Shown here in pieces: positions 1 to 64,000 of a stretch of 64,000 nucleotides of DNA. A program made the position numbers and the translations under genes. The DNA lies in contig JAAILG010001076.1 in NCBI GenBank assembly GCA_012026655.1, positions 1-64,000 on the forward strand, in the 5' to 3' direction. The notes beneath the pieces were generated by a model. That model made no database searches and was not told where the DNA came from. It worked only from the letters and a program-made list of their open reading frames with translations. The number at the start of each line of letters is the position of its first letter. The stretch's first letter is position 1. The DNA is from Hydrolagus affinis (taxonomy: Eukaryota).

Positions 1-236
1 TGTTTGACAAACTTTTTACTATTTATCCAGAAGTCATGTTGAACCATTTTGGTTAAATAGCAATTCAAGCCAAGTCATCTAAAAAATCTAACAATGAAGA
101 TAGCTCACCAGGCTGTCTGAAGATATTGACATTTCTTTTTCATAAATTGAGATGGTTATAAATAATAAGCTATTATACCGCAGTTATGTTCCTCAGAGTA
201 GAAATACACAATGTCAAAGTGAAATACATCACTCAC

Positions 237-348
237 CTATGTTCTCAGTTGACAGCACAATGTCTGAGCCAATGAAAGTCGAAACATCCGCCAGTTTTTC
301 GGCAACCAGGTCAAAGTTGTGAATTATAATATATGGTCCAGGTATTAC
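237..348 (-). CDS. ADGRD2-like exon 8 (VIPGPYIIIHNFDLVAEKLADVSTFIGSDIVLSTENI)
   Basis: ttgcag acceptor, gtgagt donor; resembles the GAIN A/B junction of adhesion GPCRs. Confidence 0.78.
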
Positions 349-3300
349 CTGCAAAGTGAACATGGAAGTGCAATTAATTTAGTTCAATATTATTGATCTG
401 TAAATCACTTTCAAGCTTCATGTTATTTTTGTTGTTGTTAAGAGTAGCAAAAGGTGTGCATTCAGTTAATAAGAAATGGAGGATAAGGAGAAATGTTGTT
501 TGAAAGGACTCTATAAATTCTAATTGAAGAAATACATGATTGAATGACAATTATGGAGCAATTTGCAATAAACATATAAGTGTATCCCATTTTATAATTT
601 CCAAAAAGATTTCAGGTTCGATTAACAAGTTTCGCTACAAGACTTAACCAAAATACTGTACACACTAAATTGACAAATAAAACATGCATCAAAATCAACA
701 TCAAACAACCACGTCTCCAACAAAATGCTGCAACTCGGTGGGTTACCTCTCTGTAAAAGTAACATGTATTCTCTGATGACTCCACCATCTATTTGGCAAG
801 CACTCTAGGGACTATTCACTTAAAGTCTTTAGGTTTACAATTTAAAGAAAACCGCATGAATTATACCACTGTCAAGCTTTCATTGTTTTGTAAATTGACA
901 TGAGAAAATTTATAATTTAATGATACATGGAAATGCATAATTCTTACCTCAGACACTTCAAGCCACTGCAAGGAACACTTGCTATCTATTATTTTGCTTG
1001 CCAATTGTGCATAGTTAGTAGCCAAGTTTAAAAGAGTTTCTGAATTATTCGCTTCAGTCTCAAAACCCAGATATGCGACATTTTCCAAAAGTCTTGTCAG
1101 GGCAAGCAGATCAACAGTGGTGAGGCTTACATCGCTCTCGTCCACAGTCTCCAGTAATAACTTGGTGATATTATTTGCTCTATCCACAGTTTGTGGGTAG
1201 TCACTGTTATTTAGAAGAAGATAGTCTGCAATCTAAAACATTCAACAAATTGCATGTTTATAAATCAACCCAGGCAAATATTTATCAAACAGTACAGAGA
1301 GACTATGGTAAGTAACTAATATTTATCTACATAACTAATTTATCTGCAAATACACTACACTCTACAGTAAATTCTGTGAAGCACTTTGAGACCTTTGAAC
1401 AACATGAAACATTACTTACTGAACCACCAGTAGGAATTTTCTTTACTTGAAGAAAAAATGGAGATGGGGGGATTGAGGAAAATATTTGCATATGTTCATA
1501 CACATCTGTAAAAGTTAGACAAAAAGAATGCTTTACACAAGTTACGCACAAATAACGTTAGAGATCACCTATAAAGATTTCGAGATACAAGGCAATCATT
1601 TGGAAAATTGTTTGAAAAAATGAATGCCAAATCTTCTGCTCTGTATTACACCACTAATTGTCATCCTCCTGCAGCGCTTAACATTAGATGTGAGGTTACT
1701 ATTTATATCAAAGATAAATATATTGACAATTTTGCGCAGGAACCCAATGATGATTGCTTTCGAATAAAATGCCTTTACAATAATAGTAAACAATTAAATT
1801 AACCTTTTTTATATCTGCAGAATGTTTCTTTGAGTTGTGAGCATATTTCAGAGATCCATGCACCATTCAATGGGTCAAATGTTATGCATTCCTCTTTAGC
1901 AATTGTTATATTGATATCAGATGAAATATTGTGAAAAGGGGTTACGCTTCCATCCACCCATGAAATGTAGAAAGGTTCATATGTTTTGAATCCAAGACCT
2001 GATATGAAATAAAGAAATGGTTACATACAGCAGTATAGAATGGATGAGGTACAAAGCAAAAGAGCTTCAGTAAAATTTTGTTGAATCCTTGACTGGTAAT
2101 TCTTACAGAAAATACATTTAAAAATACTCATGAATGTCTTTGGAACTATTATCTTCCATTGAAAGTGCTTCTTTGTGTGGATTTATACTATCGGTACAAC
2201 ATATTATTCCTACCACTAGGCAGCAGCAATCTTGATTCTTCCCACTGCTACTGACATTTGGCAATCCTGCACCATCAGAATTATTGACAGAAGAAATGCT
2301 GCACTGTACAGGATTACTCATTACTTGGCTCATTGCTTTTTACTGGCATTCATCCAGGCACTGGAAACATTATTTTGTAATCATGCCATTATTTCTCGCT
2401 GGGATCACACCTTGATTTTTTTTCATCATCTGAAGACATGAATAATATAATGTATTTTAATACCTGGGCATTTCTTCAGTCTACCCATCTATAGAAATTT
2501 CTCCCTAATTAACAGAAAATCCAAGAGTCACGTGTACAAGTTTTGTTTGAAATCAGACATGGTATGATTAATTTAGCAGTGGATCTATCCACATTAACCT
2601 ATCCAATTGATTCCCTGCATGAAACTTAATTCAGGGGATGAGGGTACTTAAAGCTTTGATTGATTCGGAGAGCAGAAGTCACTGCAGGTAATGAACATTT
2701 ATTTAGAGACTGGGGGAGTGGGGAGAGAGAAATGTTCTACCAAGGTCCAGACTTTCCCAATTTCCTTCCCATTTCAAAGCACATAGAATTTGACAAATTT
2801 TTAAATGCAGCCTTAATTTTAAAGTCAATTTTCTGGAAGTGCTTTTAAGAACTGTAGATTTCCAGCCCATTTCCCACTCTAAATTCACATTTAATTAGGT
2901 TAGTGCCACCATGCTTGCCAAATGACATCAAAAGGCAAAACTGAAACAAAGAAATGTGTGTTCCAATTACAAATGTCACTTGTTTCAAATTACCTTTACA
3001 CTGAGAAAATACTTCGTACACTTGAACTGTTGGCTCAACTTGAAGAGCAGAGATATTCCATTGAAAAAATAATCCAGTCTGAGGCACCGAACAATCTTCT
3101 GCTAAAGCTTGAATCTCGCTGGAATCCAGATCACGATTCCAGATGTGAAGCTGTGTAATATTCCCAATGAAGGATTCGTCTTGCTTGAAAGAGCCACCAA
3201 ATGTGTCCTGTTCTTGACCGACAATGAAAACCCCATCTTGTCCAATATCATCAGAAAGATAGAGATCGTCTCCAGAAGCAACTATAGATCCATCAACAGC

Positions 3301-6300
3301 AATAGCCCAGCTTCCGCCTCGACGTGTCCATTTCACGCAGATATGGTGCCATCTGCCATCGTTCTCAATGGTCTGAGAGTAAGGACTATGGACACCATGG
3401 ACAAGCAAAGCTAACTGTATCTGCGCCTCATGGACTATGTTGGCGCGGAGCTGGAATTCATTAATAAAAGATGGGATTGAATAGGAAAAGATAGTGGAAA
3501 CTCCAATATAGTTTGAATCGAATTGCAATTGAGCGCAAACTGTCACAGAGTGCATTTGAGGAAACTGTTTCAGAAGCCTGGCGAACTTAGTGTCGGTTCT
3601 GCCAGAAAATGCCAGAATCTGTGAACCAAAAGAACCTGAATAAACAAAACAGAAATATTATAGTTACTGAGCTGCCATTTTTTTGTATTCACTCCAACAG
3701 TCAGTCTACTCTCTTCATTAAAAATTCACACATGGTTCTCAACCTCACCTTTAACAAATTGAAGGGAGAAGGGTTGTTTGTGATACTCTGCTGGCAAAAA
3801 TTGACTGTCATGTTTGCTTACAAATAATTAGTCACTCCACTTCACAGTAAAATCTGTGAAGCATTTTGAGAAATCCTCCTGATATGAAAGGCAAGATACC
3901 AAATTAAGGATTATTCCTATTAGATTATTACAACACAACTTGCATTTTTGCAGCATCCATCACACAGGGCAACACCTCAGAGCACTTATTAAAAATAATA
4001 ATGTAGGACTGAAATAGAGGTAACCATTTTCATAAGATATTGAAGATTTTGCTATGTTCGGTTTTAGGGTTAGGGTTTGAACTATTGTCTATCATGGTAT
4101 CACTGGCTCAGTTGATGGCACTCTAGCTTTTCAGTTGGAAGGCTGTGAGTTCAAACCCAATTTAGGACTTTGAACTCGCAGTCTAGGCTGAGACACTACT
4201 AGGAGGGGGTGCTACATTGATGGAGGTGTCATCCTTTGCATGAGATGTCAAAGTTTTAATAACCCTTATATTTGGTACAGTATCTAACATGTTGGGAAGA
4301 TGCTTAAAGTGCTTCAGGGTATTCAGTGACTCTGTAGTGACCGGATTGATTTTTTGGGAAGCAACTACAAACAATTATGATTTGTCTAATTCTGGTGTGA
4401 GCAGTTTGAACCAGAAGTTTTCTCTCCAGACCTTATTTAAACATTAAGAGTTATATTCCATCAATGGTTAACTCTCTTCCACCAGCATCTGTCTCTATAG
4501 GTACCAATGCACTCACTGCATACAGATTAGAGGATGACTGTTTGTGACTACAGTAAAAATGATCTTTAGTTGAGTTACAATATTCTATGAAACTATTCTT
4601 AAATTGTAACCAAACAGCAAGCTACGGATAAGCAAGGGCTTCCTTATCCCTATAGGCTCTGGTTTTCCTGTATTACACCTGTGTCCTTAGAAGTAAATGA
4701 CAGACACAAATACAGTACTGTATTCAAGTTTGTGCCTGAAGCTTCACTAAGATACTAATTGAGTGTGCATCAGCATCTGTGAAAACCACCTACTCATCAT
4801 AGGAGACTACATTCGAACAGTACCTTAAATATGACCCAATATTACAATATAGTTCAGGTTGAATGTCCTTGGAAACATTAATTCTAATACTAAAAACACA
4901 GTGGCTGGCACCCTTATCTTGCAGCCCAAGTTATTGCCCTGCACATTGGGTGTGACACCACTGATATTTTATTTGGTCGTACACTTGTCTGACATCTGCG
5001 GAAACACATCACCAGACTTAAGAGTATCCAAACCAAACTGAGAATTCCATGCTGTTTGACAGCAACGAGCAAAGGTAGGATCAATTTAAACCAAACTTGG
5101 GAGTATTCACTAAACTCCTTCTAGGTTTTTTTTTAAATCAATAAGAAAAAAAACTACATCTGAAGCTTTTTATTATCACTGGAAAGGTTACTAGCGCTCG
5201 GAGGCTGGTGAGCAGAGAGTTCCAGCGATCAATTTAGTGCACCTTTGAGCACATCTGTATTCCCTGGTTTGGACAAAGAGATGCAATTAAGCTTTAGAGC
5301 CGCCCTCTGTCTGAACACAGTGCCTCACATTGTAGCAAACCAGCGCCGGTCACAGCAATATTCGCTGTGTTTTCAGCTATAAACGGATGAAAAATGCTCG
5401 ACAACGTGACAAGGCGCTATACCAAATACAAAGATTATTATATTACTATTATTTATTATAATAAAATTTTATTATAATAAAATGCAGTTGTGCTCAAAAG
5501 CGATGTGACACCCCCCCCCCACCCAGGACTTGAGGTCCAGTGGTGCGTACAAATCGATTTACCTTCATAGAATAAAACATATTTCGTGGATTACATATGA
5601 CATGAAATGCAAACTTACCAGATCCGGTTTTCTTCAGTTTAGCTCCTATCCAAAGTGGATGCTTCACACCCACAGGCTGCATCAAGCTCAGGAGCTTGAG
5701 GTTGTCTTCAGCGGTGAGGATTGTGGCCAAAAATCCAAACTTTTGCCTGCACAACCTCTCCGCCTCTGTCCATGTCACCTCACCAGGGACAAACTCATAA
5801 TAATAATTCCTGTGAATGAAACATCGCCCATCTCCTGATGTTAGTGGCGATTCTGGGTGGCGGAGGGAGGGAGGGAGAGAGAGAGGGGGGGGAAGAGAGA
5901 TAAAAGGTGAGGAAGAGATAAGGGGATGGGAGAGATCAGGAGGAAGAGATGGGTGGGTGGGGGGGAGGGGGGAAGGAGAGATAAGTGGGGGTATGGAAAG
6001 ATGGAGGGGAGGGAAAGTTGGAAGGGGTGGGGTGGGGAGGGGAGGGAGAGGAGGAAGGGGGGAAAAAAAGACATCACTTTTATATCAGTCAAATCGAGTT
6101 GGTCTAAATAATCTGATTTTCCCAGATAAATGCCACTCACCTGCTGGAATGCCACGAACGCAGGAAAACTGGGGAGGAAATAGAGATATTGCATTACATC
6201 TCTTTGTATGGAGGCAGGAGGCTGGAGAGACTCAGATCTCACAGAGAGCGGGGCCACTTACTAGGAAGCTGAAGAACAGAGGGATCTCCCGTCCCCGCAT
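237..6300 (-). CDS. Adhesion GPCR D2 (GPR144)-like gene, 5' portion (8 coding exons seen; GPS and 7TM exons lie beyond the left edge)
   Basis: Spliced product: signal peptide MRGREIPLFFSFLFSCVRG, first C-type lectin half (TWTEAERLCRQKFGFLA..LWIG), pentraxin domain (DGRWHHICVKW..VGQEQDTFGG..GNITQLHIW), second lectin half, then a helical region (..WLEVSE/VIPGP..). This follows the order and motifs I recall for human ADGRD2. All introns are GT-AG with consistent phases. Ortholog versus paralog is unresolved, so no symbol is given. Confidence 0.85.
948..1232 (-). CDS. ADGRD2-like exon 7, helical region (probable GAIN subdomain A)
   Basis: 285-nt phase 0-0 exon IADYLLL..LTTVDLLALTRLLENVA..WLEVSE; gtaag donor. 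Confidence 0.82.
1420..1505 (-). CDS. ADGRD2-like exon 6 (DVYEHMQIFSSIPPSPFFLQVKKIPTGGS)
   Basis: tttacag acceptor, gtaagt donor, phase 1 to 0. Confidence 0.72.
1804..1998 (-). CDS. ADGRD2-like exon 5, C-terminal half of C-type lectin domain
   Basis: LGFKTYEPFYISWVDGSVTPFHN..EECITFDPLNGAWISEICSQLKETFCRYKK; not in the ORF track; phase 1-1. Confidence 0.85.
2994..3635 (-). CDS. ADGRD2-like exon 4, complete pentraxin/LamG domain
   Basis: 642-nt phase 1-1 exon; SVTVC..WHHICVKW..GQEQD..FIGNITQLHIWNRDL motifs (overlaps ORF 2845..3555). Confidence 0.93.
4100..4255 (+). mobile_element. Old Deu-domain-like SINE remnant (5' part)
   Basis: Degenerate tRNA head, then tctaggctgagacact..gagggggtgctacattg..ggaggtgtcatcctttgcatgagatg, as I recall for SacSINE1/AmnSINE-type elements. 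Confidence 0.55.
5619..5834 (-). CDS. ADGRD2-like exon 3, N-terminal half of C-type lectin domain
   Basis: DGRCFIHRNYYYEFVPGEVTWTEAERLCRQKFGFLATI..LWIGAKLKKTGS; AG acceptor and GTAAG donor; phase 1-1. Confidence 0.88.
5855..6065 (+). repeat. Polypurine (G/A-rich) low-complexity tract
   Basis: Runs of GGG/GA; source of the spurious G/R-rich ORFs. Confidence 0.85.
6141..6168 (-). CDS. ADGRD2-like exon 2, 28-nt micro-exon (FSCVRGIPA+G)
   Basis: tttcctccccag acceptor and gtgagt donor; phase 0 to 1 joins exons 1 and 3 in frame. Confidence 0.7.
6262..6300 (-). CDS. ADGRD2-like exon 1 CDS (MRGREIPLFFSFL)
   Basis: ATG at 6300; GTAAGT donor right after CTA; first part of a hydrophobic signal peptide. 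Confidence 0.7.
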
Positions 6301-6900
6301 TTTCCTATGAATGAGACAAAATTTTCCTGTGAATGAGACAAGAAAAACGAGTGTTTTTTTTTTACATTTTTTTAAAAAAAAAGTTACGACCCTGGATGAA
6401 AAGAGAAAGCAAAGTAACGATAGAAATCGAGAAACGAGCAAAAAGCTGGCTGGTCCGTCCATCCAACAACCCTTCACGTCAACAAAAACAAACAGTGTTT
6501 CTTTTTCAAAGAAAAAACTGTGAAAAATCCAAAAAAAATTAAATACATTTTTTTTAAAAAATTCATTTTTACTTTTTTTTAAGTTAAACTTAGAAACGTG
6601 TGTCAGAGAGGAACTCAGAACCATTTTCTCTCTCTCCTTATAATCAAACTAGAGGTGATGGAAATAGAGAGGAATAATTCAAACACAGCATCTTATCACA
6701 CAGCCAAACACTATCACCCAACCTTTCAGTCCTGAGGCTCAGGGGTGGGTAGGTGAGTGAGTGAGTAAGTGAAGGTGGCCAAGGCGGAATGTGCTCCTGT
6801 TTGATTTGTGATCACATTAATAAATAACAGAAATGCCCTTCGAAGTCGGAATAAATCCCATTTGTTGGGTGATTGATATGTGGCTGCAGGGGGTGGGAGG

Positions 6901-7000
6901 NNNNNNNNNNNNNNNNNNNNNNNNNNNNNNNNNNNNNNNNNNNNNNNNNNNNNNNNNNNNNNNNNNNNNNNNNNNNNNNNNNNNNNNNNNNNNNNNNNNN
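6901..7000. other. Assembly gap (100 N)
   Basis: N run; true length unknown. Confidence 1.
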
Positions 7001-7856
7001 CAACTGTTTCAAATCGTTCACAAAAATAACAACGACTCTAATAATGATGGTAAATGTAACGTAAAGAAAGAGGTGTTAACAGGCGGTCAATACCTACCAA
7101 TTGCTGAAGTGTTCCTGCTGCAGAACCAAGACTCTCCAAACCATAAGGCATTTCACTTCCCCAACCACACACTTGTCTTTGAAGCCAAGTGGAAATCAAG
7201 TCTGAAGGTGTGTGTGTGTGTATGTGTATATAGTGTTGTTCCACTCACTCACTCATTCCCTGCCTCTCTCTCTCTCTCTCTCGCTTTCTTATCTGAAACG
7301 ATCTGACCGACTCGCAGAATAAAGTTTGGATTCTCACAACTTGGTAGTTTCAACAACAAGAAAAAAAACTGCCTTGAAAACACAAAGCCTATTTCCCCCC
7401 CGACCCCCCACCACTCTGGTTTGTAGCTGCAGTTCACTGCAAAGTTAAGTTGCCTAGTTTCCTTCCCCACCAGCGAGATATAGTCCAGCGTTTTTTTTAA
7501 AAAAAGAAAAAAAACATAAAACGTCCCGATTTGTATTTTTATTGAAAGGGGAGAAATAAATCTTAAACCGATGACGCTTTTAAAAAAAAAGGCTTGTCGC
7601 CTCCTACTCAGACCACCAGACAAGTGAGCTGAGCTATCAGAGTGGTGACATTTAAATATTAACAAAGGCAAGTTGGAATGAGGCAGCAGCAATGTAACTC
7701 TGAGTGAGTTGTTAAAAAAAACTCGCAGCTTAGAAACCAAAACCGTTAAAAAAAAAGTCAGATTGAATTTATGCAGTGTCTACTCGAGGCCTCTCGCGTC
7801 TCTGCTTACTTTCAGTGAAAAGCAAATCTGCATTTATTCACGTTTTCCATAGACAG

Positions 7857-8147
7857 TAGTAGCTCAGTGGTTGGAGCACTCGCCTTCTCAAGTGATAGAC
7901 CAGGGTTAAATTCCCAGCAGGGCGAAATCTTGGGCATGTTTCCTTCACTCCACACGCCTGATAATAATCCCTCAAGAAAAAAATAATAAATTTGAGTCAC
8001 TTCAAACGGTGACTGTTTGTGGGACACTGCTGTGCACAATTGGCTGCCACGTTTCGCCCATAGTTAATTCACTTTACAGTATATTGTGTGAAGCGCTTTG
8101 AGGCGTCTAGAAGATGCGGCGCTATATCAAATGCAAGGATTATTAAT
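7857..8147 (+). mobile_element. tRNA-derived SINE (young family), near full length
   Basis: Box A TAGCTCAGTGG, Box B-like GGTTAAATTCC, body gtgggacactgctgtg, tail tatcaaatgcaaggattatta. Confidence 0.85.
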
Positions 8148-10933
8148 GTTGCAGGAACGATCCTTAATCATTCCGACTCTTTTCTGTCCTTAATTTATAA
8201 GGAGCAAAATCAAAAGCTGGAAGATGTTGCCAGGAAAGCTGTTGTAGGCCAAAACACTGATCTTCAACACTATATTTTTGGTCAAGCCTACTGTTTGACA
8301 CTTGTGGAAACCCATCCCTATACTTAAAAAGTATTCAAACTGAGAATTCCATGTATCCCAATCTTCACATGAAAATTACAGATAGATTATTGGAATGGAA
8401 TGCACATGCTCTCCCCAACAATGTATCAAATGCAAGGATTATTATGTTCAATTTAATCACTCTATTCCAAACAAGATTTGAAGGTGTCAGACTGGCTCAC
8501 TTGGTACCATGCTTGTCTTGAGTCAGGAGGTTGTGGATTCAAACCACATGTTGATTTGCTGTGAGCTGCTGCATCTGCCTGCAAAGAACCGTCATTTAGT
8601 ACTTTACAGTACTTCTTGAGACATCCTCATGTCATGAAAGGTGCAAAATTAAATGCACTCTTTTATGATAACAAGTAACTTTGTTGTGAACATTTATCCA
8701 TTCTGTCAAATAATTGTAATATTGAATTCTGCACAATAAAACATGTAGTGTAATAATCTGTAGGGAGTTGGCTTTGCCTAACGTTTTGAGAATTTCTACC
8801 GTGAAAGGTGCTATATAAATGTAAATTTGTTGTTTAATGGGCATGGAAACACAGTCATTGGAAACCATTATATTAGCGTCATAAACTCACTGCAATAGCA
8901 GTAGTGAATGCTCTTTTAGTAGAGCAACATTTCCATTAGCAAAGCATAACATCTGAAGAAATCTCTGGGTGTGTAAATTACTATGTGGAGTACGAACAAG
9001 TTACATTTAAGGGTGGGGGGGATATTTATTTTCAGCAGCACACCGGGCGCTATATCAATGCAAACTGCTGTAGGATAAAAGGCAGTAATCAAAGACATCA
9101 AAACATAAGACAGTTAGTAACTAGCTGCCTTTTTAAAAAATACATTCAGTTAAATTTGGCAACTTCGTTTTATTTTGCCTTTACTCATTTCTCAGCAGTA
9201 GGTGTCAGGGTGGCCATTAACATTCAGGAAGCTCTGTGCCGTTGCTACATGACAATACATCCCATCAGTCTTTACTGAGATTACTGTCAATTTATCCTCA
9301 CAGTAGAGCATATTCAATACAGCAATGTTTAATATTAAAAGAAAAACAATTTGGTTCCACAAAATTTGTTGTTCAGCATGGTATTTGCCACTGTTGATAT
9401 ACATTGTGATTGCCACAATCATACAAAAATTTCCAACTAGGTTTCATATGACCCAAATTCCACAAGTCAGTAGCACAATACTGTCCTGATAATTACAAGA
9501 CCTAATTAAATATACAACTTTATTCTGGTTTTAGCATTATGTTGGAAGGATGCAACCCGAGACATTTTGAAATAATTGGTAAAGTTAAGAAAGATTATGG
9601 CTGTGTATCCACATTTTAAAGTACCAAATCAACTTTTATTATAAACATTAATTCTTCTTTACACTCGTATACACATGATTAAGGGGGCACTTTTTTGATT
9701 CAAATTAATAAAACAAAAATCTGTCCTGCTATAAATAAATTGCATGTTTTCGGCATGGCATTCCATTTGGTGTTCAGTATTTACAAATTATCCCTTTGAT
9801 TTTAATTATAGCCAGACCAGACAAAGGCAAATCGTTTCCCTTTAACTCAGCGCTAACCATTACATTGTTGTGGTAACCATACGAGACTTAGAATTTAGAA
9901 TAAGGAATTCCATATGGCTCCATTGAAAAGATTGTAAATTAGTACTCAATTATGGACAATTGTGGGTTGATATTGGTTATTTCACAAATCCTTTATAGAC
10001 GGCATAGAGAGGTGAGAGACTTGTGTGTGGTGTGTGTTATACAGTGAATGTGCATAAGAGAAAGAGCACAAGTGACCAGAATCGCCTTGGGCTTTCATTC
10101 TATGCTTGTTGTAAGCCAGGTTTAGAAGCGAAAGCTAAGTATGCTGACAACTAGAATTCTTAGTTTCCTCCTTTTCCCAATACATTTCCACTGCAGTTGA
10201 TCAGATAGTCCAACATGTGTGAGGAAAGTTATTATATTCCATCAACTGGAATGCTTTCCTCCATTCTTTATAGGTTAAAACATCAAGGACCATACTCTTT
10301 TTCAATGCCTTGGGATGTCCTCCTAATGTGAAAGGCACTCTATAAATATAATGTTGTTGTTGTTGTTATAGCTGCCTCTACTGTGTAAAACCACTGACAT
10401 CTTTGAAGAAGCTACAGTGAATTTGTAATGTTAAACAATTTTTCAAGTTTTGCATCTAAAGTCAAGTGTTATTCTCAAGTGTTATTCTCAGATTTTGCAT
10501 TGGGTTTCATTACTGTACATGTATCTATTTGAAGAAAGTATGTATCAAAGTAGACAGGATCATGATTAGAAAACACTTCACGCATAAAAGGGTATTGTAT
10601 TGCATATTAATACATCAATGGGTTGGACTGGAGAGTTGTGCCATACATATCTCTAGGTAGATCCAAACATTCCCACCATTAACCTACGTACCAGAGAATC
10701 AGCAATTCTACACCACATAAGTTAAAGTAGGTGGTGGTGGGAAGTGCAGTTAGACAGGTTACATTTATCTAACTCGCTGAGGTAAAGAAATCTACTAAAT
10801 CAGGTGGATTGTAAACCTAGATTCTGCAGTCTAAGTGCAATAAAACAAATATTATTTGCAATAGCTTTGCTACATACAAATTAAATGTGAAGCTTTACTT
10901 AATGCATTTACAGTATTATGTGTAGGTCATCTG

Positions 10934-11340
10934 TCAAACCCACTTAACACCTCCGGGTGAAGAATTTTCTGACGATGGTCCCTGGAGTGTGTACACAACT
11001 TTCTTAATACCTCTATCACGCCAGCTACCGTGGTCAACATTTGCCCTGGTTGTCTTTATGTTTTCCTGCTTTTTCTTTTCAAAACTGTCAGCACGATTGG
11101 AAGATCTCCCCTTCTCACTCAGAAGTTGGTGGATTACGTCAAGGAGTGAGGTGCCCGCTGATTCTAGTGCACTGACCATTAGCTGAAGTTCTTTCATGTC
11201 CAATTTGTTTTCTTTGTGTGAGGACATGTTTACCTCATCAGAAAAGGGACAAAGTGCACTAAAGTTATCCGTTACATACTTAGCTGAGGAACAAATTATT
11301 TCTATGCACTTCTTCAGTTGCTGGTCAGCTACATTTTCAT
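10934..11340 (-). CDS. KIF14: KIF14 last coding exon (..[17 protein letters not shown])
   Basis: C-terminus resembles human ..RVYELHGSS..RIQWV; stop at 10934-10936. Confidence 0.9.
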
Positions 11341-14300
11341 CTGTGAATGAATGAGAAATAAGGAGATTATAATAAGTCATATATTCCAACATGTAAATTT
11401 ATACGCAGAACACAAATTTGATATGCAAGTGGTGATGTTCACTGGCAAAGATAGGTTTACATGACACACATTAGATGCCAACCACAGGCACATTTTCTGC
11501 CTAGTTGTAGGATCATTGTGGTTGCCAGGCAGCAGGGCTGTGTGCTGCTGCCTGTGGCCAACATTTCACAAATAAGTTCACTTAAAATTTTAAATTTAGA
11601 AATAAGGATAAAAAGCTTTTTTAAAAAAAAAATGCAATTGGTATGTAAGCATTTGGGAATATAGATAGACACAAGGCATCTTCAAATGTTAAAATGTGGT
11701 AGCACAATCTTGGATGAACTTCTCTGTAACAATTATAATAATATATCACTTTATTGAATTAAACATCTGTTTCTAATATTTTACCTCTCAGTACTGATAC
11801 CACCAGCTGGTTGATCTGTTGGGCATTTTCATTAAACTTGACTAATTTGGCTGCAACAGCAGAGACTTTGCTCAAGTTGATTGTTAAATCTTCAGACTCT
11901 TGTGTTAGAGTTCCCAGCATCTTTTAAAAGTTTTTAAAATAAACATTTTTTTAAAAAAGGCATCACACAAGGTATAGTACTTTGCAGCGATTACACAAAT
12001 TGAAATAAATGCACAAGACATTGGTTACTCTCTACATTTACTGCTCCTTTTCAGTAAATGTAGAGCTTTTATAAATAGCTTTTATTCAGTCACACACATT
12101 TACAATGGAAGAAATCAGTTCAGCTGAAAGTAACCCTTGATCACACTAAAATATTAGCCAGTCGAAACTCTTAAATTGGAATGGCTGACTAGCACAAATT
12201 CCTGTGCAAATTTCAAAGCATTCCAAACGTTTACAATTGTCTACTTTTGCCTCCTATATTAATAGAAGTTTGAAAAGGAGCGTTAAGCGGATGCAATCAC
12301 CACATTGGCAATCAGTGAAAGGAATTCCCCCCTCCCCCAATTGTTTACCCTTCTCTCCTCCTCCCCTCCTACACTGCTCTCTTTGAAGCATATTCAAACA
12401 CCAGTTTAAAATCTTGGAACCACAATGACATGCAATTAGAACGCTGTGGCCAGAAGTCCAAACTGATCCAAAGAACATTTGGATCAATTTAATTCAGATT
12501 TGTAAGTAAGCTTTAGTCTTGTCTTTCAAACAGATATTACAGTGTATTTACACTTAATATATTGCACACGGTTCAATTAAAAATGAAGTTATATGTACAT
12601 TTATTTTGAGGTAGAAAATACCATGCATTTGTTTGGTGATAAATGATAATGCATTTCATTTACTGCAACCGATCGTTTCAGCAAGAGACACTACAATACA
12701 ACACATGTGCCTTTCACGCCAATAGGATGTCTCAAACCACTTTTACAATATAACATATCAATCATTGGTTTCCACATTCTGTTCATCTTTAATATGACAA
12801 TGACTAGTTTTAATCTTGCTATTGAACATTTTTTGTTGGTCAGCTAAAACTCCAGACAATCAGCACTACCAGTTGGAAACCCAAACTGACTTGGTCAGTA
12901 CCAAGCGAAGAATGAAAAACTGCCTTTCTACTCAACTGAGAACTTAAGATTGTACAGATAATAAGTAAGAGGGAGATAGAAACAGTTAAACAAGAATGAA
13001 AGTGGAGGACAGTACAAAAACATATTGGTCTAAAAAAAGTTAGTACTGTACATTGGGACACAGCAGAGTTAATGGTATCATAACGACCACATTTCCATAA
13101 AGACACAAACCACAATGAAACATAGTACTGATGCTTTACAAATAATACACACAAAATAAGATTACCCTCAACAGAGCTAAAAGCATTACACTTAAGTTTG
13201 CAAGCAGCCACTTCACAGCTGATTAGACATGATCAAATTTTAAACTGAGGATTGGAGAACCATATGGAGAGGAACTTCCTAAAATGTATTTTTCAAAGTA
13301 ATGAGCAGAACAATCCATGGGAGAAAATGTGTGCAACTGGCCATATTCATAGGATTTTTCTTCCAATAGAAACATTTACAAACCAAATCGAGTACATTTC
13401 AAGATAGTTTCAGGCTAAGCACCAACACAAGCTGATATTACAAAAACAGGCAACATCCAAAACCAACTGCGCAGAGATTTTTTTTAAGCAGTCGTCTTAC
13501 TTTCAGACAAAAGTAGTCTTTCATAACTACTGGCAGTCAAGTGCTCCTTCGCCTCCTATATAAACATTTCATTTTGACAGCTTGCTTTGTAGGTTTTACA
13601 TAAGGTAACAAAGAGCTGGCCCAGTGAGGGGACACTTATTGGCTTTTCTATACTTACTTCAATAAATCATGTATTATAAAGGAAAGTGATCAGTGAGTTT
13701 CTTTGTTGAAAGGAAAAAAAACAGCTTTGTAGAATATTTAAAACAAGATGCTAATAACCTTGACTTTCTGTTTCCCACTCACCAAAGATTTTCTATTACT
13801 GTATAACCAAGCACTTAAAATCCCACAACGTTATCTGTACTAGCTTAACTTTCACTTAAATTAATTTGATTTAAGCACAATATAGGGATTTTAACCAAAA
13901 CTCAAACTACACAGAACCAGAAGAGCATTAACTGCTGCAACAGTCTTTCTCAACTCGCCCACTTTACAACACAAGGCTTCGGTCTGAAGTGATGATAAAT
14001 GGAGTCCATTCATATAAAGCAATGAATGAGGCATGAAACCAAGCAAATCTGAAAAAAAAACTAATTTGAAAACAATCCTTTCTATGGCTCAAATACAAAA
14101 GAACAGATTTCCTGTCACCTGCACTCATTTATTCTCCTGATTATTTGTGCTGAGTCAAGAAAGTGAATGTGGTGCTCAGAGATAACAGAATCTGCCTCAT
14201 CCTGATAAGATTTCTATTCCGTTCTGTCTGCAGAAAATGAGGCGTGCACAAAGTGATAACTTTATAGCTTCATAAATAAAAATCCCAATTATCCCATCAT

Positions 14301-17300
14301 TATTGGACATACTAATTCGGAGCTTTAGACTATTATAACGGGTAGGTTTAGTTTCATTTGTTAAACCAAATTGAAACATAAAAAGTCAACACAGGTAAAC
14401 CTCTATTTAGGACAGGGTTGCGTTCCTGAAAAACTGTATCTAGATGGAAACGTCCTAAATCAAAACGCGATTTCCCATGCGGTCCCATTATATAACCAGA
14501 GATGCGTTCTTTTCACAAAATTTTTGGACCTTAAACCCACTAAATAACACGCAAAACCATACAAGATAACACACAAATTAACACACATAGGCAAGAAGGG
14601 TACTTGAGGTAACTGTACGTATTGTACTTTAATACTGGCAAACTTTAATACTGGCAGTGTGACAGTGGCACTTACAGCTTCCCCACTCATGTTGATGTTG
14701 TGGAGCCCATAGCATCTTTTAAACCTTTGAAACCTCCCTCTGCTAACACTGAAAGATGGTGCTGTTGAGCCTTCTCCTTCCTGGTCATTTAACTCCCTAA
14801 ACAATGATTTTGCCTTCTCTTGGATAACCAGGGTGTTGAGTGGTATATTACGCTGGTTCTGATCCTCCATCCAAACACTCAGCATTCTTTCCATGTTTTC
14901 CATCACATCACTTCTATGTTTTGCTAATCTGCTTGCACCTGTAACACACCTTCAACTTGCCAGTATATTGTCCTTATTCTGTTTTATAGTAGCCACCATC
15001 GATCTAGCTAGCCCTAAAGCCCTCCCGATGTCCGTACCTTTTTCACCAGAACCGATGCGCTTTATCACCTACAATTTGGTATTTAAAGGGCTGACTTTGC
15101 GGGGTTTCTGGCCACTCGCGTTATTACCGCTGCTCATTTCACTTACTGCTCTTGGTAGAAACATGGTAGAGGCTGTAAATCGCTCGAAGTTGCTCGGGAA
15201 TGTTGGAAATTACTGTAATACTGACGTGGCGGGTGTCGCTTCAAAATCAGCTGGCTTTTAAACAATGACGTAGCGACATGCTATTGGCCAGTTCAAACGC
15301 TTGGATACTCTATATCAGGTGCGAGCGCGATTTACCCACGAATACACTATGGAGTGTGCGTATGGAGAAAAAGGACGTGCAAAATGCGACCGCAATATTC
15401 AAAATATGTACTGCGCATGCGCAAAAAAAAATTGTTCGTTAAAACAAATCCAAGTGTCCTATATCGACCAAAAGGTGTTAAAAAATTATGTTCCTTCAAT
15501 TGAAATGTCCTAAATAGAAGCATCCTAATTAGAAGTGTCCTAAATAGAAGCATTCTAAATAGAGGCTTAACTGTATAACAATCTTTTTTTCAATGATTAC
15601 TGCTAGATTATCATGAATGTTTCAAATATTAAAAAAAAGACAATAATAAAATATTTTTGTGCAATTCTTTAGTGCAATTTTAATTTTTTTTAATTCCTGT
15701 TCAAATTTCAGTGGCAAATATCCACTAAAAGAACATTATGCAAAAGAGATTATTCCAACAACCAAAGAATAAACAAAAGGGCATCATTAAAATTATAGCC
15801 ACAGCAAGCCACTATTGGGAGTGTCACAACAGTACAATTCTCATAACACTGCAGATGATGGAAATCTGAAACAAAAACACAAGTCGCTGGGAACACTCAG
15901 CTGGTCAGGCAGCATCTATGGAGAAAGGAAAGTGACTCAATGTTTCGGATCCACTTTCTGACTAAGTGCTGTGAATCCGAAACATTAACTCACTTTCCTT
16001 TCTCCACAGATGCTGCCTGATCTGCTGAGGTTCCCAGCAACTTCTGCTTTTGTTTCAATACAATTCTCACCAGATGTTCACCTTCTGCCAAAGTCACTTG
16101 AGATTTTATTTCCCTTCCTCAAGCGATGAGTACAAGTATCCCTCCCCAACCGTGGGGGATACGTTCCTGAAAACCTCTGTGGTTAGTAAAATTGCGGTTG
16201 GAAAATGCAGAGTCCCATGGGAATCATGGGGATAGGGGGAGTAAGAAACCAGTTTAGAAAGAGGTGTCGCAGCGAGCCAACCATGGATATGTGAAATTTG
16301 CGGTAGAAAAAACCGCGGTTGGGGCGGGGTACCTGTACAATTATATCCACAACTCAGATGAGAACAAGCAACTCAATACAGACCAACCCAGATCTTGTCT
16401 TGGAGGCTCTGTTTCATCTTGGCCTTACACATTAAGATCACATTAAAACAATTTTGAAGATACATTGATGGTTTGAAAATATCTCAAAATCCTAAAGGAA
16501 TTAAATTCAAACGGGGTCATCTTAAAAGTGGAATGATAAATTAGTTGGTGTCACACACATACACACACACACCCACAGATTCACGTCCCATACCTTATTA
16601 GATTCTGTGAGGTAGTTTTGAACAGATATCATTAGAACAATGTTTTTCTTCTTTAGTTCTTCAAAACACTGTCAATAAGGAAAATGGTCATTAGATACTC
16701 ATTATAAACACAGTTCTAACTAGCACATATGAATCACCAAATGACTTAATAGAGTAGAACTCAAATATAAGGCACTATGGTATCCGAAGGGTTTGCTTAT
16801 AATGCAATCTGGGTTTGGAACCTGATAATTATTTACAACAACAACATGCATTTGTATATCGCCTCTTCACATAGGGTAGTCCCAGTGTGCTTGATAAGAG
16901 CAATTTACCCTTAATAAGCTCCATCATTGAGTCAAAATTATAGCTGGTGCATGGTAGCCAAAATGGATTCCAAGTCATCACAGGCATCAACGTGATGGAA
17001 GTCAGCCATTCTAGCTTTCAGCCTGAGTTTTGAAATGTTGTTGGAGTCAGGCCATTGCAATGAATGCAGCTGTGTTTACCAACTATCATGTCCTATAATA
17101 GTACTGGTTAGGATTTTATGGATCCTCAACTACCAGGTTACAACAAGGCTCTACAGTATATAGAAACATAAATTATGCTTCTGGTTTATGTCTTCAATAA
17201 TGCATTGGTTTGGGATCAACATGTTTGCGATCAATAAAAAAAATGCCGACTGCTACTTAGATAACTGATCTTTGAAACCGATATACTTATAAATTGTAAT

Positions 17301-20300
17301 TAAATCCAACAAAGCATACCAAACATTCTTCACATAAAATCTAAGCCGCCTATTCTCGTACCCAACAAACACCACCACCTGGGCTTTAAATCTCATTTCA
17401 CACAAGGCTTCAGTTAGAATATTAATTTAGGTCTTACATTAAGATGACGATCACATTCAATGAAATGAGTTTCAACTACTGCAGGAGATATTATACTAAA
17501 AAATAGGCATGTATTAAGAATCAGCTTTGATGAATACAAAGCTCACAATGATGTAATGCAGTTATTTCAGAATTTCACATTTTTGAATGGATTGTAGGTA
17601 TTTCTTCACCTTCATAGTTTTTAAATTTCAAACAGAACCTTTTTCCGTCATAAAACACAATTTAACTTCTCCAAGATAGCAATAAGTTTTTTTTATATAA
17701 ACGTGCTGTAACTTTCTGAAGTTATTTTATTATACCATACAATGCAAATAAACAAGCATTCAAAGCCTTCAAGCCTATTACACTAGCCCTTTCATATTTA
17801 CCAAGTGAAAAAGGTCAATGTTGCCCAGCAACTCTGCATCTGCTTGAAGGGCATGCACACTACATGTATATGAGCATTACTTTTTTTGGTATCCACTCTA
17901 GCAGCTAGTAACACGAACAAAATTACTTGTCATTTTAGGTTTTAATTAACCTCGTAATGTAACCCATTTAAATGTGACAAACAACATTTCTCAGAATGAT
18001 ATCTATGTTTAACAGTGCAAAAGCTATCACTGCCTTGTAAATGTTTTTCCACACCACACAGAGAAAATAACAGAGCAGATTAAATGAATCCCGTAGCTCC
18101 AAGACGGGTAGAACATTTCCAAATGAGAAAAGAGGGCAGTGTGGAAATGACATTTTGAAAGTGATCTTAAGCCATGACTTTCCTGTTCATTCACATGATC
18201 CCATTCAATGAAGAGTTAATATATTTTTTTAATTTTATATACAAAGAATGCACAGCATGGAAATAGGCCGCTGGGCCCAAGCAGTCTGTGCGGTGTTTAT
18301 TACTTCACAGGAGTCGAAAGCTATTCCTTACTCCCTCACATCCCTCTATTTCCACTCTCATGTAATGATCTACAAGTTTCCTCTTAAATGTATCTGCACA
18401 AGTGGTGGCCAATGCATTGCCTGACTCCATTTACTGGCTTCCCACCACACAGAGGATACCATGCTCTGGAACTCCATCCCACAGTACCTCCACCTCACCC
18501 CCTCCCTTTCCATCACTGCTATAGCCTTCTTATAGTGTGGAGACAGAGCTGGACACAATACTCCAAATGTGACTAACCAAAGATTTTTTTAAAAAAAGAA
18601 ATAAACAGCACCTCCTCACTTTTATATTCCCTCTGGATGTAAAGCCCCAATCCCCGTTGGTTTTTTATAGCCTTATCTACTGATTTTTAGAGATTTGTGG
18701 ATCTGCTCTCTAAGGTTAAAAAAATTAAGAATCCATTTTCCTTTAAGTGACTACAAAGCATTAACAACTTTTTACAAAAATTCTGGAAGTCAAATTTTAA
18801 TATAATAAAATCAACCAAATGAATTACATTTTTGAAACACAAGCATACAAATTTGAAGGATCTGATTACCTCCATCTTTGCTGTAGTTCTTTGCAGCAGT
18901 TTCTGCTCTTGTTTTGCTCTTTTCAGGCTATTATCCAAGAGACTCTTCATTCCAGCTTTTCCTCCCTCGTAAAGAGAGGCCAATGCCGTCTTCTGGTGAA
19001 GATAATAAGATAGATTAGCTGAAGGAATCACAATCTAAACTCAACATTAATATATATATATAGATATGATCAATCAATACATTATTGATATTATATATGA
19101 AATAATAATCTTTGCATTTGATATAATAAATTTCACTGTAGGAGTTATCAAAACGCTTCACATCGATATTTTATGGGTGAACCAAGTTGCTAAAATCAGC
19201 AGATTTAAAAGATTGCATATTCAGCATTTTAAAAACCTACAGCTCCTTTAGAATGGAGAATACAATTTGCAGTGTATTATCCGTTCCACTTTTTTTCCAT
19301 TCTCTATTTGTTTCTTTGTAGTATCATAATACTGTAGTGCTATACCTTATAACTGAGAGAATCTTCTAAGCTCTGTTCTTCAAAATGCAACGCCAAGCCT
19401 ATGAATGTTGCCAGATGACCTACATGTTTCATAACTCTTTGAATAGTCTGGCTTATTTTGTTCTGAGCCTCCGTCACCATAGAAGAAATGTCTGAATCAC
19501 AGCCCTGGAAACACACACACACTGGTTTGCCAACAGCAAAATACTCAATTCATTAATTTAAATAGATTAAAGGCTGGTTGCTAGATCCTATTCAATTTCA
19601 AGAGTCAGTTGTACAGAGACTAAAATGTCAGAAGACAAAATATACATCATTCAGAAGTAACCCAATGCATACAAAGTACTGTAAGTACATTATAATCTTT
19701 ACTAATATTGAAGCAGATCAGTGTTCTTTAAATTGTGAGGTGAAAGTGAAGGGGAATTCATATATTTTAAATTTAAAAAGCAAATGAATGCAGCACCATG
19801 TAAAATGAACAAAAAGAATTCAAATATAATTTAAAACATCTAATGTGATATTGAGTTAGGAAGGCATCTTCAACAGTGAAAACTGGTTATTTAAAGTATA
19901 ATAATCCTTTCATATCTTGCTTTTCACGTAAAGTGTAGTTATTGTACTTTGTAGACAAAGATGGCAGCCAATTTGTGCACGGTAATGATCCACAAACAGT
20001 CATAAAATAAATGACAAATTGTATACAGGGGATTGTTAGCCAAGACATTGGGAGAAACTCCCTTTCTCAAATAATGCCATGGGATTTTGTAACGTTCACT
20101 TGAATAGGCAGGTCCTCAGGTTAACCTCTCATCTGAAAGTCGTTTTACACTTCTTCCATTTTCATACATTTCTAAAATCTTTATTGTTCTTAAAGTATGT
20201 TTTAATTTGGACCTAGTTAAGTCTCAGATAGATCCTGCTTACCTTTGTGCTCTCCCCAAGAATATTTTTAAAAATGTCTTTGTATTGTTCTATGAATGTT

Positions 20301-23300
20301 ATAATCAAGATACATAGATCCAAATCATAGACTTATAAAAGCTTTAGGATTTGGAAAAATTACAAACCTGTAATAGTAGCTGTAGGTTTCTACCCAATGT
20401 CTTCACTTCACCAAACAGCTCATCATCAGTGATTTCAGAACAAGTACCTTGTGGGAGATTATCGACCCACAGCTTCATTAGAATTGCTATTCTTTCAAGA
20501 TTTGCTGTAATTTTGATACAGTGAGACTGCATGACTGTATTATTGGTGAACACTACAAAGAAAGACACAAAAGTAAGACTGCATTGTTCAAATTCAGGGA
20601 ATTAAACATCTAAATGCGAAAGGAGATCATGAATGAGTTCTTCTAGTTATCTATTTCTTCCTTCAACCCAGAGATTTAGCTTAGCTTTAATTCATAGAAT
20701 AGCCAAACACACAACAGTCAACTATTGAAAGGATAGAGTAAAATAGTTTTTTTTTAAAAATTCACATGTATTTTGTTTTGATCCATTTCAATTATTCCTA
20801 AAATAGTTTTCCAGCTAAACTTGTCAACTCACAGTTTTCTTGACTTTCATTATCCAGCTGCTTATATGCATTGGAGATTGCATATGTTCCAGTCTGAATG
20901 GTCAGCAGGTCAGCAAGGAGCCGATCAGGAATGGTTTCCTGTGGTAAATGATTCCTTCCAAGATAGTCAACAGATGCACCTAGAAGTTCCTTACACACAG
21001 CGGGCAACAAGGACTCAGCACCAGTTGAGCATATACTCCGTGAAATGTTCAACAAATCTATTATGAAATGGAAGAAAAAAAAACACTAGCTTTATTTTCT
21101 GTTTCTCTTACCACATACCCCCAAGCACCCAAATTCACGAAAGGTTATTCCTGTTGCAGTAGTTAGAAGCTTTTTGTGATTGATCTCTGCAAATAGATTA
21201 CGTTTAGCATATTTCTATGCACAAAATTATTTTGTTCAAAGTAGCAGTTTTTGAGTAATGGCTATATTAAATCTCAGTGCAACATCTGATGATAAGCAGC
21301 GAGTTTTCTAGATGCAACATTTGACCCATTGATAGCTCACAGCAATGCTAATTTCCTGTTATGAAAGTTGTTAAAGTAGTAAAAATTTAATCAAACCTTC
21401 TGTGACTTGAAGTTTATAGAAAGAACCCGAGAACTATGCATTTTCTCCGCCTTATCACAGAGGAGCTTTTGTTACAGCCTTCATGGCTAGCCACAACCAG
21501 ACTGATAAATGTGACATCCACTAACAGTTGCTATGGTGGCAAAGAACTGTGGAATGTTCTTTTAAAAAGCACAAACTCGCAACCCCCAAAAATACTGGGC
21601 ACACAAAAAATATTTCCAAATAAAACACTGATAAAATAATAAATAAAATAAGTCAATTTAAGCATTCAATTAGCTTTTATCCTCATTTATTCCCTATATA
21701 GTATTAGTGTCAATATACTAGAAATATTTGTTTTTAATTCCTCACAATTCAAACAAATCTTACTTATCAGCACTCCAAGATGCTATATACAGTAACTGCT
21801 TAAATATTCCAAATCACAAAATCTGAAAAAAATCACACCAAATTAAAAAATAAAATGTAATTACAAATGTTATTAAAAATCAAACTGATCATAGATTAAC
21901 TGAATCCATTGGATATAAATCATGCAAAATATGGCAACCTGTAGGATGTGCAGATTGCAGATTCTGAAGAGGAGCATTTCGGATTTCTGATAAGCACCCT
22001 GACATCCGTTTGCTTCTGAAAAAACTTTTGCTCCTGAACAAGAAAATAACCATGTAATTATTTATATTTTATCAAACTTCTACTCTCAAGAAGCAAAACC
22101 CATCCAATAGTTATTAGCAAACAGGGACATTAAAAAAAATCCTAGTTTGGAACCTTAGTGGGCTCATTCATCAAATAATATCAGTTTTGAAATACGATGT
22201 TAAAATGTAGGTTTTTTTTAATAACAGGAATGTATGCAATGAGGAGAAGCCTGGGAATCACAGCGGGATGTGCTATAACATTTATAATGATCTGCAGGGC
22301 ATCCATTGAGTTATTGATGTAGGTTAATATTAACTAACTGAATGATGCACACTCCACCTTACTAAGCCAATCCAGAACCCTGGTGACTTGTTTGACCCTC
22401 AACTATCCTTCCAACCACACTGACATGACCAGGTCTGCCTTCCCCACCTCCGTAACATTGCCCAGTTCATCTCTGTAACATCTGTAACATCAGTCTCACA
22501 CCACAGGCCACCAAGACCCTCATACATTCATAACATCCAAGCTTGACTACGCAAACTCCTTGCTTTCAGCCTCCCCAAATCCTCCCTCAATTGGCTGTAA
22601 ATCATCCAGAACTATAAATCATCAAGCCCGTGTCCTCACCCTCATCAGAATCTATGACCCTATCACCACTATTGTAGCCCAACTCCACTGGCTAGCTGTC
22701 ACACAAAGGCCTGCTTCACGTCCCCACCTCGCCCGTCCCACCATTGGCAGGCAGGCTTTTAGCCAATCTGCCTCCACCCTCTAGAACTCTGTCCCACATT
22801 CCCTTCACCTCGCACCGAGGACGTATAAGGCGCTGTACAAATGCAATTTGCTGTTATTACCTACTGAAATTAATGTCGAATTTCTGTATCGGAGTATACC
22901 ATTTTAAACAATCTGCTAATTTACCAAAATACAAGATCAGGTTCAGATTAAACAATTGCTATTAACTAAACTAATACTGTATGCAGAATATTCTCTTTCA
23001 TTTACATGTTTATTTCAGCAATATTTATTGCTATTAAAGCACTAAAGTTATTTAAACCATTATTTTGAAGGTAACATTATATTACACTTGCAATGAAGTG
23101 TGTGCAGAACTTTGAAAACTACTTCTAGAGCTTCAGTAAAAATTTTTTAAAATGCAATGCCCGTGCTAATTCACCAGAATTCCATCATCAATTCAAAACT
23201 TACATAGAGGTGTTGACAATGTGCAAGGCAGAATTACAGCCAAATCCATTCCAGTTGCTTAGCAATACAACAAAACGAATGTAAAGCCAAATCTGACTTC

Positions 23301-26300
23301 CCCCAGTTTGTCTCCACATTGGAGCATACATTGTAAACCTTTCAGTAACAAGTATTAACTGGTAAAAAGGCACGACTCTGAAGGAGTCAATCTACTGTTT
23401 AAGCCGGCACATAGTCCAAGAGACCTGAGCTTTCTCTTAAGAATTTTTTTAATGTGAATTCATTACCATTTATGAATCATAAGTTAATAAAAATTAATTT
23501 TAAAAATTCAGTTAATAAAAAAACTTAAAATGAACAAGGTAAAAACTTGGAAAATCAGCTTGAACTAAAGCCAAATCATATTGCTAATACCAGAAAATAA
23601 GGTACTAGAAGGTACATCACCATCTTCCCAAATGTGTTTCATCCCGCCATCAACTACTCTTTCCCAGAAAATTCAAGTGAAATTAGCTTTGCATTACATG
23701 GAAACATTATCTACTCACAATCTTCTAGAAAAAGAACAAGATGTCAGGTCAGCTTCCCAATCATCATTGGGATCATAAAAAAGATCTTCATCCTTGGAAG
23801 ATGCACTTCCCTGTGGAGAGAATTTACTAAGAAAATTAATATGTGCTTGGACGAGTTTTCTCTTCTTCCCTAGACCCTCAGTGCTATCGCATTCTATGAA
23901 AAACGTAACAGAAAACAAGATATATATAAAATTGTTATTTTGTTGAAAGATTAATTTAACATAAAAAGACTATCACCTTTTGTTGAGTCTGAACTGGAAT
24001 TGGCAGATAGCAGCATTAAATATGCTAAGTATGTTACCGTTGGAAGCAATCATTTTACCTGGTGAAGTTCTCTCATAGCTGCCATTTTCCATTCAAATTT
24101 CTCCAAGCTCCAGTAAGTGCTTATGCCCAGCTTAGTGTTCCGAACCTGCACTTGAATCGGAGTTTGAGAGTTTCTTATATTTTCCTTATCAGGCTCTTCA
24201 TGTCTACACAAAATACAAATCAACATCAGTGTTGCATTTCTGATCAGTGAAGCACTGCTTATTAGACCATACCTATTACATCAAGTTTTAAGACAAACAC
24301 AAATGATAATCAGTTCTCATGAAAGTGTCACCTGCAAACTAAAATAGTAAAGTAAAATCCAACAACTATCCAGTGAACCATAAGCGAATGTGCAAAGCAA
24401 ATCCTACACTAATAATCGCCAAGTTTCAAAATAAATTACTTCAGGTAATTGGAAACTGAAAACTATTTCAGAGATTGAATGTCACTGTTCAAGACCAAGA
24501 CAGCTGGTCAGATTTATTTCTTGGAGATACTGACCGACTGAAGACTGTGCATTTCCTTAGATTTTTGCTTATGATGTTAGCCTCCTGGATCATCATTGAA
24601 AGTTTCATGGAGCTCCAGTCTGAACTATCTGAAATAAGTTTAGGATAAATAGTGTATTTATTATTCACAGCAAGTTAAAGTGACAAAGATGGGTTATTAA
24701 CACAAGTATAAACTTCAAATTAAAAGTGGATCATTCTCATCTGTGCTACATCTAAATGCTCCATCCACCTAACATACTCAAACCCAAATTATTTCAATTT
24801 GGGTATCCAATTTACGAATAGATTTTCAAGTAGTTGGGTGTCCAAGCAATGTCAGACAATGATGAAGCAGCATGTGAGGAACTGACTACTGTATGTGGAT
24901 TGAAGAACAATCACTAGAATGATAACATGAAGGGAGTCAGAAAGCAGTCAGAGATCTGTGATTGGAGTTTTCCAGGTTGCAATCACAAATATTTTTTCTG
25001 CTATTCACTGAAGAGAAAGAACTCTAAAACTATTCCAATGGTATCTCTTGCCTGTGGTTCCTGTTGTTCAATAAGAACTGTGAGTGACTGACCTTTGTGG
25101 TTACATTTCAGAGGCTACTACACCAGAAGATTATTCATCGCCTCAAGCTATGCAGCATCAAATTTGAGGTCAGAATGTACGCAAGATGAGTGACAAACCG
25201 CGTCTCTGGCATCTGCCAACAAAAGACTGAAGCAGTCCTTCCCTACAACTGTGAAACAGCAGCTTCCTCTGCTACACCGAGCCACACCTAGCAACCTTGC
25301 AAAGGAGAGGCAACTGTGATGAGGAAAAGATTAAACTATTGAATTGTTTCACCCCTCTTGTTTTTGAAGGACAGCTTACTTTTATAAGTGACACCGCTCT
25401 TAGTCTGTAGCCTTTTCTTTTGCTCTTTCTGTATTTTTTGTAAATCTTCTGCCATTTTTCTCTTTTCTGCTTCCAGTGCAGCAAGAAATTTAGTGTGATG
25501 TATATTATGATCCTCCAGAGCCTAATGGGAAAAAAGGTGAGTTCCAAAAGTGCTGTAAGTAGGATTTCTTTATAAATTACACAAAACAACAGCAACAACA
25601 ACTTGCATCTATAAACCACCCGTCACACAACAAAGTAAATGAAAAGAGATTTTCCACTTTGAATATACATGTACACAAATGAGGTAGAGGAAAGAGCAGC
25701 AGTGTAGTACTGAGCATTGTACTGTGTGTATAGTGGGAGGTAGATTATTTTTTTAAATTCGTTTTCCCCTCACACCAAAATCCTGATTTCAGTTTCCATC
25801 AGTATGAGAATGACTTTGGGAAATCAAGTTTGCTTTGAATGATTTCTAACTTTACATTACCTGTTTTGCGGCTAAAGTCTCCATCTGTAGACGTTTCCTA
25901 TTCAGTTCCACCTTTTGTTCAAGTTGCCTCTTTGCATCCTGGAGCTCCTCAATCTTGGAAACTGCCTTTTTAGTATTAAGTTCCTGCAACTTTTTCTTAC
26001 TGGCTTCCTTTTCCTGAACCACAAAAATAAATCTCAGCAATCATAATTCTATTTCTTGTAGTTTTACGTCATCTGAAGCATAATATGAGCCTACTTCCTT
26101 ATAACTGTTCCCAAGATATAACTAGTCTAAGAGTCTGCCATTTGTGACATCAGGTACGACAAACAAAAATGACTAAATTTCAGAACCATTTCAAAAGCAT
26201 CACTTTGATTGTTACACAAATACTGCAATATACTGCAATATCCATTTATAAGCACATGTCTTTTAAACCAAGAATTTAATCTAAGAGATAATGATATGTT

Positions 26301-29300
26301 TGTTTATTCAAGTTTCAAAGAAACATTGCAAAATTGTTAAATGGAATAGTTTTTGATACTTTAGATACAATTTAATTTAAGTTACAATACACATGATCTC
26401 TACACAAAACACCTTGCATTATGATAAAATTACAACTGGAAAAATACATGCCATGCTCTATGCTCCTGTAAAAATACCCATTAAAACTAACCTTCATCTT
26501 TATTATCTCCATAATATTTAGTAACTGCAGCCTACTCAGTAGGAATTTCATAAATCACTAGTTCTTGGAATATAAACATGAGAAGGCAGCAATAAGAAAG
26601 GATATTTAGCTCATCTACCAAGCCATTAACACCAGTATTCCTTTTTGCCCATCATATATTCAAACAAAAGTATGCCATAGAATAAATATTAACCAGAAAA
26701 GCACACCAGCAAAAAATAAACAATATGAATATTAGAATGCATGAAATAAATTACCAATTCCTTTTCCAAATCTTTAATCTTATTTTCATACAATGATTTT
26801 TGACTAGATAATTCCTTCTGAGCCATCTCCTTTGCAACTTGGATACCCTGCATCATTTCTCGTTTGGCTTGTAACCGTGCCTCTTCAATTTCAGCTTCAA
26901 GTCTGCCAAACATAAGATGCAAACAGAAAAGTAATGTCCATAAATAGACATTTTAAAGAACGTGGCAAAGGAGACTGTATAATTGCTTATACAAAGATTA
27001 TGAAAAGATTGACAGGTTGATGCGGGTAAATTGCTCTTTGTGACAAAGGGTTAAATAGAATGGTGTAAATCAAAACTGAAGGTTTGAAATAAGGAGAGAA
27101 AACACTAAATAAATGACATAGCAAAAGGAAATTTAAGCAGACATTAAAGAAATGAGGTTGACATGACTTAAATAATTTTTCATTTGAGTGTGTGTGAAAC
27201 TGAGAAACGAAGCCCTAATAAACTTTATAACAACAAAATTACATTTATAGTACGCCTTTCACATCAGGAGGACGTCCCAGGTCTTATGTAAAACTAAACA
27301 GCTGACCAAGCTGAAACGGCATTAATGTAACTTGTTAAGTAATAGCGATCTCTTATTTTTCCTTTACCTTGCCTGTTGAGCTTGCAAAAGTTCATTCTTT
27401 GCAAATTCAAAGTCCTTTGGACCATCTCCCAACAGTGCATTCCCAGAAGAGGCCCGTCGTCCACCCTGTACCTCTACAGGATGATTAAACTTAAAGTAAT
27501 GGTCGCCACCTAGAATCACTCTGTCCCCCTGCAATACATGGCACAGATTCACATTCATCAATTTATCAATCCAAAATAATAAGTTCTAAATCAAACTCAC
27601 AATTAACTGTCCTAAAGAAATTAATTTTATTTCCTCTTCCACCACACCACCCTTAAATTGTTCTTCCTCAACAGACATTTTATGTTTCTCGGTAAGAGAA
27701 GCAAGCTGCTTCCATAATCTTTGACTGGTTTCCAGGTTGTCAACAAGATTGATAGTCTTACAATTTTCTTTCATTTCTCTCCCCCTCCCACTCCACTCTC
27801 GGGAAAAAGTTCACCCCTGCTAAGCATCTCCTGAATAGCCAGTTTAAATGAGGGCCTTGCCATGTTGGTAAAGTCAGAAGAATGAATAGCATTATGCCAC
27901 TCATTTCCTTTGATTACCCCCCATTGAACAGGTGACCTATCAATGTGGAGCACAACAAAGAATTTGCTTTATGAGAACAGTTGGACTGTATTGAAGTAAC
28001 TTACATGATGTAACACTGTGGAGTCTGTAATTAAGTTTCCATTCACATAGGTCTTTGCATCCCCTATTGGTGCAATGCTCACAGTGCTTCTGAAATTTTG
28101 TATGACACTGGGGACAAAAATAATGCAAGGAACATTTTGTTTAAAAAAATCAATTTGCAATTCCTTCACTAATTTATTACCAAACAAGCAAAGCAATGCA
28201 GTAAAAAAAGAGGAAAAAAACTTGCTTTACAGTGCCTTGCACAGTGTATCAAAACATCTCAAAATTTTAAAGTGCATTCACACATAGATCAAAAACAATT
28301 GTAGTTACAAGAGTCAAAGGAAAATAAAAATGTGAAAACAAAATCGAACTTGTGCAACAAACTTTAATTGATCACGACATCACCGGAATGGAAACACAAT
28401 TGTTATTTCCCCACCTGATGATTTAAAATTATAATAAATAGTACAGGTTTTTTTAAAACAATACTAGGTGTCACTAAACAATTCCACCAAATGCTGAATG
28501 AACATTCCCAAGCCTACAGTTTGAAAGTGAATTATGTTGAGAACTCAAATAATTCATTTTTAAACTCACCAATGATCATCAGCAATGAGTGCTCCAGAAA
28601 GTTGAATATCATGCGTGGAGTTTGGCTTATGTTTCCCCACTCTGGTCCGACCTTCCTTGATCATATACAAGAGCATCTCCGAAATTTGGGGATCTTCATT
28701 GAGATTAACGAGGTTTGGCAAGCTGTTATCCATTTTAAAAGTGATACCGGCTTTCTGCAAATAGATAAATTCCAATGAATAAGAGTACCAAAGTACCACC
28801 ATTTTACGTTTATATTTAACAGTAACCATTATCTTGAAGGAAAATAGCCTTTCAGACCTCCAATAAACATGTAATTGTTCAGTTAAGAAGATTCGTAAAA
28901 ATGACATGCACATAAGTGAGAATTGTCAATACAAAATGAGTTTCTTAAATTGATAATATTCTATAAGATTTTCATTGAAACAAGATACAAACTTGCAACT
29001 CTCTTGCTTCCTCAAGTTTTCTTTTTTCTGCTTGGTCTAACTTTTCTCGCCACCTCCTAAAATTTGCACAGAAAAAAATATTGCTAGAGAGGCATCTGTA
29101 CTCACGTAATATTATGGGCCAATTAGTCTACAGCACTTACTCAACAACACACCATACTTAAAACATGGAAGTTTCATACTTAGCTTACCTTTGTACTTCT
29201 GCCATTTCTCTCTCCTGTTGACCGAGTTTGAACTTTAGAGCTCCTATTTCTTTCTGGCACACTTTATACTTCTCAGATTGAATCCCTTGACTACTCATCT

Positions 29301-32300
29301 GGGCAGCTTTCAGGTTTTCAATTTCTGATTTCAAATCTGATTCAGTGAGACATTGAGAGAAACGACAGAATCAAATAGCAGCCTCAATAAGTCATCCAAA
29401 CAACCTCATCCATAGTGCACCAGGATTACATATATCAAATGCAAGGATTATAATTTTAAAACATTTCCAATACAGTACACTTGATGTCTAAAACATATGC
29501 AAGTAAAACAGCACCACTTGCTGGCCACTTGAAGAATGCTCCCAGCCAGGTTGAATTGTGGCTTCAACAATTGCACTGTGGTAGATCTTAACAAGCAGTC
29601 ACAAGTCCACAAATAGCAATAATTTCCTTGCACACAAAATTACAAATTTTACTACAAATATTTTGCTACCCATTTAAATACTCAATTAACTTAAATATTC
29701 ATTGTGTACCTGATTACATTAGTGTTGAGTGGTACACACTTAAGACTGCCATTTTATTTATTACTACAATACTGTAATACTTTTTATTTTATTCTCTAAA
29801 TTGAAATACCACTTGTCATCATAAAATACTTACAAGCGTTATGCAAAATGCTTAACCTACCTCTTATTAGTTTTGCATTGGTGTCTTCGTTCACTTTTGC
29901 AATATTGATAATCTGTCGAGCCGATTTAGCGTACCTAAGTGTACTAAGAGTTTCTTCCACATTAGAAGCAGATGGACTGATGGTAGCTATCATAGCTGTC
30001 TTTGAGTTTCCACCAATACTGTCCTTCAATAACCTGTGTCATGAATAATGAACCCAAAAAAGGTAGCATAATTTTTCATTCAGCGGTAAATATTCGAGTG
30101 ACTTACACAAAAATAAAATACACATCTTGGACAAATGTTATTGAATTTTAAGTGGTTTCCAATTCACTTGAAATTACATTGGAAAATTTTAGAACTATAG
30201 CCATGTATTCAGAATTCAACAGAGCTGTTGTCTACAAATCACAACTCACCAGGTGAGCACTGATTCCCTGTAAGGGACGAATATCTTCTTCTTAGATTGT
30301 GTCTGTTCAGAAAGTGCACAAATGACTTTTCCCAGAGTGAAGAGAGATTTATTTATGCTTACACCCTCCTGTAACAAAGGTGACAAAGTTTTGGTCATTT
30401 CTATTTTCAAAGGGAGAAAACCAAACTTCCACAAGTAGTGCAGGAATGAATTCCAGATACAGCTCACAATCTGTCTTTTATTGTTGACGCAAAAATGTAG
30501 GGAAAACAGGTTCAATACTAATCACAATGCATTTCGATGAAAATAGTATTTGAGGCAGGACTTTTACACATTATAGCTTCATGCAGGATAGTATCTAAGT
30601 GTTTAACCGTGGCAGAGCCTGACTCCAAGGGAGGTAGGAGGTGATTATACACATGGTAGAAAAGGAAGGCCTTTACAGTTGTGTTCTAAGGAGAATGAGA
30701 GGACAAGGCACAGGGATTTGAGGAGACCAGAGTACCTCGTCTTTTCAGATCATGTCACATAATCTTTTCAGTGCATAGCAACACACAGAAAGAAGTACCG
30801 AGGGGTACATAAATTAAAGCAGCAAACCATGAATAATAATTATTGATAGGAGTTCTAGAGGATATGGGTGCAATTTCAGTTTATCAGTTTTAATATTACC
30901 ACTCAAAATAGTCTGTATAATTTGAAACACTCGCCTTCAGCCGTTCGCCACTGGTCTGAGCTGTAAAGCAACGCTCACTTCCTGCCAGATCCACCAGGTT
31001 TACTCTGCTCGTGACACTGTGCTCATGTTCCTCTTCTTCTACAAATTCAGTCTGAAAAATAAGTAAAAATTAATAGCTTGAAAGGCTATTAAAAAGCAGC
31101 ATCTCTATATCATTAGCAATAATCCTTGCATTTAATATAGCATCTTACTGCATCTTCCAGACGTCTCGAAGCGCATCACAGAATATATTGTAAAATGAAT
31201 TAGCTGTATAATTTGTGGGTGAAATGCAGTCACACGGCAGTCAATTGCACACAAGCAGTGCCCCACAAACAGGTGTGCACTGAAGTGACCAAATTATTAT
31301 TTTTTGTGAAGGAATTATTACCCCTGAAATAATTGAACGAGAAAATCAATTGACAATATGTCCAGTAAAGGTAACTTCATTATACCTTGGTCTGAGTCAT
31401 GACAAGTGTGAAGACTGAGTGAGACCTGGAACTCTTTTCATTCATCCCTGTGGCTGCAGTTGCCCTTTGTTTATTGCCTAGTTCCAGCCAACCCTAAAGT
31501 TAGATGAAAAGCAATGAGCACTCACAATGACACCCAACTTAAAATTTCTCAAGGCAATACAAATCTTTATTGCAAATAAAGGACACTTTTTAGTTCCAAA
31601 TACTGTAGTTGAATTAGTGGATTAAATGCTCACCTGAATATCGATATAAGAGCTCACAACATAGCTGCAAAATAAGAATAAGTACCCAAAAAATGGTGTT
31701 AAAATAAAATGAGTTTACTGAAGGAGATTCAATTAAGGCTGGGATGGAGGCGGGGGGGTGGTGGTGGGGGTGGTGAGCCAAGGGACAAGGAGAAAGGCAA
31801 TACAGTGCACATTTAAATATGGAAAAACAATCAGTCGAGATTCTACTCATGCACTAACAAAATATTGAATTATTGGTAAAGCAAATGTTTCTACTCGTTT
31901 GCACAAAATATCTTATTTCATGCAGTTTGCTATAACACAATTTGAATGAACATAATTCAAAGACTTGTATGTAATCAACATAACTTACGATGACAGATCA
32001 GCTACATAAGGTCCAAATAATGGATGTTCTCTGACTCGAAGCTGTAAACAAGTAACAAATAAAAAGCATTTGAATAAAAATCTGAAAGCAATGCAACCCT
32101 AGTACAGTAAAAGCCCATTTATCCGTCACCCTCGGGACCTGGCCAATGCCAGTTAAAGCGCGTGCCGGATATTCAACCGAAAACACAAAAAAATGCATTG
32201 TGCCAGATAAATTCGGGTTAATCAAATGCAAACCTTTTTTTAGGTGCCGGTCATATGGAAGTTACAGTTGATCGGGTCATGGATAAACAGGCTTTTACTG

Positions 32301-35300
32301 TAGCATGAACGAATACATAACTATATGTTTGGTGCACCTATTCCAGATCACTATTAGGCAATTTCTGCTAGAATTATCTTGAGTCGGTCTCAGGGCAGGA
32401 CAGGATCAAGTTCAGCTATAATGCCTCCAAAAGTTAAATGATCTAACACCAATCAACTCTCACACACTGGTGTTATCAATAGCCATATTCTTCATATTTG
32501 TGTGAATTAACTTCCATCTGTACTTTCTAATAATAAACGTTGCATTTGTGACTATCTACGCACCTGCAATTTAATTGTTCCAAACATAAAGAAGAAATGA
32601 ACTAATTAGCCCTATCACACAATACATTTCATAAGCGTGTATGTGAAATAATTCATAGCCAAAATAAAATTAGATTTGACTAAAACCATGCAATAATTTT
32701 CTGCAAACTTACCGTTTGTTTTACTTGGGCTTTTCCACTTGAAGCAGTCAATAAATCATGAATTCTTTCATTGTAGACTTCGAAATAACTCATTTCAATA
32801 TGGTAAGTAATCTTTGAAAATGAAGAATAAAGCATTGCTGAGTTGTAATTGGGATTAGAGTTCTGTCGATTGCTTATAGTGTATTGAAAAGACTACATTA
32901 TGGACAACTCAATTTCAAATTTCTGTACTAGAAAACCTTGTGCAGAAGGATTTATTTATCCATCACAATTAGGAAGGCAGATAATCATTATTTGGATGTA
33001 TTACTACATTAGATTGGAAAGCAAAAATAAGTGCTTAACATACTTACCTGCCGCATTTCAGGTTTGGCTACACTGACAAACAACTGTTGACAAAATCTTG
33101 GAATGATCCCTTCATCACCGTACCCCATCATCCTTTAAAATCAACATTTAAAATAGCATTTAAAATCATTAACAGACAAATTAGATAAGCTGGCAGATAG
33201 CCAAAATTGACTGTGCTGAATAATTCATAGAATTTCATATATTTAACTGCTCCACTGGTAATAAGAGCATCACAATTGGGAATGCCCATTATTTCCTACT
33301 AATGCCTCTCAGCCATCCACCAGCTCAATTTAAATAACTAAAATTTAGACAACAAAACAATATGTCAAACACCAACCCCAATTGCTGGATTATTGTTTTC
33401 CGCAATCCAGTTTCCTTTTGTAAAATAATGAGGCATCGATACTTTGCTTTGCCGAGACTATGTTATTATATATATATATATATAAAAATATATAAATATA
33501 TACACACAAACACATAATTAGTTTACTATTAGCTTCCTTGTGAAGAAAAACTGACAATTGGAATAGTATTCAGCTAATCTTGACACACAAACAGACATAG
33601 CAGCACAGGGCAGATGTAAACTGCATATGAATCCGGAATGATTATTAATCACAACTCTACTGGAACAAATGTTTTGCATGCCCTAAGAAATTAATCTTTA
33701 AGACAGGGATTTACATTGTAAAAGATTGATCAAACTAGCGATAATTTATGCCATTTTAGAATGTATTGCCATGTACTGTGCAGCAGGCAAAATTGAGTAG
33801 GCATCATTAAGAGACAACTTTGCTGTATTCGACTTACGTGTATGATTTGCCAGATCCAGTCTGCCCATATGCAAATAAACACGCGTTGTATCCCTGAAAG
33901 GCCTTCTCGAGCAGAGGTAATCCTATTTTCTTGTATACTGCTTCCTGGCTTGAAAATTCTGGATGAAGCTCATCGAATGACCAAAAGGAAAAGTCATAAA
34001 CAAAGGCGTACGTTTGATTGGTTTCTGGATGTTGCACAACCGTTTCTTGCCCTCTCATGAAAACGACTTGATGTGCATTTTCCCTTTTTTCCCTTAATTA
34101 ATAAAAAAAACATTAAAGATTCAGCAGAAATACAAATTATCGTACCTCCCTACATTACCAGCATAACAGGAATAATATTATTCATTAAAAAAAAGGAAAA
34201 ACTTGCTCTGAAAATAATGAAATTAGGGAGGGGAAAATAGAGAAACAAGAGAGATTAGTGAGGAAGAGTTTTACCCCCAAAATACAAAGTATCCAATTTG
34301 GTGAAATAGTATGTACAAAATAATAATAATAATCCTTGCATTTGATATAGCACCTTATCACGTCTTCTAAATTTCTCAAAGCGCTTCACAGAATATACTG
34401 TAAAGTAAATTGACTGTATATTTTATGGGCGGAACGCAACAGCCAATTGCACACAGCAGTGTCCCACACACAGTCGTGGAATGAAATGCCCCGATGTGCC
34501 TGGAATTGAACCCAGTTCTCTCGCTCATAAGGTGAGTGCTCTAACCATCAAGGTACAAACAGCAGGATTTGTGATTCACAAGTGCATAGGTAATATGTCA
34601 GTTTGAGATACTTTGGAATTAGTATTAACAAAAAGGACTTGTCATTGTCCTGTCCTGACAAGTAAAAGAAAAGAAAGATGAGTCACATGAATAAGACCCT
34701 TCAGAGTTTTTTTTTTAGAAATTTAGGGTGGAACTATGCAACAAATGATTACATTTTCAGAATGAAAGATGACTGTTCACTGTGAGTCTTGTTTAATTGT
34801 TGTAATAAAAAGGGCAGACGTCCACCTCATTTCTACCTGTTCAACATCTGTGCTTGTATCTCATCAAAAACAGTGCATCAAGAGAAAACAAAAGTGTCCT
34901 GGATAAGGTGGGGGAGGGTGTGGCACAGTTTCTTTGGTGTCCTGACGTGAAAGGTGCTATACAAATGTCATTTTGTTGTTGCTTGGGGTGTGTTAGAAAC
35001 TTATCCTGAATAAGAAAATCCTTTTTTTGAATTTATTGAACTTACCTATTGCTGAAAGGTCTCACCCGAACAGCCACCGTCACACTATCCTCTCCATTGC
35101 AGATCTCACTCCCTGCACGAGATTTCTGTATTGGCATCTCTTCTTTTCCAACTGTTCCTCCACCACTTCTTGGTGGCTTTCGATCTCCATTGCCTACTAT
35201 TGTATTTGTCAAATATCTTGAAGTATTACTTCCGGAATCCATTATTGTTTTGATTGGTTTTGCAATCTGGAAAGAGCTTGCTATGGTATTAACACAACCC

Positions 35301-36154
35301 ATTGCTGAGTCTTTGATTTCTTGATGTGCTTGTGTGACTGCTGCAGGTTTGATTCCTTCAGATGTTGAAGTCTTGATTCTCTCCAAACCTCCAGATGTCT
35401 TAGCAGCATATTTTTCAATTTTATTCTGATTCCCAATCAGTTTACTGTCTACCATTCTTTTAACAGCGAGTCTTTTCAAGTTTTCTGACTTGCTAGTAAT
35501 TTCTACGCCTGTCCAAATGGAAGATTTGGGGGCATTTTCCTCCACTTTGCCAATCGATGTGTGATTTGTACTCTTAGGAATTTTATCTTTTAAAATACTT
35601 TTGATATCGATTCCCTTTTGCTTAATTGAAAACTCGTTGGAAGTAGTAAGACCTGCTGAGCTTGTGCCTTTGGTTTGCAAAAATTTACTTGTTCCCTGCT
35701 CTGAAGTAGTATTGAACATCTCATTTTGTGCTTTGCATTGTGTGGTGTCCTTCAAAAAACTACTTCCTTCACCCGAATTACCTACTTTCATACGACGCTG
35801 AAGGGTAAACATTCTCTCTCCTACACTTAATTCAATACTTCTTTCAGTCTCATAGTCAGAATAGGGAACTCTTTTACCACCAGTTTTCCTTCTCTGGAGG
35901 GTCAACTTATTCTCTAACTTGGCGTCTGTAGTTCTAAAACTAGATGATACCACACAAGTTGCATTCATCTCATCGCTTTTTTTCTTGGACGATGTTGATT
36001 GCCCTTGTACATTATTGTCCGGCCCTGGCAATTTGACCTGTTGATCAGATCTGGCACTTCCTTTGGTGAAAGAATTGGTTGAATTCTTCTGCAATGAACT
36101 TAGAGCACCAACTACCATGGTTTGATTTCTAGAATATGTGGTGTAAATGGGCAT
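10934..36154 (-). CDS. KIF14: Kinesin-3 family mitotic motor KIF14, complete (29 coding exons, about 1662 aa)
   Basis: Long N-terminal extension; motor motifs ([17 protein letters not shown]-loop, SSRSH, DLAGSE); FHA domain ([17 protein letters not shown]); coiled coils; C-terminal ..KWV. Exon lengths sum to 4989 nt and stay in frame. Confidence 0.97.
11785..11920 (-). CDS. KIF14: KIF14 coding exon 28
   Basis: [34 protein letters not shown]; phase 0 to 1 fits the last exon. Confidence 0.78.
14392..15573 (-). mobile_element. Internally deleted Tigger/pogo-type DNA transposon in a KIF14 intron
   Basis: TIRs CAGGTAAACCTCTATTTAGGA / TTCTAAATAGAGGCTTAACTG; right TA intact, left CA. Degenerate CENP-B-type HTH coding region ([39 protein letters not shown]) with stops and no DDE domain. 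Confidence 0.9.
15867..16057. repeat. ~190-bp imperfect palindrome, probably a Penelope-like element terminus
   Basis: Arms about 15867-15953 and 15971-16057 are reverse complements (tcaggcagcatct.tggagaaaggaaagtga..aatgtttcggat / atccgaaacatt..tcactttcctttctcca.agatgctgcctga). The family assignment is from recall. Confidence 0.75.
16133..16335. mobile_element. Tigger-like MITE
   Basis: TA-CAAGTATCCCTCCCCAACCGTGG ... CCGCGGTTGGGGCGGGGTACCTG-TA: imperfect TIRs, TA TSD; internal CGTTCCTGAAAA shared with the neighbouring Tigger end. Confidence 0.75.
16594..16668 (-). CDS. KIF14: KIF14 coding exon 27
   Basis: 75-nt phase 0-0 exon [25 protein letters not shown]; weak similarity but good splice sites. 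Confidence 0.7.
18870..18992 (-). CDS. KIF14: KIF14 coding exon 26
   Basis: [28 protein letters not shown]..; NAGNAG (cagAAG) acceptor. Confidence 0.85.
19346..19504 (-). CDS. KIF14: KIF14 coding exon 25
   Basis: [25 protein letters not shown].. Confidence 0.9.
19955..20140 (-). mobile_element. Old Deu-domain-like SINE remnant
   Basis: Plus strand reads tgccatgggattttgtaacgttcacttga..cctcaggttaacctctcatctgaaag, the reverse complement of the Deu-domain core. Confidence 0.55.
20368..20552 (-). CDS. KIF14: KIF14 coding exon 24
   Basis: ..[24 protein letters not shown]. Confidence 0.9.
20833..21057 (-). CDS. KIF14: KIF14 coding exon 23
   Basis: ..[30 protein letters not shown]. Confidence 0.9.
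21939..22033 (-). CDS. KIF14: KIF14 coding exon 22
   Basis: [31 protein letters not shown]. Confidence 0.82.
22380..22856 (+). mobile_element. Degenerate L2-clade LINE 3' fragment
   Basis: Fragments translate to [42 protein letters not shown], ending in an aaggcgctgtacaaatgcaatttgctgtt tail. Confidence 0.75.
23719..23810 (-). CDS. KIF14: KIF14 coding exon 21
   Basis: [30 protein letters not shown]. Confidence 0.88.
24059..24203 (-). CDS. KIF14: KIF14 coding exon 20
   Basis: ..[31 protein letters not shown]. Confidence 0.92.
24535..24628 (-). CDS. KIF14: KIF14 coding exon 19
   Basis: [24 protein letters not shown]. Confidence 0.92.
25380..25521 (-). CDS. KIF14: KIF14 coding exon 18
   Basis: [28 protein letters not shown].. 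Confidence 0.88.
25861..26013 (-). CDS. KIF14: KIF14 coding exon 17
   Basis: [24 protein letters not shown]. Confidence 0.9.
26755..26902 (-). CDS. KIF14: KIF14 coding exon 16
   Basis: [35 protein letters not shown].. Confidence 0.93.
27368..27528 (-). CDS. KIF14: KIF14 coding exon 15 (FHA end)
   Basis: [33 protein letters not shown]. Confidence 0.95.
28005..28107 (-). CDS. KIF14: KIF14 coding exon 14 (FHA)
   Basis: [34 protein letters not shown]. Confidence 0.93.
28570..28754 (-). CDS. KIF14: KIF14 coding exon 13 (FHA start)
   Basis: [40 protein letters not shown]. Confidence 0.95.
28993..29056 (-). CDS. KIF14: KIF14 coding exon 12
   Basis: [21 protein letters not shown]. Confidence 0.88.
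29189..29336 (-). CDS. KIF14: KIF14 coding exon 11 (neck coil)
   Basis: [22 protein letters not shown]. Confidence 0.9.
29861..30033 (-). CDS. KIF14: KIF14 coding exon 10
   Basis: [41 protein letters not shown]. Confidence 0.95.
30250..30368 (-). CDS. KIF14: KIF14 coding exon 9
   Basis: [29 protein letters not shown]. Confidence 0.95.
30935..31051 (-). CDS. KIF14: KIF14 coding exon 8 (switch II), ending at a GC donor
   Basis: [33 protein letters not shown]|gcgagt. Confidence 0.93.
31117..31320 (-). mobile_element. Same SINE family, 5'-truncated
   Basis: Reverse complement of tail and body. Confidence 0.75.
31386..31493 (-). CDS. KIF14: KIF14 coding exon 7 (switch I)
   Basis: [36 protein letters not shown]. 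Confidence 0.95.
31634..31664 (-). CDS. KIF14: KIF14 coding exon 6 (31-nt micro-exon)
   Basis: [10 protein letters not shown]; ttgcag acceptor and gtgag donor. Confidence 0.9.
31989..32041 (-). CDS. KIF14: KIF14 coding exon 5
   Basis: [17 protein letters not shown]. Confidence 0.93.
32105..32300. mobile_element. Tc1/mariner-pogo MITE
   Basis: TA-CAGTAAAAGCCCATTTATCC ... GGATAAACAGGCTTTTACTG-TA: 20-bp TIRs (2 mismatches) and TA TSD. Confidence 0.85.
32713..32811 (-). CDS. KIF14: KIF14 coding exon 4
   Basis: [21 protein letters not shown].. Confidence 0.93.
33048..33132 (-). CDS. KIF14: KIF14 coding exon 3
   Basis: [18 protein letters not shown].. Confidence 0.93.
33838..34092 (-). CDS. KIF14: KIF14 coding exon 2 (to P-loop GQTGSGKSY)
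   Basis: [29 protein letters not shown]; canonical splice sites. Confidence 0.95.
34321..34556 (-). mobile_element. Same SINE family, with internal deletion
   Basis: (TAA)n-tccttgcatttgatatag tail; ggaattgaaccc Box B reverse complement. Confidence 0.85.
35046..36154 (-). CDS. KIF14: KIF14 coding exon 1 (N-terminal extension to [10 protein letters not shown])
   Basis: First true ATG at 36154 ([10 protein letters not shown], resembling human MSLHSTHNRN); gtaag donor at 35045; likely acceptor near 36272. Confidence 0.9.
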
Positions 36155-36451
36155 TTTACTGCACTTTATAATCACTTTAATTAATATCCTTTTACCTACT
36201 GAACTCAATAGAGCAGACAATTCATATTTTCAGTCTTCTTTTTCTGAACATGATTTCCAAATGATGTCAAACTGTATAAAACAGATTAAATAAAATATAA
36301 CTATTTTAAGGTAGGTAATCAAACATTTTCAACACCAGCATGCATTCTATATTTCAGTCATATAGTAAAAAAAAGCAGTTTAACTATTCAAAAAAATCTC
36401 ATTTTACAGTAGCCTAATAAAGATGTATTATTTAATTCTACAGTACTTTCA

Positions 36452-36752
36452 TTATAATAATAATCCATACATTTGATATAGCACTTTTCATGTCTTCTAG
36501 ACATCTAAAAGCACTTCATAAAATATACTATAAAATGAACTAAATGTATATTTCTGGGCAAAATGCGGCAGCCATTTGCGCACAGCAGTATCCCACAAAG
36601 AGTCGTGGATTGAAAGTACCAATTTAATTATTTTTGAAGGATTATTGTTAAGTGTGTGGAATAGGGAAACTTGCCCAAGGTTTCGCCCTGCCTGAAATTG
36701 AACCCAGATATCTCGCTTGCAAGGCAAGTGCACTAACCACAGAGCTACAGGT
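36452..36752 (-). mobile_element. Same SINE family, full length
   Basis: Tail, body and tRNA-like head all on the minus strand. Confidence 0.85.
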
Positions 36753-37946
36753 CTCTATAATATTACTATATATTAAAAACATTTTACACTTAATTTGGAA
36801 GAGGTGTAAGCAAAGGCATTTGTAAAATAGGCATCAATGGCAGAAGACCTGTTTTCAGACAGCTTCTAACCTTTTATGTTGCAATATCTACATTTGGAAG
36901 TTTTCACACTAAAAAGGAATAAATAAAAAAGCTCCAGACAAATCCATCAAATCCACTATTAAATTAAAACACTGTTTTAAATTTAGAATACAATTTGTTT
37001 TATTCCCATTCTTGAACTTCAGACAGGCTATGACAACATGAGGACGGAGAAAGTCCCAAGAGGATTTCTTCCAGGGTCTTTATAAACAGGACTACTTGTA
37101 TTTTAATTTCCACTAAACCATGTTGCTCGAAGAGACCTAAGCAAAATAAAATTTCCTCTAGCATTTGGCAGCAACCTGTATTGTAGTGTTATAAAATACA
37201 TAGTCGATCGATTTTACAGTACAACCTGCAAAGTGCTTTGAGGCATCTTGACGATGTGATAAGCTGCTGTATGAAATGCAACGATTATTATTATTAATAA
37301 TACTGTGGACTGCTGGAGCCTCCACAGATAGAAAAACACCATAAAAGGTTGCAAGCAGTTTCGAAACAGCTTCCAAAGGAAATGAAATGAACAAGGCTCT
37401 TGTCACTTGTTGTCATGAACTGGCCACAATTTCATTTGATGTAACATGGCAAGAATCAGTTATGCCATCACCAGGACACCTGCTGCAATTTAGCTCCTTG
37501 GACTGGGTTTTAATGAGTTTTCAGACGTTTTTAATTACAGTGTCACGTTCAGTAAAATGGAAAAAGATGAGTTTTTAAGCACAGATTAGGACAAGATTAG
37601 TCCTGATTACCATCCCTTCTCTTCCCTCTCCCCATCCCTTTATTCCAGCCCTCTTGCTTAAACCCAGTCCCCCACCCCAAAAAAAATTATACTCTGTAAA
37701 ATAAAATGTAATCAAATTAAACTGCACACTCACGTCTGTGTCGGCGTTATGATGTGCGAGCATCTAGAAGGACTGGACAGTGAAGACCTGACCTGGACCA
37801 GGACAGAGCTGAGGAGCATCAGGTGGCACTTGGCTGGTTATCTCAGGCGGCGATCACTCACTCACCTGACAGCCAACAAACTCCCACCGTTACAGTTACA
37901 GCGAACCTTCACTATCAACGGTAAATAAACTAACCTGAGCATTGAC

Positions 37947-38180
37947 CAACCAGCCAACCAACTGACCCAACTAGCCAACCAACTGACCAACTAGCCAACC
38001 AACTGACCAACTAGCCAACCAACTGACCAACTAGCCAACCAACTGACCAACTCATTGACCGTCTAACTAACCAATTATCCAACCAACTAATTGACCATCT
38101 GACTAACCAATTATCCAACCAACTAACTAACCAATTAACCAACTAACTAACTGAATAACTAACTGACTGACTGACTGACA
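37947..38180. repeat. Minisatellite: 20-mer CTAGCCAACCAACTGACCAA (about 4 copies) decaying into AACT/GACT repeats
   Basis: Read directly from the sequence. Confidence 0.9.
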
Positions 38181-38284
38181 AGCGGGTCAGGGAGGTTCTG
38201 ACCCCCCCCCCACACACACACACACACCTAGTACCTCCCCACCCTCTGCTGACCTGACCTTCCCCCCTCCCCCGGCCCCGCGGG

Positions 38285-38600
38285 CTCTCTCGCTCTCTCA
38301 CACTCTCACACTCTCCCTCCCTCCCTCCCTCTTTCCTGTCTCTCTCACACTCTTTATCTGTTTTTGTCTCTAACACTCTCTCCTTCCTGTTCTCCTTCTA
38401 TCTCTCACTCTCTTTCTCACTCTCTCACTCACTCTCTTTCTCACTCACTCTCTCCCCCCGCCCCCCCCCCCTTCCTTCTCTCTGTCTCTCACTCTCTCCG
38501 TCTCCCCCTCTGCCTGTCACCTCCTCCTTGTGTCTCTCCCACCTCTCCAGTTATCTCTCTCCCTCTCTTGTCTTTCACAATCTCTCTATCCCCGCTCTGT
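38285..38600 (+). repeat. Polypyrimidine (CT-rich) low-complexity tract just downstream of the putative KIF14 TSS
   Basis: Read directly from the sequence. Confidence 0.85.
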
Positions 38601-38609
38601 CGCCGCCGT

Positions 38610-38690
38610 CCGCTTTCGAATCGCTGAGCTGGAGCCTGATTGGCTGTCACCGCGCGACGTCACACGCAACGGCGCGATGACGTCACCACG
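38610..38690 (-). promoter_or_regulatory. Putative KIF14 core promoter: CRE (TGACGTCA 38678-38685), CRE-like TGACGTCG, CCAAT box (38639-38643), CHR-like TTCGAA (38615-38620)
   Basis: Small CpG-dense island about 2.4 kb upstream of the KIF14 ATG; motifs read directly from the sequence. Confidence 0.65.
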
Positions 38691-38714
38691 CATGCTCCGA
38701 CGCCCAGTTTGGGC

Positions 38715-38960
38715 ATCAACAACAACAACAACACCACCACCACAACAACAACAACAACAACACCACAACAACAACTTGCATTTAGATAGACAGTGTCTCA
38801 GAGTGCTTCACAATGGCAGAGCCCCAAGGCCGAGCCAGGGGAGAGGGAAGGTGACCGTAAGTGCGATCAAAGAGGGAGGTCTTCAGGCGGACCTTGAAGA
38901 TGGGGAAGGAGGGGGATGAGGGGAAGGGGTTGAGGGAGAGAGTTCCAAGTTTTAGTTTCG
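38715..38960 (-). mobile_element. L2-like 3' end with (TTG)n tail abutting the KIF14 promoter
   Basis: (CAA)n-cttgcattt tail; ggtcttcaggcggaccttgaag..agggagagagttcca is typical of a reversed L2 3' end. Confidence 0.5.
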
Positions 38961-39522
38961 CAGCGGCCGAAAGCACGGCCACCGATGCTGGCGCGGAGGA
39001 TTCGCGGGTGACCAGGAGGAGGCCGTAGAACAACAACAACTTGTGTTTTGGAAACAATGTTCAAAGGCTTTTAACAATTAAATAAAGTGATATTAATAAT
39101 AATCCTTGCAAAGCAAGGAGAAAATAATAATTGTTGCAAACCATATCGCAAACATATCACCTAAAGTACAAACAATCACAGACAAATGTCAAAATCAATC
39201 CAACAGTGCATTTTAAAATTTGCGCTATCTACATTGTAGTCATGTATTCTGCAAAACATCAATTATTAGACTGAAAATAACATGAAATCAATGCCAGAGG
39301 TGACATATATCATTAAAACATTAAATATTTCACACCAAATTGAAACCCACTGTAGTGGAGAATTTGCAGAAGCTGGATATAATTTTCCACTGTTGGAAGT
39401 GAAGCAATTTGTCCATACGATGGTGCTGTTGAGCTCTCTATTGTCGAAAATGGTATTCAAATCTGCCATTTTAAAAATTGGATGTACAGTATCTTCTTAT
39501 CAAAAGACCGCAGACGCTGATA

Positions 39523-39900
39523 TGGAGTCCCATAGCTCAGTGGTTAGAGCACTCGATTTGCAAGAGAGAGACCTGGGTTTGATTCCTGACAGGGCAAAAC
39601 ATTGGGCAAGTTTCCTTACTCCACACACCTCTGTTTACTCAGCAGAAAGTAGGAACCCAGTTGTTAGTCGATTGGCAGATTGCTTTTCCAGGGGTAAAAA
39701 TTCCTTAAAAATAATAAAGATAATAATAAATTGGTCACTTAAATCCATGACTTTTTGTTGGGATACTGCTGTGTGCAATTGCCTTCCACGTTTCACGCAC
39801 AAATATACAGTCAATTAAATTTACAGTAAACTCAGTGAACCGCTTTGAGACGTCTCAAAGATGTGGTAAAGTGCTATATTAAATGTAAGGATTATTATTA
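39523..39900 (+). mobile_element. Same SINE family, longer variant with an extra central segment
   Basis: Box A/B head, extra segment tgtttactcagcagaaagtaggaacccag..., shared tail. Confidence 0.82.
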
Positions 39901-42400
39901 CTGTATATATAATGCACTGGGCAGAATTGTATTCTTTTGCACCACCTCAACACTAAGTTTAAGCATAATGCTGTGCAGTGATAGCTGTACTGTATTTAAT
40001 AATACAAAACCATGATTCCTGACTTTGAGAATAATGCAAAAAGAGAGATCAGATGACTGGATTACTTCATGATGGTAACCTGTATACATAGTATGGTATC
40101 CTGTCTATAACATGAGATGAAAATACAGTCAAAGATTCATTTTCAAAGACGATTTTCCACTTAAATGAAATAATGAAACCTATGGGAAATAGAGCCTGGT
40201 TTGACTGTTTTGCTAAAATGTAACATATATTTAACCTACTGGTTTGGTGGTCTACTTTTTTTATAGCACTATTATTTATGTTATAACCTTATCTGTTTCG
40301 GCTGTTGCTAACAAGATAGGGAGGGGAAACATTTCCTACTAGAGTTATTATTGATTGTATTTGTTCTGTGCTGATAGATTTTAGTCTACCACACTATCCA
40401 GATTTCAACCACTTGTGCCAAAGGAAGCATTAAAGCTGGTTTCTGAGCAAAATAATCAGACTAAAAAATATCATCAGTTATTTTATTGAAATTGATGTAA
40501 AGATTGAAACAGCTGGTCTAATTTTGCCTTTGTGCTTAGCTAACCCATTATCATTGTTCAATAAGTCTCCAATGCATTTCAATTGCCATAAATCACAAGC
40601 ATTGTGTTTCCTTATCCTAGTCACATCAACGGTTTTCAAATTGTCTCCCCATGCACTGAATCATTTTGAATTTTATTTGTTTTATTTGTAAACTGTGAGT
40701 GGATATAGGACGCAACACAAGGAAATTCATTGGGGCTCAGCTCAATTATTAGATACCTTAAATAATAAGCTAAACGTGTTGCGGAGGTGAACTATCCCTT
40801 CAATTTGCAGACAATATTAAAATCTACTTATGACAATGGAAATAGCAAGTCTCCAGTTTGAAAGATTTAAAGCAAAATGACTAAGCAGAGTCATGTGCAA
40901 GGCAACAACAAAATGTCAGCTCGTAACATTTCATTACTGGATAAATTCTCAAGAGAAACATGAACACAACGAATTTCATTCTGGAATGAGAATGTGCCAT
41001 TGATATGGAATGTCATGGCTGAAGTCTGTCATTTTCTTCATTCTTCACCAAGAAAAAACATGTTGTGCTTTGTGGAAACTGTAATAGTTTATCAGGAACC
41101 CCACCTCTTCCTGAACTCTGTTTTTCTTTCCTTTGCCTCCTACAGAGCCCTGATGATGGCCTAAAACAGGAAAGCAGCAGATTTTTCCCAAACTGTGTCA
41201 TTTGTAGCCAGAATATACCCACAGCAGTAAGATTTATATACAGATAAAAGGTTTGATCAAAACACACAGTCACTCCACTTTACAGTACTTCCTTTGAAGT
41301 GCTTTGAAACTTCCTCCTGACATGAAAGGTCAAATGTAAGGATTATTATATAAGATATCCAATTGAAGTAGTTAAATAGTCAGACATGACATACTCAATG
41401 AAGATAAGCAAAAAATACAATGAGAATTAAAACATTCACCAATTGTCAGTTCACGTTCAGGAGGAGGGTTGACAAGACATATTTATTTGCTATGGGTAAT
41501 TTTTTTAAACCCTGAAGTTTGTACAGTTGCAGAATATATATTTTAGAAAATAATTATACTATACATGAATACTGTATGTCATTTTGTTAAATATGTCCCA
41601 TTGTATTCTATTGATAATAATAAGCCTTGTATTTGACAAAGCTCCTCATCACAATGTGGAACGGTCTCAAAGCACTTCATTGCACTTATTGTAAAGTGGA
41701 AAATTAAGTGTATTAGTGTGCGTTTAGAATAAGTGTAGGCTACGCATTTTATAAGCGAACACAGCAGCCAATTTGCAAACAGCAGTGTCCCATAGACAGT
41801 CATGAAGTGAATAGCCCATTTTATCTGTACGACTGTTGGCCAAATTATGGGACTTTCTTTGAAAATCCATTTGAAGAGGACAGTTTGTTCAAGCCTTGGA
41901 CTCACATGAGCCATGGCTTTTCCAATTACCACTACCATTGCCTCCAGCTGCACAGCTACCAAACCACGAAGGAATACTGTGTACAATTGAATCATCTTAT
42001 TTACCTCTCTATTCAGTTTATTTTCCCCAATTAAAGGCAACTAATTAATTGTTGATGTCATTTGTATTCCACAGATCGTCAGAAATGTGAACACAAAAAA
42101 TGTATTCTCCATGCATTCAATACATACTTAAAACATTAGTTATACGTCTATTTTTAACCCTTAATTTCTCTCTGCTTCACAAATTGTTTTCCATCGTCTG
42201 CATGTGTATCTTCTCCCACTCGACTCCACTTCCCTCTCTCTTTCTCCCCGACCACTCTTGACGGATGAACTCTAACATTTGTTCAACATGTACGAAAGCC
42301 AGCTCGATGGTCGCAAAGCATTGCAGGTGACATTAAGATCGAAGAACTGAGGCACGGCAATCGGTCAGTGGCAGCTTCGATCATCACCCATAGCAACGGT

Positions 42401-42702
42401 TATTAATAACCCTTGCATTTGATACGGCGCTTTTCACATCTTCTAGGTATCTCGAAGCGCTTCCCAGAATTATGATTATTATTATTATTATTATTACTGC
42501 ACAGTGAATTGACGGTGTACATGTGGGCGAAACGCGGCGGCCAATTGCGCACAGCAGCATCTCACAAACAGTCGTGGATTTAAATGACCAATCTACCCTT
42601 GTATTTTTTGCCCCCACCCCAGGGATAAACATATTATTATCAAGCATGTGGAGCTAGGAAACTTGGCCGAGGTTTTGCCCAGCCTGGAATCGAACCCTGG
42701 TC
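42401..42702 (-). mobile_element. Same SINE family, head truncated, CpG-rich copy
   Basis: ggaatcgaaccc Box B reverse complement; body and tail; internal (TTA)n. Confidence 0.82.
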
Positions 42703-42749
42703 TTTTGCTTTTGGTCTTTTGCTTAATATACACAGTATATTTTACAATG

Positions 42750-43548
42750 CAGACTGTGTGCGGCTGATACTCATTTGGACGAGAGTCTGGATGAAGTGTC
42801 CAGGGCAGGAGGAGAAGGAGGCGCGTTGTGTAGGAGCGCTCCGCCCAGCCAGCCAGCCCAGCCAGTCAGTCAGTTAGTGGGTGAGTGAGTGTGAGTACAG
42901 GGCTGGGTGGTTGGACGGGAGAGCCCATTGCGCCGGGGTGAAGAGGATTGGATCCAGATCAGGATCCAGATCAGCGGCGCCCTGATCCTGTGATCGCTGC
43001 AGTGTGGGGTGGAGCCGTTTATGAAAGCAAACAACAACAACAATAACACAGACAGAGAGAGAAACGCTGGAGGTGGATCAATCAGTTCACAGTCAGTCGT
43101 GGAAAAAGCTGTCAGGACACAGGCTGCTGCTGCTGTTTAATGTTAATCACATCTCTCTGTGCGGGGAGCAGAGCCAGGGATCGAGGGAGGAGAGAGAAAG
43201 AAGGGAAGGGAAGGGAAGAAGGGAAGGACGAGTAGGTCAACCTTGAGGAATATGATGGGAACCAGGCTGCAGCTGGAGAAGAAGAAGACGAAGAAGTAGA
43301 AAAAAAAACAACCTTGTATTTTAGGAATACAATTCTTTTTAAAAAAAAATATTTATATATTTCTCTTCCTCTCCTCCCTCTCCCCCTCCCTCCATCAAAG
43401 ACTATCCGGTGATGAAGATTACCATTGGAAGCAGAGACGGATTTTATAGCTCAAGGATGCCCTAGGTCGTTTTGTGTGTGTGTGTTTGTGTGTGTGTGTG
43501 TAGGGGGTGGGGAGGGAGTGTGTGTTGGAGGAAGCGATTGGAGAGACG
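42750..43548 (+). promoter_or_regulatory. GC/CpG-enriched CAMSAP2 promoter and 5'UTR region
   Basis: Locally GC/CpG-rich, with simple repeats, directly upstream of the CAMSAP2 start; the TSS cannot be located. Confidence 0.5.
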
Positions 43549-43693
43549 ATGATGGGAGATACTGTGGACCCGGGCAGGGACGTGAAGAAGACCTTCATCG
43601 TCCCAGCCATTAAAGCCTTTGATCATTATGATTTCTCCAGAGCCAAGATCGCTTGCAGTCTCTCTTGGTTGGTGGCCAAGGCGTTTGGAACAG
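43549..43693 (+). CDS. CAMSAP2: CAMSAP2 coding exon 1
   Basis: MMGDTVDPGRDVKKTFIVPAIKAFDHYDFSRAKIACSLSWLVAKAFGT, near-identical to the CAMSAP2 N-terminus; G|gtagga donor. Confidence 0.95.
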
Positions 43694-46162
43694 GTAGGAG
43701 GCGCCTTGCTGTATTCCCAAGCTCTGATTTAATGTGGTGGTGGGGGGGTGGGGGGGAAGGGAAGGATTGCGGTCATTCTATTCCAGGGGTAAACTGAAGC
43801 AAAAATGCAGCAAATCTATACATTTTCTTGTTTTTTTTACTAAAATAATCGCCTGCCTCCTTTCACCCACAAAATACACAGTCCATTCCATTTGACAATA
43901 CATTTTGTGAAGCACTTTGAGAGATCTCAACCACCTAATGGGGTGCTCCAGGTCAAATGCAACGATTAGGATTATTCTGGTAATAATAATATTAACACAA
44001 TGTTATTATGCCACTTGCTCCTCCCTTCCTTTCATAAATCGAACTCGCTCATTTCGTCTTAAATTTAAAAAAATATGTATTTGTTTTCCCCCCTGGGTTA
44101 AAAATAAAGTTGTTTGCTTACTGACTTCCTCTCCCTCCTGCCCTCCATGAATTCCTGTTGATTTTTTATTTACCTTCTCATTTGGCTTTAACCGGATTTG
44201 TAGGTTTTAGCTGCAGACAAGCAGAAATATTATTGTTTATGTAAGAAATCATCTGACTGCAGAAAAAGCGAATGATACCACTGTACTGTGTTGCACATTT
44301 ACATTAGATGTTTAATCATTCACTGATATTATTGTAAAGATTTGCTTGCAATTGCTTCCATTATATGGTTTATCTCTTTGCAGCAATTCCATATTTAGAA
44401 AGAATCCCTAATTAATTTTTAATTCAAGAATTTTAGCAACCATTTGGGGGATATATGGAGCTAATGGCATCTCTGTAGATAAGGTTTATATTATAAATTG
44501 CATTAATAACCCTCCAGATGTATGTACAATATGTAAATAGTCAAGGTCAAGGGGAGATGTGTGTGACCAAAGGAAGGTATTTTGCACTGTGGCGTGCAGA
44601 AAATCATGAATCCCATGAGATTTGAAGCAGATGAAGAACATGTATTATTTGTAACTGCTTTTTTTTTACATTATGTTGATTCAATTTCAATACAGAAAGC
44701 ACACAATTGATTCCCTGTTTTGTGCTTTAAAAAAATGAAATGGCACCCAGAGAGTGAAATGCGGTATGAAGATGTGCTGCAGTTATTGTCCCATAGTTTG
44801 GTAATTATGGCCCTAGATATAAGAAACCAGCTTGTTTTGATGGGTGTTAATAACACAGCAATTTCAGCCACGAAGGGAATGTAGCTCGGTTGTAAATGCG
44901 TATATCCAATTCATTGCATTTTCCAGTAAGTGTTTTATTTTTCATAAAGCATTATGCCTTTGTCTTCCCATAGTATTTACCTGCAGGGTGGCACATATAA
45001 GGTTGCAACAATAGCAGTATCAGGTTGTCGTTGATAGCTAAGAATGCGCTTTCCAAAATATGTTGTTTAGGCTGTTGTGGGTATTTTCTCCATTCACATG
45101 ATGGTTCTGCTTTAAGCATTACAACGTCATAATTGTTTTCAGATGCATTTTATGGTTTATAAAATACAACCATGACCTTTGGAGCATTCATTTAAAGGGT
45201 GTCACTATAATTATTAGTATTTTTTTCCCAAATTTATGATATATTTCAACTTCCAAAGAGTAACGTAAGCAAAATAATTTGCACCATGATCATACAAATC
45301 CAATAAGTCAAGCACAAACCTGAATAAATTGTTTACCACAAGAATGGCTCTTTTAATGACCTTAAATTAAACCAACAGTAATTAACTGAGCTTTGTACAT
45401 GCGTAGAACTCTTGGACTATTGGAAGCGGGAAATATAAATAGTACTTCCAATTGTTTTACTGCTGGAAGTGGTGGCTCATTGCTCTCAGCCATTTTAATA
45501 ATAATCCTTGCATTTGGTATAGTGCCTGATCACATCATCAAGTCGTCACAAAGCCCTTCACAGAATACAGTGTAAAGTGTAGTGATGGTGGATTTTGTGG
45601 GAAAAATTGAATAAGGCATACGAGGGTGGTCACCCAGATTTTTTTTAATGCAAGAAAAGTACCTTGTTTCAGAGACTTTGAGCCAAGTCAGTATTCTCAG
45701 TACTCTAGCTCTGATATGTTTACAGTGTGATGCTCAGAACTATTGAGCTACTTGTAGCCATCCCTTTGGCAAAATGTGATAAAGAACCCTCTGCCCATCC
45801 TGACTTTTTAAGCCAGCAATTCCAAACAAGGTTATTAATTTACTAAAGTTGCATCTTTTTCTGAAGAGAGAAATGTATTTATCTCTCATCATCCTAAAGA
45901 TAATACAGTACATTAATGTTTTGGAACACTACTGTTCTAATGTATTCACAGGAATGCAGGAAAGTAGCATTTCGCTGACTAGTTGCCACCTTGTGTTTTT
46001 CTGGTTATTGTCACTTTCTTTCAAAGTTCTAATTTTTGCAAGCTCAATAATCTTATTTACATTTCAAACGTGCAGGGTATATCATCATTTACGCTAAGTG
46101 TGAATATTCCTCCGAATATGCAACATAAACAGCCTTAAAAGCCACCATTATTGTAAAAGTTT

Positions 46163-46451
46163 GGACTCCTGTAGCTCAGTGATCAGAACACTCACCTTAC
46201 AAGTGAGAGACCTGGGTTTGATTACAGGCCGGGCGAAACCTTGGCCAAGTTTCCTTACTCCACACGCCAATTAATAGTCCCTCAAAAAAAATTGGTCATT
46301 TCAATCCATAAATGTTTGTGGGTCCCTGCTGTGAGCATTTCGCCCACATATATACTGTATAGTCAAATCACTTTTCAGTATATTCTGTGAAACACTTTGA
46401 AACGTTGAGAAGATGTGAAAAGCGCTATATCAAATGCAAAGATTATTAATA
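46163..46451 (+). mobile_element. Same SINE family, full length
   Basis: gtagctcagtg head through tatcaaatgcaaagattatta tail. Confidence 0.85.
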
Positions 46452-47245
46452 TTACCATAAAAGTAGGAGACTGGGTGATGCAGGAAGATTGCCACACAGT
46501 TTCCTTTCACTTCTGGAGTTTGGCCTCAAATATGTAGAGAGCACCTATGGAAAGAAAGATTTTTTTCCCCTCTGTGTGTGTGCCCTGTGTGAAATTAGTT
46601 TTGACATATTCAATCCTCAAGCTGACTAAAGGGGAAAAACTGCTATGATTCAGACAACATGCGCATACATGTAAACCACACACACGCCTGTTGCATTCCA
46701 AAAGCAAGGTGAATTTATTAGATTGGGGAAATATGTAAGTTTACTCTGTAGGAACTGAGCGAAATCTGGTCCATACTAATTTTTCCTGTTTTGAATGGCT
46801 CAGATTCAAGGCTGGTCAATGAGGGATAGATATTGTGCCAGCAAATGGGTGGAATGTAACCAGTCAACATATGAACTAATTCCTCACAGTGGTGTTGAAT
46901 GAGTGTGTGTGTGCTCACTAGAAATAATGGATCTCTGTAGGAATGGATTTGAATAACTAGTAAAGTTACTTCCTATCTTATTAATTTAAAAAAATACTAG
47001 GGAGAATTGCATATTAAAAGTATGCTTGTTTGTGGCATGTTGTTGGATAAGAGGAAACATACTTTAATCTGCATCATGTCTATGCCTGACCTTAGACCTT
47101 CAATACCAACAGTAGAAATTTGTTCCATTTCCCAGCATTAGCATCTCTTACTTTTACAAGTAAAAAGTCAGAAAATTAGTTAACATGTAGAGCATCGAAA
47201 CATTATAATGTAGAGACACATTGGTTGAAGTATGACAACAACATT

Positions 47246-47619
47246 GGAGTCATGTAGCTCAGTGGTTAGAGCACTCGCCTTACAAGTGAGAGACCTAGGT
47301 TCAATTCCAGGCAGGATGAAACTTTGGGAAGCTTCCTTACTCCACACGCATAATAATCCTCAAAAAAAATGGTAATTTCAATTCACAAATGTTTGTGGGT
47401 CAATGCTGTGTGCATTTTGCCTACATATAAACTGTATAATCAAATCACTTTTCAGTATTTCAATCCAAGACTGTTTATGGGACGCTGCAGTGCGCAATTG
47501 GCCGCCACGTTTTGTCCACAAATATACAATCAATTCACATTACAGTATATTCTGTAAAGCATTTTGAGACCTCTAGAAGATGTGAAAAGTGCTATATATA
47601 ATGCAAGGATTATTATTAT
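47246..47619 (+). mobile_element. Same SINE family, with an internal tandem duplication of the body
   Basis: Perfect Box A and Box B (GGTTCAATTCC); the body segment occurs twice. Confidence 0.85.
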
Positions 47620-48518
47620 ATTGGCTATTTTCACTACTCTATAGAAATGCTATATACTATGTGGGTCTTAACAGAAGCCAGAAGCCTATAAAGTTAAGTA
47701 AATTAACATGTTTTTAATGGTGATATAGTATAGAGAGATGACAAGAACATAATATGATGTAGCATAGAAATAGTAAAATATAATGTTTTTCCAAGTTGTG
47801 CTATATTTTTGCAAGATTTGTAGGTCAATCTACTACTATATCTGAATAGTACCAAGCAAAGTAGATTTCTTGTGAAACGATGCAACTTAGTTTGATTTTA
47901 GACCATAAACCAGTTTGGTTTAGATTTGGTTATCATATACAGTTCTGACATCTTGTGCTTCCATAGTCATGAATTTGAGGGTCATTTCAGCATTGCTTGT
48001 AAGTAAAGTGCTCTCAGGCATACTTTCGATTACAAAGAACAGCTAATTTGGTTCAAGAGTTAATGCTGACTTCAATTGATTTTTCAGAAGCTCAAACATT
48101 TCCCATCCTCCTGACGGTAACTGAAACACTGACCACATTGACTTTGATTGTTGATGTGCTGCAGTTAGGAAGCAAACACCCATTTTGTTGACAAGAGAAT
48201 TGTAAAGGTTACAGTAAAATTGAATTTCTGTTGGAAATTCAAGGTTCATTACTTGGCAATCACTGGTGTATATAGGGATGAATATGTGTAGCCTTAGTTA
48301 TTTTGCAGGAAAGATTTTAACTGCATAATATTTAAATGCTTTAATGAGAACTGATTCTGACATCCCCCTGAGATGTTAAAGGTGTTACATATAAGGCAAG
48401 AGCAAGCAGCTTTCAGACCGCGCCCCCCCCCCCCTCCCCCAAGACCCCATTATTTGTAACTCATTTTGTGTTTGCGTTCAGTATAGGATACTGATACCAG
48501 TTTTTGTGTCCTTTTAAG

Positions 48519-48778
48519 ACCATGTACCGGACGAACTGGTGGAGCCATTTTACACTGACCAGTATGACCAGGAACACATCAAACCACCTGTTGTCCACTT
48601 GCTTCTTTCTGCTGAACTGTACTGTCGTGCCGGCAGCCTGATATTGAAGAGTGATGCTGCAAAACCATTGCTGGGCCATGATGCTGTTGTACAGGCTCTT
48701 GCACAGAAGGGTCTTTATGTTACAGAACAGGAGAAGATAGTGACTGAGAGAGATCTTCGCAAGAAACCAATTCAGATG
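48519..48778 (+). CDS. CAMSAP2: CAMSAP2 coding exon 2 (gene continues beyond window)
   Basis: DHVPDELVEPFYTDQYDQEHIKPPVVHLLLSAELYCRAGSLILKSDAAKPLLGHDAVVQALAQKGLYV..KKPIQM; ttttaag acceptor and gtaagt donor; exon 3 not found in the remaining 15 kb. Confidence 0.96.
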
Positions 48779-51700
48779 GTAAGTGTTTGAGAGATGCCAA
48801 ATTCCATTGGATGGGAGTTGATGTAAAACTTTGGGTATATATGATTCATATCATTTTCCCTTTTACAGTACCTTGCAGTTTAATCTTTATACTGCTTGTA
48901 AATGGATTCTAAAGCTATTGAATACGATAGTGTACAAATCCTATGTTTCATGGTAATTCTCATAGTTGTGTTCTTAATCTTCGGTGATAATTTGATTGAA
49001 AAATACATTACTCTTGTACCTGAACTTATATTTGATAGATGCTCCAGTTAGTGATAGCATTAGGATTAAATCAAACATTATCTTTTATATTGAGAGTGAG
49101 AATTCAAATGAATGCCACACAAATTGATGTAAGTGTTAAGATTAAATCAAACATTTACTTCCAAATTATTTTATGGGAGGGGATAGTCTCTTGAGTCACA
49201 ATGGGTAAATCCCACACTTAGCAACATGATCACTTGAGAGTTTGTGCAATTATAGCTTGTGTCTGATATTGTATTGGATTTTCAGTTGGAAAGGTGGTGC
49301 CTTTCAATCACATTTTTTTTCTATGTAGCAGTGTGAATTGAAGTTGCTTGGTTATGGAAAAAATATGACAGCATTTCTGAATTCTGTGTATTATAAAAGT
49401 ACATATTTTGTATATATTGTCATCCAATAAGAGCTATGCCATGTGTACTGATTCTGCTAACCTCCAAGGCGTGCTTCTGGGTTCCAATTTTCTGTGAATC
49501 AGAGACCAGAGTGATCAATTGAGATGTCACTGACTCTGATCCTTGTAGGGAAACACCAACAATTTTTGTTAATTAGCTGAAAATATATTTTCCTGCCCGG
49601 GTTGTTTCACTTATGCCTCAATTTTGAAGATGTTTTAATTGTACACTTATCTTTCGTATGTTGTCCAGTTTCTGACTCAGTGAGAGAATGACGGATGATG
49701 TTGATAAATGAAGGTGTAAGCCTCAACTATTGTTGTCGATTGGTGGTGTCAAGCTTGTTTGAAAAAATGGTTGTGTGTTTTATTGATCCCTGGACTTTAC
49801 AGTAGCTGTTTAAATAGCCATGTAATGAAGTAGCATTGTCTTTCTTATAAATGGTTTCCTGGGTCTTAGTCTGCAGAAAGGCCTTAAGTGGTCTCCCTCC
49901 CTGTTAATGTCATTGGTGCATTATAAACTTGCTCGCTGGAAATGCACAATGTTGAAACATTTTGATTTCATGCTTCCTGTCTGACTACTCATGATACCAG
50001 TGTACATGAAATTTTGTTCAGTCCTTTGCACAATGATGTGGTGACCTATTTTTCTTCCATTGGTGTACTGAATGTCAAGCAGATTACAGTATATTAGGAG
50101 CTGATGCACAAAGCACTTCTGAAGCATACATAAATTATATTGTGCTTGAATAGAATCTAAAGTAGATTCTAATTTCTTAATAATCAATCCATCTTTTTAA
50201 TCAATGTGTAAAGTGTTTGCTGTAAAATGAAAATGATCCTGATTTAATGTAGTAATCTTTGGGATCAGATGATATGGCTAGTGTATTAGGGATTGGAAAT
50301 CTCAATTCTCAAAACCTTCACTGAACACCAGATAAGTTGTTTGTTTCCGGTCTGCTGTACACATCCTTTTACAGGATGCCAATAGCTGAAGCTGTAATGA
50401 CAACAAATTGCATTTATGTAGCGCCCTTTACATCAGCAAGATGTCCCAAGGCATGTATTCCTGATGAAGTAAAATGTTGATCCACTGTTAATTATTGTAT
50501 GACCAGAACAGGCATTATAAATGGGTAAATGTGGGGTCAAACCCAATGATGCTTGGCAAAGACATAAAGAATTTGAACAACAATGACAGACAACAAAGTA
50601 TTCTGGCTTTGCTCAGTATTGCACCTTTGTAGATTTAGACTACAGCAAAAGAATATGTTCTAAAAGAGTTTCTCATTTATTTCATCCTAATATTCCTCAG
50701 TAACTGGTCAGGCACTGCTGGTAACAACTTTGATAAATTGTTTCAATGAGAATTTGTTTTTTGTAATGTAATTTGTTTACTCACTTGCTAGTAATTGTAT
50801 TGCCATCTATTTTAATAAATAAATCCTTCCCTTGTTTGACTTCAGTGGACTCCCTTAGTACTAATTATTAAAACATGTAATTCTGTATCAAAGTACTGCA
50901 GTTATTTTGACATAATTGCAATTAGTGTGGATGCTTTATGCAATATTCAAAGTCTGTTTACCTTTTTGCTTTCTTTGTATCTCTGCATTTAAGTGAACCT
51001 AGTTCAGATAGTTCTACTTTTGAAGAGTAGGTAAGTGTTGGGCAGTCACATGCCTAATGGAATGACAGTAGATATTTCCCTTGTTTGTGTTACTTTTCTG
51101 ATGTTACATTGACAGCCATTGCTTTTGCCACAAGTCATCTTATTAGAAAGATTTAAATGGCATTTATTTCAAACACTTCTATTTTCAGTTTGTTTGCTGG
51201 ATGGTTTTGTGCGATAAGCTCCTCTCCACTGCAGTCCATATTTGATAACCACTGCATTAATATTATATAATATATAATGCCTTTGATATGGTGCTTTGTC
51301 CCTGATAAAATGTATAGTTGATAAACTTTAGTACAGTAATTCCTTCGAAACACTTTGAGATTTTTATCAGTGAATTTGTCTCACATAACAATGTCTGTGT
51401 CCAATTTTTATGTGTGTGATTTTTGACCAAGATATTAGTAGAAACCCACTGATGTGTTTGAGTATTTTCATGGAATCTTTAATGCCCATCTGAACCACAA
51501 GACGAAGCCTCGGTTTAATATTTCATCTACAGGACAGTGAGGGAAGAAATTAGTTTTGTTCAGTACTGGAAACAAAATCAACATCAATAGGTTGCCTCTT
51601 TTCTTTCCTCACTCCATTCAGCCCCCACACTGACACACATACACATAATCTTGGTCAGACTTGACAGGGACCGTAATGAACAAAATTAACTTCCACTGGT

Positions 51701-52604
51701 CTATCTTCTGAACTAATAATTTTTCATTGACTTATTTACAGTAAAAGTTATAAAACCATACTTTTTTTTTCAAAAATGGTAGTTGTTGGAGGAGAGGAGG
51801 AGTTTATTCTTCGCAGGCATTTTGTCCAAGAAAAAAAAGGTATAATTTGCAGTCTTGCTTGGAACTTTTTAAGTTTAAACCTACACCCTGTAATTATGCT
51901 CTTGCAGTCTTAACCTGCTTACCTACCCCTTTGATGCTACTCGTTGCTTTATGTTCCCTCTCAATCTTTTTCTAGTAAGATCATCCAAACAAGAATCTTC
52001 TCATAACGAAGAGTTATATTTCCTGATTACAATCTTATTGCTGTTTAACATGTTGTCTTTTGGAATGGCATTCTTATATTTCTTTGAAATCGTTACCTCC
52101 TCCAAAATAATCTAATCAAACAAGTTGAGCCACATTTAAGAACACTCAATGTAAATTGAGTCTCTTTAAGGCAGTCTTAAATAGAAACATGACTTTTTAA
52201 CAGCTGTGGTTCAAAATAAAGATTGCTTGCCACTTGAGTTTAAATATGCTGAGATAGGACAACTGGAAAGAAAAATAGTGTTTCCTGATTTCCATCAAGT
52301 TCTTAGCAACATTTAGAAACAAGACGTGTGCTGTTTAACCAGACATTGAGTCTGATATGTCATGTAAGAACAATTGAACAAGAAATATTTGTGTGTTTGT
52401 ATGTGTGTGTTTGATGGGAGGTGTGCCAAAATATTGTTTTGTGCGAAGAGTAGTTCCAGTTTGTCATGCTTTAACACCCCCAAAACAGAAATTTTCAAAT
52501 TATCTCTGAATTATTACTTGTATTGCTTCTATGAAGATATATTGAATATAAATGTCTATTGGCATTACTTATGTAAAGAATGTTGTAATTACCATTATTT
52601 GGTC

Positions 52605-52790
52605 ATTTACTTGGTCACTTCGTGTTTTTTGTGGGACACTACTGTGCGCAAATTAGCTGCCATGTTTACCTACAAATACAATCACTACATTTACCTACAA
52701 ATACATTCACTAAAGCAGTAAATCCTTTAAAGCACTTTGCAGCTCCTTGGAGATGTGATAAAGTGCTATATTAAATGCTATTATTATTAT
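52605..52790 (+). mobile_element. Same SINE family, 3' half
   Basis: gtgggacactactgtgcgcaaatt.. through (TTA)n tail. Confidence 0.7.
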
Positions 52791-53014
52791 CACTACTATC
52801 TGCTAAATCTATACTATAATGTGGATAACCAGCAACAACAACAAAATTACATTTGTAGAGAGCCTTTCATGTGAGGAGGACGTCCCAAGGCGCTGGACAG
52901 TCACTGCTTCAGACCAGAGCTGAGGACAGGTGTGGGGAGGGAAGTGGGGGGATAAATCTTGCACTGTACTGGAGTCCTACATATGAGGTGAAGGTGAGTC
53001 TAACATGGTTGGAC

Positions 53015-53125
53015 ATAATAATAATAACTCTTGCATTTGATATAGCGCCTTATCAAATCATCTAGATGTCTGATAGCACTTCATAGAATTCACTGTAAAA
53101 TGAATTGACTGTATTTGTGGGCAAT
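53015..53125 (-). mobile_element. Same SINE family, 3' tail fragment
   Basis: (ATA)n cttgcatttgatatagcgcc..aattgactgtatttgtgggc. Confidence 0.7.
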
Positions 53126-56100
53126 ACATGTTTCAAATATTCACGAAAATGTATCTGCATTCTCCATAACTTTGGCTCTCATTTTCAGCCTCACTTAGAG
53201 GGGCCTCAGAGATGACTGGTTTGGAAAAGGGAAGTGTGGTACCTTGATAGTGTGTATATATATATATATATATATATAAATAACGTGTTTTTCCCAAACT
53301 CTTAATTCAATAACATTGGTTCAACACTTTACTCAGAATCTAACCCATAACCGTACTTGGAACCGCTTTATGCTGACTTCTTGTGCAGACATTGGACAGA
53401 TATTCCATTCCCAACTCTTAACACTCTGGCCAAAATAATTTACTTTCTTCATTCATCTGTTCTTGCCCAAACATAAGTAAATTACATTTTCAGTCAGGGT
53501 GTGGCCAGGAATGAATCTCTGATTTGAGATTTTGTATGCTTGCTTTCGATACATTGGCTTGTTCTGTTTCAGTGCCTGCACACTGGTGAATCACTATACT
53601 GTATTGCGGACACGATGTACAATTTATAATACTGTACTGAAGCTACTGACACATGGTTTTAAATACAACAGACAAAGGCAAAAATAATCAGACTGTTTGT
53701 TGTTGAGGCTGTAAAGTCGAAGAAAAAAAACCTTATCAAATTAGAGGGCTAGAGGGAAAGGGATTGGAATGGGGAAAGAGGTTAATTTTTAAATTGTATT
53801 ATACAAATGCAGGATCTGCAGAGGATATCAGCATGTAAAATATACCAACTTGCCACATATTGACTCTTGGCCTTCGGTGTGAGAGAAATGTTAATCACCC
53901 AATTGGTACAAAGAAAACCACTAAGATTGTGATTTCCTTGCTTCCTCGATATTGATCTCCTTGAACATTGCTTTAGGAAGCTAGCCTTTTGCTTTGTTTT
54001 TCAAATTGTTTTTTTATCGCACTACAAATATCTCAGCCCGCACATTAAGCAAGTGAGCAAGGTCTGACAGAGCACTGCACGTTCATTGATTCGGTCAGCT
54101 CATCGTGCAAATTGCCACTCACCATCTGAGCATTAAATAGCAGGCAATGGGCAGATTAAGGGAGAGGAGGCAGATTTGCAAAACCAATGCCTTATTTGGA
54201 ATTGAATGCTTTAATTTGTTGAATATTGTGCCCTTATTTGAGAGAATTTTTAAAAAAAAGTAACAATGAGATGTTTAACTTAGGGAATTAATGCATCATC
54301 CGTCTTCATTTGAGGGAGAACAATAAGATGGTGTAAGCACAGGTATAACTGTGCTGTATCTATTCTTAGGACAAATATTTAGAAGTAGTTTTATTTGTTT
54401 ATATCTTGATGATCTACAAAGAGTATTAAAGATGGACAAATAGATAGTTGTGAATTGTTACCTTTTTATACGTTGGATGCAATGGAGCTCCAGACTGAAA
54501 TAATGTTTGGCTGAGTATCTATCTCAGTTGAGTAGAGCTATTCCTTTATCCAGTTGAATATTGTCTTCACTGCAGATACTAAAGAAGTGGGAAAAAATTA
54601 TACAACTACTTTTAATTTTATTGGCTTGTTTCAAGTTTATCGTCCTCCCTTCCCCCCACCCCCCACCCCCCCAACCTATGTAAATTTTTGTAATTGCAAT
54701 TATTACAGTCCACAACAACTTAATTTATATTAATCGTGATTCTGATGTAGTCTTTTTCAATCTTTGAGAAATAGAAAATTACACTACAAAAATATACCAT
54801 TTAGAACTTTTTTAGTATCAGGAGATATTCCTCTAACCACCATTTGTTACGGCATTTCACTTCTGCTAGGTTAGTGATGGAGAGGAGGATGATAGATCAA
54901 ATATAGCACCTTATGGACCAGTGATGTTTGTGTCTATTTCTAACTTTATTAAAGGACAGGTTGTGAGTCTCAGTGTGGTTCACACATCCTGTCTTTTGTG
55001 CTACACTGACACAAATATCACTTCTAAACCCTCCTCCTCCAGGTGGTGCCTTGAATTCTGCTGCCAACGTAGCTCCCACTACCTAAACTCCTGTTTGTAA
55101 TTGTTCTGTGAATAGTTGCTGAAAATTGTGGCAATGTGCAGTATAAACACAGCAAGAGACTAAATGATCTTCAGTCACTTAGGCCCCTCGCTATCAAAAG
55201 AAACCTATCCATCTGTCCTTCATATGAATTTAGTTCCGGTTGGCATGAATTCTGATTATGTAGGGATTAGGCCCTCCTTGATTTGCTGAGAGAAACTTGT
55301 CATAAATTGCATTGTATCCAGCTATCTCATTGAATAACCGTTTACAATGCACTTCATTTCCTACTGCATTGAATTAAGTAAAACACAGTTACATTGTGCT
55401 TATCACTCAAGCCCTGCTGTCGGCCTATGAAGATCCTACATACTAAATAAATAGCATTCGTAATCAGTTTTGACAATGTAATGCCCTGCAAGTCATAAAT
55501 AATGGAAAGAAATGTAAATTCTGCATCTGTTGTACAACTGGAAGAAACCAAAGCACTTTCCTGTTTCTAGGGTTTATATATGTTTACCCATTCCTAGGCT
55601 GAAGAAGGCTGGGCATATTAATTCTGTCCAACCAATAGAGTGATGCTTATTATACAGCCAGGGAGCCATATGGAGCCCTTCTCCCCTTCACCTATAGCTC
55701 TCAGGAGAGTTGCTGTACCATGTGTCTCTGAGCCCTCATTCACTGCGTGCTCAGCTGCGAGATGTTGACTGAGCTTCGATGATACGCTATTCCCTCTCCT
55801 TTGGTTGCTCTCCAACCAAAGGCAAGCAAATAGCTGCTGGAGATGTGGCTTTTTAGCTTCTGTAAAGCAAGTGAAATGAAATCTATTGATCTCTTTCATC
55901 CCCTTTCCTATCCCTGGGATGAGCTGTCTAGCCTCCCATTTGCAATTGCACACAAATATATTTTTAAAAAAGTGAAAGTTGGTAACCAATTATATGTATA
56001 GACCAGAGGTTAAATCGATAATTGGTGGAGTTGTTGCGATGTATTATTCACACAGTGGGCAGCCATTTGTCCTGACATAAATCTGGTCCCTCAAATAGCC

Positions 56101-57187
56101 ACAACCATGAGGTAATTGGCTAATTAATCTGGAAATTTACTAGTCAGGACACTCCACTCTCCTTTTGAATGGTGTTATAGGATTTTTAACATCCATCTGA
56201 TCAGTCAGATGGGACCTTAGTTTAATGCCTGAATCGTTAGACAGATGAGTCATGAAACCGAGTACCAGTCTGCTTTTAAGTAAAGAATATGCGTCCTGAC
56301 CAGCAGTTCTCTGCTTAGGGCCCAAGGCACCATCCTCCTTTTCTGGGAAACCCAGTCACAAATGGTGAAATAATGAAATCAATTAATAGCAACCACATTA
56401 AGATTTCTTTCACATCTGGAGCTACCTCTCCACAAGAGAGCTATCACCTCTCCACTCTTCAGTGAAAATAATGAGTGCTACAGTATGTTACGAAGAAGCT
56501 TGCGATGCAGATTATATGTTGGATATGATTTATCTATTTACTGTGTCTCCATTCCCAGACATTATTTATGCCCAGCACATTGAGCAATTATATTGCCCTT
56601 AAAGTTGGATTATGTATGCTGCCAGAGGAGCAGATTGCACTCTAAGTAAAAAACAAAATGCCCAAACCATTGTTCCTTAGTTTGGTGTAAATTGCATTCT
56701 GTCATTTGGTGCATGTCCAGAGGAACTGTTCATCTTAATCTAGTAGTCACAGTAATACAGTAGATTGTTATGCTTTGATTTCTTAGCAGGCAGACAAAAA
56801 ACAATTGAACAATTACACATACATGTGTAATCTGAATATGCTGCCTGTTTTTAAAATAAATGTCACCAAATTCACCAGAGAGTCAAATTGTCTTATTTCA
56901 TCTCCAATGTGCGTTTAAGAGCAGTTTGCCTACAAATACTGTATTTGTAGGCAAACCTTCACAGATTTTATTTGTACACCCTGCAATAAAACCTGTGAAG
57001 GTCTCCAAAATGTTTGAATGATGTGACCAGGCACTACAACAAGCAAGGGATTATCAGAAAAGTAGTTCAAGAATAGGGTTGAATACATGGTGATTCTTCA
57101 ATAAGGAGTCTGAGTAGGAATTGCTTCTGGTGACCTGAAGGACATCATCCCACTGTGCAGATCCCTGTTCTGCTTGTGCAAGAATAG

Positions 57188-57481
57188 TGTAGCTCAGTGG
57201 TTAGAGCACTCGCCTTACAGGGGGACCTGTGTTCGAATCCAGGCAGTGTGAAACCTTGGGCAAGTTTCCTTACTCCACACGCCTAATAATGATCCCTCAA
57301 AAAAAATTGGTCATTTCAATCCATCACTGTTTGTGGGACACTGCTGTGTGCAATCGGCTACTGCATTTCACCCACAAACATACAGTCAATTCATATACAG
57401 TATATTCTGTAAAGTGCTTTGAGAAGTCTAGAAGATGTGAAAAGCGCTATATCAAATGCAAGGATTATTATTATTACTATT
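57188..57481 (+). mobile_element. Same SINE family, full length
   Basis: TAGCTCAGTGG..GTTCGAATCC head; tail aagcgctatatcaaatgcaaggattattattatta. Confidence 0.88.
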
Positions 57482-57939
57482 AGTATTCCACTGGACGGAA
57501 TGTAGAAATCACTGTTTACTTTTTTCAGGAATCCTGAGAATCCTCAAAATTGTCATGGATCAGAACCCAACAATGTGCACATGCATGCAAGCTATATACG
57601 ATAGATTATATTGAACAAAGCAAATGTGAAGCATTGACATTTTGTACCTGTTCTCTTAAATTAATTTGGATATTCAGTGTTGTACATAAATTCTTTCAAT
57701 TGTGCAAAATGAGGAAAGCTAGGATGGATTAATTTTTATTTAATTATTGTGCACATTAATAAATTTAGACCCTATAATTGAATATTTACTAGATGCCCAG
57801 ATGTGTATTTGTTTGTAGAATGCAATCCAGAATTGGAAGCTGCTTGGGGAAATGATAGAAGAAATAGTCCAAAGTCTATAGCAGGGAAAATACTTGGCCA
57901 GTTTTCTAAGAGAGATTGATATTCATCCAAAGGGCACAA

Positions 57940-58060
57940 GAAGTCGAGGTGATTTGGAAGCAATAAGTCATGCCTTGCAAATCTCCTGCAATACTTTAGC
58001 AGAGTGACCAAATCAGTGTTTGCGATCTAATTGGATTTTCCGAAGGTCTTTGATAAAAGA
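57940..58060 (+). mobile_element. Degenerate CR1-type reverse transcriptase fragment
   Basis: KSCLANLLQYF..LDFPKVFDK, resembling SCLTNLLEFF..LDFxKAFDK. Confidence 0.55.
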
Positions 58061-61000
58061 TTTAAAGATGAAGGCATGTGGAATTAACGTCAAAGAACTT
58101 AGGTTGAATATTAGTTGAGCAGAAGGTGATAACTTGACCTGGCTGTTTTTTGGTTGCCGGAGCTCGTGCAGTCTTGTGGTATGCACATGACTGTATTTCT
58201 GAATGGCATGGAGGAAGGCGATTTGACTACACTGAGCATCACAGTGAGTTTCTCTAAGCCAGCAATCAGGTCAACAGACACAAACAGGTTGTTTGTGGAA
58301 CATTGCTCTGTGTTATAGTTGCAGTGCAGTATTCACCTCCAAATGCCCAGTGTTACATCAAGTACTTTGATGTTGTGATGATTTGATGAGGTATTGTATC
58401 AAATGCAAAGATTATTATAATTTTGTACTCTGATGGCATGAATGAAACCCCTGTAGTCCTTTAAATTTAGACCACCTAAATCTCATGTTTTTTTTAATGT
58501 TTACATTTTCACTGCAGCAAGAATTTCTTTAATGTTATGAATAAAAACAGTATTCAGTCGGAGGTAGGTGCCTGAATATTATTATTGGCATGGCCTGGTC
58601 TAGCTCTTTTTTTTGTTGGGAGTCCTTTATGAAATGCATAATTGTACGATAGAACGCTGTATATGAATTTTGATAGATTGTTGGCAGTTAAATTAATGTG
58701 CTGGAAAAACCTGGAGTTCATCCACTCTGGGCAAGGCACTAACTATCCCTGTAATTCTCCCTGTGTTTGTCGAATTGGACTCTCACGTAAATCCACAGTG
58801 TGGATTAGCTTCAAACTTTTCGGCAAAGCTTTCAAGGCTCAGGAATTATCAGTGTATTTCTCTTTTTTTAAAAAAAATTGTGCCATGAAGCAAGGACCCT
58901 ATTTTTGTTTAGAGCTGGGAAATTCTATAAAATACAATTCAAATATTTACTGTACTATTATAAACAGATTACAATTCTATGCTGTATTAAGATTTTATTG
59001 TTTTAACAAGACTAGATTTAATTCTCCAAATGTAGATCATAAATCTCGTAGAAACATTTCAGTGGCAATGTCTTTAGAAAGCTCATTCTGATGATCTATT
59101 GGATTGGACTATTGTACATCCAATCATTTTCAAAACAACTGTACTTGTCCAGGTGCTACTTAGAAGATCATTCATAAAGAGAATTTAGGAGCTACTCGAT
59201 CGATTACTATTACCTGCTGGGAACGAGTCCAGAAGCTACTGTTAACCTTGCATTTCATGGCCATTGAAACTTCCCACAATTACATTTGAATTACAATTAC
59301 TGTCTCACAGCCAATAATGCTAAACCAACCAACAATGGATGATTGTTTTTAACCCCACATAGAATCACTAATCACTGTAATAAATAGAAATAACACCCCC
59401 CAAAATAGTCCCAGAAATCTGTTTTTGGTTAATATTACTGTACTGTATTTATCTGCTGTTTCATTTGTTGCTACGTACATTATTGCAGGGAGAAAATCAA
59501 TCCACTTACTATAAAATCTGTATGTGTGTAGTAGCAATTTTCACTTTATTGGATACATTAAGTACCCAATAAAGCATCATTTGTCTGAACATTAAACACC
59601 ATTTCAAATTGGTACTGGGAGATTGTGACCTCATTGCTTGTTTCTGTTCCAGTTAACTGTTCTACAATACCTGTGCACTATATGTGGCCTGTTACATATT
59701 TGTATAATGTGCTCACTTCATTCCCAGAGGGAATGCAGGCAGACAATTTATCATTAGTTGCAAGTTGTAACTTACAAATGGCTTTGCAACTGGTTTTGTT
59801 GGGGATGGGTAAAGTACTAATAAATTCAGAGATTGATTTCAAATTAAAATATATGAATGATATTGTACAATTATCACAAGGTCACAAATAATTGTTGAAT
59901 TTAGTACAGCTTTTTATGTATTTGATGTGTCAGAACTTCACAGGGTATAGTGTAAAATGCAGTGACTGTATTTGTGAGTGAATATGGCAGATAATTGCAC
60001 ACAGCAATGTCTCATGAACAGTTGCGAAATGAATAACAAAATTTATTTGGAGGATTGTTGGCCTGGACATCAAAAGAAACTCCTTTTCAATAAGTAAAAT
60101 ACCACAATTTTTTTTTACTGTTCACCTGCACAGGCATATGGAATTCTTTCTCCTTGCACTTCCTATCACCAGGCAACAACACCACCAAAATTACAGTTGT
60201 ATAACCACTGTGGGTTGCTCACGTTAAGGCAGATTGAGGCACACCCCTGTATTTTTCTTTCTTCCTCTACAAGCACATGATCCTTGTCCTTTCTTGATTG
60301 ACCACTTGCATGTGGGATCCACCACACTAAACCCGCATCCACCCATTGAACAAAGCTCCAGACTAATTTAAAATCCAGCTGCATGTAGAGAGTAGAGAAA
60401 AAATCCGGTAAGAATGATTTCATGCAAAAGGTGTTGAAAATGTGCAGTGGCTAACCAGCATCTGAAATAGGAAGGTAGTTAACGTTTCAACTGACAGTTC
60501 CAATTGAGTCTCACCAAAGGCATTAGCATCTCTTCATCTTTCAGATCCTAACCAACCTGCTTTTAGTTGCATCGAATAACATTTTCTGAAGTTTGCACAA
60601 CTGAGCACAGTCAGGCTGTTGTAGCATGTGTATAAAAAGGTGTTTGTGTCACTCTGCCTAAGATGGGTGGAGGAAGGGAAGTGATCCAGTGCCTTGAAGT
60701 GTCCCAACGTATATATTCTAGTGTATAAATTTTCATTCTTCCACAGAAGTTTCACCCACAAAATATAGTCGCTTCACTTTACAGTATATTCTGGGAAGCA
60801 CTTTGAGACAACCTGAAGATATGATAAGGCACTGCAAGGACTATTATTTATTATTCACTTACTCTGTACATTCTTTATTGGTGAGTAATAATAAGCTTTG
60901 GAAATTATTGTTGAAACCTAACCTGAGGTATTAAAACTGGTAACTAGGTGGAGGAATTTACCAATACAGTTAAAAAACAAACAGGAGATCACCCTGCAGC

Positions 61001-64000
61001 TGACAAAACAAGCCTTTTGTTCCCAGGAAAGCTTTCCAGTCTTCAGACTAGTTTTAGTGACATTTGCTCACATCCAGACCTGTGCTTGGTTTTTGGGGGC
61101 TCTGGAATGCTGCTGTAATGGGGTGTTCTGTGACATTGAGATTACATTAAATCTTCAGGTCCCACCTTTGTGTCGACAGTTCGAAAGTTCACATCCAAAA
61201 AGTGACATTATTAAGGAATGAATTATGAGCAATGATTAGACAAGTGGGTTGCAAGGGCCAATTTCAGGATAGGTGTCAGGAACTTTACAGAGAGGGCAAT
61301 TAACAACAAACTAGTTGGTTGGAAGGGTGGTAGAGGCCAGGACACTGGACTCATTCAAAAAGAAGCTTGATGCTGAGGTGGAAGATTGTATGTGCTAATT
61401 ATCATGTAAAAACGTGATGAATCATTTCGCTCTCTGCTCTTGTTTTATGTCAACAGAGATCATTAAAGTACTCAGAAGAAATATGTGGGTTAGAGACTAG
61501 TCACTGTATAAATATTTTTCCTTTGGCTTTTTCCAGTGTGTAATTTTGAATGGCGCTTTTGTGTTAGATCCATCGTGAAATGTTAGCCAAATTACTGAGG
61601 TGCAGTTGGATGTGATTTGGAGCAAGAGTAACATTACACCACTCAAAGTACCTATGTTGTTCGCTTGCGGTTGTTTTTAATTAAAGCTCATACTTCATTC
61701 TGCTTTTATCTATGTTTTGAGTCAATAACCTGTCATTCTGATTGCAATAGTTGTAGGACAGATGCTGAAATGTCTTCACACAGAGGGGAATTGATAGAAT
61801 GTGGGATGGGTGAATGAGGCCAAACCACTGTAATCATTTTTGAAATAACTTGATGCTGTAATGGGATGGCAACAGGAGTGATATTGTGGCATGCCTTGTT
61901 TATCTGAACCTACATTATAAATGGGAATCAGCCTTGTGCTGTCCAATGACCTGTTTATATTTAATATTTACACAGAATCTAGTATGGATATTCAGTGGGG
62001 TATTTAACCTGCTTCTGAAATTAAATCACTTGACAATGCTTTTGGTTGGTGGGGAGGGAATGGAATCTCAAATCTTGCTTTGTTTTATATAGAATTCCTC
62101 GGGTACTAATCCAGAAGTGTTGAAAGTTCAGTTGAGACCTGATGCCAGTAGATTCAGTAATGACGAGATCTGCTTTTGTCTGTTCCCTTCCCTCAGGGAA
62201 ACGAGACAATTGTGGCTGGAGATATAAAGCACTAATGGAAGGCCTCTGTTTCCATGGTGATTGTGGTGTGAAGGAAGACTGTCATGCTGCGACTGGTTCT
62301 GTCCAGCAGTATGTGATGGCTGTAATTTTAAAGAGCATCAGTTCTGTGACGTTCCATAAGCAAACCCACTTGTGTGTAATGTGAAATCATTATTACAAAA
62401 ACTGAAATGGATCATTTTCATTAACAAGGCAGAACTGAAGTGTTTGCACAGACTATTTTTTTAAATTTCAATAAAGTCTTGTTTTGAATAGATGTCCGCG
62501 TATTTTTTATCTTATATCAGTAATTTGATGTTGACCATTTTCTCTTCTGTACACAAAATAGCTGCACAGATTCATTTTTTGCCAGATTCCTTTCAGTCTC
62601 AATGTTCAAGGAATCGTTTTAATCAAACGCTGCACAAAAATTGCTGCTGTGTTTCCTGTCACCTTTTATCACACCATTGAATGTTTGTAAAGAGGAAACT
62701 CCTACCTTATTAGAGTGAAGCCTTAGTAGTACCTTAGTGTTTTAAATGAAACAGTGATTTTTATTGTTGGGGATTATTACAAGGGTGATTGATTCTATAA
62801 CACTGGGCCATTTTAAAGAGCAGCTTGATTCTACACTGGGAAGGCAGACGGCTGAGTATTCTGGAAGAATAAGATCAGATGAGCCAAGTGGCCTTATTCA
62901 TCCAAACCATTTTCACACAAAAATTGAGTTGGAACAACTCCTTCAACCGACACAACTTTGGAAAAATGTCTGAAGTTTAATTTTCTGTATCAGTGATGAA
63001 AGCATCCTTTTATGAAAGCAATATAAGTTGCAGAACCCAATGCCGTTAATAACTGGTCTGAAAGAAGAGAAGGCTTGGTTTATTTTTTAAACCCATGCAT
63101 GCTTAAAATAATCCTTGTGATGCTTATCATAATCTCTGTAGATTAAGTTTCTTGCTCTCGTATTCTCTTTCTACTTTTGCTTGTGGAGAAATGCATTTTT
63201 TGAACTCTATCGATGCTGGATATCGATGTATAACTAGTTTGTGGTTTGTATGTGATCTGCAATTAGACAGGCAGAGTGAGTTGCAACTAAAGTTATATTT
63301 AGTGTTGTGCACAAAAAGGGATGAGGATCCCCGCACTGTTTTGATATTACATTGTTTTAAACTTATCCATAGATCAGTTGGATTTACATTCTAAATCCAA
63401 TTTAGAATGTAAATTGATGTTTTAATTTACATTCTTTAATATCAATAAGGAAGGAGCTGATGAACGAGCCATTTGTGCAGTCCTTACTATCGTAAACAAT
63501 ATCAGCCAGCTTCAGAGGTCTGTGAGTAAATCTCCATTTTGTCTGACAAAATAATAGTATCAAACCAATACCCATAGCATAACTGGGGTGTAACTTGACT
63601 GACTGCAGTGGCACTAAGGGAGGAACAGGATAGGACTTGGTGAAGACTCACTTAAATTATAAGCTATTTAATTAGACTGCATGCTACGCTTTGGGGATTT
63701 GAGTGTGTTTTTGTTTAAAGTAATGGCAACCTGATAGATAATATAATGTAACGCTCTATAAAAGGTGGTGGTGATGGTGGCTTATTAAGAGTACAGTACT
63801 GTTCTGCATGTTCAGACTGTGGAGAGTTCCATTCCTGAACAACAGACTAAAAAGTAACTTTAATGTTTGTTGTGATAACTGTTTGACAGTTGATACAATT
63901 AACATGTTTGTTGGGTCTGCCCGCAGTTTGGCTGTCAGCAAGCAGCTGCACCTGAACTTGACTGGAATGTTGAACATCTGTCTCTTGCTCAAATGGCTCT

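What the first reader, a model, noticed from the sequence alone, without database searches (positions are those of the whole stretch)
237..6300. ADGRD2-like receptor beside KIF14-CAMSAP2: candidate ohnolog lost in mammals
Knowledge: human ADGRD2 lies next to NR5A1 on 9q33, whereas KIF14 and CAMSAP2 lie next to NR5A2 on 1q32. These regions belong to the same 1q/9q paralogon, and I know of no ADGRD gene beside human KIF14. Seen: an apparently intact ADGRD2-like gene starts about 4.6 kb downstream of the KIF14 stop. Inference: it may be a whole-genome-duplication sister of ADGRD2, retained in fishes and possibly mis-annotated as ADGRD2.
Basis: partly seen in the sequence, partly recalled or inferred. 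Interest (0 to 1): 0.7.

Follow-up and report, generated by a model that had tools for sequence, protein, structure and literature searches.

The report
Hidden sister of ADGRD2 in fishes
This is an unbroken adhesion-receptor gene of a cartilaginous fish that databases call ADGRD2, but it is a separate sister gene, likely born in an early vertebrate genome duplication and likely lost on the way to land vertebrates, and its outer part is predicted to be a lectin-type domain with a pentraxin domain inserted into its middle.

Summary
Confirmed and extended. The exons at 237-7151 (minus strand) start an unbroken 24-exon, 1138-aa adhesion GPCR that continues on contigs C910 and C6209. Its last exon lies tail-to-tail with NR5A2, mirroring ADGRD2 beside NR5A1 in mammals. 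The genome has a second ADGRD2-like gene. Trees give two clades, each holding cartilaginous and bony fishes. The second copy groups with tetrapod ADGRD2; the window gene does not (AU p 1.6e-46; 1.7e-6 under a mixture model). All 20 lobe-finned/tetrapod proteins retrieved fall in the other clade, so the loss likely predates mammals. A teleost-duplication origin is rejected; 1R versus 2R is unresolved. The gene is not wholly unseen: a 2021 supplement lists teleost 'ADGRD2b', though its text calls family D one-to-one. New here is the ectodomain: one C-type-lectin-like domain split by a frame-preserving pentraxin exon. AlphaFold closes the halves into a full fold (Z 17.9), and fish models lacking that exon match the whole Pfam lectin profile. 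Tetrapod ADGRD2 keeps a shortened version. Ligand, cleavage and G-protein are untested.

The parts
7098..7151 (-). Likely first coding exon (ATG at 7151, 18 codons), start of the signal-peptide region
   Evidence: GT donor, phase 0, modest likeness to the N-termini of shark proteins P0001 and P0180; weak hydrophobic core; inferred
6141..6168 (-). 28-nt exon 2, end of the signal-peptide region
   Evidence: AG/GT, phase 0 to 1; its translation matches the shark orthologs at this place
5619..5852 (-). Exon 3: first half of a C-type-lectin-like domain (CTLD)
   Evidence: Pfam Lectin_C profile positions 3-47 of 107, 22.7 bits; phases 1-1
2994..3635 (-). Exon 4: whole pentraxin domain, 642 nt, phase 1-1, inserted between the two CTLD halves
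   Evidence: Pfam Pentaxin E 8.6e-25; best PDB match neuronal pentraxin 1; exon bounds
1804..1998 (-). Exon 5: second half of the CTLD (long-loop region, three cysteines; no EPN, QPD or WND motif)
   Evidence: alignment; motif check; fold of the catshark ortholog
1420..1505 (-). Exon 6, linker to the GAIN region
   Evidence: tblastn with shark orthologs; splice sites
948..1232 (-). Exon 7, GAIN region, helical part
   Evidence: 69% identity to P0001 residues 415-510; GAIN Pfam hits at this region in relatives
237..348 (-). Exon 8, GAIN region; exons 9-23 follow on G000:C910 and exon 24 on G000:C6209
   Evidence: one contig of run X1 (2094 bases, depth 34.2) covers both the end of C910 and window 1-1388
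10934..36154 (-). KIF14, upstream neighbour on the same strand
   Evidence: identity of the last exon partly recalled
43552..43695 (+). First coding exon of a CAMSAP gene (CAMSAP2 by position)
   Evidence: Pfam CH_CAMSAP2_N E 1.8e-7

Best explanation
The gene is an unbroken adhesion GPCR that lies between NR5A2 and KIF14 and forms a clade separate from tetrapod ADGRD2; it is likely a whole-genome-duplication sister of ADGRD2, kept in cartilaginous and ray-finned fishes and likely lost early in lobe-finned vertebrates. Shown: gene structure, a second copy in the same genome, two clades, and the NR5A2 and KIF14 neighbours. Inferred: origin by genome duplication (from the NR5A1/NR5A2 mirror image and the recalled 1q/9q paralogon), and the loss (from absence in searches). 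How it likely works: a cell-surface receptor with signal peptide, a CTLD into which a pentraxin domain is inserted, a GAIN domain, seven transmembrane helices and a C-tail. The CTLD-pentraxin head likely binds a protein or matrix partner rather than a sugar through calcium, since the EPN/QPD and WND motifs are absent. The GAIN domain is predicted to cut itself at the H-T-T motif (residues 707-709), and the exposed TNFAVLLQF peptide would switch on the helix bundle as in other adhesion GPCRs. The pentraxin exon can be dropped without breaking the frame, which would give a plain-CTLD receptor.
For: Unbroken 1138-aa model. Second copy 44% identical in the pentraxin exon, on four GC-richer contigs. 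Tree of 42 rows, 1013 columns: window clade 16 rows, support 100; ADGRD2-proper clade 19 rows, support 99; both follow the species tree. Mixture tree of 14 rows: 100/100 and 97/98. AU tests reject window clade + lobe-finned ADGRD2 (p 1.6e-46; 1.7e-6), teleost copies as one clade (p 2.7e-4) and cartilaginous-fish copies as one clade (p 6e-10). NR5A2 last exon at C6209:28621-28854(+) (150 bits to NR5A2 against 95 to SF-1) faces exon 24 at 33709-33560(-). Sheep order NR6A1, NR5A1, ADGRD2, PSMB7 (PMC8327097, passages). Fused KIF14+receptor gene models in Aldrovandia (P0015) and Chinese sturgeon (P0211) point to the same tandem order in bony fishes. Of 162 proteins classed, 136 are nearer the window clade and none of them is named from a lobe-finned vertebrate (6 unnamed); all 20 lobe-finned/tetrapod rows are among the 26 others. 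Model of the catshark head: pLDDT 85.7; residues 11-358 align to tetranectin at Z 17.9, rmsd 2.3, 124 residues, and 81-291 to neuronal pentraxin at Z 28.3. Five of 5 tested fish proteins without the pentraxin block match Lectin_C from position 2-3 to 106-107 above the cut-off.
Against: The C910-C6209 join, hence the NR5A2 link, rests on exon order and phase, not on a bridging contig. The second copy could not be linked to NR5A1 or PSMB7. The protein searches are incomplete: no lungfish protein was seen at all, and no window-clade protein from gar, bichir or Callorhinchus, so absence in coelacanth and tetrapods is not proof of loss; one search listed 120 of 1016 hits. In the LG+G4 tree the ADGRD2-proper clade was drawn open at its base. 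The root depends on ADGRD1, which is only distantly related (PMC6900090, passages). The residue before the predicted cut is Thr, where the recalled consensus has Leu. No ligand, cleavage or signalling test exists here. The fold was predicted for the catshark ortholog, not the window protein.
Confidence: 0.85

Rival explanations
1. The window gene is the true ortholog of tetrapod ADGRD2 and moved next to KIF14.
For: Databases name its closest relatives 'adhesion G-protein coupled receptor D2'; same domain order and exon phases.
Against: A second copy exists and groups with tetrapods; AU rejects; helix-bundle identity is 87-91% to sturgeon and shark b-copies but 53-63% to coelacanth, caecilian, cheetah and the shark a-copy.
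Confidence: 0.02
2. The two copies come from a small-scale or lineage-specific duplication (teleost genome duplication, cartilaginous-fish duplication, or an old segmental copy of the NR5A-ADGRD2 pair) rather than 1R/2R.
For: PMC8584163 ascribes fish paralogs in general to the teleost duplication. Only one paralog pair (NR5A) was tested next to the gene here.
Against: Teleost-only and cartilaginous-only groupings are rejected. The wider 1q/9q pairs (CAMSAP1/2, NEK6/7, LHX2/9) are recalled, and NEK6 and LHX2 flank ADGRD2 in sheep.
Confidence: 0.08
3. The window gene belongs to the same lineage as the single lamprey/hagfish gene (split at 1R), so tetrapod ADGRD2 is the copy that jawless fishes lost. 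This is a variant of the best explanation on timing.
For: Lamprey and hagfish join the window clade at 99/98 and 82/91; helix-bundle identity to lamprey 79%; a jawed-only a+b clade is rejected under LG+G4, p 0.0175.
Against: Not rejected under the mixture model, p 0.12; unresolved; the outgroup branch is very long and the a-clade evolves fast.
Confidence: 0.5
4. The split CTLD is an ordinary calcium-dependent sugar-binding lectin domain.
For: Whole CTLD fold with four core cysteines (62, 357, 372, 380 in the model) and the long-loop region kept.
Against: No EPN, QPD or WND in the second half; the region is poorly conserved in teleosts.
Confidence: 0.1

Closest known systems
ADGRD2 / GPR144 of tetrapods (and its fish ortholog, 'ADGRD2a')
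   Same: Pentraxin, GAIN/GPS, 7tm_2 order; same phase 1-1 pentraxin exon in the second copy here; same H-[T/S]-T GPS motif; next to an NR5A gene.
   Different: Separate clade; about 35-42% overall identity; neighbour is NR5A2/KIF14; keeps the CTLD long-loop region, roughly 35 residues that the a-clade lacks; no CTLD among the 50 best fold matches of the cheetah model (inconclusive).
Teleost 'ADGRD2b' of Wittlake et al. 2021 (PMC8584163, supplementary Table S1)
   Same: Zebrafish XP_021325374.1, listed there as a dr_ADGRD2b fragment, is P0173, in the cluster of the zebrafish window-clade protein. It is the same gene lineage.
   Different: The passages read list it for zebrafish and fugu only, call family D one-to-one between fish and mammals, and give no synteny, no cartilaginous fish and no lectin domain ('lectin' 0 times in the main text). 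Table 1 does mark a duplicated ADGRD2 branch 'Euteleostomi'.
Lamprey and hagfish ADGRD2 (P0203, P0207)
   Same: Split CTLD with inserted pentraxin and both halves present; 79% helix-bundle identity for lamprey.
   Different: One copy each seen here; whether ortholog or pre-duplication relative is unresolved.
ADGRD1 / GPR133
   Same: Pentraxin/LamG-like domain, GAIN, 7TM; similar tethered peptide (lamprey D1).
   Different: No Lectin_C hit in lamprey D1; 40% helix-bundle identity; only distantly related (PMC6900090, passages). Its Gs/cAMP and androgen results (PMC12907768, passages) cannot simply be carried over.
C-type-lectin-like domains (tetranectin, CL-K1, NK receptors)
   Same: Predicted fold, Z 16-18 over about 120 residues; core cysteines.
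   Different: Discontinuous, with a 210-residue pentraxin inserted after the beta-2 strand; calcium/sugar motifs absent.

Membership tests
Adhesion GPCR | Secretin-like seven-helix bundle | tested here: met
   Exons 14-21 on C910 encode it; the 75%-identical catshark protein has 7tm_2 at E 1.5e-55
Adhesion GPCR | GAIN domain with GPS motif next to helix 1 | tested here: met
   Motif at residue 705 of the model; GPS Pfam in orthologs, GAIN Pfam in several
Adhesion GPCR | Self-cleavage and tethered-peptide activation | not testable with these tools
   H-x-T kept in nearly all relatives; x is Thr; needs a bench test
ADGRD2 subfamily (broad) | Groups with vertebrate ADGRD2 apart from ADGRD1 and other adhesion GPCRs | tested here: met
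   Support 1.0 among 138 rows for the clade of its orthologs with ADGRD2; 100 with the window protein included
ADGRD2 subfamily (broad) | Pentraxin domain in the ectodomain | tested here: met
Ortholog of tetrapod ADGRD2 | Groups with coelacanth and tetrapod ADGRD2 | tested here: not met
   AU p 1.6e-46, 1.7e-6
Ortholog of tetrapod ADGRD2 | Lies between NR5A1 and PSMB7 | tested here: not met
   Neighbours are NR5A2 and KIF14
1R/2R ohnolog pair | Duplication older than the shark-bony fish split | tested here: met
   Both clades hold cartilaginous and bony fishes
1R/2R ohnolog pair | Both copies in paralogous blocks | tested here: inconclusive
   Window copy beside NR5A2; tetrapod copy beside NR5A1; the second copy here is on short contigs and unlinked
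C-type-lectin-like domain | Whole CTLD fold with core disulfide cysteines | tested here: met
   Predicted model of the catshark ortholog, Z 17.9, rmsd 2.3, 124 residues; full Pfam match when the pentraxin block is absent; cysteines
Calcium-dependent C-type lectin (sugar-binding) | EPN or QPD plus WND motifs | tested here: not met
   None in the second half of the window protein's domain

The most novel reading that the evidence does not exclude
The ancestral vertebrate ADGRD2 head is a nested module, a C-type-lectin-like domain carrying a pentraxin domain on a single removable exon. This fish-retained sister gene uses that exon as a splice switch between two ligand-binding states, and several fish lineages (seahorses and most pipefishes, medaka) have fixed the pentraxin-less state. 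Tetrapods kept only the faster-evolving sister with a shortened lectin domain, now decaying in many mammals, while both genes have stayed tail-to-tail with an NR5A gene for some 500 million years under shared control.
Probability: 0.3. Interest if true: 0.65.

Novelty: new member of a known kind. Interest (0 to 1): 0.45.

Why it matters
Adhesion-GPCR catalogues treat family D as two genes with one-to-one fish orthologs. A third, ancient member hides under the ADGRD2 name, so fish expression or knockout data labelled 'adgrd2' may refer to either gene. A zebrafish catalogue of these receptors lists only one, on chromosome 8. The window clade is the more conservative copy and so the better guide to what this orphan receptor first did. 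The nested lectin-pentraxin head is a concrete target for ligand fishing and structure work, and I found no description of it in the papers searched. Fish-retained duplicates lost in tetrapods are a common pattern, which caps the surprise.

Tried and rejected
No RNA holder was listed for the stretch. Two RNA runs of another organism laid only on repeats, so expression and exon skipping are untested. Contig ends showed no direct overlap in the assembly itself. ZNF281: no long zinc-finger frame on C910 or C6209; its place is unknown and the C910-C6209 gap was not seen. PSMB7 next to the second copy: none of 24 proteasome matches lay on its contigs. The other NR5A last exon is on a 2-kb contig. 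The hydrophobic frame starting with ATG near 6195 was rejected as the start: it leaves the donor in phase 0 and meets a stop in exon 3. A first exon model had one donor mis-picked, corrected. The fold search with the cheetah ADGRD2 head listed no CTLD in its top 50; the pentraxin fills the list, so this is no evidence either way. Foldseek on the catshark model showed only pentraxin/LamG-type rows. Dating 1R versus 2R failed; PMC7269912 passages did not give the chromosome assignments needed. Earlier scan findings: none. Literature searches without a paper on this paralogy: 0 papers; 0 papers; most subscription journals are not covered.
Full report
Observation. The window is contig C1076:1-64000 of a fragmented 1.11-Gb genome. 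Its left end holds eight minus-strand exons of an adhesion GPCR. A search with the catshark protein P0001 found the rest on C910 and C6209. The 24 exons give 3417 nt, 1138 residues, GT-AG at all 23 introns and a single terminal stop. One contig of run X1 (2094 bases, depth 34.2) covers the last 709 bases of C910 and window 1-1388, so these contigs abut; X1 may be the source organism or a close relative and is not independent evidence of anything else. The C910-C6209 join rests on exon order and phase. The start is likely at 7151, not near 6300: a 28-nt exon 2 matches shark orthologs, and an 18-codon exon 1 resembles two of them, though its hydrophobic core is weak. In the trees the gene is sister to all shark and ray copies, which suggests a chimaera-like fish.

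Neighbours. KIF14 lies upstream on the same strand and a CAMSAP gene beyond it. C6209 carries a nuclear-receptor last exon on the plus strand, 4.7 kb from exon 24. It scores 150 bits against NR5A2 and 95 against SF-1/NR5A1. A second NR5A exon, 69% identical, lies elsewhere. The order is therefore NR5A2 > < receptor < KIF14, CAMSAP >. In sheep the order is NR6A1, NR5A1, ADGRD2, PSMB7, NEK6, LHX2 (PMC8327097, passages). That human NR5A2, ZNF281, KIF14, DDX59 and CAMSAP2 lie together on 1q32 with no such receptor, and that 1q and 9q are paralogous, is recalled, not tested. Two database proteins are KIF14 pieces fused to this receptor, from Aldrovandia (P0015) and Chinese sturgeon (P0211); such run-on models point to the same tandem order in bony fishes.

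Second copy. The pentraxin exon found a 44%-identical match on C20702. Further exons lie on C35733, C47705 and C20064; that they form one gene is inferred. These contigs are 47-49% GC against 37-38% for the window locus, and the contig of the second NR5A exon is 52% GC. This fits, but does not show, linkage of the second copy to NR5A1.

Phylogeny. I chose 40 of about 370 stored proteins plus the two genome copies. The mixture-model quick tree (1013 columns) has two clades. Clade b (16 rows, support 100) holds the window gene, sharks, rays, sterlet, bowfin and teleosts including a zebrafish protein named ADGRD2. Clade a (19 rows, support 99) holds the second copy, other shark and ray proteins, bichir, other teleost proteins, coelacanth, amphibians, reptiles, a bird and mammals. 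With 26 of these rows under LG+G4, clade b is 100/100 and clade a is drawn open at its base; with 14 rows under the mixture model both are supported. AU tests reject b + lobe-finned ADGRD2 (p 1.6e-46; 1.7e-6), teleost copies together (2.7e-4) and cartilaginous copies together (6e-10). Lamprey and hagfish tend to join b; a jawed-only clade is rejected under LG+G4 (0.0175) but not under the mixture model (0.12), so 1R versus 2R stays open. Ten named species gave one protein near each clade: Pristiophorus japonicus, Chiloscyllium plagiosum, Hemiscyllium ocellatum, Heptranchias perlo, Mobula birostris, Carcharodon carcharias, Narcine bancroftii, Acipenser sinensis, Anoplopoma fimbria and Osmerus eperlanus. 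In four of them (Pristiophorus, Heptranchias, Mobula, Anoplopoma) both carry the identical name.

Loss. Of 162 proteins from the three homolog searches, 136 score nearer clade b and 26 nearer clade a. All 20 lobe-finned or tetrapod rows are in a; no b row is named from that group, 6 are unnamed. A slowly evolving coelacanth b protein should have ranked near sturgeon and did not appear. Against this, no lungfish protein was seen at all, nor b proteins of gar, bichir or Callorhinchus, so the searches miss things. The loss is likely early but is not proven.

Ectodomain. Pfam matches only the first half of Lectin_C on exon 3. The second half follows the pentraxin, on exon 5. An AlphaFold2 model of the catshark head (366 residues, 83-row alignment, pLDDT 85.7) aligns residues 81-291 to neuronal pentraxin 1 (Z 28.3) and residues 11-358 to whole CTLDs such as tetranectin (Z 17.9, rmsd 2.3, 124 residues). 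The pentraxin is one 642-nt phase 1-1 exon. Nineteen of the 162 proteins lack the pentraxin; 12 of those 19 keep both CTLD halves by pattern, and 5 of 5 tested match the whole Lectin_C profile above cut-off. Rainbowfish isoforms X2 and X3 differ essentially by this block. These are database gene models; I saw no reads. Lamprey keeps both halves with the long loop and hagfish largely so; clade a lacks about 35 residues of the long-loop region. The cheetah model still builds strands and helices on both sides of the pentraxin, but no CTLD reached its top 50 matches. The window domain has the four core cysteines and no EPN, QPD or WND.

Mechanism. Shown: domain order and motifs. Inferred from general adhesion-GPCR knowledge: surface delivery, self-cleavage at H707-T708/T709, and activation by the TNFAVLLQF peptide when the head is bound or pulled. 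The motif is nearly invariant in both clades, but the residue before the cut departs from the recalled consensus. The G protein is unknown; ADGRD1 raises cAMP (PMC12907768, passages) but is only distantly related (PMC6900090, passages). The head likely binds protein. The helix bundle is 79% identical to lamprey and 53-63% to clade a, so b is the conservative copy.

What is known. PMC8584163 (passages, part 2 of 8 of the text, supplement places 1-50 of 66) lists dr_ADGRD2b and tr_ADGRD2a/b; the zebrafish accession is in clade b. Its text calls family D one-to-one and ascribes fish paralogs to the teleost duplication, while its Table 1 marks a duplicated 'Euteleostomi' branch; its tree figures I saw only as label lists. 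PMC4335454 (passages; supplement 1, part 1 of 2) lists one zebrafish gpr144, on chromosome 8, testis-enriched; that it is the a copy is inferred. PMC10687090, PMC13197933 (first 300,000 characters searched) and PMC11039983 (passages) mention ADGRD2's pentraxin, its mouse pseudogene and low human expression, and no lectin domain in the passages returned. Searches for the paralogy found no paper; subscription journals are largely outside the library.

Verdict. This is a distinct, ancient ADGRD2 paralog, glimpsed before as teleost 'ADGRD2b' but, in what I read, not recognised as shared by all jawed-fish groups or tied to NR5A2. The nested lectin-pentraxin head adds real structural interest. Interest 0.45.

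Noticed in passing
window 36230-43503: No DEAD-box motif frame and no long frame between the KIF14 and CAMSAP starts, where human has DDX59 (recalled). DDX59 seems absent or moved here.
   Followed up: partly
G000:C910 and C6209 (L049-L060): No ZNF281-like long zinc-finger frame between NR5A2 and the receptor or in its introns on these contigs, although human ZNF281 lies between NR5A2 and KIF14 (recalled). It could lie in the unseen gap.
   Followed up: partly
P0117, P0125, P0127, P0128, P0130, P0133, P0136 versus P0052, P0131: Seven seahorse/pipefish models lack the pentraxin block while Nerophis and Dunckerocampus keep it; medaka models lack it too. This may be lineage-level loss of the exon.
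   Followed up: partly
L011:917-1549; L061-L064: The second copy (ADGRD2 proper) is fast-evolving (branch 0.74-0.79) and GC-rich (GC3 0.84 against 0.39), with changed residues in otherwise conserved helix stretches.
   Followed up: partly
P0215 (bowfin): The bowfin b copy has a long branch and a decayed pentraxin with no Pfam hit; no gar or bichir b copy appeared, hinting at decay in early ray-finned lineages.
   Followed up: no
window 5852-6060 and 6901-7000: A long pyrimidine tract precedes exon 3, and a 100-N scaffold gap lies in intron 1.
   Followed up: no
G000:C910:40933-69286: Introns 9-18 are short (0.2-2 kb) but introns 19-23 are 6-28 kb; these large introns lie in the part of the gene nearest NR5A2 and might hold shared enhancers.
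   Followed up: no
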